A DNA stretch of 64,000 bases from NCBI GenBank assembly GCA_040753175.1, contig JBFMEW010000018.1:31347-95346 (forward strand). The letters run 5' to 3'. The translations under genes were made by a program, and so were the position numbers. Below, piece after piece: positions 1-64,000 of this stretch. The notes under the pieces are model-generated. The model worked only from the letters and a program-made list of their open reading frames with translations. It searched no databases and was not told where the DNA came from. Within the stretch, counting starts at the first letter, position 1; each line of letters opens with the position of its first letter. The DNA comes from Acidobacteriota bacterium. GTDB taxonomy: Bacteria > Acidobacteriota > Terriglobia > Versatilivoradales > Versatilivoraceae.

Positions 1-999
1 ACGACGACTACCGGAAAGCTGGCGCGTTGGCTGAACCGCAATGGACATCGAGCCATGGCTGTGTCCATCGATGTTTACCGTCCCGCCGCCCGGGAGCAGC
101 TGGCGATTATCGCCCGCGAGATCCAGATTCCGATCTACTCAGGAAACAATGAGTCGGACCCCTTGAAGCTTTGTCGGGAGGCCATCAAGGAAACCGAGCA
201 CCATGGGTGCGACGTGCTTTTAGTAGACACCGCAGGAAGACTCCATATCGACGAACAGCTGATGCATGAACTACGGGAAGTCAAACAGGCCGTTGGTCCA
301 GCCGAGATCCTGTTTGTGGCGGACGCCATGACCGGTCAGGACGCCGTCAAGAGTGCGCTAGCCTTCCACGAGCAGCTGGGACTGACCGGCATCATCCTCA
401 CCAAGATGGATGGCGACGCCCGCGGTGGTGCCGCGCTCTCGATCAAGTCGGTGACGGGCCAGCCGGTCAAGTTCGTCGGCGTTGGTGAAAAGTACGATGC
501 ACTGGAGCTGTTTCATCCCGACCGGCTGGTGTCGCGGCTCCTGGGTATGGGCGATGTGCTTTCGTTGATAGAAAAAGCGGAACAAGCGATCGACCAGGAG
601 AAGGCCCTGGAGTTAGGAAAGAAGTTGCAGGACGATTCGTTTACTCTGGAGGATTTTCGCGATCAGTTGCGCCAAATGAGAAAGCTGGGTCCTCTTGACC
701 AGCTCCTGTCACTCCTCCCCCAGATGGGTCCCTTCAAGGACATGAACAAGGTGAAGGTGGATGAGAAAGAGCTGATCCACATCGAGGCGATCATCAATTC
801 CATGACTCCCCACGAGCGGGCCCATCACCAGATCATCAACGGCAGTCGACGTAAGAGGATCGCCCGGGGCAGCGGTACCTCCGTTCAAAAGGTCAATCAG
901 CTCTTAAAGCAGTACGTGCAGGCCAAGAAGATGATGAAGCAGATGACCACAGGAATCATGGGCCGGAAGCTCAGCCGCATGAAGCTGCCTGGCATGTAG
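1..999 (+). CDS. ffh: Signal recognition particle protein Ffh (5'-truncated by window edge)
   Basis: Frame is open from base 1 (TTTTGKLA, end of the P-loop). DVYRPAAREQL, DTAGR and TKMDGDARGG SRP-GTPase motifs are present, followed by a Met-rich M domain (IINSMT...SRRKRIARGSG). Confidence 0.97.
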   Translation, partial: TTTTGKLARWLNRNGHRAMAVSIDVYRPAAREQLAIIAREIQIPIYSGNNESDPLKLCREAIKETEHHGCDVLLVDTAGRLHIDEQLMHELREVKQAVGPAEILFVADAMTGQDAVKSALAFHEQLGLTGIILTKMDGDARGGAALSIKSVTGQPVKFVGVGEKYDALELFHPDRLVSRLLGMGDVLSLIEKAEQAIDQEKALELGKKLQDDSFTLEDFRDQLRQMRKLGPLDQLLSLLPQMGPFKDMNKVKVDEKELIHIEAIINSMTPHERAHHQIINGSRRKRIARGSGTSVQKVNQLLKQYVQAKKMMKQMTTGIMGRKLSRMKLPGM

Positions 1000-1043
1000 C
1001 ATCAGCTCAATGACATGATCGCTGATCGCCAGATCGCGTCTCT

Positions 1044-2075
1044 TCAGGATTCTCGCAAGATATCTCTGACTCTTAGCAAGGCCTCATCCGAAATGTCGTC
1101 CGGCACAGAACAGCCCGGAGCCAGAATGAGCCGCCGCTTATGCATCGCCTGAACGGCAGACTGGATCTGCTGGCGGAGCTGTTCCTGGTTGGGGTCAGTA
1201 AGAGTCGTTTCGTCCAGTCCTCCCATCAGCGTTCCTGAGAATCGCATCTTGGTGGCGGCCATATTCATTCCCGTACCGTGCACGGAGTAGTTGATGACGT
1301 GTACGGGGTACCTTACCAGCTCCTCGAAATGGGGCTTGTTGCCGTGCACATGTAGGATATTCAGCTCGCCTTTTTCCTTCGCAGCATCGAGAACGATCAA
1401 GTCGGACTCCCTGACCAGCTTGGAGTACTCAGCTCGATCCAATACCATTGCATCGGAGGCCGCCACCGCCAGAAAAACGCCGGCTGCGCCTGCCTCCAAA
1501 GCCAGCCGGGCGTGATTGGCCTGGGATTCGGAAATGACTCGCAAGGCTCTGCGCAGCAGCTGCGGGTCCTCGTCCTTGAGCCTCTGCAGGGTCTTCTTGG
1601 AGGAGAGTTTCTCCGCCACGGTCCAAGACTGGAAAATGGTTTCCACAAACAGGGCTTGCCCCTTGATTTCCCGATGGATGAGCTTCAACGCCTTGATCTG
1701 TTCCGGGAACGGGTTCTTCAATGGTTCCAGTCGTGTCCAGTCAGCCGGGTCCTCAATCCGCTCGATTCCCTCCGGGAGTGGATACGGAAAATCGCTCATC
1801 ACCTTGAGGATGTCGACGTCGAATTTCCGATAGAACTCAAGGGTTGCCTCTGCATGCCTCTCACCCGGTTCCTTCTGCAAGCCGAAGTGATGCCAGAAAG
1901 TAAAGGGCAAGCGATCGACCCGCTCGCCTCTGAGCGTGGCTTTGACTCTTTCTATCTTGGACATTGGAGACCTCGATGGCTGACTTGTCGAAACTCCAGA
2001 GCGAGAAAGTAGGCCCAGGGTACCTGCTCCAGTGACCTTCAGGAATGCCCGTCGCGACCTATTCCGGTTCGCCAT
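1044..2075 (-). CDS. Uroporphyrinogen decarboxylase / MtaA-CmuA family protein with Tat signal
   Basis: ERVKATLRGERVDRLP N-terminal motif and ILAPGCSVP C-terminal motif. SRRAFLK twin-arginine leader. Confidence 0.8.
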   Translation of the reverse strand: MANRNRSRRAFLKVTGAGTLGLLSRSGVSTSQPSRSPMSKIERVKATLRGERVDRLPFTFWHHFGLQKEPGERHAEATLEFYRKFDVDILKVMSDFPYPLPEGIERIEDPADWTRLEPLKNPFPEQIKALKLIHREIKGQALFVETIFQSWTVAEKLSSKKTLQRLKDEDPQLLRRALRVISESQANHARLALEAGAAGVFLAVAASDAMVLDRAEYSKLVRESDLIVLDAAKEKGELNILHVHGNKPHFEELVRYPVHVINYSVHGTGMNMAATKMRFSGTLMGGLDETTLTDPNQEQLRQQIQSAVQAMHKRRLILAPGCSVPDDISDEALLRVRDILRES

Positions 2076-2104
2076 AGTTCACGCCCCCGACGACACAAGG
2101 TGAA

Positions 2105-2126
2105 GAAGTGTTGATTCTAACACTTC
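2105..2126. promoter_or_regulatory. Perfect 8-bp inverted repeat (possible operator) overlapping a leftward TAGAAT -10-like element
   Basis: GAAGTGTT-gattct-AACACTTC in the divergent intergenic region. Confidence 0.4.
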
Positions 2127-2140
2127 GCTGCGCCGACACG

Positions 2141-2244
2141 TGTCTGTCTTGCAACAACGTGTTTGAATCCACACAAGTCAGCAGCCTTTGAACGTTACCA
2201 ACTTATTTACAATCAGTCATTTGATGTCTGGACGTTTGTCTGCT
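2141..2244 (+). promoter_or_regulatory. Putative sigma-54 promoter with tandem enhancer sites and IHF site
   Basis: Two TGT-N10-ACA sites (2141-2156, 2160-2175). AATCAGTCATTTG matches IHF WATCARNNNNTTR (2211-2223). TGGACGTTTGTCTGCT has GG-N10-GC spacing (2229-2244), although the -24 element is non-canonical. Confidence 0.55.
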
Positions 2245-2276
2245 TCTTGCCTCCCTGAGAGAAAGGAGGAAGTGCA

Positions 2277-2840
2277 ATGCGGCGAACGTGCTTGGTGCTG
2301 CCCACCATCTGCTTCTTGTTCTGGACTGGCCACTCTGAATCACGAGCTGAAGAGACAACCCATTCTGACAGGCGAGTGGTCGTGAGCTTGGTTCATCGAA
2401 AGCTTGCGGTTGTGCAGGGAGACCGAGTCCTCAAGATTTATCCCGTGGCCATTGGATCGAAGTCCAGCCCCAGTCCGACGGGCGAGTTCAAGATTGTCCA
2501 TCGAATCCCGAAGCCCACCTACTATGCTCCCGGAATCGTCATTCCTCCAGGCCGGCGTAATCCCCTCGGGACTCGTTGGATTGGGCTCAGCCTCAAAGGA
2601 TTTGGAATCCACGGGACCAACCAGCCTGGCTCCATTGGGAAAGCCGCGTCACACGGATGCATTCGCCTCCGCAACCGCGACGCAGAGGAATTGTTTGACA
2701 TCGTTTCGGTTGGAAATGTTGTGGAACTCCACGGCGAGTCGAGCCCGGACATCTCGCATTTCTTCGAAAAGCCTTCGGAAGAGCCTGCACAGCAGCCTCG
2801 GACGGAGACTCAGCTCGCCTTGGTGACGACCGGTCACTAG
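2277..2840 (+). CDS. L,D-transpeptidase (YkuD family), secreted
   Basis: GIHGTNQPGSIGKAASHGCIRL catalytic His/Cys motif, signal peptide, and AGGAG RBS. Confidence 0.93.
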   Translation: MRRTCLVLPTICFLFWTGHSESRAEETTHSDRRVVVSLVHRKLAVVQGDRVLKIYPVAIGSKSSPSPTGEFKIVHRIPKPTYYAPGIVIPPGRRNPLGTRWIGLSLKGFGIHGTNQPGSIGKAASHGCIRLRNRDAEELFDIVSVGNVVELHGESSPDISHFFEKPSEEPAQQPRTETQLALVTTGH

Positions 2841-2871
2841 AAGCCGCCTGCCAGCTCCGAGGAGGACGCCC

Positions 2872-4140
2872 ATGTTACTCATCAAGTATCTTCTGCAAAC
2901 GCTTGGCCTTGGATCACTTGTAATCGCCGTAGCCATTCTGCTGTACGGCCTATACCACTGGGTCCGACACGAAAGAACGGGAGAGGGGACGGAAAAACAG
3001 CTCGTCATTCCGTGGAGAACAGCAGGGCGACTGACTTTGTTCGGTTTGATTCCCCTTCTGCTGGGTTTCAGCGTCACCGTGGTGCCCAGCGGGACGGCCG
3101 CCGTTGTCGTCAGCCAGATTTCGGGAACACTTCCCCATAGTCTTTCTCCGGGCATGTACTGGATATGGCCCTTTGTCCAAAGAGTAGAGCTCTACGATGC
3201 CCGCGATGTCATCTTTTCTACCCGGGCTCTGGCCGATCCAAAGCAGACAGAGGAGGTTCTGTCGGTACAGACGCGGGAGGGGCTGAGTGTGGGCCTCGGG
3301 GTGACGGTGCGCTATCGGCTTGACCCCGCGCGTCTGGCCGCGATCCACTCCGCTCTTCCTCAGCCCCTCGGCCGCGAGGTCGTCCCGCCCGTTGTGGCCA
3401 GCGTCTTTAGGCAGGTAGCACCCAACTTCATGGTGCGGGAACTCTTCTCCACCCGACGGGGCGAGGCCCTCCGACAATCCGCTGAAGCCATCAGCCGAAA
3501 GTTGGCCGAGGACGGCATCCTCGTGAAAGAGGTGCTGGTGCGGGACATTCACCTTCCACCCGAGTACGCAAAGGGATTGGAGGGCCTGCTCATCAAGGAG
3601 CAAGAGAACGAACGGCTGGCCATCGAGGTTGAAGTCAAGCAGAAGTTGGTTCGAACAGCCGAGCTGGAGGCCGAAGCCCAAAAGGCGCGCCAAATCAAAC
3701 AGGCTGAAGCGGAGGCCCAGACCACCGTTCTCCGAGCCAAAGCCCAGGCAGATGCCATGCAGCACACGCTTCCGCTCAAGGAGAAGCAGATTCAACAAAG
3801 CCGGCTCGAGGCTGAAGCGCGAAAAGAAGCAACGGTGAAGAACGCCGAGGCTGCGGCGCAGGCCAAAGTCATTGACAGCAAAGCCGAGCTGGAAAGGCAA
3901 AAGCTGCTGGCGGAGGCTGACGATCATCGGATTCGATTGCTGGCTGCAGCCGATGCCGAGCGGCTCAAGAGAGAAGCACAGGTCCTGAAAGAAAACCCGC
4001 TCCTGATCCAGAAGATCATCGCCGAAAGGCTTTCCGACAAAGTGCAGATCATGATGGTCCCCACCGATGGCAAGTTTTTCTTTGCCAACGATGTGTTGCG
4101 AAACGTTCCGCTGGTCAGCGCGGCGTCCGATTCCCGTTGA
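2872..4140 (+). CDS. SPFH/prohibitin (band 7) family membrane protein
   Basis: Two N-terminal TM helices, an SPFH core (VQTREGLSVGLGVTVRYRLD...VLVRDIHLP) and an AEAEA-rich coiled coil. Confidence 0.9.
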   Translation: MLLIKYLLQTLGLGSLVIAVAILLYGLYHWVRHERTGEGTEKQLVIPWRTAGRLTLFGLIPLLLGFSVTVVPSGTAAVVVSQISGTLPHSLSPGMYWIWPFVQRVELYDARDVIFSTRALADPKQTEEVLSVQTREGLSVGLGVTVRYRLDPARLAAIHSALPQPLGREVVPPVVASVFRQVAPNFMVRELFSTRRGEALRQSAEAISRKLAEDGILVKEVLVRDIHLPPEYAKGLEGLLIKEQENERLAIEVEVKQKLVRTAELEAEAQKARQIKQAEAEAQTTVLRAKAQADAMQHTLPLKEKQIQQSRLEAEARKEATVKNAEAAAQAKVIDSKAELERQKLLAEADDHRIRLLAAADAERLKREAQVLKENPLLIQKIIAERLSDKVQIMMVPTDGKFFFANDVLRNVPLVSAASDSR

Positions 4141-4159
4141 AGCCTTGTTGCCAAAGGTA

Positions 4160-4224
4160 CGGTTGTCCGGCAAATCCTCACGGAGTTTCGGATTCGCCGC
4201 CCGGAACTCCGCTGCCGGCAACCG
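4160..4224 (+). repeat. Intergenic nested hairpin flanked by 9-bp direct repeats
   Basis: CGGTTG-t-CCGGCA pairs with TGCCGG-CAACCG, and CGGAGTTTCGG pairs with CCGGAACTCCG. GCCTTGTTG occurs at 4142-4150 and 4239-4247. Confidence 0.45.
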
Positions 4225-4295
4225 GCCTGCGATCAAGGGCCTTGTTGGCAGGCAATCCTCTGCAGCGCTCGTTGAAATAAGAGGTGATATCACTG

Positions 4296-5534
4296 ATGCT
4301 CAAAAGACTCATCGCAATTGCATTCATTTATCTGTGCACCACGGTTGCCTGGGCGGTCCTGGGATCCACCGTTCTGTTCCGGACTACTTCCCAGGACAAC
4401 AAGTTGAAGGGCGAAGTAGGCCAGCTGTGGGGCAGTAAACAGGTGCAGCGAGCGCCAATCGTCTACTATGAAACCCAGCGTGAAGTGGAGACCAAGAAGA
4501 TTGAGGGAGACAAGGTTGTGTCGAACATCGAGAGGCAATGCGTCCGTACTCCAGTTCCTCTGCGATCCAGTGACATCCACGTAAACCTTTCTCTCCAGCA
4601 TCGGCGTAAGGGGTTGCTGTGGTATTCAACCTATACGGTCAAGTTTGTGGGGCGCTACATCCTTGCCAACGACACTTCCCAAGAAAGAGAGTTCATCTTC
4701 GACTACGCCTTTCCGGCCAAGGGGGCAGTGTACGACGGATTCCAACTGGCCGTTGGTGGGCAACCCATGGACAAGCTTGATCTGGCCTCCGGTGACATGC
4801 GGCGTGCTATCCGCCTGACCCCAGGTCAACAAGAGCAGGTAGAGGTGCGGTACCAGTCTCAAGGAATGGATCAGTGGTGGTACGACTTTGGATCATCAGT
4901 CACGCAAGTCAAAGATTTCCTGCTGGTCATGCAAACCGATTTCGACCAGATTGATTTCCCTCAAAACAGCATCGCCCCGGTGGAACGGAGCCGTTTAAAC
5001 CAGGGATGGGAGCTGAAGTGGAGATACTCCAACCTACTCACGGGAGTCCAGATTGGAATGGAGCTTCCTCACCGCCTCAATCCTGGCCCGTGGGTGAGTC
5101 AGGTGACTTTCTCGGCACCGGTTGCGCTTTTCCTGTTCTTTTTCCTCCTGTTCATCCTTTCCAGCCTGAAGGAAATCAGGATCCATCCCATGAACTATTT
5201 CTTTCTTGGAGCGGCCTTCTTCAGTTTTCACCTTTTGTTGGCCTACCTGGTGGATCATGTTTCAATCGGGGCAGCCTTTGCCATGGGTTCGGCCGTTTCC
5301 ATCGGGCTCGTGGTTTCCTACATGCGACTGGTGACGGACAGCCGCTTTGCCTATCGAGAAATCGCCATTTCCCAATTTGTTTACCTGGTATTGTTTTCCT
5401 ACAGCTTCTTCTTCGAGGGCTACACGGGACTTGCCATCACCATGTTGTGCGTGGTCACCTTGTTTGTTGTGATGCAGTTGACAGGTAAGATGGATTGGGA
5501 CATGACCTTTTCCAAGCAGAGGAAGACAACATGA
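4296..5534 (+). CDS. CreD-like inner membrane protein
   Basis: N-terminal TM, periplasmic domain with LSLQHRRKGLLWYSTY, and a C-terminal multi-TM bundle with IHPMNYFFLGAAFFSFHLLLAYL (cf. CreD IHPxQYxLVGxALxxFYLLLL). ATG chosen after the AGAGGTG RBS. Confidence 0.75.
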   Translation: MLKRLIAIAFIYLCTTVAWAVLGSTVLFRTTSQDNKLKGEVGQLWGSKQVQRAPIVYYETQREVETKKIEGDKVVSNIERQCVRTPVPLRSSDIHVNLSLQHRRKGLLWYSTYTVKFVGRYILANDTSQEREFIFDYAFPAKGAVYDGFQLAVGGQPMDKLDLASGDMRRAIRLTPGQQEQVEVRYQSQGMDQWWYDFGSSVTQVKDFLLVMQTDFDQIDFPQNSIAPVERSRLNQGWELKWRYSNLLTGVQIGMELPHRLNPGPWVSQVTFSAPVALFLFFFLLFILSSLKEIRIHPMNYFFLGAAFFSFHLLLAYLVDHVSIGAAFAMGSAVSIGLVVSYMRLVTDSRFAYREIAISQFVYLVLFSYSFFFEGYTGLAITMLCVVTLFVVMQLTGKMDWDMTFSKQRKTT

Positions 5535-6406
5535 GCAAGCGATGGCCAGGAATCCCAAGGTTGCGTCATCTTACGCACGGGGGGAGTGAAGCACAGACGC
5601 CGCGGCCGGAGCTGCCGGCGCTAGTGGCTGCCCTCCTGCTCTTGGCGTGGCTGGCTACGGCGTGGTTCCACACGGTGCGGCCTCCGGTTGACCAACGCGT
5701 TCGCCTGCCGCAAATCATGCTGTGGGCCTGGGAGAGGCCGGAGGACTTGAGCTTCATCGATCCCTCGAGCACGGGTGTGGCATTTCTGGCCGGTACCCTG
5801 AGCGTCCGCCATGGAGAACTAGTCGTCCGACCGCGTTTGCAGAGTTTGAAGACGCCGCCGACCACGGTATTGGAGAGTGTCATCCGCATCGAAGTGGATC
5901 CGGACAGCGTGCTCTCTCCAGCCCATCTGTCCGCAATGGTCACAGCCATTTCGAAGCTCGGTGCTAAGCCGGCCATTCGTTCGGTTCAAATCGACTTCGA
6001 TGCCGCGCGCTCTCAACGCGCTTTCTATCGTGCGCTCCTCTGCGACCTCCGCAAGGAGATGGCGCCGGAGACCGCACTTTCCATGACGGCACTCGCCTCA
6101 TGGGCGCTCCACGATCGCTGGCTCGAGAAACTGCCGGTGGATGATGTGGTTCCGATGCTGTTTCGAATGGGGGCAGACCGGCACCAGGTGCGACAACACT
6201 TCGAGCTTGGGGGCGACTTCTACTCGAATCGCTGCCGGAGCAGCGTGGGAATCGCCACTGACGAGCCACTTCGGTTTGAACTGACGGATCGACGAATCTA
6301 CTTTTTCAATCCTAAGGCTTGGACTCCTGCGGCCTACGAGAGCACGCTTCAGCAATACAGAGAACGGAGGGATGCCCTCCCAGCTGGTAGGCGCCAGAGG
6401 ACTTGA
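5531..6406 (+). CDS. DUF3142-like membrane-anchored protein (possible TIM-barrel glycoside-hydrolase-like fold)
   Basis: LWAWERPEDL, VQIDFDAARSQRAFY, LSMTALASW and VPMLFRMG motifs. ATGA overlap with the creD-like stop codon. Confidence 0.7.
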   Translation: MSKRWPGIPRLRHLTHGGSEAQTPRPELPALVAALLLLAWLATAWFHTVRPPVDQRVRLPQIMLWAWERPEDLSFIDPSSTGVAFLAGTLSVRHGELVVRPRLQSLKTPPTTVLESVIRIEVDPDSVLSPAHLSAMVTAISKLGAKPAIRSVQIDFDAARSQRAFYRALLCDLRKEMAPETALSMTALASWALHDRWLEKLPVDDVVPMLFRMGADRHQVRQHFELGGDFYSNRCRSSVGIATDEPLRFELTDRRIYFFNPKAWTPAAYESTLQQYRERRDALPAGRRQRT

Positions 6407-6422
6407 TCACAAGGGGGTAATC

Positions 6423-8675
6423 ATGACGCGCGTTCGAGTTGTTCTCATCACAGCAATGGCTGTGTTCGTCGGAATGCGTTGCCTGCAACCGGTGTTAGGA
6501 TGTGGGCCCTGGCTGCCCACTGCCTATTTCACATTCAGCTATCATCCCTTCGATGAGCGGTACTTCAACGGCAGGTTAGGGGTCCTGCAGCCCACCTATT
6601 GGCGAATTTACTTATACGCTGCCTATCGCTACCTGAGCGAACCCAACCTCAGTGGGGATCCCGCAGGCGTGCGACCCGCGACGCGCCAGGGAAACGAACA
6701 GAATTGGGTGACGGCTTGGCTGACTGCACGCCGTTCGATCCGCCCGGACGATCCCTTGCCTCAAATCGATGTTTATCGGGAAACTCAGCCGTATCGGTAT
6801 TACCTGAACTATCCGGAGGACGCATTTCGGAACGCCGTCCAGACTCTGGAACAACGGATCAGTCAATTTGGTGCGGACAGCAGGGAAGTAGCAGAGTGGC
6901 TGAAGGCACAAGACATCGTGTTTTCCAACCAAACCGGCCAGAACCGAATTCCCGAACCGGCGCCAAAGGATTTGCCGCCAGTGATTCGGGCGGACCGGGA
7001 TTATCAGATTGCGGCGGCGTATTTCTATGCTGGAAACTTCGATGAAGCGGCAGCACGTTTTCGAGCCATTGCCACCGACTCCGATTCTCCCTGGCGAAGC
7101 TGGGCCCCCTATCTTGTGGCGCGTTGTTTTGTCCGCAAGTCGGCGCTTATGGGAGAAGAAGACGCTTGGGATTCTCAAACACTGGCTCAAGCGGAATCCC
7201 AATTGCGGTCGGTCTTGCAGAACCCCCAATTGGAGCCAGTACACAAGCCTTCGCAAAAGCTCCTGAATCTGGTGAGCGTCAGACTCCACCCGGCGCAGCG
7301 GTCTCTGGAATTGGCCCGAAACCTGAGGCTGATTAATCTTTCGCAAGTCCGCTACTCCGAGCCTCAAGAGTTGATCGACTACCGATTCCTCCTGGACAGA
7401 CTCCTGGATCTGGGCGGCAGCAGCCTGGTCGGTTCGGCCGAAGAAACTCTCGCCGTGGCGCGGCAGGATGACATGACGGACTGGATTGTGACCTTTCAGG
7501 ACTCATCTTCATCCGCCCGGGAGCACACCGTCGAGCGATGGAGGCAGACCCAATCCGAGGCGTGGCTGGTATCGGCCTTGGTCAAGGCCAGTGTAAACCA
7601 CCCGGCCTTGCCCGAACTGTTGCGCGCGGCTAGGCAAGTCAGTTCGAATTCGAGGGCATATCCCTCCGTCATGTTTCACCGCTTTCGGCTCATGATGGAA
7701 CGAGGTGAGGGCGCCGAGACCAGGCGAGAAATGGATGGGCTATTGCCCGAGGCTGAAGTCGAATGGCCACGCTCCTCACTAAATCTGTTGTTAGGGATGC
7801 GCTTGAAACTAGCCACCACGTTCGACGAGTTCTTGAAATTCGCAGTGCGGGTGCCTGCCGGAGTTGGAACGAGCGACAGCGAAGGGGGCTTCGGCGAGGT
7901 GAATGAACATGCGAGAGAGCCGATGTTCCATGCCGACTCCGCTCGCATCTTGAATGATGGTCTACCCACTCGCAAGCTCCTGGACGCGGCTAAGAGTGAC
8001 CAACTGTCTCCCGTACTGCGTGAAAAAGTAGCTTTGGCTGCGTGGGTCCGCGCCGTTTTGCTGGACCAAGAACCGACCGCTCTTGAACTGGCTGCGTGGC
8101 TTGAGCAACGCAGGCCGGACTTTCGCGACTCCTTTCGCGCCTACCAGACGGAACCAACTCCAGGGGCCCGAAAGTTCGCAGCTGTTTTGCTGATCCTGAA
8201 GACGCCGGGCCTTCGACCTTTGATTGAGGTGGGCCTCGGGCGCCAGGAACCTGTCACCGAGATGAGCATCTATCGCGACAATTGGTGGTGTCCTGGGGAT
8301 CAGTGGCCGTATTCCCAGCATGTAGAGGACCTGCGGGATCCTCTGCGGGTGCTCTATCTGAATGGGCAAACCGTGACGCCGCCGTTCCTGAATGAGCAGG
8401 AACTGGAGCAAGCTGGGAAGGAGCGGGAGGCTTTGGAAACGATGAGCACGGCCCCAAACTACCTCTGCCGTCAAGTGGTGGAGTGGGTTCGCCGGAACCC
8501 GAAGGACCCGCGCGCCGCGGAGGCTCTGCACTTGGCTGTGAGGTCCACTCGCCGAGGCTGTGGCGATCGAGACACCGGGAAGTTTTCCCGGGATGCATTT
8601 CGACTTCTCCATCGCCTCTATCCAGACAGCCCTTGGGCCCGTAAAACCAAGTATTGGTACGGCTCCTTGGGATGA
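6423..8675 (+). CDS. Large exported helical-repeat (TPR-like) protein, partner of DUF3142-like gene
   Basis: Signal peptide ending near LGCGP, TPR-like YQIAAAYFYAGNFDEAAARF, and C-terminal AFRLLHRLYPDSPWARKTKYWY. Confidence 0.65.
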   Translation: MTRVRVVLITAMAVFVGMRCLQPVLGCGPWLPTAYFTFSYHPFDERYFNGRLGVLQPTYWRIYLYAAYRYLSEPNLSGDPAGVRPATRQGNEQNWVTAWLTARRSIRPDDPLPQIDVYRETQPYRYYLNYPEDAFRNAVQTLEQRISQFGADSREVAEWLKAQDIVFSNQTGQNRIPEPAPKDLPPVIRADRDYQIAAAYFYAGNFDEAAARFRAIATDSDSPWRSWAPYLVARCFVRKSALMGEEDAWDSQTLAQAESQLRSVLQNPQLEPVHKPSQKLLNLVSVRLHPAQRSLELARNLRLINLSQVRYSEPQELIDYRFLLDRLLDLGGSSLVGSAEETLAVARQDDMTDWIVTFQDSSSSAREHTVERWRQTQSEAWLVSALVKASVNHPALPELLRAARQVSSNSRAYPSVMFHRFRLMMERGEGAETRREMDGLLPEAEVEWPRSSLNLLLGMRLKLATTFDEFLKFAVRVPAGVGTSDSEGGFGEVNEHAREPMFHADSARILNDGLPTRKLLDAAKSDQLSPVLREKVALAAWVRAVLLDQEPTALELAAWLEQRRPDFRDSFRAYQTEPTPGARKFAAVLLILKTPGLRPLIEVGLGRQEPVTEMSIYRDNWWCPGDQWPYSQHVEDLRDPLRVLYLNGQTVTPPFLNEQELEQAGKEREALETMSTAPNYLCRQVVEWVRRNPKDPRAAEALHLAVRSTRRGCGDRDTGKFSRDAFRLLHRLYPDSPWARKTKYWYGSLG

Positions 8676-8771
8676 GCGCGGACCCGTCGTCTCGGGGATC
8701 GTTGTCCCGACGGATTCCAGTAAATGGGATGTTCCAAGCCTTGATTGCTGCCACAGCGGATTGGTGGCGAT

Positions 8772-10820
8772 CTAATCCGTTCGCTCGCAGATAATATTGA
8801 TTAGATCGAAACCCAATCCGTTTGACTTCTCATTCCTTCCGACCAATTTGAACATCAGGTTGTTGGGGCCTCCGTCCAGTGTGAGAGTCCCAAAGTATTC
8901 AGCCGATACCCGCCGGCTCGGACTGTAGAGATCCACCTCAGGCGCAACCGGCGCTTCGTCCAGAAACAGTTGCACCTTCCCCTGTTCCGGACCTTTGAGG
9001 ACATCCAGAGCGATGCGGTAAGTTCCCGCCGAGGGCAGCTCGCAGATGAAAGAGATCAAGTGGGGCCCAAAAGCCTCCTGGTCCATTCCTCGCAGCGATA
9101 TGAAGCGGACTCGCTTCTCATCAGGTAAACGGATCTCTTGTTTCGTGAGCGTGGCCTTTTCCAGAGAAAAGGCGTGAATCGGAACATTCCAGCCCGCGGC
9201 GAAAACAATTCTGTTTGGATCGGACACGACCCGCTGTTCGGCCGGCGGCAATTGAAAGTCACAGGTAGGCCTCTGCCGTGAGTACAGGTAGGTGACTGCG
9301 GTGTAGTCAGTGAGAAGGTCGTTGTGGGTCGGAGCATGTTCGATTGTCTGCCGGAGGCTTTGGCCATAGGAGTAAGTGTCTCCGAGAAAGATCCGATAAC
9401 CGCCGGTGCGGCCGAGGTGCTTTTTGTAGGCCAGGCAACCGCTGAGCACAAAGGATCGACGCGTTTCCCAACGACCCGGCACGTCGTACCATCCCCCGTT
9501 GTAGAAGTCCTCCGAACCGGTTCCATGGATTACCAGTTCTCCGTCGATGGTGGTCTGGTCGTCACCTTCGAAGAAATACGTGTTTCCTGCCTGGAGTCCC
9601 TGGGCCTGATGCACCACTCCCACGAGATGTCCCTGCCCGCCCGTGTCAATGAAGGTGAACGGTTTGCCCTGGGTTGTCGGATTCTCGCGCCTCCAGAGGG
9701 CATAGAACTTGCCTTCATTTTCCTCCCGACCTCGTGGAGCAAAGACGATTTCTGCCTCGACCACCCGCCCTCTCTCGACGCCCGGCTCGGAGTAGAGCTC
9801 GAGGCGCGCTGACTTGTCGAAGGGCATGGGAAAATAGCAGTAGCTGACGTTGTTGGCAGTCCCCACCAGCAAGGACTGCATTGCCGGTTCACCCCAGGCA
9901 TATCCGAAAAAATCTCCGGCCGGCACCAGGATGGCCGGAGCGGCGTCTCCATCCCAATAAGCTCGGAGGATGACGTCGCGCATCTTCCCGGCCAAGACCG
10001 CAGCCGGCTTGATTCGAATTCCAACGATCCTGCCCGGTCGCTGAATCTCCCAGAGTTTGGTGACCTCTCCCGGATTCAGTGCCACTTTGGTTGAAATCAG
10101 TTCGCTCTTGACGCCATTGGGAATCACATAGCTGCTAATGTCCTTTCCTGCTGATCCGAAAAGCGACTTGGCTTTTTCGATGTGATTCCTCTGTTGGGGG
10201 CCGATTTCCTCAGAAAAGGTCTTGATGCCGGTTCCGAGTGGATAGGTTGCGTAGTTGATCTGATAGAACCTCATCCGGTTAGCCCGGATCAAGACCTTGC
10301 AGGATTTTTCGTACGTCAGCGGAACATAGCTGTAGAAACCACCCGCACCGAATCCCACCAAAGGCCGTTCGAAGACGGGATGAGTTCCGGTGAAGATCTC
10401 GCGAAACTTGACCTGTATTCTCGGTTGCGGTTCCCCATCGAAGAAGAACTCCATCAGATCGTCGGTGGGTGTCGGAGTCCAGATCCGATAAATCACACCG
10501 GGGCCCTGCAGGTCCGCCAGCACAAGGCCGTTCTCTTCCTTCCGAACGAAAGAGTACTCCCCGCCAAAGCCATCGTTGTTGCCGCCTGTCCGATCATAGC
10601 TCGAAACAGAAGCGACCTTGAGCGATCCCTTAAACTCGGCCAGGCGATCCAGGCGGTACAGTTCCTCAATCCCGGGGGTCAAATGTCGATCGACAGCCTG
10701 CAATGGGCAGACCAACCAACCCGCAACGAGCAGCCAAAGTAGAGCATGATTGAAGCGCATTAACCCGAACCCACTGTGGATCCTCATTCCCTTTTTGCCT
10801 CTCTCATTAGTAGTCATCAC
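8772..10820 (-). CDS. DUF2961 / glycoside hydrolase family 172-like secreted protein (start may be 10787 or later)
   Basis: SSYDRTGGNNDG, GPGVIYRIW (duplicated domain), FFEGDD and HGTGSEDFYNGGW motifs, plus a signal peptide. Confidence 0.85.
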   Translation of the reverse strand: MMTTNERGKKGMRIHSGFGLMRFNHALLWLLVAGWLVCPLQAVDRHLTPGIEELYRLDRLAEFKGSLKVASVSSYDRTGGNNDGFGGEYSFVRKEENGLVLADLQGPGVIYRIWTPTPTDDLMEFFFDGEPQPRIQVKFREIFTGTHPVFERPLVGFGAGGFYSYVPLTYEKSCKVLIRANRMRFYQINYATYPLGTGIKTFSEEIGPQQRNHIEKAKSLFGSAGKDISSYVIPNGVKSELISTKVALNPGEVTKLWEIQRPGRIVGIRIKPAAVLAGKMRDVILRAYWDGDAAPAILVPAGDFFGYAWGEPAMQSLLVGTANNVSYCYFPMPFDKSARLELYSEPGVERGRVVEAEIVFAPRGREENEGKFYALWRRENPTTQGKPFTFIDTGGQGHLVGVVHQAQGLQAGNTYFFEGDDQTTIDGELVIHGTGSEDFYNGGWYDVPGRWETRRSFVLSGCLAYKKHLGRTGGYRIFLGDTYSYGQSLRQTIEHAPTHNDLLTDYTAVTYLYSRQRPTCDFQLPPAEQRVVSDPNRIVFAAGWNVPIHAFSLEKATLTKQEIRLPDEKRVRFISLRGMDQEAFGPHLISFICELPSAGTYRIALDVLKGPEQGKVQLFLDEAPVAPEVDLYSPSRRVSAEYFGTLTLDGGPNNLMFKLVGRNEKSNGLGFDLINIICERTD

Positions 10821-11027
10821 TGCTGGACAGGGTTTTTCTCAGAGTCTCGAACGCAGCCCGAGGTCGGATGAATCTTACTCCAATTCGCCGCTTCCTCCAG
10901 TTCCTTTACCGGCGATCAGGCGATGCCGAGTGTGCTTGGCTGATCGGTTTCAACCTCCTGAGAACCAGAGGTTCGGCAAGGCGGTCCGGGCGGAGGGCCC
11001 GCCCCTTGCGTGTTATAATGGCGAGCT

Positions 11028-12233
11028 GTGAAGCTTCCGGCAACCTTGTGCTACGGGCTGGTTTGTCTTTTCATGTTGCAGCCAGGTCATGTCCTGGCGA
11101 TGAAGAGCCCCCAACAGGCTGCGCGAGACCTCGCCCTCAGGCTAGCTGAGACTCTCAACCCCCAAAAGACCCTGTCATTGAAGTTCGACATTCGACCGGG
11201 ATTGTCTGCCGGTCACGTTGCGGAAATGCGTGCGTGGGTGGAATCCGCTCTGGGACAGCAGGGCATTCAGGTCGTTCCTGCTTCCCCTGCCGCCCAGGAC
11301 GTGAGAATAACCGTGTCCAGCTCCTTTCAGAAGCTTTTCCTCTCAGCCCAGTTCTCACAAGGCAGTCAGGATCGGGTTTTGATGGAGAGCTTTGGTGGGT
11401 GGTCAAGTGCGTTGCGTTCCTCCCCATTGCGCCGGTTGCGCCAGGAACTTTTGTGGACACAGAGCGGAGCTATCCTGGATGTTCTTCAGACAGAAACGCA
11501 ACTTGTTGTTCTCGAGCCGCGCCGTGTCGTGAGCTATGCAGCAGCTCAGCAGGGCTGGGTCTTGGAGGGATCCGTGGAGATATCATCGCCCCGCCCCTTG
11601 CCTCGTGACCCGAGAGGGCGACTGAAGTCGACAGCCAACGGGATCGAGGCTTACCTGCCGGATCTCACCTGTCGAGGGACACTGAAGCCCGCCGTCGAGT
11701 TGTCGTGTCAAGCGGGCGAGGGGAAGTGGCCTTTGCAGGTGGGCACAGAGCCGATGATGGCAGCTCGGCTCGTTTCTGGCCGGAACTTCTTCGACGGCAC
11801 CGTCCAACAAGGGGGTAAGGAGCACTCCATCGATCCATTCTTCTTCCTGGACGTGGCTCGACCGGAGGAGCAGGGGATCTGGTTCGTCTCGCGTCTCGAC
11901 GGCGGTGTGACGATTTCCGATGGACCTCCCGTCGCGGGTATCAAGAGCGTTATCCACGACTGGGGAAGCGACTTGGCAGTCTTGCGGCTCGATTGTGGCG
12001 GTGAATGGTATGTGCTGGCGAGCGGAGCTGCGGGCAACGACGAGCCGGATTCAATCCGGGCGTTCCTCGTGTCGGAAGGTGCTGCTACTCCCGCCAGCGA
12101 GTCTTGGTCGGTGCCCGGATCGATCAGGGTTCTTCGAGCCCTCGATGGCCGCCAAGCGGCTCTCCTGGTGGCACACAGTGCGACCACCGGCGCATTTGCC
12201 GCCTACCGGCTCTCGATCTTGTGTGACCAATGA
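11028..12233 (+). CDS. Hypothetical secreted protein
   Basis: 401-aa ORF with a signal peptide, a TG-TATAAT extended -10-like element just upstream, and an ATGA overlap with the next gene. Confidence 0.75.
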   Translation: MKLPATLCYGLVCLFMLQPGHVLAMKSPQQAARDLALRLAETLNPQKTLSLKFDIRPGLSAGHVAEMRAWVESALGQQGIQVVPASPAAQDVRITVSSSFQKLFLSAQFSQGSQDRVLMESFGGWSSALRSSPLRRLRQELLWTQSGAILDVLQTETQLVVLEPRRVVSYAAAQQGWVLEGSVEISSPRPLPRDPRGRLKSTANGIEAYLPDLTCRGTLKPAVELSCQAGEGKWPLQVGTEPMMAARLVSGRNFFDGTVQQGGKEHSIDPFFFLDVARPEEQGIWFVSRLDGGVTISDGPPVAGIKSVIHDWGSDLAVLRLDCGGEWYVLASGAAGNDEPDSIRAFLVSEGAATPASESWSVPGSIRVLRALDGRQAALLVAHSATTGAFAAYRLSILCDQ

Positions 12234-13669
12234 CCCTTCGAACTAGAGTTGGTCTTCTGATCACTCGCCGGATCTGTGTTGCTCTGCTCTTGCTTGCAGG
12301 CCTGACCGGCACGGCGCAGACTGCTCGCCGGCCGCGCTACGGGGGGATACTGCGCCTTCAGACCGAAGTATCGCTTCTTGGCCTGTATCCTGCACAATGG
12401 CGGCCTTCTTCCGCTGAAGGCTCCATCCAGGAAAAGATCTTCCCTCTGGTCTTTGAGGGATTGACTCGCTTTGACGGGCGGGGAAGAATCGCGCCCTGCT
12501 TGGCAACCTCGTGGAAACGGGCGGCCGATCAAAACGTTTGGGAATTCGCCCTTCGTCAGGATGTGCGATTCCACGATGGCACTCGTTTGACTGTGGGGCT
12601 GGCGGCAGCCGCCTTGGGCAGCGTGTACCGCAGGGGTAAGGTTGAGGCGGTGGGCGAGAAAATCGTAGTCCGCACATTGGAAGGGATTGCCACGCTGCCC
12701 GAGGAGCTGGCGCTGCCTGGGTACGGGATTACATACAGAGACCCCGGGGGTGCTCTCCTTGGTACCGGCCCCTTTCAGGTGAACAGCTGGACTCCCGGAA
12801 GAGAGCTCCAACTGGGTGCCTTTGAAGAGCACTGGGAAGGACGGCCTTTCCTGGATGGGGTGCAACTCCTGATGGGGCGCTCGCCACGCGAACAGAGAAT
12901 TGATCTGGAGCTGGGCAAGGCCGACGTCGTCGAAGCCAAAGAAAGCACACTTCACCGGGAGAGCCCCAGGCCTTGGACTCTTTGTTCTTCGGCGTCCGTT
13001 GAACTTCTGGCCCTAATCTTCGATCGCGATGCCGCCGGTGGGCGGCAGCGCTCCCTCCGTGAGGCTCTGGCGCTTTCGATCGGGCGCACTGAGATCCAAA
13101 GAGTATTGCTTCGAGGCGAAGGACAGCCGGCCGGCAGCCTGTTGCCAGAGTGGCTCAGCGGATATGCGTTCCTCTTCAACTCAGATCGTGATGCCGCACG
13201 AGCGAGACAGCTGGTGGCGGGGGCGTCCCAGGTGTCGACGCTGTCTTTGGCCTATGACTCGTCGGATGCTCTGGCCCGAATCGTAGCTGAACGTGTGGCC
13301 GTGGATGCCCGCCAGGCCGGCTTGCTGATACGTCCCGTGGCGCCAGCGCCCTCCGGTCCTACGCCCGAAATTCGGATGGTCCGCCTGAGAATCAGCGCCC
13401 CACTACCGGAACTGGCCATTGCCCGGCTTGCCGAGGTACTAGACCGGCCCATCCAGGATTCGGTCGACCCGGAACGGCCGGAATCGCTCTACCAGGCTGA
13501 GAGTGCCCTGTTGGAGGGATACTGGGTCATTCCCTTGATTCACCTGCCGGAGATTCACGCAGTTGGAAACCGGGTGGCGAATTGGCCTGGTGAGGGAACC
13601 GTCCCCCTCTTTGGCTGGAAACTGGCCACAGTTTGGCTGACACAGCCCCGCCCAGGGCCTGCACAGTAG
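12230..13669 (+). CDS. Family 5 (OppA/DppA/SgrR-like) solute-binding protein
   Basis: PRYGGILR, VFEGLTRFD...PCLATSW...WEFALRQDVRFHDG and GTGPFQV motifs. Confidence 0.88.
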   Translation: MTLRTRVGLLITRRICVALLLLAGLTGTAQTARRPRYGGILRLQTEVSLLGLYPAQWRPSSAEGSIQEKIFPLVFEGLTRFDGRGRIAPCLATSWKRAADQNVWEFALRQDVRFHDGTRLTVGLAAAALGSVYRRGKVEAVGEKIVVRTLEGIATLPEELALPGYGITYRDPGGALLGTGPFQVNSWTPGRELQLGAFEEHWEGRPFLDGVQLLMGRSPREQRIDLELGKADVVEAKESTLHRESPRPWTLCSSASVELLALIFDRDAAGGRQRSLREALALSIGRTEIQRVLLRGEGQPAGSLLPEWLSGYAFLFNSDRDAARARQLVAGASQVSTLSLAYDSSDALARIVAERVAVDARQAGLLIRPVAPAPSGPTPEIRMVRLRISAPLPELAIARLAEVLDRPIQDSVDPERPESLYQAESALLEGYWVIPLIHLPEIHAVGNRVANWPGEGTVPLFGWKLATVWLTQPRPGPAQ

Positions 13670-13677
13670 GAGCCCCT

Positions 13678-15504
13678 GTGAGTTTCAGAACGAAGCTGTT
13701 CCTGGTTTTTGGATTGGCAGTGGCCGGAACCGTATCCCTGGTCACTTGGGCCGTTTCAGAATCCACACGGCGGGCCTTCGAACAAATCGACGAACACCGC
13801 ACCCAAGCCTTCCTGGCTCAATTTCGAAGAGAGTTTGCGCTGAGAGAGGAGCAGGTTGCTGCCACGGTCCAGAGAATCGCGGAAAGCGAAGCCTTGCTCC
13901 GTGTGGCCATCGATCTTTCTCGATCCGAATCCGACCGCTCCAGTCATGTTTATGAGGCTGAGCGCTTGGCACCCCTTCATTCCTTGGATCTCCTGGAATT
14001 TACGATGGAGGACGGAACAATTCTCTCCTCAGCGCAGTGGCCGGCTCGATTCGGATACCGTAGCGAGAAAGCAGCATTGCGAGCGGGTCCACCCAGCCGA
14101 AGGGCTTTCCTGGATCTGCAGGAATTGCCGGATCGGGAGGTCCTGGGATTGGTGGCCGTCCAGGAAGTTAAGGCGGGCGACCACACGCTCATGGTGACTG
14201 GAGGGCTGAGACTGGACCAAGCTTTTCTTTCAACTCTGGCCCTCCCTGCAGGGATGAGAGCCCTTCTTTATTCCAATCTACAGCCGGATTTCAATTCTGC
14301 TGCCCTGATAGGCGTTAACGGGCCGGTTGAAAGAGGGGATCGACTGGCACCGCTCATTGGAGAGGTCCAGGAAGAGGGCAGCGAGGTCACCAGGACTTTG
14401 GTTTGGACGGAAGATCCAGCGAGCGCCGAAGTTCTCCATGCGATTCCTCTGGCAGGCAGCGAAGGGCGACTGCTGGCCATTCTTCTGGTAGGAAGTTCGC
14501 AAGAAAGCCTGGTGCGCCTGAGAGCCTTCATCCGTCGTGTTGGAATCGGAACTGCCGCTGCCGGAGTTCTGCTTGGATTGCTCTTGGCGTGGTGGTTCAC
14601 GGCCCGCGTTACGCGGCCGGTCAGGCAGTTGGTGACGGGAGCCCGGGAGGTTTCCGGTGGCAACTGGAATGCCCGCGTCGACATCTACAGCCGGGATGAA
14701 GTCGGAACACTGGCGAGCGCTTTCAACCAAATGACCAGCCAGCTGTCGGAACAGCGAGAAAGACTGGTTCAAGCCGAGCGGGTAGCGGCCTGGCGGGAAC
14801 TGGCTCGCAGGCTGGCGCACGAGCTGAAGAATCCGCTGTTTCCTCTGCAGATCACGGTGGAGAACCTGCAGCGCGCCCGCGAGCGTCATCCCGACCAGTT
14901 TGACGAGGTCTTCAGAGAGGGTACCGCCACGCTGCTGGCAGAACTGTCGAATCTTAGAAGCATCGTGGCCCGTTTTGGCGACTTTGCCAAAATGCCGCAG
15001 CCCCGCTTTGAAAAGACCGATGTCAACGCGATCGTGCGCCGGGTAGTTCGACTCTTCGAGGCTCAGCTAGCCGAGCCAAACCGGTCCAAAATCGCGGTGC
15101 AGGTGACGCTGGACGAGGCAGTCCGGAGCATCCAAGCCGACTCCGAGCAGCTTCAGCAGGCGCTGCAGAATCTGGTGTTGAACGGTTTGGATGCCATGCC
15201 GCAAGGGGGCGTCCTGCACTTGCTCACCCAACAGCAGGAACACGGAATCCGAATCGAGGTCTCCGATTCGGGCACCGGCCTCACTGACGAGGAAAAGAAA
15301 AGACTCTTTACTCCCTATTACACGACCAAGCGACACGGAACCGGGCTCGGGCTGGCCATCGTTCAATCGGTTGTGAGCGATCACCGTGGACGAATTTCGG
15401 TGGTTAGTAAAGTGGGCCAGGGCAGCCGGATTGTCATCGACCTTCCCCAGCACCAATCTGAATCGGCAATCGCAGATGCCCTGGGCGGCGATGATGGCCG
15501 GTAG
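13678..15504 (+). CDS. HAMP-domain sensor histidine kinase (NtrY-like)
   Basis: Two TMs and a HAMP domain (DEVGTLASAFNQM). H-box AWRELARRLAHELKNPL, N-box NLVLNGLDA, G boxes DSGTG and GTGLGL. Confidence 0.93.
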   Translation: MSFRTKLFLVFGLAVAGTVSLVTWAVSESTRRAFEQIDEHRTQAFLAQFRREFALREEQVAATVQRIAESEALLRVAIDLSRSESDRSSHVYEAERLAPLHSLDLLEFTMEDGTILSSAQWPARFGYRSEKAALRAGPPSRRAFLDLQELPDREVLGLVAVQEVKAGDHTLMVTGGLRLDQAFLSTLALPAGMRALLYSNLQPDFNSAALIGVNGPVERGDRLAPLIGEVQEEGSEVTRTLVWTEDPASAEVLHAIPLAGSEGRLLAILLVGSSQESLVRLRAFIRRVGIGTAAAGVLLGLLLAWWFTARVTRPVRQLVTGAREVSGGNWNARVDIYSRDEVGTLASAFNQMTSQLSEQRERLVQAERVAAWRELARRLAHELKNPLFPLQITVENLQRARERHPDQFDEVFREGTATLLAELSNLRSIVARFGDFAKMPQPRFEKTDVNAIVRRVVRLFEAQLAEPNRSKIAVQVTLDEAVRSIQADSEQLQQALQNLVLNGLDAMPQGGVLHLLTQQQEHGIRIEVSDSGTGLTDEEKKRLFTPYYTTKRHGTGLGLAIVQSVVSDHRGRISVVSKVGQGSRIVIDLPQHQSESAIADALGGDDGR

Positions 15505-15612
15505 CCACAGGCTGCAGGCGCAGTGTGTCGGGCCTTGGCGCTACCCACTAGGCTCTGGAAATCCGGCTACCCTCTCGGCGCGCCCCTCCCGGTGGTGCAT
15601 ATTTCCAGAATC

Positions 15613-16295
15613 TCAACGATGACGGCTTCGCGGGTTCTTCAGTCCTGTTCTCAGCTTGTTATTCACCTCTCGCTTGACAAGAGCCGCGAGGCCTTGTTGA
15701 TGCTTGCGCAGGAAATCCCGTGCAGCGCCCGCGTCGTGCGCAGTAAGTTGGCGCAACGCCCACGACAGGCCTTTGACGACCATCTCGTCCTGGTCCTTTG
15801 CCAGTACGCGGCACACGCGAAGAGTTCGTGGCGTGTCTCCCGTTCCTCCGCTGGCCTTTGAATTCAGGGCCACTGTGCTGACCAAGGCTGCGCGCCGCCA
15901 CCACCGATCCTCTGAGCGGGCCCACTTCAGAATGACCTGATCGGAGACCTGTCCTTGCAGCCAGGCGGGTCCTGAGAGAATGCGCGCGAAAGCGTCCACG
16001 GTCCACCAGCTGTTGATACCCTGTCCCAACTCCTCCAGCGTAACCTTGTCGAGGCATTTGAACGCCGCCGGGTGATAGCGTATCAGCTCGTAGGCCAGCC
16101 ACCGATGCTCGTCCTCCTACAGAGTCTTCTGGCTGTCTCCAAGACCAGGTCAGGGCAGGCTTTTCGGACTGCCCGTGAATACTTGCAGCGAACGGCCCGC
16201 ATGCTGGGCGCATCAGGGGCGGCGAGGGCTTCTATCTCGGCAATGATGGCTGCCGCAATCTGCTTCGCATCATGCTGGACGGCTCTTGGTGCCAT
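15613..16295 (-). pseudogene. DNA alkylation repair (AlkD-like HEAT-repeat) protein, frameshifted
   Basis: The 5' part (MAPRAVQ...ETARRLC) and the 3' part (EHRWLAYELIRYHP...NSWWTVDAF...WARSEDRWWRRAALV...VVKGLSWALR) lie in different frames. The switch falls at about 16105-16125. Confidence 0.75.
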
Positions 16296-16411
16296 GGTCA
16301 GACTCGCTTGCGCTGATCCAATTCTGGAGTGCAAAGCGATTGGGTTGCTTCTGATGAAAGAGGTGCCGATCTTTAGACCGTTGTCAGGTGCCAGCCGGTC
16401 CACGGCGATTC

Positions 16412-16816
16412 TCACTGCTCCGCCGGCCATTGAAGGCAGAGGTTGTAACCGTCCGGATCATTGAACGACAATTGTCTCATCCCATAGTTTCGAATGATGG
16501 GTCTGCCTACCTCGAGACCGTGGGTTCGAAGATGGGTATAGGCCGCGTCCAGGTTCCGGCAAGCGAAGAATAAAGAGGTATCACCGTGCGCCTTGACGCG
16601 AGCGGGATCTGGTGCCGCCGGCCGATGGTGCTTTTCATACAGAGTGTTGAGCATCAGCTCCGCGTTGCCCAGCCGCAGCCAACACCAATCACAGTCGTCC
16701 CCAGGTGCCGAGCTGCTGACCTTCTCAAACCCCAGCACATCCCGATAGAACGTGATGGAGGTCGGCATGTCGAAAACCTCAAGCAAAGTGCAGACGCTTT
16801 CCACTTCGATGCCCAT
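16412..16816 (-). CDS. VOC / glyoxalase / bleomycin-resistance family protein
   Basis: SITFYRDVLGF and YGMRQLSFNDPDGYNL motifs. Confidence 0.9.
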   Translation of the reverse strand: MGIEVESVCTLLEVFDMPTSITFYRDVLGFEKVSSSAPGDDCDWCWLRLGNAELMLNTLYEKHHRPAAPDPARVKAHGDTSLFFACRNLDAAYTHLRTHGLEVGRPIIRNYGMRQLSFNDPDGYNLCLQWPAEQ

Positions 16817-17411
16817 ATGAGAACTCCAGGTTTATTGTTGGGTTGATAGCTTTCAAGACGGTTTGCTGGACGGCAGTCAATTCGATGGAGGTTCGGGTCT
16901 CCAAGACTGCTGCACTTCAGAGATCTCTTCTTTTCGATCCGGATGTCCAAGCGCGCGGTGACCATTGTCGGTTCGAATCCAGGGAGCTTGTGCTATCGTT
17001 TAGTGAAATTGCTGGCATCGTCTTTACTTTAGCATTGCTTTCCAGGCAGGTGATCTTGAATAGGATTCTTACGCTGGAATTCGTTTCTGGGGATTATCCC
17101 ACTCGTTAAGGGTTTGTCACAATCCTCGGAGTAATACCTTTTTGCCATTCCCGGTGGGCCTGAGATAGTTCCTGTTTGCCTGGGTGAGGCCGGTGGTGAT
17201 CTGGTTGAACTGGTCCTCGGGTCTCGAAAGCATTGCCCACTTGTGAAGGCATCTCTTCTCTCCTCGCTCATTCGTCAATCGGTGGACGTGCTCAGGCAGG
17301 CACCGATCACACCACCTTGGGTTGATCATTTCGATATTTGTAAGGGGAGAGTTGCCTTGCTGCAGGGCAAAGTGGTTAGATTGGGAGGAATTCTTCGGAC
17401 TCGGATAAATC

Positions 17412-18791
17412 ATGGAACACAAACCACCACGCGCCCGATTGCTGATCGTGGATGACGAGCCCAACACACTGGGCTCCCTGGCCCGTGCCTTTCGCATGGA
17501 AGGCTATGAGGCAGCGGTTTGCGACCGTGCCGAACGGGTGCCCGAACTGATCAAGGCCAACCGCTTTGACCTGATCCTGTCCGATGTGGTCATGCCCGAC
17601 AAGGACGGCTTGGCTCTGCTGAAGGAGCTGAATGAACTGGGGGCTGCGATTCCGGTGGTCATGATGTCCGGCCAGGCGAGTCTGGAAATGGCTGTCCGAG
17701 CCACCCGGTTAGGGGCTGTGGACTTTCTGGAAAAACCGATTTCCACCGAAAAGCTGCTACTTACCGTCGAGAATGCATTGCGTTTGGCCCGCCTTGAAAA
17801 AGAGAATCAGCAACTGAGAGAAAGGGTGGGGAAACATGAGATGGTCTGGGCCAGCGCGGAGATGAAACAGTTGATGGCCCAGGTTGAACGGGTTGCCGCC
17901 AGCGAATCGAGAGTCTGCATTCTGGGGGAAACAGGAACAGGGAAGGAGTTGATTGCGCGAACCATCCACGAAAAAAGCCCCCGTCGGGCCGAGCCTTTTG
18001 TGACGCTCAATTGTGCTGCAGTTCCCGGAGAGTTGATTGAGTCGGAGCTGTTCGGGCATGAAAAGGGTGCCTTCACCGGGGCCGGCGCCCGGCACGTGGG
18101 GAAGTTTGAGCAAGCCCAGGGTGGGACGTTGTTCCTGGATGAGATCGGCGACATGCCGCTGATCATGCAGGGTAAACTGCTACGCGTTCTCGAAGAAGGC
18201 GAGGTTGAGCGGATCGGAGCAGAGCGACCTCTGCGGGTGGATGTTCGCGTGGTGGTGGCCACCCACCGCGATCTGGAGGCGCTTGTTTCCCGAGGACAAT
18301 TTCGAGAAGACCTGTTTCATCGCATCTTCGTTTTTCCTCTGAGGCTGCCCCCCTTGCGCGAACGCCTGGAAGACATTCCAGTACTGGTGAACCATTTTTC
18401 CGGCCAGGTCTGCCGCTTGAACGGGTGGAAGCCGAAAGCCTTCTCGGAGGATGCGCTGGAAGAAATGAAGCACTATCCCTGGAGCGGCAACGTCCGGGAA
18501 CTCCGCAATGCGGTGGAACGACTCCTGCTGCTCTCAGCGGACTCGGTTGACGTGGAAACGGTCCGGAGCGTCCTCCTTCCCAAATCGATGGCCGGCGGCC
18601 GAGTCGTCGGCTCCGGGACCCTGGCCGAACGAGTGGCCGGCTTCGAGCGAAAGACGCTTGAAGAGGAACTGAGACGTCATGGTTTCCGGATGACGGAAAC
18701 GGCCAAAGCGCTCGGTTTGGAACGCAGTCATCTCTACAAGAAATGCCAGCAGCTGAGAATCGATGTCCAGTCCGCGCGCCGGGAGCAGTAG
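17412..18791 (+). CDS. Sigma-54-dependent response regulator (NtrC/NtrX family)
   Basis: REC domain (IVDDE, SDVVMP), Walker A GETGTGKE, ESELFGHEKGAFTGA and a C-terminal Fis HTH. Confidence 0.95.
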   Translation: MEHKPPRARLLIVDDEPNTLGSLARAFRMEGYEAAVCDRAERVPELIKANRFDLILSDVVMPDKDGLALLKELNELGAAIPVVMMSGQASLEMAVRATRLGAVDFLEKPISTEKLLLTVENALRLARLEKENQQLRERVGKHEMVWASAEMKQLMAQVERVAASESRVCILGETGTGKELIARTIHEKSPRRAEPFVTLNCAAVPGELIESELFGHEKGAFTGAGARHVGKFEQAQGGTLFLDEIGDMPLIMQGKLLRVLEEGEVERIGAERPLRVDVRVVVATHRDLEALVSRGQFREDLFHRIFVFPLRLPPLRERLEDIPVLVNHFSGQVCRLNGWKPKAFSEDALEEMKHYPWSGNVRELRNAVERLLLLSADSVDVETVRSVLLPKSMAGGRVVGSGTLAERVAGFERKTLEEELRRHGFRMTETAKALGLERSHLYKKCQQLRIDVQSARREQ

Positions 18792-18833
18792 CCTTCTCGA
18801 CGTGCAAGGTACACTGGACGACTGCGGCAGGTG

Positions 18834-19607
18834 TTACTTCAAATCGGCCATCACGGGGGCGTGATCCGAGGGAGTGAGATCTTCTTTCTTCTTGCGGTAC
18901 TCGCGATCGATCTCGATATGGGTGACCCGCTCCAGGACAGGCCGAGTGGCCAGCAAAAAATCGATCCGCAAACCCTGGTTCTTGTGGAATGCTCCTGCCC
19001 GATAGTCCCACCACGAGAACTGGCGATCTTCGGGGCGCCGCTCACGGTACAGGTCGAATAATCCCCACTTTCTCAATTGGTCGAAACGCAGCCGCTCTTC
19101 CTCAGTGTGGAAAATTTGTCCGTGTAACTTCTCTTCGCTCCACGTATCCAATGGCGTCGGGCAAAGGTTCAAGTCGCCGCACAAAATCAGTGATTCAGTG
19201 GGTGAGCATTTCGCCTCCAAGTGATCGACCAGGGCGTCCAGCCATTCCAGCTTGCGCGGGAAATCGGGATGCCCGACGTCCTTCCCGTTTGGACAGTACA
19301 CCGTGGTAAAGGTGATCTCGCCGCAGGTGGCGGTGATCAATCGGGCTCCCTGATCCTCCTGCCCGGGAAGGCCAACCTGCCTGAGTGCGGCCGGGTTGCG
19401 GCTCAAGATTGCCACTCCGTTCCAGGCCTTTTGTGTGTGGGCCAGGCAATGGTAACCGGCCGACTGAAATTCGGCATAGGGCAGGCTTTCATCAGTCAGC
19501 TTAAGCTCCTGCAAACCGATCAGGTCGGGCTGGCGCGAGCGAAGCCAGTGAAAAAGAAAATCCAGACGAGCGCGGAGGCCGTTCACGTTCCAGGTTGCAA
19601 TACGCAT
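18834..19607 (-). CDS. xth: Exodeoxyribonuclease III
   Basis: MRIATWNVNGLRAR, LQELK, GDLN, FSWWDYR, GLRID and PSDHAPV motifs. Confidence 0.95.
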   Translation of the reverse strand: MRIATWNVNGLRARLDFLFHWLRSRQPDLIGLQELKLTDESLPYAEFQSAGYHCLAHTQKAWNGVAILSRNPAALRQVGLPGQEDQGARLITATCGEITFTTVYCPNGKDVGHPDFPRKLEWLDALVDHLEAKCSPTESLILCGDLNLCPTPLDTWSEEKLHGQIFHTEEERLRFDQLRKWGLFDLYRERRPEDRQFSWWDYRAGAFHKNQGLRIDFLLATRPVLERVTHIEIDREYRKKKEDLTPSDHAPVMADLK

Positions 19608-19638
19608 CAGATCTCCATGTGGAGTCTATCGAGGAGGC

Positions 19639-20130
19639 TCAAGACTCGACCGGCGCTTCAGCCAGCAAGGTGTCGAGGATCAGAGGACGCGTAAACATGG
19701 CCAGCTTGCTGTCTGCTGTGCGAGGCCACTCCGCTTCCGGACGGTCGCGGTAGAGTTCGAGACCATTGCCGTCAGGGTCTCGAAGGTAGAGGGCTTCGCT
19801 CACTCCATGATCGCTGGCACCATCGAGTTCAATGCCTGCATTCTGAAGCCGGCGAAGAGCGTCTGCCAATGTCCTTCGATCTGGATAACAAATTGCCAGG
19901 TGGTAAAGTCCGGTCGTACCCGGTGCCGGGGGCCCTCCGCCACGGCTCTCCCACGTGTTGAGTCCGATATGGTGGTGATAGCCTCCGGCGCTCACGAAAG
20001 CCGCGGAAGAACCCAGTCGCTGCACGAGGTCAAATCCCAGAACTCCACAGTAAAAGGCCAGAGATCGTTCCAAGTCGGCCACCTTAAGGTGGACGTGGCC
20101 AATTCTAACTCGCGGGTCGATGGAGGACAT
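19639..20130 (-). CDS. VOC family protein (single-domain catechol dioxygenase CatE-like)
   Basis: IGHVHLKVADL, GGYHHHIGLNTW and DHGVSEALYLRDPDGNGLELY motifs. Confidence 0.9.
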   Translation of the reverse strand: MSSIDPRVRIGHVHLKVADLERSLAFYCGVLGFDLVQRLGSSAAFVSAGGYHHHIGLNTWESRGGGPPAPGTTGLYHLAICYPDRRTLADALRRLQNAGIELDGASDHGVSEALYLRDPDGNGLELYRDRPEAEWPRTADSKLAMFTRPLILDTLLAEAPVES

Positions 20131-20139
20131 GGTTGTTGT

Positions 20140-20868
20140 TCAGTTGAGCTGTCCCAGCAACCGGCCGAAGCCTGGCACCGATGCCCCGATCCCGAGCTTT
20201 CGAAAGGCGGCCCAGATCGTGGCTTGATTGGACGTCACGACCGGTCTGCCAATCCGATCCTCGAGTGCGGCAGCCACCTCCAAAGACCGCCATGCCGTGC
20301 ACGAACAGAGCAAAGCGTCAGCCTGGGGACGGCAGGAGCGGGAGGCAAACTCGAGAACAACTTCGGGTTCCTGGTCGTTGATGTCCTGGTTGCCCCCGCG
20401 TGCTGCGGTGGGTTCTCCTTCGACGTTCAAGACTTCAAAACCTGCAGCTTCCAAATACGCCTGCAGCTTGCGATTGCTCCAGTCCGGATAAGGTGTGGCC
20501 ACGGAGACCTTTCTGGCCTGGAAGAAGCGCAGCGCGTCGACGACAGATGGACTGGTGGCAACCGCGGGCGCTTTGGCGGCCCGTTCAATGATCGTTACCA
20601 TTTCCCGGTCCCAGCCGGGTCCCTTATAGAAGCTGCCAGTGGTGCAAGCATAAGCGACCACATCGACTCGGGCAGTTCCCAGGTAACGGGCGCCGGTCTC
20701 AATGTCGGCATTCATACGATTCATGCCCTCTTCGCTGAGCATGTCGTTGGTGAGCCAAAGGCGTTGCCCGTGAATCGTCACGCCAGCGGGGGCCACACGC
20801 TGAAAGTCGGCCTCGCATGTGGTATTGGTGGATGGCACCATCACGCCAATGCGACTGGGTAGCGCCAT
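20140..20868 (-). CDS. Maleate cis-trans isomerase / Asp-Glu racemase superfamily protein
   Basis: RIGVMVPSTNTTCE, two catalytic Cys motifs (YACTTGS, SCTAW), ATPY and PVVTSNQAT. Confidence 0.88.
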   Translation of the reverse strand: MALPSRIGVMVPSTNTTCEADFQRVAPAGVTIHGQRLWLTNDMLSEEGMNRMNADIETGARYLGTARVDVVAYACTTGSFYKGPGWDREMVTIIERAAKAPAVATSPSVVDALRFFQARKVSVATPYPDWSNRKLQAYLEAAGFEVLNVEGEPTAARGGNQDINDQEPEVVLEFASRSCRPQADALLCSCTAWRSLEVAAALEDRIGRPVVTSNQATIWAAFRKLGIGASVPGFGRLLGQLN

Positions 20869-20964
20869 GGATCAGGTTCCTCGCTTTTTCGTTAGATTGT
20901 GACGAGCTTCAATCCGCTGCGACTTCAAGGTCTATGATAGTCGATGGGTTGACAAGGCTTCTTC

Positions 20965-22569
20965 TTAGTGCGAGATTGCTTTTTCGGCTCCCAAGCCCGT
21001 ATTGCCCCGAACCTGTAGTTCTGCGAAGCGACCTTCGTGAACCGGCTCCCGGCTCAGGAAGGTTCCCACGATGGCTCCCAGAAAGCCTAACGGGATGCTG
21101 ACGATTCCCGGGTTCTCCAGCGGGAACAGAGCCGGCCGCTGAATCAGGTGCCGAACTGCGTTGGCCGCCATTGGAGGATCGACTCCCATGACGCTGGGAC
21201 TGACCAGGATTAGAATAATCGAGGCCAAAAGCCCCGAAGCCAACCCAGCCAACGCGCCGAGCGTATTGAAGCGTTTCCAGAAAATCGAAAGTACGATCAC
21301 CGGTAGATTGGCAGAAGCCGCCACCGCAAAGGCCAATCCGACCAGAAAGGCTACGTTGGCATTAGGGCCGAGTACAATGGCCAGCAAGATGGAAACAGCA
21401 CCCACGACTAGGGCTGTTACACGAGCCACGCGAACCTCTTCTCCCGGGGCCCTTTCACGGCCGTGATGAATGACATTGGTGTAGAAATCATGCGCGAAGG
21501 AGGTGGAGGCGCTGATCGTGAGACCTGCAACTACGGCCAGGATAGTGGCAAAGGCGATGGCGGCAATGAAGGCGAAGAAGAGATCCCCTCCCAGATCCTG
21601 AGCCAGCAGTGGGGCGCTCATATTAGTGCCGCCGTTTGCCGAGATCTGGTCTCGCCCGACAATCGTTGCCGCGCCAAATCCTAGAAAGGTGGTCAGGATG
21701 TAGAAAAGCCCAATCAACACCATGGCCCATACGACGCTGATGCGAGCTGTCTTGGCATCGGGCACAGTGTAAAACCTCACCAGAATGTGCGGTAGTCCTG
21801 CCGTTCCGAATACCAGAGCCATGCCCAGGGACAGCAGGTCGAGAGCACCGTAAGGGGGTTTGAATTTCAGCCCAGGGGTCAGGAAGTCCTCCGTCACCAA
21901 GACGCCATTCTGGTGATAGCTGACGTGCCCAATAGCATCGAAAAAGGCACTGATTCGAAACCCAAAGTAAGCCAGCACGAGGATGCTGAGAAGCAAAGTT
22001 CCTCCCAATAGCAAAATTGCCTTGATGATCTGCACCCAGGTCGTGGCCAGCATGCCTCCAAAGACGACGTAGATGATCATCAGAACGCCGACGCCTGTCA
22101 CTGCGGTTTCATAGCGGATACCTGAGTCCTTCAGGAGCAACGAAACCAAGGCTCCGGCACCAACCATTTGGGCAATCATATAGAAGGTGCTGACGGTCAA
22201 TGTACTGAGCGATGCCATGGCGCGCACTGGACGCGGATTCAGACGATAGGCCAGGATGTCAGCCATGGTGTACTTGCCGGCGTTTCGCAAGGGCTCAGCC
22301 ACGATGAGTAGCACCGTAAGGTAAGCCACCAGAAAGCCCACGGAATACATGAATCCATCGAAACCCTGAAAGGCGATCATCCCTGCGATTCCCAGGAAAG
22401 AGGCGGCGCTCATGTAGTCGCCTGACACGGCCAGCCCATTTTGCCAGCCGGTGATGGATCGACCGGCCGCAAAGTAGGAGGTCGCACCCGTGTGCTGTCG
22501 GGCTGCCCAGAAGGTGATCGCCAGAGTCACAGCCACAAACATCAGGAACAAGACAATCGATGCTGACAA
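20965..22569 (-). CDS. actP: Cation/acetate symporter ActP (solute:sodium symporter family)
   Basis: ITGWQNGLAVSGDYMSAASFLG and FGTAGLPHILVRFYTVPDAK motifs. Confidence 0.92.
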   Translation of the reverse strand: MSASIVLFLMFVAVTLAITFWAARQHTGATSYFAAGRSITGWQNGLAVSGDYMSAASFLGIAGMIAFQGFDGFMYSVGFLVAYLTVLLIVAEPLRNAGKYTMADILAYRLNPRPVRAMASLSTLTVSTFYMIAQMVGAGALVSLLLKDSGIRYETAVTGVGVLMIIYVVFGGMLATTWVQIIKAILLLGGTLLLSILVLAYFGFRISAFFDAIGHVSYHQNGVLVTEDFLTPGLKFKPPYGALDLLSLGMALVFGTAGLPHILVRFYTVPDAKTARISVVWAMVLIGLFYILTTFLGFGAATIVGRDQISANGGTNMSAPLLAQDLGGDLFFAFIAAIAFATILAVVAGLTISASTSFAHDFYTNVIHHGRERAPGEEVRVARVTALVVGAVSILLAIVLGPNANVAFLVGLAFAVAASANLPVIVLSIFWKRFNTLGALAGLASGLLASIILILVSPSVMGVDPPMAANAVRHLIQRPALFPLENPGIVSIPLGFLGAIVGTFLSREPVHEGRFAELQVRGNTGLGAEKAISH

Positions 22570-22572
22570 GGT

Positions 22573-23025
22573 TCAGCGTCCTCCCTGGTTTCGATGAGTC
22601 GCGGCCATTTCAACGATGAGTTTGGCCTGTCGATCGAAGCGGTTAGCGGCTCGAATGTAAAGTGCTGCGACCAGCCACGCCATAAAGAACTGGGAAAGAG
22701 CAAAGAGATAGGCGACGTTGAGAACTCCCCACACCTTCCGTGACAGCAGTTCAGGGGCGTAACCCACCAGCAGAGGCAGGGCGAAGTAGTAGATCATGGA
22801 AACAAAACAGGCCGGGACCACGAATCGCATCTTGGCTCTGAGAAGAGACTGGAACTCCGTCGTAGCAGCCAGCCGTTGCCAATCCACCCCAGCGCGTTCC
22901 TCATCGGCCGTCCGCTCGTGAGACGGTTTGGGAGTGGGATGACCCAAGGGCGCAACGTCCGTGCCGGCTCCCACCTCGGGTGTGAGGTCGATCGAATCCG
23001 AGTCTCGCGGCAGTTTTTCAGACAT
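22573..23025 (-). CDS. yjcH: DUF485 (YjcH) small membrane partner of ActP
   Basis: Two TMs, YFALPLLVGYAPE and YIRAANRFD motifs, located immediately upstream of actP. Confidence 0.85.
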   Translation of the reverse strand: MSEKLPRDSDSIDLTPEVGAGTDVAPLGHPTPKPSHERTADEERAGVDWQRLAATTEFQSLLRAKMRFVVPACFVSMIYYFALPLLVGYAPELLSRKVWGVLNVAYLFALSQFFMAWLVAALYIRAANRFDRQAKLIVEMAATHRNQGGR

Positions 23026-23210
23026 GGCTCAAGAGCCTCAAGAGATCAAAGACGACGACGGTCTGGCCATCAACCAGGGCGCGAGGCCGAGAAGGAGCAC
23101 TGTACCAGCCTCCTTCGGACAAGTCCACCCATCACGGATAACGGGGCCCACATCAGGAAACCGCTCGGCAAATCGGGATCGAAGGATGGAATCACAGGCT
23201 CCAGCGCCAG

Positions 23211-24572
23211 TCAGCGGGTTACGGCCGGGAGGCCCGCCAATGCCAGTGCGATTTCTTCCGCTGGGTAGTCAAAGTTCTGCAGCTTCCCAGCCGTGTAGTC
23301 AATATAAGCTTGCATGTCGAAATGGCCGTGGCCACACAGGTTGAACAAGATGGCCCGGCTCTGACCCTCCTCCTTGCATCGCAGGGCTTCCTGAATTGCG
23401 CCGGCTACCGCGTGATTCGCTTCAGGGGCAGGTAGGATTCCTTCCGCCTGAGCGAACTGAACTCCAGCTGCGAACGCATCCAGCTGTTGGACTGAGATGG
23501 CTTCGATCTGTGCCAGGTCGAGGAGGTGACTGACCAGAGGAGCCATGCCGTGGTAGCGAAGGCCGCCGGAATGGATCCCCGGCGGAACAAAAGTGCTGCC
23601 CAGGGTATGCATTTTGACCAGAGGCGTGAGATGTGCCGTGTCTCCAAAGTCGTATGCAAAGCGCCCCCTGGTGAGACTGGGGCAGGCGGCGGGTTCCACG
23701 GCCACCACGCGCACGGCATTCGCGCCGCGCAGCTTGGCGCCCAGGTAGGGGAACGAAAGTCCTGCGAAGTTCGAGCCTCCACCTGTGCAGCCAACGATGA
23801 TGTCCGGTTCGTCGTTGGCCATCTCCATCTGCTCGATGGCCTCCAGTCCAATGACGGTTTGGTGCAGCAGTACGTGATTCAGCACGCTGCCCAGCGCGTA
23901 ATGCGCCTCCGGGTCCGGCCCTGCCACTTCCACTGCCTCCGAGATGGCAATACCCAGTGATCCGGTTGAATCCGGGTGACGCTCCAGGATGCTGCGTCCG
24001 GCTTTGGTTTCCGGGCTGGGGCTAGCTGTAACGTGCGCTCCATAGGCCTCCATCAAAGCGCGGCGATACGGTTTCTGATCGTAGCTCACGCGGACCATGT
24101 AGACCTTGCACTCGAGTCCGAAGAAAGCACAAGCCATGGCCAGTGAAGATCCCCATTGCCCTGCTCCCGTTTCCGTCACCAGGCGACGGATGCCGTTTCG
24201 CTTGTTGTAGTAGGCCTGCGCTACAGCGGTATTGGGTTTGTGCGAGCCGGCAGGACTCACGCCTTCGTACTTGTAGTAAATGCGCGCTGGCGTATCGAGG
24301 GCCTTTTCAAGCCGTCGGGCTCTAAACAGCGGGGTAGGCCGCCATTGGCGATACACCTGTCGCACCTCGTGCGGAACCTCGATTCGCTGTTCCAGACTGA
24401 CTTCCTGAAGAATGAGATCCATTGGGAACAAGGGCAACAGATCGTCCGGCGTTACGGGCTGCAGAGTTGCCGGATGGAGTACCGGAGCCGGCGGCTGCGG
24501 CAAGTCGGCCAGGATGTTGTACCAGACGTTCGGGATGCGGTCTTCATTGAGAAGGAACTTCACACTGTCCAT
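23211..24572 (-). CDS. trpB2: Tryptophan synthase beta chain type 2 (TrpB2)
   Basis: YYKYEGVSPAGSHKPNTA (PLP Lys), TETGAGQWG, GGGSNF and IHSGGLRYHG. Stand-alone gene. Confidence 0.93.
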   Translation of the reverse strand: MDSVKFLLNEDRIPNVWYNILADLPQPPAPVLHPATLQPVTPDDLLPLFPMDLILQEVSLEQRIEVPHEVRQVYRQWRPTPLFRARRLEKALDTPARIYYKYEGVSPAGSHKPNTAVAQAYYNKRNGIRRLVTETGAGQWGSSLAMACAFFGLECKVYMVRVSYDQKPYRRALMEAYGAHVTASPSPETKAGRSILERHPDSTGSLGIAISEAVEVAGPDPEAHYALGSVLNHVLLHQTVIGLEAIEQMEMANDEPDIIVGCTGGGSNFAGLSFPYLGAKLRGANAVRVVAVEPAACPSLTRGRFAYDFGDTAHLTPLVKMHTLGSTFVPPGIHSGGLRYHGMAPLVSHLLDLAQIEAISVQQLDAFAAGVQFAQAEGILPAPEANHAVAGAIQEALRCKEEGQSRAILFNLCGHGHFDMQAYIDYTAGKLQNFDYPAEEIALALAGLPAVTR

Positions 24573-24767
24573 GATGCCTCCCTCGGGCGTTCAAGCTCGG
24601 CCGACAAACGGCGAGCGAATGAAAGCAAGAATTCTAGCGAACACAGAAAATCAACGCCAACGTCTCACCGCACGGGCCACTGGGAATTCGCAATGCGCTG
24701 GTGCCGGTTAGGAACTTGGAGCAGCGCACTTGTTCACGGCCATTCAATGCGCTGCCGAGCTAGAGAG

Positions 24768-25694
24768 CTACTCACCCTCAGCAACGTCGCGAAGGGAGAA
24801 GTGAATGTACGGAAAACACTCCGGAATATGGGAGTCCCAGATCCCATGGGGGCTCCAGGCCCACCCACCAGAGTCATTGGCCGGCGGCGGTGCTTTGTAC
24901 TGGTTGAACCTTGAGAAATCCATGCGCCAAACGTCTCCCTCGCGAGGCGGTAGCGCGCGACCATCCCCTTTGGCCAGCCATTTCATGCCCTGCCACGGAA
25001 ACGCGAGTTCAACGGTCCACCCCTGATCCTTGTCCTGGCTGTTGTTTAAGGTTCCATCCACCCAAACAGCTGACCTTAGGCCGGGAAAGTCCCAATTCCA
25101 GAACCCTAAGCGCTGGCCCCGAGGGTGCGTGGTGAATCCCACTCCATTAAAGGGCCGCACTTCCGGATGGGATCGCTTGAACTCTGGTATTGAGGCGTAC
25201 CCGCCTCGCTCATAGGCTTCCTCCCAGATGAAAAAGACTTCATAGATCGTATTGAGAGCGTTGATCTCGAACTCATAGTAGGCGTCCTGACCGGCGATGA
25301 ACACCTCCACATCGTTGTCCTCATAGATGGGGGCATCGCGCTTGGTGAGCCTGGCCCTCACATCCGGTTCCTCTACCCAAAAGCCGACATAGAGGTTTTC
25401 ATCGTCCCACAACACAGCAGCCCGGGTGTCGTAAAGAGTGGGTTCGCCCGAGACGAGGTCGGCAAAACGAGAAGAACGAGGTGCGTTTCGCCAGCACTCC
25501 TCGTCGAGGCGCCCATCCACGCGGATAGGTTGCCGCACGCGATAGGCAGTGTAGTGGGCTATCGCTTTTTCATCACACGGGAACGCCATCTTCTTCGATT
25601 CTCCCAATGAGTACCAGGCAGCAGCCGTGCTGAACACGGCGGGCAGCAGCATCCAAGCTACAACTTTGCCGGTTGGCAGTGGAGAGAACCACAT
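24768..25694 (-). CDS. Carbohydrate-binding family 9-like (DOMON-like) protein
   Basis: IRVDGRLDE..W, LWDDENLYV, DNDVEVFI, YYEFEINALNT and GWTVELAFPW motifs. Confidence 0.85.
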   Translation of the reverse strand: MWFSPLPTGKVVAWMLLPAVFSTAAAWYSLGESKKMAFPCDEKAIAHYTAYRVRQPIRVDGRLDEECWRNAPRSSRFADLVSGEPTLYDTRAAVLWDDENLYVGFWVEEPDVRARLTKRDAPIYEDNDVEVFIAGQDAYYEFEINALNTIYEVFFIWEEAYERGGYASIPEFKRSHPEVRPFNGVGFTTHPRGQRLGFWNWDFPGLRSAVWVDGTLNNSQDKDQGWTVELAFPWQGMKWLAKGDGRALPPREGDVWRMDFSRFNQYKAPPPANDSGGWAWSPHGIWDSHIPECFPYIHFSLRDVAEGE

Positions 25695-25916
25695 CCAGCC
25701 TCGCCCCTCCCGCTAGGTCCAGGTCAGTTCCGAACGCGGCGCCAGTGTACAACGGCCGCGTTATCGCAAGAAAGACGAATCGTTGCGGAATAGCCCGGTC
25801 AAGCGGAGAGCGGGCGTGTCTGTTTTCACGCGTGACTTGGTGCCATCATCCTTTCTACCCGGGTTCATTGCAGCTTCGTTTATACTGCCTTCTTTTCGAT
25901 GGGGAAGGAGTAGCGC

Positions 25917-26975
25917 GTGACGGGACTGATAGTGAGATGCGGCTTGTTTCTGGTGACTCTTGTCACCATTACGTTTGGGGGGTGCCATCGGGCCGAACCG
26001 GAGCGGCGCAACGAGATTAGGCTCGGCTGCTTCCCAAACCTCACTCACGCGCAAGCGTTGATTGGCTTGGCAAACGGAACCTTTCAGCGGCACCTCGGAC
26101 CAGACACGCCGATTGTCCAAAAGATCTTTCCTTCCGGTCCCTCGGCAATGGAGGCCATACTGGCCGGAGAAGTGGACTTGGTTTACGTGGGTCCCGGGCC
26201 CGCCATCAACGGCTTTGTGAGAAGTCGGGCCAGGGTCTTCAAGATCATCGCGGGGGCGGCCAGCGGCGGCTCGGTTCTGGTGGCCCGCGAAGGCGTCCGC
26301 TTGGAATTATCGGAAGACTATCAACACAAACGGTTTGCTTCGCCCCAGATTGGGAACACACAGGATGTATCGTTACGCATCTATTTGAAGGAGATGGGCT
26401 ATCTTCCGCTGGAGAAGGGGGGCACTGTCGAGGTCTTGCCCGTGGCGAATCCTGATATCCTGTCGTTGTTCCTGCGGCGAGAAATTCATGCGGCCTGGGT
26501 CCCGGAGCCTTGGGGAACGATATTAGTCCGCCAGGGGAACGGGCACATTGTGATCGACGAAAGGGACTTGTGGCCTGACAGGCGCTTCGCTACGACGGTT
26601 CTGGTGGCCGCCAACGCCTTTCTCGCACGAAGTCCGGAGCAAGCTGCCAAGTTGCTGGCAGGTCACGTTGAGGTGACGTCCTGGGTTCAAGAGCATCCGG
26701 CAGAGGCGAGTCGGCTGTTGAATCAGGAGATTTCCAGGATCATGCGCAAAGAGATGAACGGAGCCATCTTGGACGAGGCTTTGCAAAGAGTGGAGGTGAC
26801 ATGGGATCCCATCGCCTCATCAATTCACACATACTTCAGGCGCGCACGGGAACTGAAGTACGTCAAGAAAGGCACCATACAAGGATTGGTCGATGTGAGC
26901 CTGTTGAATCAGGTCCTGGCCGAGAAAGGCCTGCCGCTGGTGGTGACCGAGGCCGAAACGGCGAACGAAAACTAA
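25917..26975 (+). CDS. SsuA/TauA-like (sulfonate/nitrate) ABC substrate-binding lipoprotein
   Basis: Lipobox-like FGGC, then IRLGCFPNLTHAQALIG, SPQIGNTQDV and AWVPEPW motifs. Confidence 0.88.
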   Translation: MTGLIVRCGLFLVTLVTITFGGCHRAEPERRNEIRLGCFPNLTHAQALIGLANGTFQRHLGPDTPIVQKIFPSGPSAMEAILAGEVDLVYVGPGPAINGFVRSRARVFKIIAGAASGGSVLVAREGVRLELSEDYQHKRFASPQIGNTQDVSLRIYLKEMGYLPLEKGGTVEVLPVANPDILSLFLRREIHAAWVPEPWGTILVRQGNGHIVIDERDLWPDRRFATTVLVAANAFLARSPEQAAKLLAGHVEVTSWVQEHPAEASRLLNQEISRIMRKEMNGAILDEALQRVEVTWDPIASSIHTYFRRARELKYVKKGTIQGLVDVSLLNQVLAEKGLPLVVTEAETANEN

Positions 26976-28333
26976 ACCCCGATTTCGCATGTAGACTCGT
27001 TGATGACTGGAGTCTCAGCAGGCGACACAAGACCCATCCCCAAGTCCAGGTCGGACACCCCCAGAGCCAGCCCCATGCCAGAGAGAGAGTCTTCCCGCTC
27101 CCAATCACCCCGCTCCAGGGCCTGAATGATTTGCCGGCAGGTCTCGCTCAGATCGCTCTCGGAGCCCGAAATCATGGCCTCATTGAGGACATTCAGCAGA
27201 TCGAGGTAGAAGCTGCTTTGGCCATACACCACCATCTTGTTGAAACTGTCGCGAGCTTCCCGCAGGTTGCTCATTCGCAGCTGAAGGATGACAAGGCGCT
27301 TCAGATATTCTTCCAGGTGAAGCCGGTCATCCGTTCGGATGAGCAGCGTGGTGAGAGCCTTGAGTGTTCGGATGTTTGGGCCATCCAATTCGAGCATCGA
27401 ATCGAGCATGACTCGCAAGCGACTGCTGTCCTTCATCTCAATGGCCGTTTCGAGGATGGCATCCACAATGTCCAAGCTTCCGCCAAGATCCCCTTCTGCG
27501 ATCAACACCTCCAGCAGCTTCACTGTCGGAGAGTACATCTGGGGATTCTTTGGGGCTGCAGTGGACAGGTACTTCTTGGCGACTTCCCGATTGCCGCTTT
27601 CGAGGAACATCTGGGCTAACAGAACCTTGAATTCCGGGTCTTCTTCCAGCGACAGCGAATGGAGGAGTTCTGCGGCCCGATCGATAAGATCCATGCCTTG
27701 CAGCAGCTCCAGGAGGGACCTGAGAAACTCTCGGTCGTCCGGCCTGATTCGAAGGATGTTATCGACCGCTGCCAGAGCCGCTTCTTTGTTCCCTTTCTGA
27801 GAAAGGATGCGGGCACATGTCAGGTAGCTCTCGGCCGCTTCACGGTGCCTGCCGAACTGCTGGAGAAACTGCGCTAACTCCTGTTGACTGTCGTGGCAAT
27901 AGGGATCGAAGTCGCAAATCTTTTGGAGAGCGGCCAAGGCTTTGTCATACTCTCCAAAACTCATCCACTGGTTCGCTACGAGACGATACTGAAGCTTGGC
28001 ATTCGGAATCTGACCCAGGTGCTCATAGAGCTCGGCCAGTCGAATGATGGCTTCCTGATTCTTCGGGGATATCTTGAGGATCTTCTTATAGGTGGCTACT
28101 GCGTTGGCGAACTGCTGACGGGACTCAAAAGCTTGCGCTAGCCGGTGATACCACTCCAAGGCTTGGTCCCGGTCGTCAAGGCGGCTGTAGAGGTCAGCGA
28201 TGTTGTTGATGATCGTCGAGTCTTCTGGTTCCATCGCGTGAATTTTCAGGTACTGTTCCAGGGCCAAGGAAAGCTTCCCTAACAAGATGTATTTGCCGGC
28301 CTGCTGCAGGAGTTTGTTCGTTTTGGGATCCAT
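26972..28333 (-). CDS. Tetratricopeptide repeat protein
   Basis: Serial TPR motifs (AVATYKKILKISP etc.). ATG chosen after the GGAG RBS. Confidence 0.85.
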   Translation of the reverse strand: MDPKTNKLLQQAGKYILLGKLSLALEQYLKIHAMEPEDSTIINNIADLYSRLDDRDQALEWYHRLAQAFESRQQFANAVATYKKILKISPKNQEAIIRLAELYEHLGQIPNAKLQYRLVANQWMSFGEYDKALAALQKICDFDPYCHDSQQELAQFLQQFGRHREAAESYLTCARILSQKGNKEAALAAVDNILRIRPDDREFLRSLLELLQGMDLIDRAAELLHSLSLEEDPEFKVLLAQMFLESGNREVAKKYLSTAAPKNPQMYSPTVKLLEVLIAEGDLGGSLDIVDAILETAIEMKDSSRLRVMLDSMLELDGPNIRTLKALTTLLIRTDDRLHLEEYLKRLVILQLRMSNLREARDSFNKMVVYGQSSFYLDLLNVLNEAMISGSESDLSETCRQIIQALERGDWEREDSLSGMGLALGVSDLDLGMGLVSPAETPVINESTCEIGV

Positions 28334-28797
28334 CGTCGTTCTCCACCAGAGTTTGTTTTTCGGATTCTCATCAGCCTTCCTCACGTTCAGGCATCGCGGG
28401 CAGTTAATCAGTTCCTTCGCCAAACCTGCATAGGATCGTAAATAGTTCAAAAGGTTAATGTTGTCCTGAGTTCTCTCGAATGTGGAGTCTCATCGTCGGT
28501 CAGATTGTCCGAAATTGGGAAAAGGAGACAGGGCTGACCGGCTTCTGAAGTGCCGGACGCTGTGAGGTTTGGGAGCCGGTCTTGCTGGCTTCGGGGTAAT
28601 CTGAAGGGCGCCAGGAGCAGGGGTGTAACGTAAGCCGGATGCCTGCCGTGCCCCCTGCCGGTACCGGGGCTGGACCAGGCGACTTTCAAATTGCCTTCCG
28701 GCTCCCGAGCAAATAGGATAGTTAATGCTTTTTTCGTAGCGACCAGAGCGTTTTTGCCCTTCTGCAGGTACCCAATTTATTTGAGGTCGTGGTGCAA

Positions 28798-29784
28798 ATG
28801 ATTCGACTGGCAATCATTAGCTTCGAGCATGTCCATGCTCCTCACTACCTCCAGGGCCTGAAGGAGATTGATGGGGTCAGCGTTGCGGCGGTGGCCGAGC
28901 CAGAGGACCGCCGGCTGGAAGCCCATTCTTCTTTGCTTCAGGGTATCCCGCGATACACCGACTACAAAAGGATGATTGAGGCTGAAGACCTGGATGGTGT
29001 CATCGTTTGCTCCGCCAACTCGCGGCACAAAGAAATCGTGATTGAGTGTGCCAGAGCCGGTCTCCCCGTTCTCTGCGAAAAGCCGATCGCCACCAGAACT
29101 GCGGATGCGCGCGAGATGTTGGCTGTCTGCCAGGCCCATGACAGTGCTCTGGTCATTTGCTTTCCGACTCGGTTTAGTCCGGCTTTGCATCAGGCTCGCG
29201 AAGTGCTCCGGCAAGGAAGTCTCGGCAAGCCTCTTGCGGTGAGTGCCACCAATCGAGGAATGATGCCCGGCGACTGGTTCGTTGACCCGGAACTGGCGGG
29301 GGGCGGAGCCCTCATGGATCACACGGTGCACGTTGCAGATGCCCTGCGCTGGCTTTTTGAGGCTGAGTTCACTCGCGTCTTTGCCCACGCCGCCACGCGT
29401 CTGCATCAGACTCCTGTTGAAGACGTTGGGCTGGTGACTCTGGAAATGAGCAATGAAGTATTCGTGACAGTCGATACCAGTTGGTCCCGGCCAAATCGAT
29501 CGTTTCCGCTCTGGGGAGATCTATGCATGAGGATCGTCGGGACTGAGGGGGTACTGGATGTGGATGTTGTGCCTTGGACGTTGAATCAGTACTCGGAGGA
29601 GGCGGGCAAACATTTAGTAACAGCCAGGGATGGCGACCTGAACATCCGACTCCTGACAGCGTTCGTCCAGTCTCTGTCCGGCCAATCCACGCTGCTGGCA
29701 AACGGTGTTGACGGATTGAGAGCTCTCGAGGTGGTAGAGGCCGCTTACAAATCGCTGGAGAGTCGGAACCCGGTGGCCCTGTGA
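28798..29784 (+). CDS. Gfo/Idh/MocA family oxidoreductase
   Basis: VLCEKPIA and GGGALMDHTVH motifs. Confidence 0.92.
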   Translation: MIRLAIISFEHVHAPHYLQGLKEIDGVSVAAVAEPEDRRLEAHSSLLQGIPRYTDYKRMIEAEDLDGVIVCSANSRHKEIVIECARAGLPVLCEKPIATRTADAREMLAVCQAHDSALVICFPTRFSPALHQAREVLRQGSLGKPLAVSATNRGMMPGDWFVDPELAGGGALMDHTVHVADALRWLFEAEFTRVFAHAATRLHQTPVEDVGLVTLEMSNEVFVTVDTSWSRPNRSFPLWGDLCMRIVGTEGVLDVDVVPWTLNQYSEEAGKHLVTARDGDLNIRLLTAFVQSLSGQSTLLANGVDGLRALEVVEAAYKSLESRNPVAL

Positions 29785-29859
29785 GGCCGTTAGGTTCAGA
29801 GCCGACATCGGCCTAACCATCAATCGTTCTGGATGCCGAAAATGAGTGATCCTTAACCT

Positions 29860-30888
29860 ATGGAGAATCTCCGACCTTCTTCCACGAGTCCTTTGATTGT
29901 TGCGATCCTGGGTGCCGGGAACATGGGCGTGTGCTTAGCCCGGGCCTTCTCCAAGGTCTCGGGAGTTGCGGTGAAATATGTTTACAGTCGAACTCTGAGC
30001 CGGGCCAAGTCAGTGGCTGACTCGGTGGGCGCACTCGCAGTCGATCGGCCGGAGCTGTTGTTCGAGGACAAGGATGTCGACGTCGTCACGTTCTGCCTTC
30101 CAACCGACACCCGCCTGGATTTCTTAACGAGAGCCGTTCGGGCCGAAAAGCACATCTTCTGCGAAAAGCCGCTGGCCTTGGACCCACAGATGGCGAACGA
30201 TATTCGCAAGTTACTCAACGGTTATTCCAAGACCGTGATGGTTGGTCACGTTCTAAGGTTTGCATGGGAGTTCAGTCACATCCGCCGGATTGTACAAGAT
30301 GACGGGCTTGGGCGGATTGGCTCGATTCGAATGTCGCGGTTGGTTGGGTATCCTGGATCCGACGCGTGGTTCACCGATAGCAGTCGCAGCGGGGGAATTG
30401 TGTTGGATCTCATGATTCACGACATCGATTTCCTGCTGTGGACATTCGGCGAGGTCGGGCAGGTTTATGCCAGGTTGGCTACCGAGACGGGGATGCGCAA
30501 GGCCGACTACGCTTTGGTGAACCTGCAGTTGGAATCCGGAGCGGTCGCACACCTCGAGGGCAGTTGGGCTCACCCGGTTGGCAGCTTCAGGCAGACTATC
30601 GAGGTATGCGGTAGCAAGGGGCTGCTTCAACACGACAGCGCCTCGAGCAAGCCCTTGACTTTCCTTTCAACCAGGGAGCTGACGGGCGTTCCCGCCTCGC
30701 GAATCTCAATCCCTGAATCCGATGAGGCCAGCGACCCCTACCTGGCAGAGGTGAGACATTTCGTCGAGTGTGTGAGGTCTGGTCGGGAACCCATGGTGCG
30801 TTGGCAGGAGGCCATCGAGGCCTGCGAAGTGGCCTTCTTGGCAATCGAATCGGCAAGGCAAGGCGTGGCCTTGCGCTCAAAGAGCTGA
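29860..30888 (+). CDS. Gfo/Idh/MocA family oxidoreductase
   Basis: GAGNMG Rossmann motif, FCEKPLA, VGHVLRF and SGGIVLDLMIHDIDF. Confidence 0.93.
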   Translation: MENLRPSSTSPLIVAILGAGNMGVCLARAFSKVSGVAVKYVYSRTLSRAKSVADSVGALAVDRPELLFEDKDVDVVTFCLPTDTRLDFLTRAVRAEKHIFCEKPLALDPQMANDIRKLLNGYSKTVMVGHVLRFAWEFSHIRRIVQDDGLGRIGSIRMSRLVGYPGSDAWFTDSSRSGGIVLDLMIHDIDFLLWTFGEVGQVYARLATETGMRKADYALVNLQLESGAVAHLEGSWAHPVGSFRQTIEVCGSKGLLQHDSASSKPLTFLSTRELTGVPASRISIPESDEASDPYLAEVRHFVECVRSGREPMVRWQEAIEACEVAFLAIESARQGVALRSKS

Positions 30889-30979
30889 CTCGTGCCACAC
30901 GTCTGAGGTGCCTGGATTACTAAAACTAAGAGGTCCGTCTAAGCAGCCGCTCCACTTTACCAAGGATGGCTCAAAAACC

Positions 30980-32341
30980 ATGAAACGACGTGAAGTCTTG
31001 AGATGGTTCTCCACCGGCGCTGCCGGTGGATTGAGTTTGTTTTCTGCGAATGCTCTCTTGGCGAACCTTCGCCCGCAGGATGCTCCCTTGCCCACACGCG
31101 GGGTCCCGCCGGTGAAAATCCGGGACATCAAGACCGTTTTGACGGCACCCAACGGCATCCGCCTGGTCGTCGTCAAGGTGGAGACCACCGAGCCTGGGCT
31201 CTACGGCTGGGGTTGTGCCACTTTCACGCAGAGAGCTCTGGTGGTCAAGACAGCCGTAGACGAATATCTGCGTGACTTCCTGAAGGGGAGAAACGTCGAC
31301 GAAATCGAGGACATCTGGCAGTCTTCCTATGTCAGTTCCTATTGGCGGAATGGGCCGGTACTGTTCAACGCCATGAGCGGCGTGGACATGGCGCTTTGGG
31401 ACATCAAGGCCAAGCGCGCCAACATGCCTCTCTATCAGCTTCTGGGTGGGAAGTGTCGTTTTGCCGCTGATTGTTACTATCACGCCAGCGGCAAGGACTT
31501 TCAGGAAGTAGAAGAGAATGTTCGGAAGGCCATGGAACTCGGCTACCGACACGTGCGAGTGCAGTCAGGCGTCGCCGGTCTGGCAACCTATGGCGTCAGT
31601 GGGCGTCACAACGACGCAGAAGATGAGGAGGTGGGCCCCACCAGTCCCAAGTCAATTTGGGAACCTGCTGATTACTGTCGCATGGTTCCCAAGCTGTTCG
31701 AGCATTTACGGGCAAAGTTGGGTGATGAAATCGAGCTCCTGCACGATGTTCACGAAAGGGTCAGCCTGAATCAGGGGATCAACCTGTGCAAAGAACTTGA
31801 GAGATACCGGCTGTTCTTCCTGGAAGATCCTTTTCCACCCGAGGACAACGATCACTTCAGGCTGCTCCGACAGCAGTGTGCCACTCCCATTGCCATGGGG
31901 GAACTCTTTAACAGCATGCATGAGCACGTGCCACTGATCTCGAACCGCCTGATTGACTACATTCGAACCCACATTTCGCAGATCGGCGGACTGACGATGG
32001 CCCGAAAGGTCGCGGCGTTGTGCGAGTTCTTCGGTGTCAAAACAGCCTGGCACGGGCCGGGAGACGCTTCCCCTATAGCGCATGCCACTCAGCTGGCTCT
32101 GGAGTTGGCAAGCTACAATTTCGGTGTCCACGAAGGGGGGCGGTTCCCGCCGGAAACACGAGACGTGTTCAGGGGTTGCCCGGAAATCAGGAAAGGCTAT
32201 CTCTACGCGAACGAAGTGCCCGGACACGGCGTAGATGTGGACGAAAAGCTTGCTGCTCGGTTTCCCTTTCAGGCTGGAAGGAACTTCGACTTCAGTTGGG
32301 GAACGACGCGCCGGCGCGATGGAACAGTGATCCGACCGTAG
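30980..32341 (+). CDS. Mannonate dehydratase RspA/ManD-like enolase-superfamily enzyme with Tat signal
   Basis: SSYWRNGPV..NAMSGVDMALWDIK, LLHDVHER, FFLEDP, MGE and TAWHGP motifs. MKRREVL leader. Confidence 0.88.
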   Translation: MKRREVLRWFSTGAAGGLSLFSANALLANLRPQDAPLPTRGVPPVKIRDIKTVLTAPNGIRLVVVKVETTEPGLYGWGCATFTQRALVVKTAVDEYLRDFLKGRNVDEIEDIWQSSYVSSYWRNGPVLFNAMSGVDMALWDIKAKRANMPLYQLLGGKCRFAADCYYHASGKDFQEVEENVRKAMELGYRHVRVQSGVAGLATYGVSGRHNDAEDEEVGPTSPKSIWEPADYCRMVPKLFEHLRAKLGDEIELLHDVHERVSLNQGINLCKELERYRLFFLEDPFPPEDNDHFRLLRQQCATPIAMGELFNSMHEHVPLISNRLIDYIRTHISQIGGLTMARKVAALCEFFGVKTAWHGPGDASPIAHATQLALELASYNFGVHEGGRFPPETRDVFRGCPEIRKGYLYANEVPGHGVDVDEKLAARFPFQAGRNFDFSWGTTRRRDGTVIRP

Positions 32342-32402
32342 ACGATTGGGATCGCTTTGAGATGTGCGCATCCGACTATCCTGCGATGAGGTTCAAGCGT
32401 TT

Positions 32403-33290
32403 ATGAAAGCAAGACGGAAATTCCTGCAAGAGAGTATCTCGTTGACAGGGCTGTTGGCCGTTGAAGGACTGAGAGGAAAGGCGCTGGCGGTGCCTCCGGC
32501 CAATTCCAACCCTGCCTTTGCAGGTAACGGCTTCAAGTTGGGGACCGTAACCTACAACCTTGGCAAGGATATGGATCTGGAGACCTTGATTAAGACCTGC
32601 GAGGAGACCGGATTCGAAGCAGTGGAGTTGAGAACATCTCACAAGCACGGCGTGGAACCCTCGCTCAGCCCGGCTCAGCGCCAGGAAGTCAGGCGGCGAT
32701 TTGACGGCACACGAGTCCGCCTCCTAAGCTTGGGATCGACCTGCGAGTACCACTCTCCGGATCTTGGGGTAGTCCGAAAGAACGTGGAGGAGACGAAGCA
32801 GTTCGTTGAGTTAGCCCACGACGTGGGGGCTTTGGGCGTGAAGGTACGGCCCAATGGGCTTCCCAAAAACATTCCAGAGGAGAAAACGCTCGAGCAAATC
32901 GGACGATCGTTGAAGGAGTGCGGTGAGTTCGCACAGAGGTACGGCATCGAGATTTGGGTGGAAGTCCACGGACGCGACACCAGCCTACCCAGGCGCATGA
33001 AGCGAATCATGGAAGTGGCAAGCCATCCACAAGTGGGTGTTTGCTGGAACTCCAACGACGATGACGTCGAAAGCGGCTCGGTCCGCGCCAGTTTCGAGAT
33101 GCTGCGGCCCTGGCTCCGAAACGTCCATATCAACGAACTATGGAAGAAAGACTACCCTTGGAAAGAGTTGTTTCACCTACTTCAGGATGCGGGTTACAGT
33201 CGCTATACTCTGGCTGAAATCCCGGATAACTGCGATGCCATTAGGCTGATGCGCTACTACCGCAGCTTGTGGCAGCAGCTGGTCGCTTAG
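32403..33290 (+). CDS. Sugar phosphate isomerase/epimerase (xylose isomerase-like TIM barrel) with Tat signal
   Basis: ARRKFLQ leader, GFEAVELR, WVEVHG and VHINEL. Confidence 0.82.
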   Translation: MKARRKFLQESISLTGLLAVEGLRGKALAVPPANSNPAFAGNGFKLGTVTYNLGKDMDLETLIKTCEETGFEAVELRTSHKHGVEPSLSPAQRQEVRRRFDGTRVRLLSLGSTCEYHSPDLGVVRKNVEETKQFVELAHDVGALGVKVRPNGLPKNIPEEKTLEQIGRSLKECGEFAQRYGIEIWVEVHGRDTSLPRRMKRIMEVASHPQVGVCWNSNDDDVESGSVRASFEMLRPWLRNVHINELWKKDYPWKELFHLLQDAGYSRYTLAEIPDNCDAIRLMRYYRSLWQQLVA

Positions 33291-33358
33291 TTGAAGGCAA
33301 GGCGGCGAAGTGACGGGGTCCAAAGACGGCGTTGCCGAAAACACCATAGGAGAATCTC

Positions 33359-34366
33359 ATGAGGCGAATAAAGTGGCTTGTGTCACACCCACGGGTGGCT
33401 TTGGCTTTCGTGCTGCCAGCACTGTTGGGAACGTTATGGGTGAGGACTTCGGGACTGCGGTTGGAGGCGTTACCTTCCACGGTGAAGCAGATTGCTCCCG
33501 GGGTTTGGTTTCGGGAGGGAGAGATCAAGGAATATGGTCACTGCAACAACGTCTGGATTGAGATGAAGGATTACGTAGTCGTGGTGGATGCGAACTTCCC
33601 CAGCGGCGCTGAAGCCTGCCTGGCGGACATTCAGAAGACGACCAAGAAACCGGTCAAGTATGTGTTCGACACCCACCACCATGGAGATCATGCCTACGGA
33701 AATCCGGTGTGGACCAAAATGGGAGCAACCACGCTCGCCTATGTGGGGGTAGCCGAGGAGATGAAACGCTACGAGCCCAAGCGCTGGCTTGACACGGCGA
33801 AAAATCGCAAAGACGTGGCGGCGATGCAGCTACCCTCGGCCGAACCGCCGAAGCAGACTTTTTCCGAACGGAAGATGATTCTTGAGGATGAGACGCGAAA
33901 AATCGAGTTCCATTTCTTCGGCTGGGCTCATACCCGTGGCGACGGTTTTGTTTATCTACCCAAAGAGCAGATCCTTTGCACCGGAGACGCCGTCGTTAAC
34001 GGTGCCTACAACTATATGGGCGACGGTAACACGGCGAACTGGCCCTCGGTTGTCGATCAGGCGTTGAAATTGAATGTGACCACGGTTTTGCCCGGGCACG
34101 GGATCCCAGGAGGGAAAGAATTGCTTCAGGGCCAGAAACAGTTCATGGTCGAACTCCGGAAGGCCGTTCAGGGAGCAGTCAAGTCGGGGAAAAAACTGGA
34201 GGATTTGGTAACCGGAGCCGGGGAGGACCGCCGGGCTGTGGGTATCGAGTTGTCAGCCGTCGTCAAAAACTGGGTCGGTGATTCCACGCTGCCGGGTCAG
34301 GTCGAGGTCATCTACAAGGAGATCACCATGGGTAAGCCGCATGGAGAAATCCTTGGAGGGAAATGA
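33359..34366 (+). CDS. MBL-fold metallo-hydrolase (cyclase-like)
   Basis: THHHGDH, AHTRGD, TGD and PGHG motifs, with an N-terminal hydrophobic segment. Confidence 0.9.
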   Translation: MRRIKWLVSHPRVALAFVLPALLGTLWVRTSGLRLEALPSTVKQIAPGVWFREGEIKEYGHCNNVWIEMKDYVVVVDANFPSGAEACLADIQKTTKKPVKYVFDTHHHGDHAYGNPVWTKMGATTLAYVGVAEEMKRYEPKRWLDTAKNRKDVAAMQLPSAEPPKQTFSERKMILEDETRKIEFHFFGWAHTRGDGFVYLPKEQILCTGDAVVNGAYNYMGDGNTANWPSVVDQALKLNVTTVLPGHGIPGGKELLQGQKQFMVELRKAVQGAVKSGKKLEDLVTGAGEDRRAVGIELSAVVKNWVGDSTLPGQVEVIYKEITMGKPHGEILGGK

Positions 34367-34444
34367 ACATGACAGCAGGCGGGTTCGCTACTGTCTGATC
34401 GCGCCGTCGAATGGATTCTACATGGCGCGAGCGAGGAGAGTGAG

Positions 34445-35737
34445 ATGCTCAAACGAAGATCTTTCCTCAAAAACCTGACGGGTTTAGGGAGCTTGGCTCT
34501 TGCCAGCTTGCGAGAGGATGGTCTGGACCGGGTACATGCGGCAGGCAAGAAGGTCGCGCACCAGACTCCCGAGCAGCTGGCAACCGACGAGGATTTTTGG
34601 TTCGAGATCCAGCAAGCGTTCACCCTGGATCGGACGATTGTCAACCTGAACAACGGGGGCGTGTCTCCCAGTCCTCGTATCGTGCAGGAGGCCATGCGGC
34701 GATACCTGGAGCTCTCGAATCAGGCACCTGCCTACACCATGTGGACGCTACTCGAACCTCAGATTGAGAGTGTCCGGACGCGGCTTGCGGCGGCATTTGG
34801 GTGCGATGCAGAGGAGATGGCAATCACGCGGAATGCCAGCGAATCATTGGAGACTTGCATATTGGGATTGGATCTTCGCCCGGGCGACGAAGTGCTAACC
34901 ACCAACCACGACTATCCACGAATGCTGACGACCTGGCAGCAGCGGGAACGCCGGGACGGGATCGTGCTGAAGAAGATTTCTTTTCCAACTCCTCCCTCCA
35001 GCCTGGATGAACTGTCCGATCGGTTCGAAAAGGCCATCACACCCAAGACTCGGGTGATCCTCTTCTGCCACATCACTAACCTTACGGGGCAGATCTTCCC
35101 GGTGCGGCAGATTTGCCGCATGGGACGCGAGCACGGCATCGAGGTGATTGTGGATGGGGCCCATGCCTTTGCCCACTTCCCGTTCCAACATGAAGACCTC
35201 GATTGCGATTACTATGGAACAAGCCTCCACAAGTGGCTGCTGGCACCTCATGGCACCGGCTTCCTGTATGTCAGGAAATCTAAGATTCCGAAGCTTTGGC
35301 CGCTGATGGCCGCTCCGGAATCCATGCAGGACAACATTCGGAAATTCGAAGAAATCGGCACTCACCCGGCGGCCAATCACAATGCGATCGCCGAGGCCCT
35401 GGCCTTCCACGAAGGGATTGGTGTGGAACGGAAGGCTGCGCGACTGCGCTATCTGAGAGACCGCTGGGCCCGGCGTCTAGAAGGGCAGCCCGGAGTGAAG
35501 CTCCTGACCAGCTTTGACCCGTCTATGTCGTGTGGGCTGGCCACGGTCGGCATCGAAGGCGTCGACCCCAACAAACTCACGCAATACATGTGGAATAGCC
35601 ACCGCATCCTGGTAACACCTATCATCCACGATGAGTTTCAAGGGATTCGAGTCACCCCCAATGTCTATACCATTCCAGATGAAATAGACCGGTTTGCGGC
35701 AGCCATGGAACGAGTCGTACGTCAGGGCTTGTCCTGA
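34445..35737 (+). CDS. Class V PLP-dependent enzyme (isopenicillin N epimerase / cysteine desulfhydrase-like) with Tat signal
   Basis: KRRSFLK leader, NLNNGG, VDGAHA and SLHKWLLAP (PLP Lys). Confidence 0.88.
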   Translation: MLKRRSFLKNLTGLGSLALASLREDGLDRVHAAGKKVAHQTPEQLATDEDFWFEIQQAFTLDRTIVNLNNGGVSPSPRIVQEAMRRYLELSNQAPAYTMWTLLEPQIESVRTRLAAAFGCDAEEMAITRNASESLETCILGLDLRPGDEVLTTNHDYPRMLTTWQQRERRDGIVLKKISFPTPPSSLDELSDRFEKAITPKTRVILFCHITNLTGQIFPVRQICRMGREHGIEVIVDGAHAFAHFPFQHEDLDCDYYGTSLHKWLLAPHGTGFLYVRKSKIPKLWPLMAAPESMQDNIRKFEEIGTHPAANHNAIAEALAFHEGIGVERKAARLRYLRDRWARRLEGQPGVKLLTSFDPSMSCGLATVGIEGVDPNKLTQYMWNSHRILVTPIIHDEFQGIRVTPNVYTIPDEIDRFAAAMERVVRQGLS

Positions 35738-35762
35738 CGGAAAGCGGCTTTCAGGCCGGTTC

Positions 35763-36761
35763 CTACCAGAAGGACTCGCACAAGAAAGCCATCGATTCGG
35801 GAAGGTGAAGGCTAACCAACTCCCACCCGTGGGGCTCATTCGGGTACTCCCGAAAAATGTGAGGCTCACCATGCTGAGCCAGCACCTGGTCGAGCGTCCT
35901 GAGAGCCTGGCCCAAGTTCATCACCTGGTTGTAGCGGTCAGCGGTGCCGTAATCGAAGTAGATTCGTAAGCCCTTCAGATTGGAGTTTCTGGCCAAGTCC
36001 AAGGGATTGTTTTGCCGCCATCTCTCGATGTCAACCGGGTTTCCGAAAATGGGGGTAATCAAGCGCGTGAAAAAATCAAAACGGCCCGATGTCTTCGTTT
36101 CTTCAGGCATGCGGGACGGATCGACCTGAAAAACGATCGGTGAATGACCAGCCGTTGCCGAGTAGAGGTTCTTATGCTTGAACGCAATTTTGAGAGCTCC
36201 AAACCCTCCCATGGAAGTTCCGCCAATAGCTCTCCATCGCGTTCCTGATTTGACCCGGTAGGTCTTTTCAACAAACTGGATCAAGTCTTGCGTAATGTAG
36301 TCTTCGTAATTCTTGCTGCCGTCCAGATAGTTCGTGTAAAAGCTGTTGTCGCCTTTCGGGTGGACCATCAGCACTTCGGGAATCTTTTTGTCTGCAATCA
36401 AGCGAGCAAGCTTCTCATGCAAGCGGCCATAGCGGTCTACCGTCCAGCTGGTGTGATCGTTGTTAAGCCCATGCAGGAAATAAACAACGGGATAACGTGA
36501 CTGGCTCGACGAGTAGGACTGAGGCAAGAAGATCGAATATTCGCGTTCCTCTTTCAGGGCAGCACTGTAAAACTCTCCGAACTCGACTCGAGCGCCACCC
36601 GGGATTTCGAGGGGCATTCGATCGGTTCGGCGGCGTTCCGGGGCACGGGTGTCCTGGAAAGGCGAAAAGGCAAAGTGTCTGAATGGATGCGACACCACCC
36701 AACTGAGGTTTGCAACGAGAAGGATCCCCAAGAGTGGTAAAGAAATAATCCGCTTCCGCAT
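35763..36761 (-). CDS. Secreted putative esterase (alpha/beta hydrolase, CE1-like)
   Basis: YPVVYFLHG, nucleophile elbow GTSMGG and HGW catalytic His. Confidence 0.88.
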   Translation of the reverse strand: MRKRIISLPLLGILLVANLSWVVSHPFRHFAFSPFQDTRAPERRRTDRMPLEIPGGARVEFGEFYSAALKEEREYSIFLPQSYSSSQSRYPVVYFLHGLNNDHTSWTVDRYGRLHEKLARLIADKKIPEVLMVHPKGDNSFYTNYLDGSKNYEDYITQDLIQFVEKTYRVKSGTRWRAIGGTSMGGFGALKIAFKHKNLYSATAGHSPIVFQVDPSRMPEETKTSGRFDFFTRLITPIFGNPVDIERWRQNNPLDLARNSNLKGLRIYFDYGTADRYNQVMNLGQALRTLDQVLAQHGEPHIFREYPNEPHGWELVSLHLPESMAFLCESFW

Positions 36762-37286
36762 GCTCCTCCCGTCTTCTCCAATCATCGATGTCAAGAACCT
36801 AGCATTGGCCTTTCATGAATTCCAGTTCTTTTGCAGCCCGGCCGGTCCCGCGGCCATCTTGCGAACGCTTTCAGTCCGAGATTCCTTCAAGAGGGTGTAG
36901 GCACCACTCAATCAGGGGGTAGCAGCCAAGCGAGTTCGGCCTTCCCATCTGGTTTGCTGATTTCCGGTCCTCACGACAAAAAGAGGAGCCTGGAAAGGCC
37001 GACGATTTGATGGAATGCTCGAGGGATCGGGCAGGCCGCTGTCGTCCAACGGGCGAAACAAACAGTTGTTCCGTTCCCGGGAGTCGCGTTCATCGTCGGT
37101 CTCTTCATCTCCGGCAAGACCGGCTGGGTTGGAGCTTTCTAACGGCGACAGGCTGGCGCTTTCTTGAGATCCTCTGGTCTGCCCTTGTTCCACCTCGTTG
37201 CGCTTATCGAGCCGGCGGTTGCGGCTTCGAGAACCTCGTCTCGTCGAGCTGCCAGGTTGACGTGGGCTCGGACTTCGAGAAAAAGC

Positions 37287-38180
37287 TCAACCTGCGGAGT
37301 ACTTGGTTGCCAGCCGGCGGAGCTGGGTCATGAGTCTTGGAACGGCAGCTTTGGGATTCTCGGCAGCCTCGTACTCGAGGGCCAGGTATCCGTTGTAGCC
37401 GCCCTTTGCCAGCATCGAGACAAGACGATCCCAGTCTGAAGGTTTGGAACGGCCATCCGGTCCTTCAATCTCGGATTTGAACTGAGTGTTCACGGCGTAA
37501 GGTACACAGGCGGCAATCTCAGCATAAGGGTCGGCGACATGGAAGTTTCCGGTATCGAGATTGATGCCGACCCAGGGGGAATCGACTCTCTTGACAATGT
37601 CAACGATCCGTTTAGCTTGGGAGGTGATCCCGCCGTGGTTCTCCAGGCCCAGAATGATTCCTTTGCTGGCGGAATAGTCCCCTGCTCGCTTGAGACCCTC
37701 CACTACCCATCCAGCGGCCTGATCTTCGGTCGCATCCTTGGGTGCCTCGCCTCCAAAGACCCGAATATGACAAGCCCCAAGGCGCTCTGCAACATCCACC
37801 CATTTCCTGATCTCAGCGACTTCCTTGGCCTGCAGTTCCGGCGTTGGACGACAAAGGTCAGTACGGATGGAAATACTGTAGATTTCTACCGCCATCTTGT
37901 AGGCCAGCCGTTTTAGGGGAAGCAGAAATGAATTGGATGTGTCTGGAAACCAGTAGACAGTCAGGTCCAGCCCATCCACATCATGCGCCACGGCCAAGCG
38001 GACCAGATCTTCGTAGCTCATGGTCTTGTTTTTCAGGGCCTCACGAAATGAGTAGGCACAAATAGCAGTCCGCAGGCGGGGAACGCCCTTGGCGTTCGCA
38101 GCCGCTGGACTTCCACCAAATGGGAGGTTCAGACCGGCAACCACGACCGGTAACGCGCTCAGCAAATCTCTTCGGTTCAC
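37287..38180 (-). CDS. Sugar phosphate isomerase/epimerase (TIM barrel) with Tat signal
   Basis: GTG start after an AAGGAGG RBS. NRRDLL leader, IRVFGG, GLENHGG, NLDTGNF and YLALEYE. Confidence 0.88.
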   Translation of the reverse strand: MNRRDLLSALPVVVAGLNLPFGGSPAAANAKGVPRLRTAICAYSFREALKNKTMSYEDLVRLAVAHDVDGLDLTVYWFPDTSNSFLLPLKRLAYKMAVEIYSISIRTDLCRPTPELQAKEVAEIRKWVDVAERLGACHIRVFGGEAPKDATEDQAAGWVVEGLKRAGDYSASKGIILGLENHGGITSQAKRIVDIVKRVDSPWVGINLDTGNFHVADPYAEIAACVPYAVNTQFKSEIEGPDGRSKPSDWDRLVSMLAKGGYNGYLALEYEAAENPKAAVPRLMTQLRRLATKYSAG

Positions 38181-38416
38181 AATGGCCTCCTTGCTACTGT
38201 GGATCCACCTTGCACTGTTGGGAAATATACTGCAGCGAGCAGGGTCACGGGAACGGCAAAATCGCTGCACCCTCCGGGGATGGATACAGGGACGAGATCC
38301 CTGTCCGATGGCAGACGTTGGCGTAGGGATTCAGGGATAGGAGTTCGTCGAAACCGTCGCGAAAAACCAAATCGAGTCGGCCAAGGCTGGGTGCCGTCGC
38401 GGCTAGGGAAGCCCTT

Positions 38417-38446
38417 TTGACAACCCCCTCTCAGGTGGGATACGAT
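38417..38446 (+). promoter_or_regulatory. Putative sigma-70 promoter of accD-folC operon
   Basis: TTGACA-N18-TACGAT ending about 30 nt upstream of the accD ATG. Confidence 0.45.
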
Positions 38447-38476
38447 GCTCAACCGGATTGAGAAAGGGCCCCTGAT

Positions 38477-39319
38477 ATGGCTTGGTTCAAAAAGGATAGA
38501 ACACCTATCTCCCCGATGGGTGACCGGACCGTTCGGACCGAAGGTCTTTGGATCAAGTGTGACCAATGCAAGCAGATCATTTGGAAAAAGGACCTTGAAG
38601 CCGCTCTGAACGTTTGTCCTCAGTGTCAATATCATTTCAAGATCTCGGCTCGGGAAAGGCTCAGTCAACTCTTCGACGACGGCTGCTACCAGGAGCAAGA
38701 TGCAGGACTTCAGTCGACCGACCCACTGAAGTTCGTCGACAAAAAGCCCTATCGTCAGCGCCTGGCCGAAATGGTCTCGACCACCGGGATGAGTGACGCC
38801 ATCGTGTCGGCGGAAGGAGTACTCGGGAAGAAGCCTGCACAGATCTGTGCAATGGACTCCTCCTTCATTAGCGGTTCGATGGGATCGGTGGTTGGAGAAA
38901 AGATCACGCGAGCCATCGAACGCAGTGTTCAGCGCAAACTCCCTCTGATCGTGATCTCTTGTTCCGGGGGAGCCCGCATGCAGGAGGGGACGCTGAGCTT
39001 GATGCAGATGGCCAAGATCAGTTCAGCGCTGGCCAGGCTCGATCAATTCCGAGTTCCGTACATTTCGGTCATGACCGACCCGACCACAGGCGGAGTGACG
39101 GCGAGCTTTGCGATGCTTGGCGATCTAAATCTGGCGGAGCCGGGAGCCCTCATTGGATTTGCCGGTCCTCGAGTCATTGAGCAGACGATCCGGCAGAAGT
39201 TGCCCGCAGGCTTTCAGCGAAGCGAGTTTCTTCTGGAACATGGAATGCTTGATGCAATCGTTCATCGCAAAGATTTGAAGGACTATCTGGTCAGGTCTTT
39301 GGATTTTCTTGGCTACTGA
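38477..39319 (+). CDS. accD: Acetyl-CoA carboxylase carboxyltransferase beta subunit
   Basis: GLWIKCDQC...CPQC Zn finger, GSMGSVVGEKI, SGGARMQEG and FAGPRVIEQT. Confidence 0.97.
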   Translation: MAWFKKDRTPISPMGDRTVRTEGLWIKCDQCKQIIWKKDLEAALNVCPQCQYHFKISARERLSQLFDDGCYQEQDAGLQSTDPLKFVDKKPYRQRLAEMVSTTGMSDAIVSAEGVLGKKPAQICAMDSSFISGSMGSVVGEKITRAIERSVQRKLPLIVISCSGGARMQEGTLSLMQMAKISSALARLDQFRVPYISVMTDPTTGGVTASFAMLGDLNLAEPGALIGFAGPRVIEQTIRQKLPAGFQRSEFLLEHGMLDAIVHRKDLKDYLVRSLDFLGY

Positions 39320-39384
39320 CGTCCTGTTGGGGCGATTGGCTTTGCCCACTCCATCGTGAATTCGGCGGAGTGGGTTTCGTGTTT

Positions 39385-40848
39385 ATGGATTACACCGACG
39401 CCGTTCGCTACTTGTATTCCCTGGGCAACGAAGTCACAGCGGCGAAACTCGAACTCGAGAACATCTCTGCCGTCCTCAGTTTTTTGGGGAATCCGCACCG
39501 GGGCTTTCGGGCGGTTCACGTCGCTGGAACCAACGGAAAGGGATCCGTTTGTGCTTTCATCGAGTCGGTCCTCCGGCATGCAGGCTATCGAACTGGTCTC
39601 TACACGTCTCCCCATTTGGTTCGAATCGAAGAGCGTATTAGGTTCTGCGGCGTGATGATTTCTGAGGCCGACTTTTCTCGGTTGACGGCTAAGGCCAAGG
39701 CTGCTGTGGACCGGTTGCTCGAGGGGAAGGCGCCAGGTTCTCCCCGGTTGGCGCGTCGCCCCACCTACTTCGAAACGGTCACGGCCATTGCTTTTGAGTA
39801 CTTCGCGGAGCAACAGGCCGAGATCGTTGTTGCTGAGGTGGGGCTTGGCGGTCGTTTGGACGCGACGAATGTTCTCGATCCAATGGTGGCAGTCATTACC
39901 AATGTCGATCTTGACCACCAGATTTATCTCGGTCATCGGATTGATGAGATTGCCACTGAGAAGGCCGGAATCATCAAGCCACGGAGCTATGAGTTTTTCC
40001 GGTTTTCTGGAGCGTTTGCTTCGAGGCCCATCGTGAACTTGCCTGTCGTTCTGGGTGAGCCGCAGCCGGTTGTCAAGCGGATCGTCCAGAATCGCTGTGC
40101 GGCAGCCGGAGCAATTCTCGTCGAGACCAAGCGGGAATGTTGGCGTTCGGCTGAGCCGGACCCTCAAGGTCGATTCAGGATCGGCGTCACGAGCTACCAA
40201 GGCAGTGCCCCTCTGGATATTTTGGTGGGACTCCCCGGTCAACACCAGGTTTCCAATGCTCTGACCGCATTAACGGCTTTGGAGGTCCTTCGGTCGGGCG
40301 GAATTAGAGTTGAGGCAAATGATATCCGGCAGGGATTGAGCCAGACGGACTGGGCGGGAAGACTGGATGTCAGAGAAGTCGAGGGGAGGCGCATTGTGCT
40401 GGATGGGGGCCACAATCCTGCCGCCGCTGGAGTCGTGCGCGACCACCTTAAGCGGTTCGTGCCTGAAGGTCTGGCCGCAATGGTCTATGGCTCGATGCGC
40501 GACAAGGACGTGGTGGAGATTGGAAGACTCCTCTTCCCGCTGGCGAGAACAGTGATTTTGACTGAGCCGAATTCGATTCGCAGTCTTGCACCTGCTGAGA
40601 TTGTCCGTATGCACCCAGAGTTGGCGTCTCGTTTTCGGGTGACCACTTCAGCACCGCAGGCCCTTGAGTCAGCACTTCGAGCTACCGCCAGAGGAGAGGT
40701 TATCGCTGTCGTCGGTTCCCTTTATTTGGTGGGGGAGGCCCTTGAGTGGCTGCAACGACGAGCCAACCCAACCACCGAGGTTGCCCTCTCCGAGGAGATG
40801 GTCGTACCTCCATCGAATCTTGCGGTTTTGTCGAAACAGGGAGGATAG
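39385..40848 (+). CDS. folC: Folylpolyglutamate synthase / dihydrofolate synthase
   Basis: HVAGTNGKGS, YTSPHL, EVGLGGRLDATN, DGGHNP and GSLYLVG. Follows accD. Confidence 0.96.
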   Translation: MDYTDAVRYLYSLGNEVTAAKLELENISAVLSFLGNPHRGFRAVHVAGTNGKGSVCAFIESVLRHAGYRTGLYTSPHLVRIEERIRFCGVMISEADFSRLTAKAKAAVDRLLEGKAPGSPRLARRPTYFETVTAIAFEYFAEQQAEIVVAEVGLGGRLDATNVLDPMVAVITNVDLDHQIYLGHRIDEIATEKAGIIKPRSYEFFRFSGAFASRPIVNLPVVLGEPQPVVKRIVQNRCAAAGAILVETKRECWRSAEPDPQGRFRIGVTSYQGSAPLDILVGLPGQHQVSNALTALTALEVLRSGGIRVEANDIRQGLSQTDWAGRLDVREVEGRRIVLDGGHNPAAAGVVRDHLKRFVPEGLAAMVYGSMRDKDVVEIGRLLFPLARTVILTEPNSIRSLAPAEIVRMHPELASRFRVTTSAPQALESALRATARGEVIAVVGSLYLVGEALEWLQRRANPTTEVALSEEMVVPPSNLAVLSKQGG

Positions 40849-40849
40849 C

Positions 40850-41575
40850 TTGGCGTCAAAGCCGATCATTGGGATCTGTTGCCGGATGGACATTGATGGC
40901 GACCAGTTCTATCTGAGAAAGCAGTACAGTGAAGCCGTCTACCACGCCGGCGGAATTCCCGTCCTACTGCCGTTGATTTCCGACCCGGAATACTCTAACA
41001 GCCTGCTGGAAAGATTGGATGGCATCCTGCTTTCGGGCAGCAACAGCGACGTCGATCCTCACCGTTACAAGGAGGACCCGATTCCCCAGATTGGGTCGAT
41101 TATGACTCGGCGAGATCAGACGGATTGGAACTTGCTGGAGGAGGTGTTCAGAAAGAAAGTGCCTCTTCTCGGGATTTGTTTTGGGATGCAGATCCTGAAC
41201 GTCTTTCTGGGCGGAAGCCTCTGGCAGGATATCCCAACCCAGATCGGCCAGGCCCTCAAGCACAGTCAGCGAGGACTTGACGAGTACAAGTCCCACACGA
41301 TCAAGATCAAGCCTCATTCGCTGCTTCACCGACTTGCCGGGCAAGACGAAGCTAAAGTGAACAGCTTTCATCATCAAGGCGTCAAGAGCGTAGCTTCAAA
41401 CCTCGAGTGCGTAGCCGAGGCGGGGGACGGCGTGATCGAAGCGCTGGAATTGAAGGAGGAGGACCACTTCGTGCTGGCTGTCCAGTGGCACCCCGAGATT
41501 GGCTGGAACCAGGATCCGCTCTCGCAGAGGATCTTCAGCGAATTCGTATCCGCTGCCTCGGGTGTCCGCCGGTAA
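40850..41575 (+). CDS. Gamma-glutamyl-gamma-aminobutyrate hydrolase family (peptidase C26, class I glutamine amidotransferase)
   Basis: KPIIGI, LGICFGMQ, VNSFHHQ and AVQWHPE. TTG start after GGAGG. Confidence 0.9.
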   Translation: MASKPIIGICCRMDIDGDQFYLRKQYSEAVYHAGGIPVLLPLISDPEYSNSLLERLDGILLSGSNSDVDPHRYKEDPIPQIGSIMTRRDQTDWNLLEEVFRKKVPLLGICFGMQILNVFLGGSLWQDIPTQIGQALKHSQRGLDEYKSHTIKIKPHSLLHRLAGQDEAKVNSFHHQGVKSVASNLECVAEAGDGVIEALELKEEDHFVLAVQWHPEIGWNQDPLSQRIFSEFVSAASGVRR

Positions 41576-41629
41576 CCCTGAGTTTGGTTGTCATGCCTTC
41601 AACCATCCTTTGAGCCCCAGACCAAGTCG

Positions 41630-42823
41630 ATGCGCAGTCTCCCCAAACAAGACCGACTGGCCATATTCTCGCTTTCTGCCGGCCATTTCATTAATGATGC
41701 CTACTCCAATTTTCTGGGGCCGCTGTTGCCTCTCCTGGTGGCGAAGTTCCACCTGACGATCACCCAGGCCGGATGGTTGGCTGCAATTCTGGTTTTTTCC
41801 TCCTCATTTACGCAGCCCTTTTACGGCTACATCTCAGATCGCTACTTGAAGCGTCTTTTTGCCGTGTTCAGTCCGTTGGTGACGGCCGTTTTCATGTCTT
41901 GCCTCGGACTGGCCTCCGGATACTGGTCCCTGGCGGCCATCTTGTTTTGTGGGGGTGTGGGAATCGCGTCATTCCACCCCCAGAGCGCCGCGATGACAGC
42001 CCTCGCCAGTGGTCATCGCAAGGGCTTGGGCATGTCGATCTTTGTCACCTCCGGAAGCTTGGGCTATTCGTTGGGTCCGATCATCATCACCTATGCGGTC
42101 GCCTGGTGGGGACTGGAAGGCTCGTTCGTGGTGATGCTTCCAGGAATGGTGGTCTTTGCCCTGCTGTACTTCTTGGTTCCACCTTTGGAGCACTCCTCCA
42201 GGAGTTCAGTGCCACAACGGCTCAGAGATGCTCTCCTGCCGGTGTGGTGGCCATTACTCCTCCTCTACCTTCTGGTCGTCATTCGGTCGTCGGTCCAGAT
42301 GTGCTTCGTCAATTTCCTTCCGCTGTATCTCTCTGGCCAGGGGCACAGTTCCCTGTTCGCAGGCAAGATCACGACTCTGTTCCTGTTCTTCGGTGCGGTG
42401 GGCGGTTTTAGCGGGGGAGCCCTCTCCGAAAGGTTCGGACGCCGAAACGTCATCGCCTTTTCGATGCTGTTCTCGACCCCCTTTTTGATTGGCTTTCTGT
42501 GGACGAGCGGTTTGGTGTCTTACACGCTTTTGGCTCTTGGCGGATTGATCCTTCTGTCAACGGTGCCGGTCAACGTGGTGATGGCTCAGGAACTCGTCCC
42601 TCGTGGGGCCAGCACCGTTTCGGCTTTGATGATGGGATTTGCCTGGGGCATGGGGGGATCACTGGTTCCCGCAGTCGGCAAGATCGCCGATCACTTTGGG
42701 TTGGAACAGGCGCTGCTGGCGGTGGTGCTGCTGCCGCTGGGGGGGGGCTTTCTGTCTCTTGGACTTTATCGTCACCTCAGAACGGGAGAGGAGCTGACGG
42801 CGCCGGTTGCCTCTCAGCGATAG
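41630..42823 (+). CDS. MFS transporter (Fsr fosmidomycin-resistance-like)
   Basis: GHFINDAY, QPFYGYISDR and ASFHP motifs with about 12 TMs. Confidence 0.87.
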   Translation: MRSLPKQDRLAIFSLSAGHFINDAYSNFLGPLLPLLVAKFHLTITQAGWLAAILVFSSSFTQPFYGYISDRYLKRLFAVFSPLVTAVFMSCLGLASGYWSLAAILFCGGVGIASFHPQSAAMTALASGHRKGLGMSIFVTSGSLGYSLGPIIITYAVAWWGLEGSFVVMLPGMVVFALLYFLVPPLEHSSRSSVPQRLRDALLPVWWPLLLLYLLVVIRSSVQMCFVNFLPLYLSGQGHSSLFAGKITTLFLFFGAVGGFSGGALSERFGRRNVIAFSMLFSTPFLIGFLWTSGLVSYTLLALGGLILLSTVPVNVVMAQELVPRGASTVSALMMGFAWGMGGSLVPAVGKIADHFGLEQALLAVVLLPLGGGFLSLGLYRHLRTGEELTAPVASQR

Positions 42824-42836
42824 GTTCAGAGCTGAA

Positions 42837-44165
42837 TCAGATGGAGTAGTCGGAGTATTCCGGAGTCGGCGCGGGCCGAGGCGGGTCAGAAAGCATGCCG
42901 GCAGCCACCGTAGCATTCGTCGCTTCATCAATCAAGATAAAGCCACCCATGCTTCGATTTCGGTAGTATTCGTCGTAGATCAGCGGATTAGCCGTCCTCA
43001 AGCGAACCCTCGCAATCTCGTTCAGCGATAAATCCGATGCAGGCTCTTCTTCCAGTGAGTTGATATTCACTCGATAGCAGAGGTCGCGTACGATGGCTCG
43101 GCTGGTTCGTGTGTGCTGCTTGATGAGGTATTTGCGCCCAACCTGCATGGGTGTTTCATGCATCCAGCAAACCATGGCTTCGACGTCTTTGTCCATGAAC
43201 GGAATGTTGTTCGACAAGGCAATCACGTCGCCACGGCCGACGTCAATTTGGTCTTCAAGGATCATCGATACGGACATGGGTGCGTGAGCTGTGGAGAGAG
43301 ATTCCATCCCCACGCAGATGTTCTTGATCCGTGATCGGTGGCCTGAGGGCAGGATTACGACCGGATCCCCAACTCTAAAGTATCCGCTGGCAATCTGTCC
43401 CGCGAACGCCCGAAAATCATGGAACTCTTCGGATTGGGGTCGAATAACCCATTGGACTGGAAAACGTCCATCCACGAGATTCCAGTCCCCAGCGATGTGT
43501 ACGTCCTCAAGAAACCCCAACAACGGCTTGCCTTGGTACCACGGCATCCTCTCCGATCGTTCCACTACGTTGTCGCCGAAGCGGGCGCTGAGGGGAATAA
43601 AGCTGATATGCTTCATTCGCAGTCGAGTCGAGAATGCCGTGAAATCCTGGCGAATAGTGTTGAACACCTCTTCGGAGAAACCGACCAGATCCATCTTGTT
43701 GACGCAGAGTACCAAATGGGGGATACCAAGCAGGGAGGCCAAATAGCTGTGGCGCCGCGTTTGCTCCAAGACTCCATTACGGGCGTCCACCAGAATCAGC
43801 GCCAGGCTTACTGTTGACGCTCCCGTGACCATGTTGCGCGTGTACTGGATGTGGCCTGGCGTGTCGGAGACAATGAATCGGCGCCTGGGTGTGGCGAAAT
43901 AGCGGTAGGCGACATCGATCGTGATGCCCTGCTCTCGTTCGGCTCGCAGACCATCAGTTAGATTGGCCAGGTTGACTTCTGCCTCGCCCCGCTGAAGGCT
44001 GGTTCGCTGCAAGGCCTCCATCTGGTCTTCGAAGATTGATTTGCTGTCGTGAAGGAGACGGCCGATGAGAGTGCTCTTCCCGTCATCAACACTGCCGCAG
44101 GTGGTGAAGCGCAGGAGTTCGACTGACTTTGACTGCGGAAAGCTGGTGCCTGCGGTCATGGTCAA
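42837..44165 (-). CDS. cysN: Sulfate adenylyltransferase subunit 1 (no fused APS kinase)
   Basis: FTTCGSVDDGKSTLIGRLL, EREQGITIDVAYRYF, DTPGH and NKMD. Confidence 0.96.
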   Translation of the reverse strand: MTMTAGTSFPQSKSVELLRFTTCGSVDDGKSTLIGRLLHDSKSIFEDQMEALQRTSLQRGEAEVNLANLTDGLRAEREQGITIDVAYRYFATPRRRFIVSDTPGHIQYTRNMVTGASTVSLALILVDARNGVLEQTRRHSYLASLLGIPHLVLCVNKMDLVGFSEEVFNTIRQDFTAFSTRLRMKHISFIPLSARFGDNVVERSERMPWYQGKPLLGFLEDVHIAGDWNLVDGRFPVQWVIRPQSEEFHDFRAFAGQIASGYFRVGDPVVILPSGHRSRIKNICVGMESLSTAHAPMSVSMILEDQIDVGRGDVIALSNNIPFMDKDVEAMVCWMHETPMQVGRKYLIKQHTRTSRAIVRDLCYRVNINSLEEEPASDLSLNEIARVRLRTANPLIYDEYYRNRSMGGFILIDEATNATVAAGMLSDPPRPAPTPEYSDYSI

Positions 44166-45124
44166 AAGTAACCTTCCCGCTTTCGATCCTCCATCGCGGA
44201 TTCCGAGCGGCGGTCATCCGCTCGAGTCGCCCCCCGTTCCGTGGTCCGCGATGCGGCAATCTCCTTGATGATGCCGCTCACACTGGTGGCAACTGATTCC
44301 ACGGCGGCTGTGCAAACGATGTCGCCCACGGTTCGAAAACGGACCTTCTTACGCTCAATGACCTCGCCCGGACGCAGGCTTAACAGGGGACTTGCACTCA
44401 TCCACATTCCGTCCCGTTTGAACACCTCGCGTTCGTGAGTGAAGTAGATTTGGGGGAGGTCCAAGTTCTCTCTCTCGATGTACTGCCAGACATCCAGCTC
44501 CGTCCAGTTGGTCAGGGGAAATACCCGAATATGCTCTCCCTTGAAAATCTTGGCGTTGTAGAGATTCCACAACTCCGGTCGCTGGTTCTTAGGATCCCAT
44601 TGCCCGAATTCATCGCGGAATGAGAAGACTCTCTCTTTGGCTCGTGATTTCTCCTCGTCGCGTCGGGCTCCTCCGAAAGCTGCGTCAAAACGAAACTCCT
44701 CAATGGCTTGCAGGAGAGTCGGAATCTGAAGCCAATTGCGGCTGCTGTCGCGTCCCGACGGTTCCTGAACAAGACCGGACTGAATGGCATCCTCGACCGA
44801 TCGGACAATGAGTCGCTCGCCCAGCTCTGACACCTTTCGATCTCGGTATTCCAGCACCTCCGGAAAATTGTGACCAGTGTCGATGTGCAGCAACGGAAAT
44901 GGAAACCGCGCCGGCCTAAAGGCCTTTTCCGCCAATCTCAACATGCAGATGGAGTCCTTACCGCCGGAAAACAACATCACCGGCCGCTCAAACTCCGCAG
45001 CCACTTCCCGCAGAATGTGGATGGCCTCTGCTTCCAATACGTCGAGGTGCGATAGGAAATAGCTTTCCACAGGTACCTCAAAATCGGATGTTTTGCTTTC
45101 TTCCTCAACGAGATGGTTTATCAA
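44162..45124 (-). CDS. cysD: Sulfate adenylyltransferase subunit 2 (start uncertain)
   Basis: LFSGGKDS, GGARRDEEKSRAKER, WDPKNQRPELW and RKREGYF. Confidence 0.96.
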   Translation of the reverse strand: MINHLVEEESKTSDFEVPVESYFLSHLDVLEAEAIHILREVAAEFERPVMLFSGGKDSICMLRLAEKAFRPARFPFPLLHIDTGHNFPEVLEYRDRKVSELGERLIVRSVEDAIQSGLVQEPSGRDSSRNWLQIPTLLQAIEEFRFDAAFGGARRDEEKSRAKERVFSFRDEFGQWDPKNQRPELWNLYNAKIFKGEHIRVFPLTNWTELDVWQYIERENLDLPQIYFTHEREVFKRDGMWMSASPLLSLRPGEVIERKKVRFRTVGDIVCTAAVESVATSVSGIIKEIAASRTTERGATRADDRRSESAMEDRKREGYF

Positions 45125-45136
45125 ATGGATTGGCCT

Positions 45137-45886
45137 CTATTGGACTGTCGCTCGAGTTGGAACCAGCTTGCCGTTCGAAAGATGTAGGCCACATTCCCTG
45201 TGCTCCGGGCTCTCCCACCACCAACGGCCTGCCCTCACATCCTCACCGGGCCTGACGGCGCGAGTGCAGCAGGAGCAGCCAATGCTCAAGAAACCCTGAT
45301 TGTGAAGAGGATTGTAGGGGATGTCGTGAGAGCGAACGAAGTCCCACACTTCTTGGTCCGTATACTTCCAGAGAGGGTTGATCTTGATCAAGTCGTTCTG
45401 GGCGTCCCACTCCAGCACATCCGCCTCCTGACGAGTTACGGACTGAGCTCTTCGCAATCCTGTGATCCAAGCCTCCAGGCCGCGGAGAGCCCGTCGGAGA
45501 GGATTGATCTTTCGCACGCCACAACACAGTTTTCTGAGATCAGTGCTCCTGTAAAACAGGTTGATCCCATGCTCGCGTACCATAGCCTCCACTTCGGTAG
45601 CGTCGGGACAATAAACTTCAAACTTAAATCGATATCGGTTCTCGGTTTGCTCGATCAAGTTGTAAGTCTCCGGAAAGAGGCGCCCCGTGTCCAAGGTGAA
45701 GATTCTCATGGAAGGAGCGGATTCCGCAATGACATGGGTGAGAACTTGGTCCTCGACGCCCAGGGAACTGGAGAACGCCACCTTGTCTCCAAACGACTGG
45801 ATTGCCCAGAGCAAAATCTCTCGCTGGCTCAGCTGCCTCAATGTCGGCGCTATCTCTGGGATGTCGTCTCGCGTAATCACTGGCAT
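45137..45886 (-). CDS. cysH: Adenylylsulfate (APS) reductase, thioredoxin-dependent
   Basis: LDTGRLFPETY, CC plus CxxC 4Fe-4S ligands (LCCGVRK, SIGCSCC), RAGRW and ECGLH. Confidence 0.93.
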   Translation of the reverse strand: MPVITRDDIPEIAPTLRQLSQREILLWAIQSFGDKVAFSSSLGVEDQVLTHVIAESAPSMRIFTLDTGRLFPETYNLIEQTENRYRFKFEVYCPDATEVEAMVREHGINLFYRSTDLRKLCCGVRKINPLRRALRGLEAWITGLRRAQSVTRQEADVLEWDAQNDLIKINPLWKYTDQEVWDFVRSHDIPYNPLHNQGFLSIGCSCCTRAVRPGEDVRAGRWWWESPEHRECGLHLSNGKLVPTRATVQ

Positions 45887-45903
45887 TTGGGTTTGAGCTC
45901 CGA

Positions 45904-45960
45904 AAATCTGACTAAGAAAATCAGAATAGTCAATATAACGACTCTTGACAGATCCGTCAA
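45904..45960 (-). promoter_or_regulatory. Sigma-70 promoter of cysHDN with downstream Rrf2-type operator
   Basis: Minus strand TTGACG-N17-TATATT (-35 at 45955-45960, -10 at 45932-45937), followed by ATTCTGATTTTCTTAGTCAGATTT. Confidence 0.65.
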
Positions 45961-46005
45961 GGGGTAGCATTGGACTCAGGGACAAGGAGAACCCTAAATT
46001 TGAGA

Positions 46006-46063
46006 TTGACTCCTTTTCTGGCCCTCAACTATATTGATTAAGCCGATTTGTTTAGTCATCTTG
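46006..46063 (+). promoter_or_regulatory. Sigma-70 promoter of rrf2-cysK with downstream Rrf2-type operator
   Basis: TTGACT-N18-TATATT, followed by TAAGCCGATTTGTTTAGTCATCTT. Confidence 0.6.
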
Positions 46064-46071
46064 TGGCGCTT

Positions 46072-46509
46072 ATGAAGATTTCTACCAAAGGCGAATATGG
46101 TCTGCTGGCCATCCTGGACTTGGCGCTCCACGTCGGTCAGGGACCGGTTCAAAGCTTCCAGGTTGCCGAGAGGCAGCGAATTCCAAAGCAGTATCTGGAT
46201 CAGCTCATGTTGGCCTTAAAGAAAGCTGGGTTGATCGAGAGTTCGCGGGGGAGGCAAGGAGGGTACCAGCTTGCCAAGCCGTCACGCACCATCTCTCTGC
46301 TGGAAGTTCTTGAGGCCCTCGAGGGCCCGATCGAAAACCTGTCATTTGCAGCCAGAGATGCGCGGTCGAACACTCCGTCTCGCGAGCTTCTGCGTTCGCT
46401 GTGGGACGAGGTTTTCTCGCAGACGGTGGAAATTCTCCGTTCAAGAACGTTAGAGGACTTGTGCGATCAGCATAAGAAAATGGAAAATCAGATCATGTAC
46501 TATATCTAA
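46072..46509 (+). CDS. Rrf2 family transcriptional regulator, CymR-like
   Basis: MKISTKGEYGL, YLDQLM..LKKAGLIESSRG..GGYQL, no IscR 3-Cys motif, and a C-terminal MYYI. Confidence 0.88.
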   Translation: MKISTKGEYGLLAILDLALHVGQGPVQSFQVAERQRIPKQYLDQLMLALKKAGLIESSRGRQGGYQLAKPSRTISLLEVLEALEGPIENLSFAARDARSNTPSRELLRSLWDEVFSQTVEILRSRTLEDLCDQHKKMENQIMYYI

Positions 46510-46527
46510 CAATTGTTGGAGAGCTCC

Positions 46528-47478
46528 ATGGCGAAGATCGCAAACGACGTTCTTGACTTGATGGGTGACACACCACTGGTGCGGCTGAACAAAGTGACCA
46601 GTGGGGCCGTTGCAACAGTTGTAGCCAAGCTGGAGTCTCACAATCCAGCCGGCAGCGTCAAGGATCGCATCGGAATCAGCATGATCACGGAGGCCGAGCG
46701 TCTCGGAATCATTGATCGGGACACTACCATTATCGAGCCAACCAGCGGAAACACAGGAATTGCCCTGGCGTTTGTCTGTGCCGTAAAGGGGTACCACCTC
46801 ATCCTAACGATGCCGGACACGATGAGCATGGAGAGACGCACCTTGCTGCGAGCATTCGGTGCCGAATTGATTCTGACACCAGGCGTGGATGGAATGAAGG
46901 GTGCCATTCAGAAAGCGGAGGAACTGGCCAAAAAGACACCCAAGGCCTGGATTCCTCAGCAATTCAGAAACCTGGCTAATCCCAAGGTTCATCGCGAAAC
47001 GACTGCCGAGGAGATTTGGCGTGATACCGACGGACAGGTGGACATCTTTGTGGGTGGGGTCGGCACTGGGGGAACGATCACCGGAGTGGGTGAAGTGATC
47101 AAGGCCCGTAAACCGGAGTTTCGTGTCGTTGCGGTCGAGCCGAAAGACTCTCCGGTTCTTTCGGGTGGGAAACCGGGCCAACACAAGATTCAGGGGATTG
47201 GAGCGGGCTTTGTTCCTGACATCCTCAACACCACGGTGATCGATGAGATCATTCAGGTGACAAACGAAAATGCGATTCAGATGGCTCGTCGTCTGATCAA
47301 GGAGGAGGGGCTGCTCGTAGGCATTTCCTCAGGAGCGGCTGTTCATGCCGCTATCGAGGTCGCATGCCGACCCGAGAACAAGGGCAAGCTGATTGTGACT
47401 GTTCTGCCCAGCACGGGCGAACGCTACCTGAGTACGGTATTGTTTGCGGACTTGAACGCTCCTGCGGCGACTCTTTAA
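46528..47478 (+). CDS. cysK: Cysteine synthase A
   Basis: [40 protein letters not shown] and GERYLST. Confidence 0.96.
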
Positions 47479-47501
47479 CCGCGCAGCTGTAGATTCAAGT
47501 G

Positions 47502-47537
47502 AACCCGTTGCTCCATCGGAGAGAAACGGGTTTTTTT
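47502..47537 (+). terminator. Rho-independent terminator after cysK
   Basis: AACCCGTT-g-CTCC-atc-GGAG-aga-AACGGGTT hairpin ending in a T-tract. Confidence 0.75.
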
Positions 47538-47581
47538 GTGACCAGATCCAGTGGTTTGGCCAGCGACAGCCTGTAACCGAG

Positions 47582-48460
47582 ATGGAGCGCCTCAAATTAA
47601 GTCAAGCTTCAGCCGCCGCCAAGTTGTCTCTTCGCGGAATTTCCAAGAATTTCCACACTCGCAACGGCAAGTTCAACGCTGTGGAAAACGTAAACCTCGA
47701 AGTGAGGGCCGGCGAGTTCGTGTGTGTTGTGGGGCCCTCCGGCTGCGGTAAGTCAACCCTGATCAACATCATTGCCGGCTTCGAGAAACCTGACAAGGGT
47801 GAGGCGCTGGTTCAAGGCAAACCGATTCAAGGGCCCGGTACGGATCGCGTCGTGATCTTTCAAGATTTGGCTCTGTTTCCGTGGTTGACCGTGCTCCAGA
47901 ACGTCGAGTTCGGACTGCGCATGGCCAATGTTGCAGAGCGAGACCGAAGGGAGTGCGCTGTGCGCTTCCTCAAGATGGTTCACCTGACGCGGTTCTCGGA
48001 TGCCTACGTTCATCAGCTCTCGGGGGGAATGCGGCAGCGGGTTGCGTTGGCCAGGGCCCTTGCCATCGATCCTGAGATCTTGCTGATGGACGAACCGTTT
48101 GCCGCGCTCGACGCCCAAACGCGCGACATCCTTCACGAGGAGCTCCAAGAAATCTGGGCCGCGACCCAAAAAACGATCCTCTTCGTAACGCACAACGTCA
48201 GGGAAGCGGTCTGTCTTGGCGATCGCGTGGTGGTGTTTGCGGCTCACCCGGGCAGGATCAAGACAGAATTTCACATCGAATACGGGCGACCGCGCCACAT
48301 TGAGGACTCAAACCTGATGGTGTATGCCAAGACCATTCTGGCAGAGCTCAGAACAGAGGTGGAGAAGGTGGCCAAGGAGGAGCTCGACCATGATTGGAAG
48401 GCTGAGCAGAAGAGGTCTTTTGTACGGCCTGATGATTGCGACATGGGAAGTGGCATCTAG
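47582..48460 (+). CDS. SsuB/TauB-like ABC transporter ATP-binding protein
   Basis: GPSGCGKST, LSGGMRQR and LLMDEPFAALDAQTR. Confidence 0.93.
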   Translation: MERLKLSQASAAAKLSLRGISKNFHTRNGKFNAVENVNLEVRAGEFVCVVGPSGCGKSTLINIIAGFEKPDKGEALVQGKPIQGPGTDRVVIFQDLALFPWLTVLQNVEFGLRMANVAERDRRECAVRFLKMVHLTRFSDAYVHQLSGGMRQRVALARALAIDPEILLMDEPFAALDAQTRDILHEELQEIWAATQKTILFVTHNVREAVCLGDRVVVFAAHPGRIKTEFHIEYGRPRHIEDSNLMVYAKTILAELRTEVEKVAKEELDHDWKAEQKRSFVRPDDCDMGSGI

Positions 48461-49145
48461 ACTGGAGATCTGGCCGTCCTACCTGTTTCCATCGGTTCTT
48501 GACGTGTTGCGGACTCTGGCCGATGGAATCTCAGACAAAAGCTTTCTGATTGGAACTGCAATCAGCCTGAAGCGTATCTTGATCGGCTATGCGCTTTCGT
48601 TAGTCATGGGGATCCTGTTGGGTACCGCCATGGGAAGGGTGAAAGCGCTGAGGGAGAGCTTTGGCGGTCTCATCCTCGGTCTGCAAACACTGCCCAGCAT
48701 TTGTTGGCTTCCCTTGGCCTTGTTGTGGTTTGGACTCAGCGAGGCAGCCATTCTGTTTGTGGTTGTGATGGGAGCGGTGCTGTCAATCACGATAGCCACC
48801 CAAGACGGAATCAGAAGCGTTCCACCGATTCTCATTCGAGCAGGTGAAAACATGGGCGCCAAGGGATTTCGTCTGCTGGTCGAGGTGATCCTGCCTGCTG
48901 CCTTGCCCTCCATTATGACGGGAATGAAACAAGGCTGGTCCTTTGCCTGGAGATCCTTGATGGCCGGTGAGCTGCTTTATGTCAGCGTGGGCTTGGGCCA
49001 CTTGCTGACGGTTGGGCGCGAACTTAACGACATGAGCCAGGTGATCGCGGTCATGATTGTGATTGTCTTGATTGGCCTGGCGGTGGACCGCCTCGTTTTC
49101 GCCCAGATTGAAGGTAAGGTCCGGGAGCAGTGGGGGCTGGGCTAG
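48390..49145 (+). CDS. SsuC/TauC-like ABC transporter permease
   Basis: LQTLPSICWLPLALLWFG, EAA-like loop and AWRSLMAGEL. AAGGAGG RBS. Confidence 0.9.
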   Translation: MIGRLSRRGLLYGLMIATWEVASRLEIWPSYLFPSVLDVLRTLADGISDKSFLIGTAISLKRILIGYALSLVMGILLGTAMGRVKALRESFGGLILGLQTLPSICWLPLALLWFGLSEAAILFVVVMGAVLSITIATQDGIRSVPPILIRAGENMGAKGFRLLVEVILPAALPSIMTGMKQGWSFAWRSLMAGELLYVSVGLGHLLTVGRELNDMSQVIAVMIVIVLIGLAVDRLVFAQIEGKVREQWGLG

Positions 49146-49186
49146 CCTCGCTTAGCGGTCGGGATGCCGTTTCTGACGTCTGCGCA

Positions 49187-49534
49187 CTAAACCGAATAGG
49201 GCCCTCCCCTGCGTCCCCGAGACGTGGAGAACTCTCGTATTTCAACGATCAGGTTAACGAGCATCCAGACGCCCACCATGAGGGTGACCCAGAAGTTCGC
49301 AGCAGGCGCATTGTCGGGCAGGTTCCAGAGGTAAACCACCATGATCCCCAGGACGATTAGCGAGGCCGCTAGAAAAACAAGATAGCTCAAGGCCGAAATC
49401 AGCTTGCCCACAACGCCCAGGGCTGCTTTTAGGGCCTTCCATCGTCCGCTCGAGAGAAAGCGACCTGTCACCACCCCTACGATGAAGCCGGGCACGGAGA
49501 TCAAGTAGAGCGTTGAGAAATCGAGATTGTTCAC
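49187..49534 (-). CDS. Hypothetical small membrane protein
   Basis: 115 aa with about 3 hydrophobic helices and a GGAGG upstream. Confidence 0.65.
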   Translation of the reverse strand: MNNLDFSTLYLISVPGFIVGVVTGRFLSSGRWKALKAALGVVGKLISALSYLVFLAASLIVLGIMVVYLWNLPDNAPAANFWVTLMVGVWMLVNLIVEIREFSTSRGRRGGPYSV

Positions 49535-49657
49535 GGGTCTTCAGCCTCCAGGGTCGAAAATGAAGTTTGCGAGTCTGGACAAATCTGAAATCTTATAGGC
49601 CTCCACGCTCGATCTCAAAACGAAAAATGGCCAGCGAGCCCAAGCGGTCGGCCCCCT

Positions 49658-50164
49658 TTATTTGCGAAGCGACTCGGTTTTGGAATGAAGGTAAATAAGC
49701 CACTGCCCACTCACCTTCGAAAGGAGCCATACCGCGTCACCATCGATCGCCTGAATGCCTTGCTCCTCGAGAGCGTCGGAGGTCAGCAGGTAGTGGCCTT
49801 CCACAACGGCGGTGGGACCTGACAGTTTGACCGATAACGCCGACAGTCCTAGGTTGAAACTCCTCCCGCTGCGGAAAGTCTCGTGCGCGGAGATCAGAGT
49901 GCGTTCAAGGGACCTCACCTCTCGATGGTTCGCGTTGATTTCGATATACTGGGAGGCGCAGTCGCGATGTAGGAGCATGGGGTCGTGAAGCTTGTAAGCT
50001 TCAACAAGCCGGTCCATGACCTGGCGAACGCTTTCTTCATCAGTTCCAGGGGGAAGGGATTCGACGAAAGAGACCTCTGTTACCGACGCTGAACGCTGGC
50101 CGATAAAGTAGCCGGCCGTGCCGCCTACTAGCAGCACTGCCAGAATATAGAAATATGGCTTCAT
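49658..50164 (-). CDS. NTF2-like (DUF4440/SnoaL-like) membrane-anchored protein
   Basis: N-terminal TM, an initial helix SVRQVMDRLVEAY, and C-terminal LSKVSGQWLIYLHS. Confidence 0.65.
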   Translation of the reverse strand: MKPYFYILAVLLVGGTAGYFIGQRSASVTEVSFVESLPPGTDEESVRQVMDRLVEAYKLHDPMLLHRDCASQYIEINANHREVRSLERTLISAHETFRSGRSFNLGLSALSVKLSGPTAVVEGHYLLTSDALEEQGIQAIDGDAVWLLSKVSGQWLIYLHSKTESLRK

Positions 50165-50423
50165 TGTTTTCTCACCAGTGTGAGCCGTGAGGCTCTCGGC
50201 TTCGAGATGCCGAACTTATCCGGATGGGAAGACTTCTGCCCAATAGTTGTAATCAGGGTAACAGCACGTGACCACAAGCTGAGTGATGATCGCTGTCAAA
50301 CTTCGCGTGGCTGGGTTTTGTTCTTGAACAGAGCAGAGATAACTTAATTTTTTTCAATCGCTTAATTTCACAGTGAAGGACCGAATGGCCTGTCGTCATG
50401 GACTTACATAATGGTTGAGCCTA

Positions 50424-50439
50424 TGGCAGACGGTTTGCA
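50424..50439 (+). promoter_or_regulatory. Sigma-54 (-24/-12) promoter of the peptide-PqqD-kinase-NTase operon
   Basis: TGGCAGACGGTTTGCA versus consensus TGGCAC-N5-TTGCW, ending about 38 nt before the ATG at 50477. Confidence 0.75.
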
Positions 50440-50476
50440 GATTAAAAGCGGCCACGAAACAACGAGGGAGATTACT

Positions 50477-50695
50477 ATGTCCGAGAATCAGAAGCAACAT
50501 GAGAAGGCGGCTCTTTCTTCTGAAAGGCGACGTTTCTTGCGGGTAACTGGAAAGGGCGTGCTTTATGCGGCTCCGGTCATCGTATCCTTCCACTCATCTG
50601 CCCTGCGAGCACAGCAGCTGAGTGGCGGTTCGTGCGCGCCGGAGTCCACCAGCTGCGTTCCTCCCAGCGACCAGCTAGAGACGATCACACAATGA
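50477..50695 (+). CDS. Putative RiPP precursor peptide (72 aa)
   Basis: GAGGGAG RBS. Sequence MSENQKQHEKAALSSERRRFLRVTGKGVLYAAPVIVSFHSSALRA-QQLSGGSCAPESTSCVPPSDQLETITQ carries a YxxPxI RRE-recognition-like motif and lies directly upstream of the PqqD gene. Confidence 0.7.
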   Translation: MSENQKQHEKAALSSERRRFLRVTGKGVLYAAPVIVSFHSSALRAQQLSGGSCAPESTSCVPPSDQLETITQ

Positions 50696-50708
50696 ATTCA
50701 CTATTTGG

Positions 50709-50978
50709 ATGGTGAAGAGTCCAAAGAAAAGACCTGATCTGACTTGTGAGTTGCTTGATGAGGAGCTGGTCATATTTGATCCTCTCCTCAACGTCACCCA
50801 CCGCCTAAATCCCACCGCATCTTTCGTCTTTGATTCCTGTGATGGAACAGCTACGCCTCGAACGATCATCAGGGAGTACGAGGAATTCTTCAACGTTGAT
50901 TCGGACACTGCCGAAAAGGATGTGAATCAGGTTTTGAGCTTGTTACAGCGCCTACGCCTGATCGATCAGTTGTCGTAG
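50709..50978 (+). CDS. PqqD-family RiPP recognition element (stand-alone RRE)
   Basis: 89 aa with LDEELVIFDP...HRLNPTASFVFDSCDG...DVNQVLSLLQRLRLI pattern. Confidence 0.88.
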   Translation: MVKSPKKRPDLTCELLDEELVIFDPLLNVTHRLNPTASFVFDSCDGTATPRTIIREYEEFFNVDSDTAEKDVNQVLSLLQRLRLIDQLS

Positions 50979-50999
50979 TCTACACTGCAAACACTGTGA

Positions 51000-51872
51000 G
51001 TGCCACCCCGGACTATGGGCAGAGCTTTGCACTTTCGCATCGGAATCATCCCCATCACTCTAGAAACAGAGTTTCAGCGTTTTCAAGATGAGTTCCTTGC
51101 ACTCTACGGTCGCTACTTAACTGAAGACGAGCAGGTGAACTCGCTTCGTTTTCAGATAGTTAGACATCGCAAGCGTCCTTGGTCCAGACAACGGTACTTG
51201 ATTCTGGGGGGCCGGGAAGGCTCTTTTGCGGCCGATACCGAAGAAGAGGTACTCCCGCACCTAGAGTGGGCCATTAATTGGCATATCGCATTGTACTGGC
51301 AGGGCTTCTATCAGATCCATGCCTCCATCATTCAATGTGGCCAGCAAGCAGTATTGTTTCCAGGCGTTCCGGGGAGTGGAAAGACCACGCTCTCAGCGGC
51401 TATGCTGGCCTGGGATGCGAGATACTACTCCGATGAAATTGCATTGATCGATCCTCGCACATTGCTTGTCCATCCCTATCCGAAGTGCCTGTGTATCAAG
51501 CAGGGTGCGGTCCCCCTTCTGAAGTCCCTATTTCCCCACCTGGCACTTGAGCCCACCTGGATCAAGAGAACCAAAGGTGCGGTTTGCTTCCTGGATCCCT
51601 GGAAACTCAGTAATGACCCGATCGCCTCTCCCCAACCAATCAGATATGTGCTGTTTCCCAGCTGGAGTCCTGGATCGGCACCAGCTCTTCAGCCCATCAC
51701 GCGTGCAGAGGCGATGTTTGACCTGACTCGCTACTCGTTCAACTTCTTGAACTATAAGAACTCGGCGACCCGATTGCTCGCAAACATCGTTCGCGAGGCG
51801 GAATGCTTCAGGATTCAAGCTGGTGATCTGAATCAAACTTGCAGACTGGTTGTGAACCTGGTCCAGCGATGA
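51000..51872 (+). CDS. HPr-kinase-related Ser/Thr kinase (HprK-related kinase A type; start may be 51015)
   Basis: IHAS...AVLFPGVPGSGKTTL Walker A, then YYSDEIALID and HPYP. Lacks the HprK N-terminal domain. Confidence 0.85.
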   Translation: MPPRTMGRALHFRIGIIPITLETEFQRFQDEFLALYGRYLTEDEQVNSLRFQIVRHRKRPWSRQRYLILGGREGSFAADTEEEVLPHLEWAINWHIALYWQGFYQIHASIIQCGQQAVLFPGVPGSGKTTLSAAMLAWDARYYSDEIALIDPRTLLVHPYPKCLCIKQGAVPLLKSLFPHLALEPTWIKRTKGAVCFLDPWKLSNDPIASPQPIRYVLFPSWSPGSAPALQPITRAEAMFDLTRYSFNFLNYKNSATRLLANIVREAECFRIQAGDLNQTCRLVVNLVQR

Positions 51873-52978
51873 GCGCTGATTTCGACAGGGTCATCACTCT
51901 GCTGTTTAGTGAATTCCCGGTTCCCCATGGTGACTTGGAGAAATTGAACTGGGAGCAAATCGCCAGAAGCTCGCTTGACCTTCGCCTCGCACCTATGCTC
52001 TACGGTGCTTTGGCGCGGAGGAAACTTCTGGCGCATTTGCCACCGGCGCCGGGATTACAGTTGCGAACAGCCTACCTTAGCAATCTGGGCCACAGCATTG
52101 ATTGCATCAGCCTAGCGTCGCAGCTGGTTAAGCTACTGTGCCAATCTGGAGTCGAGGTCATCTTGCTGAAGGGGATTGCCTACGTTCAGGAAATCTACGA
52201 CGATGTCGGCGAGCGAGTCCTCGGAGATTTGGACCTCCTGGTTCCTCCTTCAAAACTGGCAGTCGCAAGGTCTGTTTTGCTGGAGGCCGGTTTGGGGGAG
52301 GAGACTTGCCGAGATTACTCGAGGCACCATCATCTGGCTCCGTTTGTTGCGCCTGGAGGAAGGCGGGTTGAGATCCATCACCACTTGGCTCCCGTTGCTA
52401 ATCCCGTGAGGATCGAGACTGACCCGTTGTGGAATGATTCAGTTCCATCCGCGTTCCTGCCTCCAGCACGACTCCTCAACCCCCTGGATTGCGTTATTCA
52501 CAGCAGCATTCACTTGATCATCAACAGTGCGGTCTCAGGGCAAATCTACCAGCTGATCGACATCAGACGCCTCCTGTCCGTTCATTTTGGGGATCCTGAC
52601 CGCTATAACCAGCTGCTAGACCGGGCTGCAGGAACTGGAACACGGTCATATGTAGAAGAAGCCCTGAGACTTTGCGAGTCAAAACTCTTCCTGAAGATTC
52701 CTTTGCGCTTGCTTGAGCGCCCTGTACCGGTTACTTGGCGGATCTGGCGCCATTTGGCTGGGACGACAATAGCCGGACAACACCTTGGATCGGTGCCACC
52801 TCTGAAGTTCCGGCTGTATGGTGAGGTGCTTGCGCTCCTCCACTTTTTCTGGAACACTTCCTCACTCCGCTCAAGGATCAAGTACGCCATCACGAAGTCG
52901 GTAGCGCTGCTTTGTCATCTCCTGCTGGAGCGATTAAGAGCGTCCCGTCGTGGACCAAGGAAGACTGTGTCATCCTAG
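51869..52978 (+). CDS. Nucleotidyltransferase family protein (NTP_transf_5 type)
   Basis: ILLKGIAY...ERVLGDLDLLV and VEIHHHL motifs. ATGA overlap with the kinase stop codon. Confidence 0.88.
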   Translation: MSADFDRVITLLFSEFPVPHGDLEKLNWEQIARSSLDLRLAPMLYGALARRKLLAHLPPAPGLQLRTAYLSNLGHSIDCISLASQLVKLLCQSGVEVILLKGIAYVQEIYDDVGERVLGDLDLLVPPSKLAVARSVLLEAGLGEETCRDYSRHHHLAPFVAPGGRRVEIHHHLAPVANPVRIETDPLWNDSVPSAFLPPARLLNPLDCVIHSSIHLIINSAVSGQIYQLIDIRRLLSVHFGDPDRYNQLLDRAAGTGTRSYVEEALRLCESKLFLKIPLRLLERPVPVTWRIWRHLAGTTIAGQHLGSVPPLKFRLYGEVLALLHFFWNTSSLRSRIKYAITKSVALLCHLLLERLRASRRGPRKTVSS

Positions 52979-53054
52979 TTCCTTTTTTGAGAAAGAGATT
53001 GCCTCTTTGGTCTTCTCAATTTGAATGTATCTTCGATGCTCACAAGCGGAGTCT

Positions 53055-53129
53055 TAACTCATTGAATAATATGGGTCGAAAAAGCGGACACTTGCAGGAC
53101 TAACGTCTATAACTGGCATTCCAGCTGCA
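53055..53129 (+). promoter_or_regulatory. Putative sigma-54 promoter with IHF-like site upstream of pilZ-domain gene
   Basis: TGGCATTCCAGCTGCA (53114-53129, GG-N10-GC). TAACTCATTGAAT (53055-53067) is the reverse-complement IHF consensus with one mismatch. Confidence 0.6.
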
Positions 53130-53195
53130 GTAAATTCGCGGTATTCTGTGTCTATGTCCTTGTCTCTGCTAGTGTTCCAACCCCCCTGAAGACCT

Positions 53196-53528
53196 ATGGC
53201 ACAAAGCGAGAGGCGACTTCATTACCGTCTTCCCATACGCGTACCGATTTTCCTCAAGGGAATCGACAAAGCGGGCAACGAGTTCTTCGAGCTGACGCAT
53301 ACCATCGATGTGAGCGCCAGCGGGGCTTGTTTTTTGGCGAAGTCTGATGTAGTGGGGCTTGCCGACCTGTTGGTTTCGATTCCAGCACCCGTGGACATCG
53401 ATTCCGGGTCGCCCGACAACTATCAATTCAAGTTCCCGGCGAAGGTAGTGCGCGTAGAGAATGGACTGGTTGGAAGCAACCGAAAGGTATCGGTGCGATT
53501 CTCGAAGCTGTTGTATGAAAAACAGTAA
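53196..53528 (+). CDS. Stand-alone PilZ domain protein
   Basis: ERRLHYR (RxxxR) and DVSASG (DxSxxG) c-di-GMP-binding motifs. Confidence 0.87.
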   Translation: MAQSERRLHYRLPIRVPIFLKGIDKAGNEFFELTHTIDVSASGACFLAKSDVVGLADLLVSIPAPVDIDSGSPDNYQFKFPAKVVRVENGLVGSNRKVSVRFSKLLYEKQ

Positions 53529-53918
53529 CAGATGACCTTGGCCCGTGCCTTTTCGAATGCAAGGCTGCAGACGATATCCCTCTCGGCAATTTCCTGACCC
53601 TCAGGGCGATCTTCGGTCCGTCAGTTAATTCTCCAAGAGTTTCCTCTTCATTTTCCTCTTATTGGTTATTGGATGTCCCAATTATGGAATCTTGATACCC
53701 ATTCCCTAAGTCGAGCCCGCTCACACACGGCGCCGAGTTCACTGTTGGAATCCCAACGGAAAGATTCCTAATTCAATCAAAACAAGCTAGATATGATGGA
53801 AAAGCGTCCGCTCTTTCCAGCGAAGTCATAGGTGGAAGGACTTTTGCTCCTCCCGATCCCGAGCAGAGAAGTTGAATTCTCATTCCGAGCTGCCAAGTTC
53901 GATGATCCAGGAGCGAAC

Positions 53919-54980
53919 ATGGGATCGACAATTCCTCGTGCACTGATATCTGACACCAACGGAAACTCGGTTACCGATGGTCAATCCGGGCTCGACCGCA
54001 ATCAATTCGTGTTTGGGAAGAGCGAGAAAATGAAGGAGGTGGAGAGGATCATCAATCAGGTAGCTGGTGCGGACATCACGGTGCTGATTCGTGGGGAAAG
54101 CGGCACCGGCAAAGAGCTCGTAGCGCGAGAAATATTCCAACGTTCCTTTCGGCGAGACAAACCATTCGTGAAAGTCAATTGTGCCGCCATTCCGGCGGGG
54201 TTGCTGGAGAGCGAGCTGTTTGGTTACGAAAAGGGGTCCTTTACTGGAGCGATAAGTCGCAAGCCTGGAAAGTTTGAGTTTGCGAATCATGGGACCATAT
54301 TCCTTGACGAGATCAGCGAGATGCATCCGTCCCTTCAGGCAAAGTTGCTCCACGTCCTGCAAGACAACGAGTTTAGCCGATTGGGCGGCGACGAGGATGT
54401 GTCAGTCGATGTACGGGTCATTACTGCCACAAACCGCCAGATCGAAAAGGAGCTCCAGAACGGCAATTTCCGGGAGGATCTGTATTATCGAATCAATGTG
54501 GTCAGCATCCATCTTCCTCCTCTTCGCGAACGAAAGGAAGACGTGATCGACTTGTCCAATCATTTTCTCAAGAAGTATTCAGCGTTGTTTGACAAGCGTT
54601 GCACTCCTCTTTCGGACGCCACTCTTAGTTACTTTCTGACTTATGACTGGCCGGGAAATGTCAGGGAGTTGGAGAATCTCATCAAGAAGATCGTGGTGCT
54701 TCAGAACGAAGAACTTGCTGTCCGTGAACTCGGATTGTCCCCGGGACTTAGTGGTGGCGTGGAACAGAAGATGGCAGAGGGAGTAGGGGGGCGCATCTCG
54801 CTCAAAAAAGCTGGTAAACTTGCCGCGCAAGAGGCCGAGAAGAAATTGATTTTGAAGACCTTGTTGGAAACGAGATGGAATCGCAAGAAGGCTGCAGAAC
54901 TCTTGGACATCAGCTACAAGGCGCTGCTATACAAGATCAAGCAGAACGGTCTTAGCAAGAGACGGATATCAATCCCGTAA
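53919..54980 (+). CDS. Sigma-54 enhancer-binding protein lacking an N-terminal sensory domain
   Basis: GESGTGKE, ESELFGYEKGSFTGA, FLDEI, WPGNVRELEN and Fis HTH. Only about 30 aa precede the AAA+ domain. AGGAG RBS. Confidence 0.9.
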   Translation: MGSTIPRALISDTNGNSVTDGQSGLDRNQFVFGKSEKMKEVERIINQVAGADITVLIRGESGTGKELVAREIFQRSFRRDKPFVKVNCAAIPAGLLESELFGYEKGSFTGAISRKPGKFEFANHGTIFLDEISEMHPSLQAKLLHVLQDNEFSRLGGDEDVSVDVRVITATNRQIEKELQNGNFREDLYYRINVVSIHLPPLRERKEDVIDLSNHFLKKYSALFDKRCTPLSDATLSYFLTYDWPGNVRELENLIKKIVVLQNEELAVRELGLSPGLSGGVEQKMAEGVGGRISLKKAGKLAAQEAEKKLILKTLLETRWNRKKAAELLDISYKALLYKIKQNGLSKRRISIP

Positions 54981-55036
54981 CTACTGATGAGTGAACTGAC
55001 AGATCGGTCGGAGCGAATGATCGGAGTAACGAAGCC

Positions 55037-55501
55037 GTGGATGTGCTGAGTCAAGAGGATCTCTTCAAGAGCTTGCTGGAGCTCGAGTTGAAGAGAAGCT
55101 TGCGGTATCAGTATTTCACTTCTCTGTTGATGATTGAGGCCGATTCCGACTTCGCGGACGGTCCGAGTCGCGAGGGGCAGTCCTTCTTGAAGCGACTCAC
55201 CAAGTTTCTGAGGAAAGAGCTACGAGAGACCGATCTCATTGGAGTTCACAGTGAGCGGGTCCTTGCCGTTCTGTTGCTCTACTCTGACAAGAATGGCGCG
55301 CGTAATGTGGCGTCGCGCCTGACTTCCTGGGCCTCGAACTTTGTCGCTTCTCAGCCAAATGGGGGCCGTTCCCATATTCGTCTTGGAGGCGCTTGCTTCC
55401 CGTCGCATGCCACGAATCTGGAGGGGCTCTTCGAAAAGACTTGCGAAATGTTAAACCGCGCAAACTTCGAGCCCGATGGCTGTGTTCAGATCTTGGACTG
55501 A
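55037..55501 (+). CDS. Degenerate GGDEF-fold protein (possible c-di-GMP receptor)
   Basis: LELELKRSLRY..SLLMIEAD, RETD I-site, and GGDEF replaced by a HSERVL segment. GGACFP strand. Confidence 0.72.
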   Translation: MDVLSQEDLFKSLLELELKRSLRYQYFTSLLMIEADSDFADGPSREGQSFLKRLTKFLRKELRETDLIGVHSERVLAVLLLYSDKNGARNVASRLTSWASNFVASQPNGGRSHIRLGGACFPSHATNLEGLFEKTCEMLNRANFEPDGCVQILD

Positions 55502-55533
55502 TGAGTTGTTCATGGGAGGGAGCCTCTGTAGAC

Positions 55534-56178
55534 ATGACCCGAAACCGCAATTCTCAGAAATGGCTATCGCCCATCGTTTGCTGGCTCCTCTTGGTGGTAT
55601 CGCTGATCCCATGCTTTGCAGCCGAAGACGATGCTAATAAACCGGCATCCTCCAAGGAGGAAAGCAAGACGGACGGCCCTCAGCCTGGTCAGGTTGGTGA
55701 GGACTTCGTGATCGGAGCGGGGGATGTTTTAAACATCTTCGTGTGGAAAGAACCGGAGGTGTCCAAGTCCGTTCCGGTACGCCCCGACGGAAAGGTTTCT
55801 TTGCCGCTTATCAACGACGTCCAGGCCAGTGGCCTCACGGCGATGCAGCTCAAAAAAGTTCTTGAAGAAAAGTTGAGCAAATACCTCGCTGAACCGAATG
55901 TCACCGTCACGGTCGAGGCCGTCAACAGCCAGAAAGTGACGATCATGGGAGAGGTGAATAACGCTGGCCCGCGACCCTTGGCAGGCCCAACCCGTGTGAT
56001 GGACATTCTCGCTACCGCGGGTTTCAGTCCTTTTGCAAAGACATCTAAGATCTACATCTTGCGAAATGAGAATGGCAAACAGGAGCGGTTCGACTTTAAT
56101 TATAAGGATTACATCAAGGGCAAGAATGCATCACAAAACATTCTGCTGAAAAGCGGGGACACCATCGTTGTTCCCTAG
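55534..56178 (+). CDS. Polysaccharide export protein (Wza/OPX family)
   Basis: FVIGAGDVLNIFVWKEPEVS..VPVRPDGKVSLPLI PES motif and LKSGDTIVVP. Confidence 0.93.
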   Translation: MTRNRNSQKWLSPIVCWLLLVVSLIPCFAAEDDANKPASSKEESKTDGPQPGQVGEDFVIGAGDVLNIFVWKEPEVSKSVPVRPDGKVSLPLINDVQASGLTAMQLKKVLEEKLSKYLAEPNVTVTVEAVNSQKVTIMGEVNNAGPRPLAGPTRVMDILATAGFSPFAKTSKIYILRNENGKQERFDFNYKDYIKGKNASQNILLKSGDTIVVP

Positions 56179-56194
56179 TCTTTGTTAAATATAG

Positions 56195-57595
56195 GTGGCT
56201 CTCATGAGACTCTCGATGCCTAACAAGCGGGTTCTGGTTGCTGTGGCTCTCTTAGGATACTTGGGACTTAGCCAAGCGTTTGCGCAGCCTGACAGTCAGG
56301 AGCCTCACTCCAGTACGTCTGACAACACGCAACTTCCATCGGCAAAAGCACTGGGCGACGTCTTCTTCAAGTCTCGAGACTCGTTCATCTTTTCTGTGGG
56401 AATTCAGCAATCTGCGACGAACAACCTGTACTTTTCGCCGGTGAGTTTTGTCTCTCAGGGAACCGATGACAATCGCTACTTACCGTTTACCACTCTGACT
56501 TCCCGGGTGGCGTTCCAGAGACAGCTGCCCAGGGCCAGTGTAGGACTTGACTACCAGGCTGCGGGCATCCTCTTTCGAGATCGCGATTCGAGTAGCTTTC
56601 TCACCCAACATGGTGGGATTGATCTTGCTTATCGCGCCAGCCCGCGGTCCACGTTCGCCGTGGGAGACCGAATCTCGGTGACCCCAGCTCCTGGCAGGTT
56701 CTATCAAGGAGACTCGATTTTGTCTCCCTCTTCAGCAGCAATCCTGCCCAACAGTACGCTTTTTGTCAGCCTTAATCGAACTATCAGCAACGCGGCGTAT
56801 GCCTCCTATTCCTACGATCTCAGTCGCCGCAGTCTGATAAGTTTTGGAGCTCAAAATACCATCACTCGTTTCCAGCAGCAGGGTCTGAGCGAGATGAATC
56901 AATCGGGCGGCCATATGGCTTATTCCTACCGCGTGGCCGAGAAGACGACGCTGACGCTGGGCTACCATTTCGCCTACTATGATTTTGCTAATCCTCGTTC
57001 AGCGGATTTCCTTCGTCCGTCAGGCACCGTTGTGCGCAGCCATTGGGCCTACGTAGGTATTACTCAGCGGCTCACCTCCTCGGTCAGCGCTTTTCTCCAG
57101 GCTGGACCGAACTACTTGGTGGGAAATGCGATTGGGGAATTGGGGACATTCTCCGGACGGCCCGGCGTGAGGGTCAGCGTCAACGGCGGGTTGATCTTCA
57201 GTGAGGCGATTGCGTTGGATCCGAGAACCTTCTTCTCGATTTCTGCGGGGCAAACCATTTCAGATGGCTACGGCCTGGGTGCGGTAACCGAGACGCAGCA
57301 AGCTGGGGTCTCGCTCGGGAGACGCCTCACCAAGACACTGACCGGCTCTGTCAATGGGAGCTACGCTCGTAATCGATTCCTGCTCAACACTGACGAGCGG
57401 GGTAAACCGATCACGACCAACGGGGTATCTGGTGGAGCGAATCTGAGCCTCAACCTGACTGAACGAGTGAACCTCTTTGCGAATCACACGTACTTTAGGC
57501 AGCTTTCGACTGGCTTCTACTCTGTAATCCCAGGCCGCGCCTCGGGAAACACGTTCACAGTCGGATTGAACTACAGCTTGGCCAAGTTCTTTTAG
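56195..57595 (+). CDS. Putative outer-membrane beta-barrel protein of EPS locus
   Basis: Signal peptide, alternating aromatic-rich beta strands, and C-terminal Phe. Located between the wza-like and chain-length genes. Confidence 0.72.
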   Translation: MALMRLSMPNKRVLVAVALLGYLGLSQAFAQPDSQEPHSSTSDNTQLPSAKALGDVFFKSRDSFIFSVGIQQSATNNLYFSPVSFVSQGTDDNRYLPFTTLTSRVAFQRQLPRASVGLDYQAAGILFRDRDSSSFLTQHGGIDLAYRASPRSTFAVGDRISVTPAPGRFYQGDSILSPSSAAILPNSTLFVSLNRTISNAAYASYSYDLSRRSLISFGAQNTITRFQQQGLSEMNQSGGHMAYSYRVAEKTTLTLGYHFAYYDFANPRSADFLRPSGTVVRSHWAYVGITQRLTSSVSAFLQAGPNYLVGNAIGELGTFSGRPGVRVSVNGGLIFSEAIALDPRTFFSISAGQTISDGYGLGAVTETQQAGVSLGRRLTKTLTGSVNGSYARNRFLLNTDERGKPITTNGVSGGANLSLNLTERVNLFANHTYFRQLSTGFYSVIPGRASGNTFTVGLNYSLAKFF

Positions 57596-57618
57596 ATTGT
57601 CGGAGACCCTTTCTTCCT

Positions 57619-59157
57619 ATGAAGAACATACAAAACCTTCAGCTCGAAGACTATTTCGACATCCTGAAGCGGCGGATCCTGTGGATTCTAGTTCCCGGGG
57701 TTATCATCTGGTTCATCACATTCCTATTCGCTCAGAGACTCCCGAACGTATATGTCTCGGAAACACTCATCCTGGTGGAGCCCCCCAAAGTTCCAACCGA
57801 CTATGTCAGACCGGCTTCTGTCGGAACGATCCAGAGTCGACTTTCCACTATTACCCAACAGATCATGAGTCGGACCCGACTGGAGAAAATCATCCTGGAC
57901 AACAATCTTTACGCTGAAAAGCGCCATTCCGCGTCGATGGAAGAGGTCGTGGAGAAGATGCGCAGCGATATCAGCCTCAACGTGACTAAGACGGATGCCT
58001 TCGCTCTGTCTTACCGTGCCTATGATCCGATTCTTGCCCAGAAAGTCACCAGTCAGATTGCCTCGTTATACATAGAGGAAAACCTCAAGGTCCGATCAGA
58101 GCAAACAGAGGGCGTCAGTGAATTCTTGGAATCTCAGCTGAAGGAAACGGAGTCTAAGCTTCGGGAGCAGGAAGACCGCATGCGCGAATTCAAAAGCCGT
58201 TTCATGGGCGGTCTTCCCGAACAACAGGCGGCGAATCTAGCCACCCTGAATCGGTTGCAGCTGCAGTTGCAAGCCAGCCAGGAGTCGATCTCCAGACTAC
58301 AGGATCAAAGGGCGCAACAAAAAAGGCTGATGACCGAGTATGAGAGTTTTGCGCAGCTTGGGCTTGGCGTTGAAGTGTCCGTGGCTACTTCCGCTGTACC
58401 GTCGGTGGCCGACCCTGCATCAAGGGAACTGGAAAAAAAGAAGGCAGACCGGGACGCTGCACTTTTGCGTTACACGAAAAACCACCCGGATGTAAGGAAG
58501 CTGGAAAGCGAGATCCGGATCCTCGAAGAGAGGATATCAAAGCAGCACCAGCCGGTCGACACAGCCCTCACCGACGGAATTGAGATGGACTCGGCTGGTC
58601 AGAAAATGGATCCGAACCTCTTGGAGATGCGCACACAACTACAGTCTCTAGATTTCCAGATCCAGCAGGCCAAGAAGGATCAGGACAGGATCCGCAACGA
58701 GATGGCTATCTACCAGGCTCGTGTGGACTCAGTCCCGCGACTGGAGCAACTGCAGAAAGAGATCAGCCGCGACTATGAGATGACTCAACAAAACTACCGA
58801 AGCCTCTTGGCCAAGAAAAACGAGGCAGCGATGGCGGCCAATCTGGAAAAGAGACAGAAGGGTGAGCAGTTTCGGATTCTGGATCCCGCCAGCCTGCCGG
58901 AGAAACCCTCTGAACCTAACCGGTTGAGGCTCAACCTGGCAGGTTTGGCTGCTGGTTTGGCATTCGGTCTTCTGCTCTCTTTGGTGTTGGAGTTAAGGGA
59001 TGAGTCAGTTCGAAGCGAGCGGGAAGTCGCGCAACTCACCCAGCTGCCGGTCTTAGTATCGATTCCTCTCATTGGAGAGCGACAAAGCAAAGAGACTTCC
59101 CTTTTCAGGTCTCCTTTTAGGGTCCTATCCAGCCTTTGGAGGGTTTCACCCAAGTGA
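57619..59157 (+). CDS. Polysaccharide co-polymerase / chain-length determinant (GumC/Wzc N-terminal type)
   Basis: Two TMs flanking a coiled coil, YTKNHPDV, and GEQFRILDPASLPEKPSEPNR. Confidence 0.92.
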   Translation: MKNIQNLQLEDYFDILKRRILWILVPGVIIWFITFLFAQRLPNVYVSETLILVEPPKVPTDYVRPASVGTIQSRLSTITQQIMSRTRLEKIILDNNLYAEKRHSASMEEVVEKMRSDISLNVTKTDAFALSYRAYDPILAQKVTSQIASLYIEENLKVRSEQTEGVSEFLESQLKETESKLREQEDRMREFKSRFMGGLPEQQAANLATLNRLQLQLQASQESISRLQDQRAQQKRLMTEYESFAQLGLGVEVSVATSAVPSVADPASRELEKKKADRDAALLRYTKNHPDVRKLESEIRILEERISKQHQPVDTALTDGIEMDSAGQKMDPNLLEMRTQLQSLDFQIQQAKKDQDRIRNEMAIYQARVDSVPRLEQLQKEISRDYEMTQQNYRSLLAKKNEAAMAANLEKRQKGEQFRILDPASLPEKPSEPNRLRLNLAGLAAGLAFGLLLSLVLELRDESVRSEREVAQLTQLPVLVSIPLIGERQSKETSLFRSPFRVLSSLWRVSPK

Positions 59158-59173
59158 AACCGGATGAAACACC

Positions 59174-60166
59174 ATGTATGAAGCATTCTTTCAACTTAAG
59201 GAAAAGCCTTTCAATCTGACGCCGGATCCGCGATTCATCTACTTCACAGAAAGGCACTGTGAAGCTTTGGCGAACTTGGTTTACGGAATTCGAGAGCGGA
59301 AGGGATTTTTGGTGCTCTCGGGAGAGGTTGGTACGGGGAAGACCACCCTCGTCAACGCATTACTGGACACGCTCGACCGCACAGGAGTGCTTTCCGCCTT
59401 CATCTTTAACCCTATTTTGACGAGTTCAGAGTTCTTTGAGTACCTCCTGGCCGACTTGAACCTCAAGGCGGATGTCCGGTCGAAGAGCCAATGCTTGATC
59501 AAGCTGAATGCACTATTACTGGAAAGGTATCGGGCTGGCCAGGTAACTGTACTCATTGTCGATGAAGCTCAGAACCTCAGTGCAGAGATTCTCGAGGAGA
59601 TTCGTCTTCTGACGAACCTCGAGACGGCTACCGAGAAGCTCCTTCAGATCGTCTTGGTGGGACAACCAGAGTTGAGTCTAAAACTCAACTCCCCTGAGCT
59701 CCGGCAGCTCAAGCAACGAGTTAGCCTAAGGTGCCACTTAGAGCCTCTCACTCTGTCTGAAACAAAAGAGTATATCAAGACGCGTTTAGAGATTGCTGGG
59801 CTTCCCAGTCAGCAGGTGTTTTCCGATCCCTGTATCACGGAAATTCACCGCCGCACAGGAGGGATTCCTCGGCTTATCAATACCCTTTGCGACAATTCCA
59901 TGATCACCGCTTACGCTTGTGACACGCTGACCGTCAGCCAGGAGATCATCGAGGAAGTGGCTGAGGACTTGGAGATTTTTGCGGACCACCGCGACCCCTC
60001 GGGTTTTACGAGAGGAACTCGATTCTCCGGCATGCCGCGAAACGGCCGGAACGAGGACAAGCGTGCGAGTAGCGATTTGGTGGGCGCCAGCGACGACGAT
60101 AAAGAGTCTAAGTCATTTGACCTTTTTGTTCAGTTTGTAGACAAGCTGAGAGAGCGAAATCACTAG
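59174..60166 (+). CDS. ExeA-like AAA ATPase (PEP-CTERM/XrtA EPS-locus type)
   Basis: MYEAFFQLKEKPFNLTPDP, GEVGTGKTT, VDEAQNL, LVGQPEL and GGIPRLIN. Confidence 0.9.
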   Translation: MYEAFFQLKEKPFNLTPDPRFIYFTERHCEALANLVYGIRERKGFLVLSGEVGTGKTTLVNALLDTLDRTGVLSAFIFNPILTSSEFFEYLLADLNLKADVRSKSQCLIKLNALLLERYRAGQVTVLIVDEAQNLSAEILEEIRLLTNLETATEKLLQIVLVGQPELSLKLNSPELRQLKQRVSLRCHLEPLTLSETKEYIKTRLEIAGLPSQQVFSDPCITEIHRRTGGIPRLINTLCDNSMITAYACDTLTVSQEIIEEVAEDLEIFADHRDPSGFTRGTRFSGMPRNGRNEDKRASSDLVGASDDDKESKSFDLFVQFVDKLRERNH

Positions 60167-60179
60167 GAGCCTGTAGATT

Positions 60180-61082
60180 ATGAGCAAGATTCATCAGGCC
60201 ATTCGTCGCGCGGAGAGGGAAGGGAAGCGGAATCCGCCTGAGTCGGAAAGACGACGACCGGCCTCAACTGATCCCGTTGGAACGGAACGCGGAGGCGGCA
60301 GCAAATCCATGGCTGCTGTGGTTGAAGCCGCGCTCGATGCCGAGCGTTGGCCCTCAGCAGCAGGCCCTGTGCTTCCTGAGAAAAGACAGTCTGTCGCGTT
60401 TCACCCAGATCCACGAGTGGTGGCAATTAGCGCTCCCCGATGCTACGCCAGCGAACAATATCGAGCACTGAAGGCGCGCCTGTACCAGCTTCGTGAGAAG
60501 CGGTTGCTTAAAACGATCCTCGTCACCAGCGCGGCACCCGGGGAAGGGAAGACCCTTAGTTCGGTCAACCTGGCATTGACCATCGCACAGGAGATCGAAG
60601 AAACGGTGCTCATGGTGGATGCCGACCTTCGAAAGCCAAACGTTCACAAAACCCTCGGTGTCCCAACTACCCAGGGATTGGCTGATCTTCTGAACAGCGG
60701 CTCGCGATTGGATTCCGTTCTCCACTCAACGACGATGACGAATCTATTCCTCGTTCAAGCAGGGACGGTTCCCGAGAATCCAGCCGAGTTGCTGAATTCC
60801 CAGAGCATGCGCGATTTTCTGTCGGCAGCCTCGGAACGATTCGACTGGGTGATTCTTGACTCTCCGCCTTACTTGCCCCTAGCTGATGCGGAACTGATGT
60901 CAACGATGGTAGACGGTATTTTATTTGTCGTCAGAGCTTCGCACACGCCGGCAAGTTTGGTCTCAAAATCGGCTGAAAGCCTGCGAGGCAAGAACCTGCT
61001 GGGAGTTATTTTCAACGGGAATCAGGGGCATCAGCAGTCGCAGTACTTCTACAACTACTCCTACAGTGATACGTCCGTGTAG
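60180..61082 (+). CDS. CpsD/CapB family bacterial tyrosine kinase
   Basis: VTSAAPGEGKT, VDADLRKP, ILDSPP and a C-terminal Tyr cluster YFYNYSY. Confidence 0.93.
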   Translation: MSKIHQAIRRAEREGKRNPPESERRRPASTDPVGTERGGGSKSMAAVVEAALDAERWPSAAGPVLPEKRQSVAFHPDPRVVAISAPRCYASEQYRALKARLYQLREKRLLKTILVTSAAPGEGKTLSSVNLALTIAQEIEETVLMVDADLRKPNVHKTLGVPTTQGLADLLNSGSRLDSVLHSTTMTNLFLVQAGTVPENPAELLNSQSMRDFLSAASERFDWVILDSPPYLPLADAELMSTMVDGILFVVRASHTPASLVSKSAESLRGKNLLGVIFNGNQGHQQSQYFYNYSYSDTSV

Positions 61083-61132
61083 GGAAATGAAGTCAAGAGT
61101 TTGTCTTGATTATGTGACGGGTTGCACGGCCA

Positions 61133-62527
61133 ATGCTGAGAATTTTCAACCACTATCTTTCTCCTCTGACACTTTTTCTCGTCCTTTCGGAGAACCTTCT
61201 AATCCTGGGCACGCTGTACCTATCCACACTCATCAAGCTTGGGGATATTGAACCTTCCTCTATCGCAGCACCGGCGTTTTTCTCAAGAGCACTGACGTTG
61301 GCGTTGCTCTGTCAACTGTGCCTCTATTTCCACGACTTGTATGACCTTAAGGTGGTGCGGGACAGGCGGGAACTACATGTCCGCCTCCTCCAGGCGCTGG
61401 GTGTGTGCTCGATGGTGGTGGCCATACTTTACTGGATTTTCCCTTCCTTGTTGCTCGGACAGGGTGTGTTCCTCCTTGCCGTTCTGCTTCTTCTGGTGCT
61501 GGTGAGTATCTGGCGTGTTGCCTTCAACTGGATTAGCCACCGCCGTGAATTCAAACGACCCATCCTGATCTTGGGGACGGGAAGTCTGGCGAAGAAGCTT
61601 TGCTCGGAGGTGCTTGACCGGCCCGATCTCGGGATGAGGATCTTGGGGTTTGTTTCGGACGACGTTAATCTAGTTGGCACGTCGCTCATCAACCCCAGGG
61701 TACTCGGTCACTACTCCGACTTGGCGAGAATTGTCGAGAGCGAGCGCTCCGTTCAGATCGTTGTCGCAATGGAGGAGAGCCGGGGCCGTCTACCCGTGAA
61801 AGAATTGCTCGATCTCAAAATGCGTGGGGCTTCGATTGAAGAGGGAACTGCCCTCTATGAAAGAATCACGGGAAAAATCGCGGTGGAAAATCTTCGACCA
61901 AGCTGGTTGATCTTCTCCGAGGGGTTCCGGAAATCCCGATGGGTGTTGGGACTGAAACGAGTTTCGGGAATCCTCTTGTCCCTAGTAGGGCTGATTGTGA
62001 CTGCACCGATAATGCTTGTCATTGCCGTCCTGATCAAAACCGAATCTCGTGGTCCCGTGCTTTTCAAGCAGAACCGAGTCGGCGAGAACGGCAAGATCTT
62101 TCGCCTTCTCAAATTTCGATCCATGTGGGAAGACGCAGAGGCCCTCACGGGACCCGTTTGGGCGTGCGCCGATGACCGAAGAGTGACGCGCGTCGGCCGC
62201 TGGATCAGAAGGTTGCGAATGGATGAGCTGCCACAGTTCATCAATGTGTTACGAGGCGACATGAGCTTTGTTGGACCTCGGCCCGAGCGCCCCCATTTTG
62301 TGGAGCAGCTTAGCGAACAGATTCCCTTCTACAACCAGCGGCACACAGTCAAGCCCGGCATTACCGGATGGGCACAAATCAATTTCCACTATGGCATGTC
62401 CATGGAAGATACGCTGGAGAAGCTCCAGTACGATTTGTTCTACATCAAAAACATGTCCTTTACGCTCGATCTTTCGATCATCTTTCAGACGATTAAGATT
62501 GTGCTTTCGGGACGAGGGGCGCACTAG
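61133..62527 (+). CDS. Priming polyprenyl-phosphate glycosylphosphotransferase (WcaJ-like, PEP-CTERM-associated type)
   Basis: N-terminal TMs, KFRSM, DELPQFINVLRGDMSFVGPRPERP, KPGITGWAQ and YDLFYIKN. Confidence 0.94.
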   Translation: MLRIFNHYLSPLTLFLVLSENLLILGTLYLSTLIKLGDIEPSSIAAPAFFSRALTLALLCQLCLYFHDLYDLKVVRDRRELHVRLLQALGVCSMVVAILYWIFPSLLLGQGVFLLAVLLLLVLVSIWRVAFNWISHRREFKRPILILGTGSLAKKLCSEVLDRPDLGMRILGFVSDDVNLVGTSLINPRVLGHYSDLARIVESERSVQIVVAMEESRGRLPVKELLDLKMRGASIEEGTALYERITGKIAVENLRPSWLIFSEGFRKSRWVLGLKRVSGILLSLVGLIVTAPIMLVIAVLIKTESRGPVLFKQNRVGENGKIFRLLKFRSMWEDAEALTGPVWACADDRRVTRVGRWIRRLRMDELPQFINVLRGDMSFVGPRPERPHFVEQLSEQIPFYNQRHTVKPGITGWAQINFHYGMSMEDTLEKLQYDLFYIKNMSFTLDLSIIFQTIKIVLSGRGAH

Positions 62528-62573
62528 TTAACTATCCGTTCCATCTGGAACTGGCAGCACGGAAAGGACGCTG

Positions 62574-63878
62574 ATGCACATTGCGGTGGTCGGTACCGGA
62601 TACGTAGGACTGGTAACGGGCGCTGGGCTCGCAGATTTTGGCTTAAATGTTACTTGCGTGGACGTCGAGATTGCCAAGATCGAAGCACTCAGGGAAGGCA
62701 GAATCCCCATCTATGAGATCGGATTGGAGGAGATTGTTCGACGTAACGTGACGAACAAGAGGCTTCAATTTAGCGCCGATGTTGAAGAGGGAATTAGACA
62801 ATCCTTGGTTGTCTTCATTGCTGTTGGCACGCCAGAGGGTACGGATGGCCATCCGGATCTCTCCCAGCTACAGGCCGTTGTTTCTACCATCGCGCGGGTC
62901 ATGGACGACTACAAAGTAATCGTCACCAAGAGCACGGTGCCGGTGGGAACCGGCAAGCAGATTCGTCGCTGGATCGAAGCCGAGCAACCTCAGCCGGTCA
63001 AGTTCGACATCGTCTCCAACCCCGAGTTCCTGCGAGAGGGCTCCGCGATTGAGGATTTCATGCGACCCAACCGGGTGGTGATCGGTGCAGAGAGTGAACA
63101 AGCAGCCGCCATCATCAAGGATATCTATCGGCCCCTTTACCTGATTGAAACTCCCTTCGTGGTCACGGATTTGGAAACGGCCGAGCTGATCAAATATGCT
63201 TCCAATGCCTTCTTGGCCACCAAGATTTCGTTCATCAACGAAATGGCAAATCTGTGTGAGAGGGTTGGAGCAGATATACACGACGTGGCTCGTGGAATGG
63301 GTTTGGACAAAAGGATCGGTCCAAAGTTCCTCCATGCCGGCCCTGGGTTTGGGGGATCGTGCTTCCCGAAGGACCTAGCAGCTCTCTGCAGCATCGGAAG
63401 CCGATTCGAAACCCCGATGCGGATTGCAGAGGCAGCTCTCGAGGTGAACCGAATTCAGCGAATACAAGTGGCCAACAAGATTGAGGTGGGTATGGAAGGG
63501 CTAGCGGGAAAGACACTCGGAGTTTGGGGACTGGCCTTTAAGCCCAACACTGATGATGTTCGGGAATCCCCAGCCATTGACATTTGTCAAAAGCTCCTGG
63601 AGAAGAACGCGCTCCTCCGAGCCTACGACCCAGTGGCCAACCAGAACGCCAGTCGCGCACTGCGCGACTCACGCGTCACATATTGCGACGATGCCTATGA
63701 CGCGGCGACCGGAGTGGATGGACTTCTGGTAGCAACTGAATGGAATGAGTTTAGAAACGTGGATTTGGAAAGGGTTAAGTCTTTGATGAAATTGCCGATA
63801 CTGTTTGACGTGCGCAATATCTTTGATCCTGCCAGACTCCGCATGCTTGGTTTCCGCTACTACGGGACAGGGCGCTAG
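62574..63878 (+). CDS. ugd: UDP-glucose 6-dehydrogenase
   Basis: GTGYVG, SNPEFLREG, GFGGSCFPKD and GLAFKPNTDD. Confidence 0.95.
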   Translation: MHIAVVGTGYVGLVTGAGLADFGLNVTCVDVEIAKIEALREGRIPIYEIGLEEIVRRNVTNKRLQFSADVEEGIRQSLVVFIAVGTPEGTDGHPDLSQLQAVVSTIARVMDDYKVIVTKSTVPVGTGKQIRRWIEAEQPQPVKFDIVSNPEFLREGSAIEDFMRPNRVVIGAESEQAAAIIKDIYRPLYLIETPFVVTDLETAELIKYASNAFLATKISFINEMANLCERVGADIHDVARGMGLDKRIGPKFLHAGPGFGGSCFPKDLAALCSIGSRFETPMRIAEAALEVNRIQRIQVANKIEVGMEGLAGKTLGVWGLAFKPNTDDVRESPAIDICQKLLEKNALLRAYDPVANQNASRALRDSRVTYCDDAYDAATGVDGLLVATEWNEFRNVDLERVKSLMKLPILFDVRNIFDPARLRMLGFRYYGTGR

Positions 63879-63913
63879 CCCAGCTGCAGGGGTGGATCGC
63901 CAAACCTAACCCA

Positions 63914-64000
63914 ATGTCAAACGTGACTGTATCTTCCGACAGTGTTCTATCGCGTTCAGCCGGCCAAGTTCAGTGGTACGCCGTGTACACGCGGAGCCGC
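63914..64000 (+). CDS. UpxY/NusG-family transcription antiterminator (3'-truncated; not in ORF track)
   Basis: Own translation gives MSNVTVSSDSVLSRSAGQVQWYAVYTRSR. WYAVYTRSR is typical of the start of the NGN domain of polysaccharide-locus NusG paralogs. Confidence 0.78.
   Translation, partial: MSNVTVSSDSVLSRSAGQVQWYAVYTRSR

What the first reader, a model, noticed from the sequence alone, without database searches (positions are those of the whole stretch)
50424..52978. Candidate new RiPP-type system: precursor + RRE + HPr-kinase-like kinase + nucleotidyltransferase, with no lasso cyclase, coupled to an EPS locus
Seen: four tightly packed co-directional genes (gaps of 13 and 21 nt, then an ATGA overlap) behind a near-consensus sigma-54 promoter. 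They encode a 72-aa peptide, a stand-alone PqqD/RRE, a P-loop HprK-like kinase and an NTP_transf_5 nucleotidyltransferase. The cassette has no asparagine-synthetase-like cyclase, transglutaminase-like leader peptidase, radical SAM enzyme or transporter. Known (from memory): the PqqD + HprK-related kinase + NTase trio was catalogued as the 'HPr-rel-A' cassette of unknown role and substrate. Homologous kinase/NTase pairs tailor lasso peptides: Ser phosphorylation in paeninodin, and phosphorylation then hexose addition in pseudomycoidin. Inference: the small ORF is the missing substrate, and the product is a non-lasso Ser/Thr-phosphorylated and then nucleotidylated or phosphoglycosylated peptide. 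It may use the NDP-sugars of the adjacent EPS locus and act as a primer, anchor or signal for the polysaccharide.
Basis: partly seen in the sequence, partly recalled or inferred. Interest (0 to 1): 0.9.

Follow-up and report, generated by a model that had tools for sequence, protein, structure and literature searches.

The report
Phosphopeptide cassette with Tat-like leader
Four packed genes in an acidobacterial genome look like a Gram-negative version of the recently described linear polyphosphorylated peptide pathway, and they point to the long-missing peptide substrate of a catalogued kinase cassette.

Summary
A 72-aa ORF, a PqqD/RRE, an HprK_rel_A-like kinase and an NTP_transf_5 nucleotidyltransferase lie at 50477-52978. 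The spacings are as stated, and the cassette sits beside an XrtA/PEP-CTERM polysaccharide locus.

The small ORF is a real, conserved gene. Related peptides sit beside, or fused to, PqqD in 22 other loci from Acidobacteriota and Phycisphaerae. They share RRxFLK, then phi-xx-P-x-(I/V/L), then Ala 16-17 residues later, then a variable Ser/Thr-rich tail.

A profile of the leader re-finds kinase loci genome-wide. A Tyr in the leader co-varies with an Asp in PqqD. A complex model scores 0.61 against 0.02 for the best control.

The system type is no longer new. Popov et al. 2026 (PMC13381572) described linear polyphosphorylated peptides (LPPs) in Bacillota with the same RRE, kinase and NTase set, also in polysaccharide loci.

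This is a variant of it. It lies in other phyla and has no SipW-like leader peptidase or exporter. Its leader resembles a Tat signal with an AxA-type site in the LPP register.

Chemistry, export and any polysaccharide role remain untested.

The parts
50424..50439 (+). Sigma-54-type promoter-like motif, TGGCAG-N4-TTTGCA with GG and GC 10 nt apart
   Evidence: It is the only exact match in the window. The chance expectation is 0.34, and 30 of 100 shuffles give at least one. It was not found at the homologous place in the other loci.
50464..50470 (+). Shine-Dalgarno-like GAGGGAG, 6 nt before the ATG
   Evidence: Read from the sequence.
50477..50695 (+). Precursor peptide gene (72 aa plus stop)
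   Evidence: ORF. An orthologue with 42% identity sits at the same place in G019. The leader is under purifying selection: of 31 leader codons, 13 differ synonymously and 13 non-synonymously.
50525..50542 (+). Twin-arginine-like motif RRRFLR (residues 17-22)
   Evidence: A basic pair followed by x-phi-phi is present in 23 of 23 family peptides. It lies outside the confident PqqD interface.
50564..50590 (+). RRE-binding motif YAAPVIVSF (residues 30-38)
   Evidence: Pro is invariant in 23 of 23 peptides. The predicted interface covers peptide residues Y30-S41. The Tyr co-varies with PqqD D71.
50612..50692 (+). Predicted core (residues 46-72, QQLSGGSC...). The proposed cut is after A45 and the candidate acceptor is S49
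   Evidence: Ala or Gly lies exactly 16 residues after the phi residue in 17 of 23 peptides, and Ala at 17 in the other 6. Ser/Thr lies in core positions 1-4 in 20 of 23. This is the Y-16 register of LppA (PMC13381572, sections 8 and 11). The cut site and the acceptor are inferred.
50709..50978 (+). Stand-alone PqqD-type RRE (89 aa)
   Evidence: PF05402 at 46.9 bits. The closest solved relatives of its profile are lasso B1 proteins TbiB1 (E 1.7e-10) and TfuB1 (E 1.5e-8), then LppB 9X8Z (E 2.1e-5).
51000..51872 (+). HprK-like kinase (290 aa). Walker A GVPGSGKTT is at 51363-51389 and SDE at residues 144-146
   Evidence: TIGR04352 at 170.9 bits. G125, G127, K128, T130, S144, D145 and E146 are invariant in 8 kinases. 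The kinase profile's best match among solved structures is HPr kinase 1KO7, weakly, at E 0.0011.
51869..52978 (+). NTP_transf_5 nucleotidyltransferase (369 aa). The GDLD motif is at 52223-52234
   Evidence: PF14907 at 126.4 bits. The motif was read from the sequence. No solved relative was found by sequence.
53196..55501 (+). Neighbouring regulators: PilZ protein, sigma-54 activator without a receiver domain, and a degenerate GGDEF protein
   Evidence: PF07238, PF00158 with HTH_8, and PF00990. Membership of the system is not shown.
55393..63878 (+). Neighbouring XrtA/PEP-CTERM-type polysaccharide genes: export protein, outer-membrane protein, chain-length determinant, ATPase, Tyr kinase, priming glycosyltransferase, UDP-glucose dehydrogenase
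   Evidence: TIGR03027, TIGR03007, TIGR03015 and TIGR03018 are best hits below their cut-offs. TIGR03013 scores 488.6 bits, above its cut-off. This is adjacency only.

Best explanation
The cassette is a leader-guided peptide-modification pathway of the linear polyphosphorylated peptide (LPP) kind.

Proposed steps, all inferred and with my odds where I give them:
1. The 72-aa product is the precursor.
2. Its leader motif YAAPVIVSF (residues 30-38) docks as an added beta-strand on the stand-alone PqqD/RRE. Tyr30 pairs with Asp71 of PqqD.
3. The RRE presents the junction region to the HprK-like kinase. The kinase puts one or more phosphates on a Ser/Thr at the start of the core. The candidate is Ser49, in QQLS.
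4. The NTP_transf_5 enzyme then decorates the phosphate with a hexose or a nucleotide.
5. No peptidase or exporter is encoded. The leader carries RRRFLR, a short hydrophobic stretch, a basic residue and an Ala 16 residues after the Tyr. I therefore propose that the leader doubles as a Tat-type signal. The modified peptide would leave through the housekeeping Tat system and be cut after Ala45 by signal peptidase I. I put this step at about 35-40%.
6. A role in the neighbouring PEP-CTERM/polysaccharide matrix is possible but unshown.
For: The gene is real:
- In the leader, G000 and G019 differ synonymously at 13 codons and non-synonymously at 13.
- In the Phycisphaerae pair, from the RR motif onward, the counts are 18 synonymous and 3 non-synonymous.

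The family:
- I collected 23 peptides sharing the RR motif, phi-xx-P and Ala at +16 or +17. All but one orphan (G234) are beside or fused to PqqD.
- All six above-cut-off TIGR04352 loci in 401 Acidobacteriota genomes have such a peptide.

Unbiased test: the leader profile A3, searched over 401 whole genomes, gave 31 hits outside its training loci. Eight of these lie within about 2 kb of an HprK-like kinase hit. Chance would give about 0.1 (my estimate).

Fusions: PqqD, leader and core form one ORF in G247, G430, G169, G237 and G087.

Co-variation: 8 of 8 systems with a Tyr leader have Asp at the PqqD column of D71. Only 1 of 14 systems without Tyr does. That column aligns with the Asp of LppB in 'EEDIE'. 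The paper gives LppB D70 as the hydrogen-bond partner of Y-16 (PMC13381572, section 8).

Complex model: ipSAE 0.61 (runs 0.61, 0.60, 0.63) against 0.02 for the best control. The mark was reached by 58 of 80 solved complexes and 2 of 110 mismatched pairs. The runs agree in at least 69% of contacts and the partner pLDDT is 55. The interface joins PqqD residues 28-37 and 71-82 to peptide Y30-S41.

Chemistry by analogy:
- LppK polyphosphorylates core Ser3.
- A signal-peptidase-I-type enzyme cuts 16 residues after the Tyr.
- LPP clusters sit in capsule loci (PMC13381572, sections 6, 7, 11, 12).
- PsmK and PsmN add phosphate and then hexose (PMC6993621, passages).

Tat likeness:
- Tat-signal models were the only families hit repeatedly by the 23 peptides: TIGR02811 by 9 of 23 and TIGR01409 by 8 of 23, at E up to 1.
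- The leader profile also hits N-termini of long ORFs, for example L112.
- TatC is present in 22 of 22 other genomes that carry such a peptide, and in the window's own genome with TatA/B.
- No SipW-type peptidase is above cut-off in 11 of 11 genomes.
Against: - No modification, binding, cleavage or export was measured.
- The complex pass may reflect the model's memory of solved RRE-leader complexes (5V1V, 6JX3, 9X8Z).
- The window's own peptide hits no Tat model at E up to 1.
- In the five fused proteins the RR motif lies about 100 or more residues inside the protein, which is not where a Tat signal normally sits.
- TatC presence is weak evidence, because 11 of 14 control genomes have it too.
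- The kinase and the PqqD score below the curated cut-offs of TIGR04352 and TIGR04353.
- The AlphaFold2 model of a natural fusion did not dock the leader on the RRE; pLDDT is below 50 from residue 96.
- Six PqqD-plus-kinase loci have no leader of this type.
- LppN was inactive in the published heterologous system, so the NTase chemistry is uncertain even in the reference family (PMC13381572, section 7).
- The peptides are related, so the counts overstate independence.
Confidence: 0.65

Rival explanations
1. The chemistry is the same (RRE-guided phosphorylation of the peptide), but the RRxFLK element is not an export signal. It would be a second recognition element for the kinase or the NTase. 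The product would stay in the cell, for example as a regulator, or leave and be trimmed by unlinked, unknown proteins.
For: - In five fused proteins the RR motif is internal.
- The window's own peptide is not recognised by the Tat models.
Against: - The motif matches the Tat consensus in 23 of 23 peptides. It is followed by a short uncharged stretch, in most of them a basic residue, and a small residue at -1.
- Only Tat-signal models hit the family repeatedly.
- The published relative is cut by a signal-peptidase-type enzyme in the same register (PMC13381572, section 11).
Confidence: 0.2
2. The small ORF encodes an ordinary Tat-exported small protein that merely neighbours the enzymes. PqqD, the kinase and the NTase would act on something else, such as another peptide, a lipid carrier or the polysaccharide.
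For: - NTP_transf_5 and HprK-like genes also occur without PqqD in a second polysaccharide-like locus of the same genome, C3:379090-389489.
- There is an orphan peptide in G234 with no enzymes within 10 kb.
Against: - Synteny is conserved across two phyla.
- PqqD and the peptide are fused in five proteins.
- Tyr and Asp co-vary.
- The complex model passes.
- PqqD domains are peptide-binding modules in every characterised case I read (PMC13381572, section 8).
Confidence: 0.1
3. It is a cryptic lasso peptide whose protease and cyclase are encoded elsewhere in the genome.
For: - The RRE is most like lasso B1 proteins.
- The leader has YxxPxI.
- One divergent Asn-synthase-like gene, C18:126801-128642, has as its best hit a macrolactam cyclase family.
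Against: - No PF13471 match is above cut-off in a genome that is 98% complete; the best is 21.9 bits against a cut-off of 26.
- That Asn-synthase-like gene scores 68 bits against a cut-off of 300. The other five are XrtA-type amidotransferases or asparagine synthases, all below the lasso cut-offs.
- The leader has no Thr at -2.
- Cassettes without lasso genes recur in many genomes.
Confidence: 0.03

Closest known systems
Linear polyphosphorylated peptides (LPP) of Bacillota: LppA, LppB, LppK, LppN, LppS, LppD (Popov et al., Nat Commun 2026, PMC13381572; sections 6, 7, 8, 11, 12 and 35 read)
   Same: [quoted passage not shown]
- The precursor has a conserved leader and a variable tail.
- The leader has YxxPx(V/I), with Tyr 16 residues before the junction.
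- A Ser lies at the start of the core.
- The cluster sits in a polysaccharide locus.
   Different: - The phyla differ. This cassette is in Acidobacteriota and Phycisphaerae, whereas the authors call LPPs restricted to Bacillota.
- No archaeal-type signal peptidase was found in 11 of 11 genomes.
- No MsbA-like pump is nearby.
- The leader carries RRxFLK and an Ala at -1, in place of HQxIxFET.
- The RRE profile is closer to TbiB1 and TfuB1 than to LppB.
Phosphorylated lasso peptides: paeninodin and pseudomycoidin (PMC6993621, passages read; the paeninodin work is known to me only as cited there)
   Same: The HprK-type kinase and PsmN-type NTase pair. A YxxP-type leader read by a PqqD-like B1 protein.
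   Different: No B2 peptidase and no cyclase. In the lasso peptides the acceptor is the C-terminal Ser, whereas this peptide ends in Gln.
NCBIfam 'HPr-rel-A system' (TIGR04352 HprK-related kinase A, TIGR04353 PqqD family peptide chaperone)
   Same: The PqqD, kinase and NTase synteny. Both models are the best or near-best hits. The canonical loci carry the same kind of peptide.
   Different: The window's proteins score below both curated cut-offs: 170.9 against 200 bits and 27.6 against 35. They form a sister subfamily with G019 and two Phycisphaerae MAGs, with kinase identities of 49% and 37-38%.
Tat signal peptides and their cytoplasmic signal-binding chaperones such as TorD and DmsD (recalled; no call)
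   Same: RRxFLK, a weakly hydrophobic stretch, a basic residue before an AxA-type site, and a small cytoplasmic protein predicted to bind the signal region.
   Different: PqqD is unrelated to TorD-type chaperones. The predicted contact is with the phi-xx-P stretch, not with the RR motif. Export is untested.

Membership tests
LPP RiPP family (PMC13381572) | Precursor with a conserved leader carrying YxxPx(V/L/I) and a variable C-terminal core | tested here: met
   The leader has YAAPVI at residues 30-35. The leader is conserved and the tails vary across 23 peptides.
LPP RiPP family (PMC13381572) | Discrete RRE (PqqD-like) gene | tested here: met
   PF05402 at 46.9 bits. The PqqD profile hits LppB 9X8Z at E 2.1e-5, behind TbiB1 at 1.7e-10.
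LPP RiPP family (PMC13381572) | HprK-like kinase and an uncharacterised NTP transferase | tested here: met
   TIGR04352 at E 3e-50 and PF14907 at E 1.8e-36. Direct comparison with LppK and LppN was not possible because their sequences were not on hand.
LPP RiPP family (PMC13381572) | Archaeal-type (SipW-like) signal peptidase I as leader peptidase. The family was discovered through this gene. | tested here: not met
   TIGR02228 has no match at E up to 0.01 in the window's own genome. No match is above cut-off in 10 other cassette genomes, and none of the weak hits is near a cassette.
LPP RiPP family (PMC13381572) | MsbA-like export pump in the cluster | tested here: not met
   In 41588-63878 the only ABC genes are an ABC_tran protein and a BPD_transp_1 permease, which is an importer type.
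LPP RiPP family (PMC13381572) | Polyphosphorylation of a Ser at the start of the core | not testable with these tools
   Only the position is seen: Ser/Thr lies in core positions 1-4 in 20 of 23 peptides.
HPr-rel-A system (TIGR04352/TIGR04353) | Kinase and PqqD score above the curated equivalog cut-offs | tested here: not met
   170.9 against 200 bits, and 27.6 against 35 bits.
HPr-rel-A system (TIGR04352/TIGR04353) | PqqD, kinase and nucleotidyltransferase as neighbours | tested here: met
   The same order is seen in the canonical loci.
Lasso peptide | B2 (Transglut_core3) leader peptidase and Asn-synthase-like cyclase | tested here: not met
   The best PF13471 match is 21.9 bits against a cut-off of 26. 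NF033535 scores at most 273.8 against 525, and NF033561 at most 77.4 against 300.
Tat signal peptide | Twin-arginine motif, h-region, and an AxA-type site with a basic residue before it | tested here: inconclusive
   The motif is seen by eye in 23 of 23 peptides. TIGR01409 hits 8 of 23 and TIGR02811 hits 9 of 23 at E up to 1. The window's own peptide hits neither.
Tat signal peptide | Tat machinery in the genome, and Tat-dependent export | tested here: inconclusive
   TatC and three TatA/B genes are present. Export cannot be tested here.

The most novel reading that the evidence does not exclude
The leader is bifunctional. Its phi-xx-P half is held by the RRE while the kinase and NTase build a phospho-(glyco/nucleotidyl) group on the first residues of the core. 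Its RRxFLK half then hands the finished peptide to the housekeeping Tat translocon, and signal peptidase I cuts at the Ala in the LPP register.

This would be a RiPP pathway that borrows general secretion for both export and leader removal, with the RRE acting like a Tat proofreading chaperone. The secreted anionic peptide would work in the PEP-CTERM/exosortase polysaccharide matrix. That would explain why such cassettes sit beside polysaccharide loci in both Bacillota and Acidobacteriota.
Probability: 0.3. Interest if true: 0.8.

Novelty: new variant of a known kind. Interest (0 to 1): 0.62.

Why it matters
- It gives a testable substrate to a catalogued three-gene system (TIGR04352/TIGR04353) whose curated name speaks of a 'peptide chaperone'. 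None of the cassette peptides I scanned matched a dedicated peptide family in NCBIfam.
- It extends the phosphorylated linear RiPPs beyond Bacillota, where their discoverers place them.
- If the Tat reading holds, it shows a new way for a RiPP pathway to do without its own protease and exporter.
- The recurring neighbourhood with capsule or PEP-CTERM/exosortase loci in distant phyla strengthens the unproven idea that these peptides act in the extracellular matrix or biofilm.

Tried and rejected
- A word-index search of the 72-aa peptide found no homologue.
- The AlphaFold2 model of a natural PqqD-leader-core fusion (G247, four-row alignment) has mean pLDDT 55. The leader and core are below 50 and modelled as helix, so it neither supports nor opposes docking.
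- The protein atlas gave as nearest named clusters small proteins with Tat signals, at 0.86-0.90. The best hits were unnamed clusters at 0.94-0.95. These are leads only.
- The sigma-54 motif with two mismatches gave 10 hits against 10.5 expected, so it is not informative. There was no terminator-like site after the NTase.
- Sequencing runs: no RNA holder was listed, and there was one DNA run with a small share of the words.
- Searches of solved structures gave only weak HPr kinase hits for the kinase profile (E 0.0011) and nothing for the NTase.
- Literature searches found no paper with 'HprK-related kinase', and none that joins exosortase or PEP-CTERM with PqqD or HPr kinase. RRE-Finder (PMC7470986) and PMC12710340 have no occurrence of HPr, kinase, nucleotidyltransferase, PEP-CTERM or exosortase in their main texts. 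Supplements were not opened. The supplementary data of PMC13381572 (lists of clusters and taxa) could bear on the claim that LPPs are confined to Bacillota.
- Pfam scan of cassette neighbours: the ORFs were picked as the longest non-overlapping ones of at least 150 aa. Of the 75 picked, 69 were scanned. I dropped six ORFs that ran off a locus end. Only the 25 commonest families were shown, so rarer ones, such as ABC exporters, could be hidden.


Full report
**What is there.**
- The peptide runs from 50477 to 50695 (72 aa), with a Shine-Dalgarno-like GAGGGAG 6 nt before the ATG.
- PqqD is at 50709-50978, the kinase at 51000-51872 and the NTase at 51869-52978.
- The gaps are 13 nt and 21 nt, followed by an ATGA overlap.

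PqqD passes Pfam's threshold (PF05402, 46.9 bits). The NTase passes too (PF14907, 126.4 bits). The kinase has TIGR04352 'HprK-related kinase A' as its best hit (E 3e-50, 170.9 bits), but that is below the 200-bit cut-off. PqqD likewise reaches only 27.6 of the 35 bits needed for TIGR04353. The peptide matches no family.

The sigma-54-like motif at 50424-50439 is the only exact match in the window. Such a match is not rare by itself: 0.34 are expected, and 30 of 100 shuffles give at least one. It was not found at the same place in the other cassette loci then held.

**Surroundings.** Upstream lie sulfur-assimilation and ABC import genes. Downstream come a PilZ protein, a sigma-54 activator without a receiver domain and a degenerate GGDEF protein. 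After them comes a run of XrtA/PEP-CTERM-type polysaccharide genes.

The genome (8.5 Mb, 189 contigs, 98% complete) belongs to the Acidobacteria. I infer this from the record title of its relative G019.

**No lasso machinery.**
- No Transglut_core3 match is above cut-off in the whole genome.
- Of six Asn-synthase homologues, five are XrtA-type amidotransferases or asparagine synthases.
- The sixth is a divergent protein whose best hit, a macrolactam cyclase family, reaches 68 of 300 bits.
- All six are far below the lasso cyclase cut-offs.
- No paralogue of the peptide exists in the genome.

**Is the small ORF a gene, and is it tied to the enzymes?**

The closest relative, G019 (same family, another genus), has the same four genes in the same order. 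Its peptide is 42% identical. Two Phycisphaerae MAGs have them too.

All six loci above the TIGR04352 cut-off among 401 Acidobacteriota genomes have a small ORF of the same design next to PqqD. So do two more distant loci in the window's own family.

A 36-position profile of the leader (A3, 11 sequences) was then run over the 401 whole genomes in six frames. It gave 31 hits outside its training loci. Eight of them lie within about 2 kb of an HprK-like kinase hit. I estimate about 0.1 by chance. Most of the other hits are N-termini of long ORFs. The one I read, L112, looks like an ordinary Tat-exported enzyme.

In five genomes PqqD, leader and core are one polypeptide.

Codon comparison shows selection on the protein. 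The leader of G000 against G019 has 13 synonymous and 13 non-synonymous differences in 31 codons. The Phycisphaerae pair has 18 synonymous against 3 non-synonymous from the RR motif onward.

**Anatomy of the family (23 peptides, not independent).**
- All have a basic pair in an RRxFLK-like motif, followed 9-13 residues later by phi-xx-P-x-(I/V/L).
- The Pro is invariant. The phi residue is Tyr in 9 of 23.
- Ala or Gly lies exactly 16 residues after phi in 17 peptides. In the other six, Ala lies at 17.
- A Ser or Thr lies within the next four residues in 20 of 23.
- The tails are variable, 8-76 residues long, and rich in Gly, Ser, Pro or Cys.

**Peptide-RRE contact.** The PqqD profile is most like the lasso B1 proteins TbiB1 and TfuB1, then LppB.

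A complex model of PqqD with the leader scored 0.61 against 0.02 for the best of three controls. The mark was reached by 58 of 80 solved complexes and 2 of 110 mismatched pairs. Run agreement is at least 69% and the partner pLDDT is 55. The contacts join the PqqD beta-strand (residues 28-37) and the last helix (71-82) to peptide Y30-S41. The RR motif is not in the confident interface. Similar complexes are solved, so the pass may be partly memory.

Independent of that, the eight systems whose leader has Tyr all have Asp at the PqqD column of D71. Only one of 14 systems without Tyr does. This column aligns with the Asp of LppB, which the published structure shows hydrogen-bonded to Tyr-16.

**What is known.** Popov et al. 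(Nat Commun, May 2026, PMC13381572; I read sections 6, 7, 8, 11, 12 and 35) describe linear polyphosphorylated peptides (LPPs) in Bacillota.
- The precursor carries YxxPxVLxHQxIxFETxxS.
- The cluster encodes a discrete RRE (LppB), an HprK-like kinase (LppK), an NTP transferase (LppN), an archaeal-type signal peptidase (LppS) and an MsbA-like pump.
- LppK puts up to four phosphates on core Ser3.
- LppS cuts after Thr-1, 16 residues after the Tyr, and needs the RRE to do so.
- LppN did nothing in their heterologous host.
- The clusters sit in capsule loci. The role is unknown, and the authors call the family restricted to Bacillota.

For pseudomycoidin, PsmK phosphorylates the C-terminal Ser and PsmN is needed for hexoses on the phosphate (PMC6993621, passages).

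The window's cassette shares the RRE, kinase and NTase set, the YxxP leader, the 16-residue register, the Ser near the junction and the polysaccharide neighbourhood. It lacks the two genes that complete the published pathway. No SipW-type peptidase is above cut-off in 11 of 11 cassette genomes, and none of the weak hits is near a cassette. No MsbA-like pump is nearby.

**The Tat idea.** The feature that sets this clade apart is RRxFLK, a short uncharged stretch, usually a basic residue, then Ala at -1. That is the make-up of a Tat signal with a signal peptidase I site.
- Tat-signal models were the only families hit repeatedly by the 23 peptides, by 8 and 9 of them. The window's own peptide hits neither.
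- TatC is present in all 22 other genomes that carry such a peptide, and in the window's own genome. This is weak evidence.
- The fused proteins place the motif inside the protein, which speaks against a classical N-terminal signal.

I therefore hold the Tat and signal peptidase step at about 35-40%. The core claim, a precursor read by the RRE and modified by the kinase, I hold at about 65%.

**Polysaccharide link.** Among 69 neighbouring ORFs of 11 cassettes, three carry PEP-CTERM, two are exosortases and two are EpsI-like.

The sole exosortase gene lies about 1-4 kb from the cassette in G274, G017 and G003. In G000 and G019 it is on another contig. G319, G299, G149 and G266 have none. In G019 the cassette is followed by chemotaxis-like genes, judging from the translations.

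The link is thus recurrent but not obligatory, and no mechanism is shown.

**Verdict.** What remains new:
- the range, in Acidobacteriota and Phycisphaerae;
- the identification of the peptide of the 'HPr-rel-A' cassette;
- the Tat-like leader, together with the absence of a dedicated peptidase and pump.

Noticed in passing
window 53196-55501: A PilZ protein, a sigma-54 activator with no receiver domain (the AAA+ domain starts near residue 60) and a degenerate GGDEF protein sit between the cassette and the polysaccharide genes. This looks like a c-di-GMP and sigma-54 control module.
   Followed up: partly
window 53833-53848: A second sigma-54-like motif, TGGAAGGACTTTTGCT, has correct GG/GC spacing and two mismatches. 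It lies at the listed start of the activator ORF, so the true start may be further downstream.
   Followed up: no
G000:C3:379090-389489 (L130): This is a second polysaccharide-like locus in the same genome. It has a weak HprK-like protein (TIGR04355 at 26 bits, TIGR04352 at 25 bits), several large ORFs that I took by eye to be membrane proteins or glycosyltransferases (not scanned), and a second NTP_transf_5 gene. No PqqD match is there.
   Followed up: partly
G000:C18:126801-128642 (L009): A divergent Asn-synthase-like protein (613 aa) has no match to the glutaminase part. Its best, weak, hit is the albusnodin/ikarugamycin macrolactam cyclase family (68 bits, cut-off 300). It lies about 31 kb beyond the window, on the same contig (C18), near other XrtA-type amidotransferase genes.
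   Followed up: partly
L125:1201-1692, L119:1399-1929, L080:2038-2562, L083:656-1174, L106:829-1644: These are natural fusions of PqqD, leader and core in one ORF. Four are from one genus and have six-Cys cores next to the kinase. The one in G087 has no kinase within 12 kb.
   Followed up: partly
L133:9446-9850 (G234:C1): An orphan precursor-like ORF matches the leader profile at E 5e-11 but has no PqqD, kinase or NTase within about 10 kb.
   Followed up: yes
L062, L063, L064, L067, L068, L081: Six loci have PqqD and an HprK-like kinase, some with an NTase, but no leader of this type within 1.5 kb. They may use another precursor family.
   Followed up: no
window 42837-47478: A sulfate-assimilation cluster lies here: a CysN-like GTPase, two PAPS_reduct proteins, an Rrf2 regulator and a PLP-dependent cysteine-synthase-like gene. 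ABC import genes follow it.
   Followed up: no
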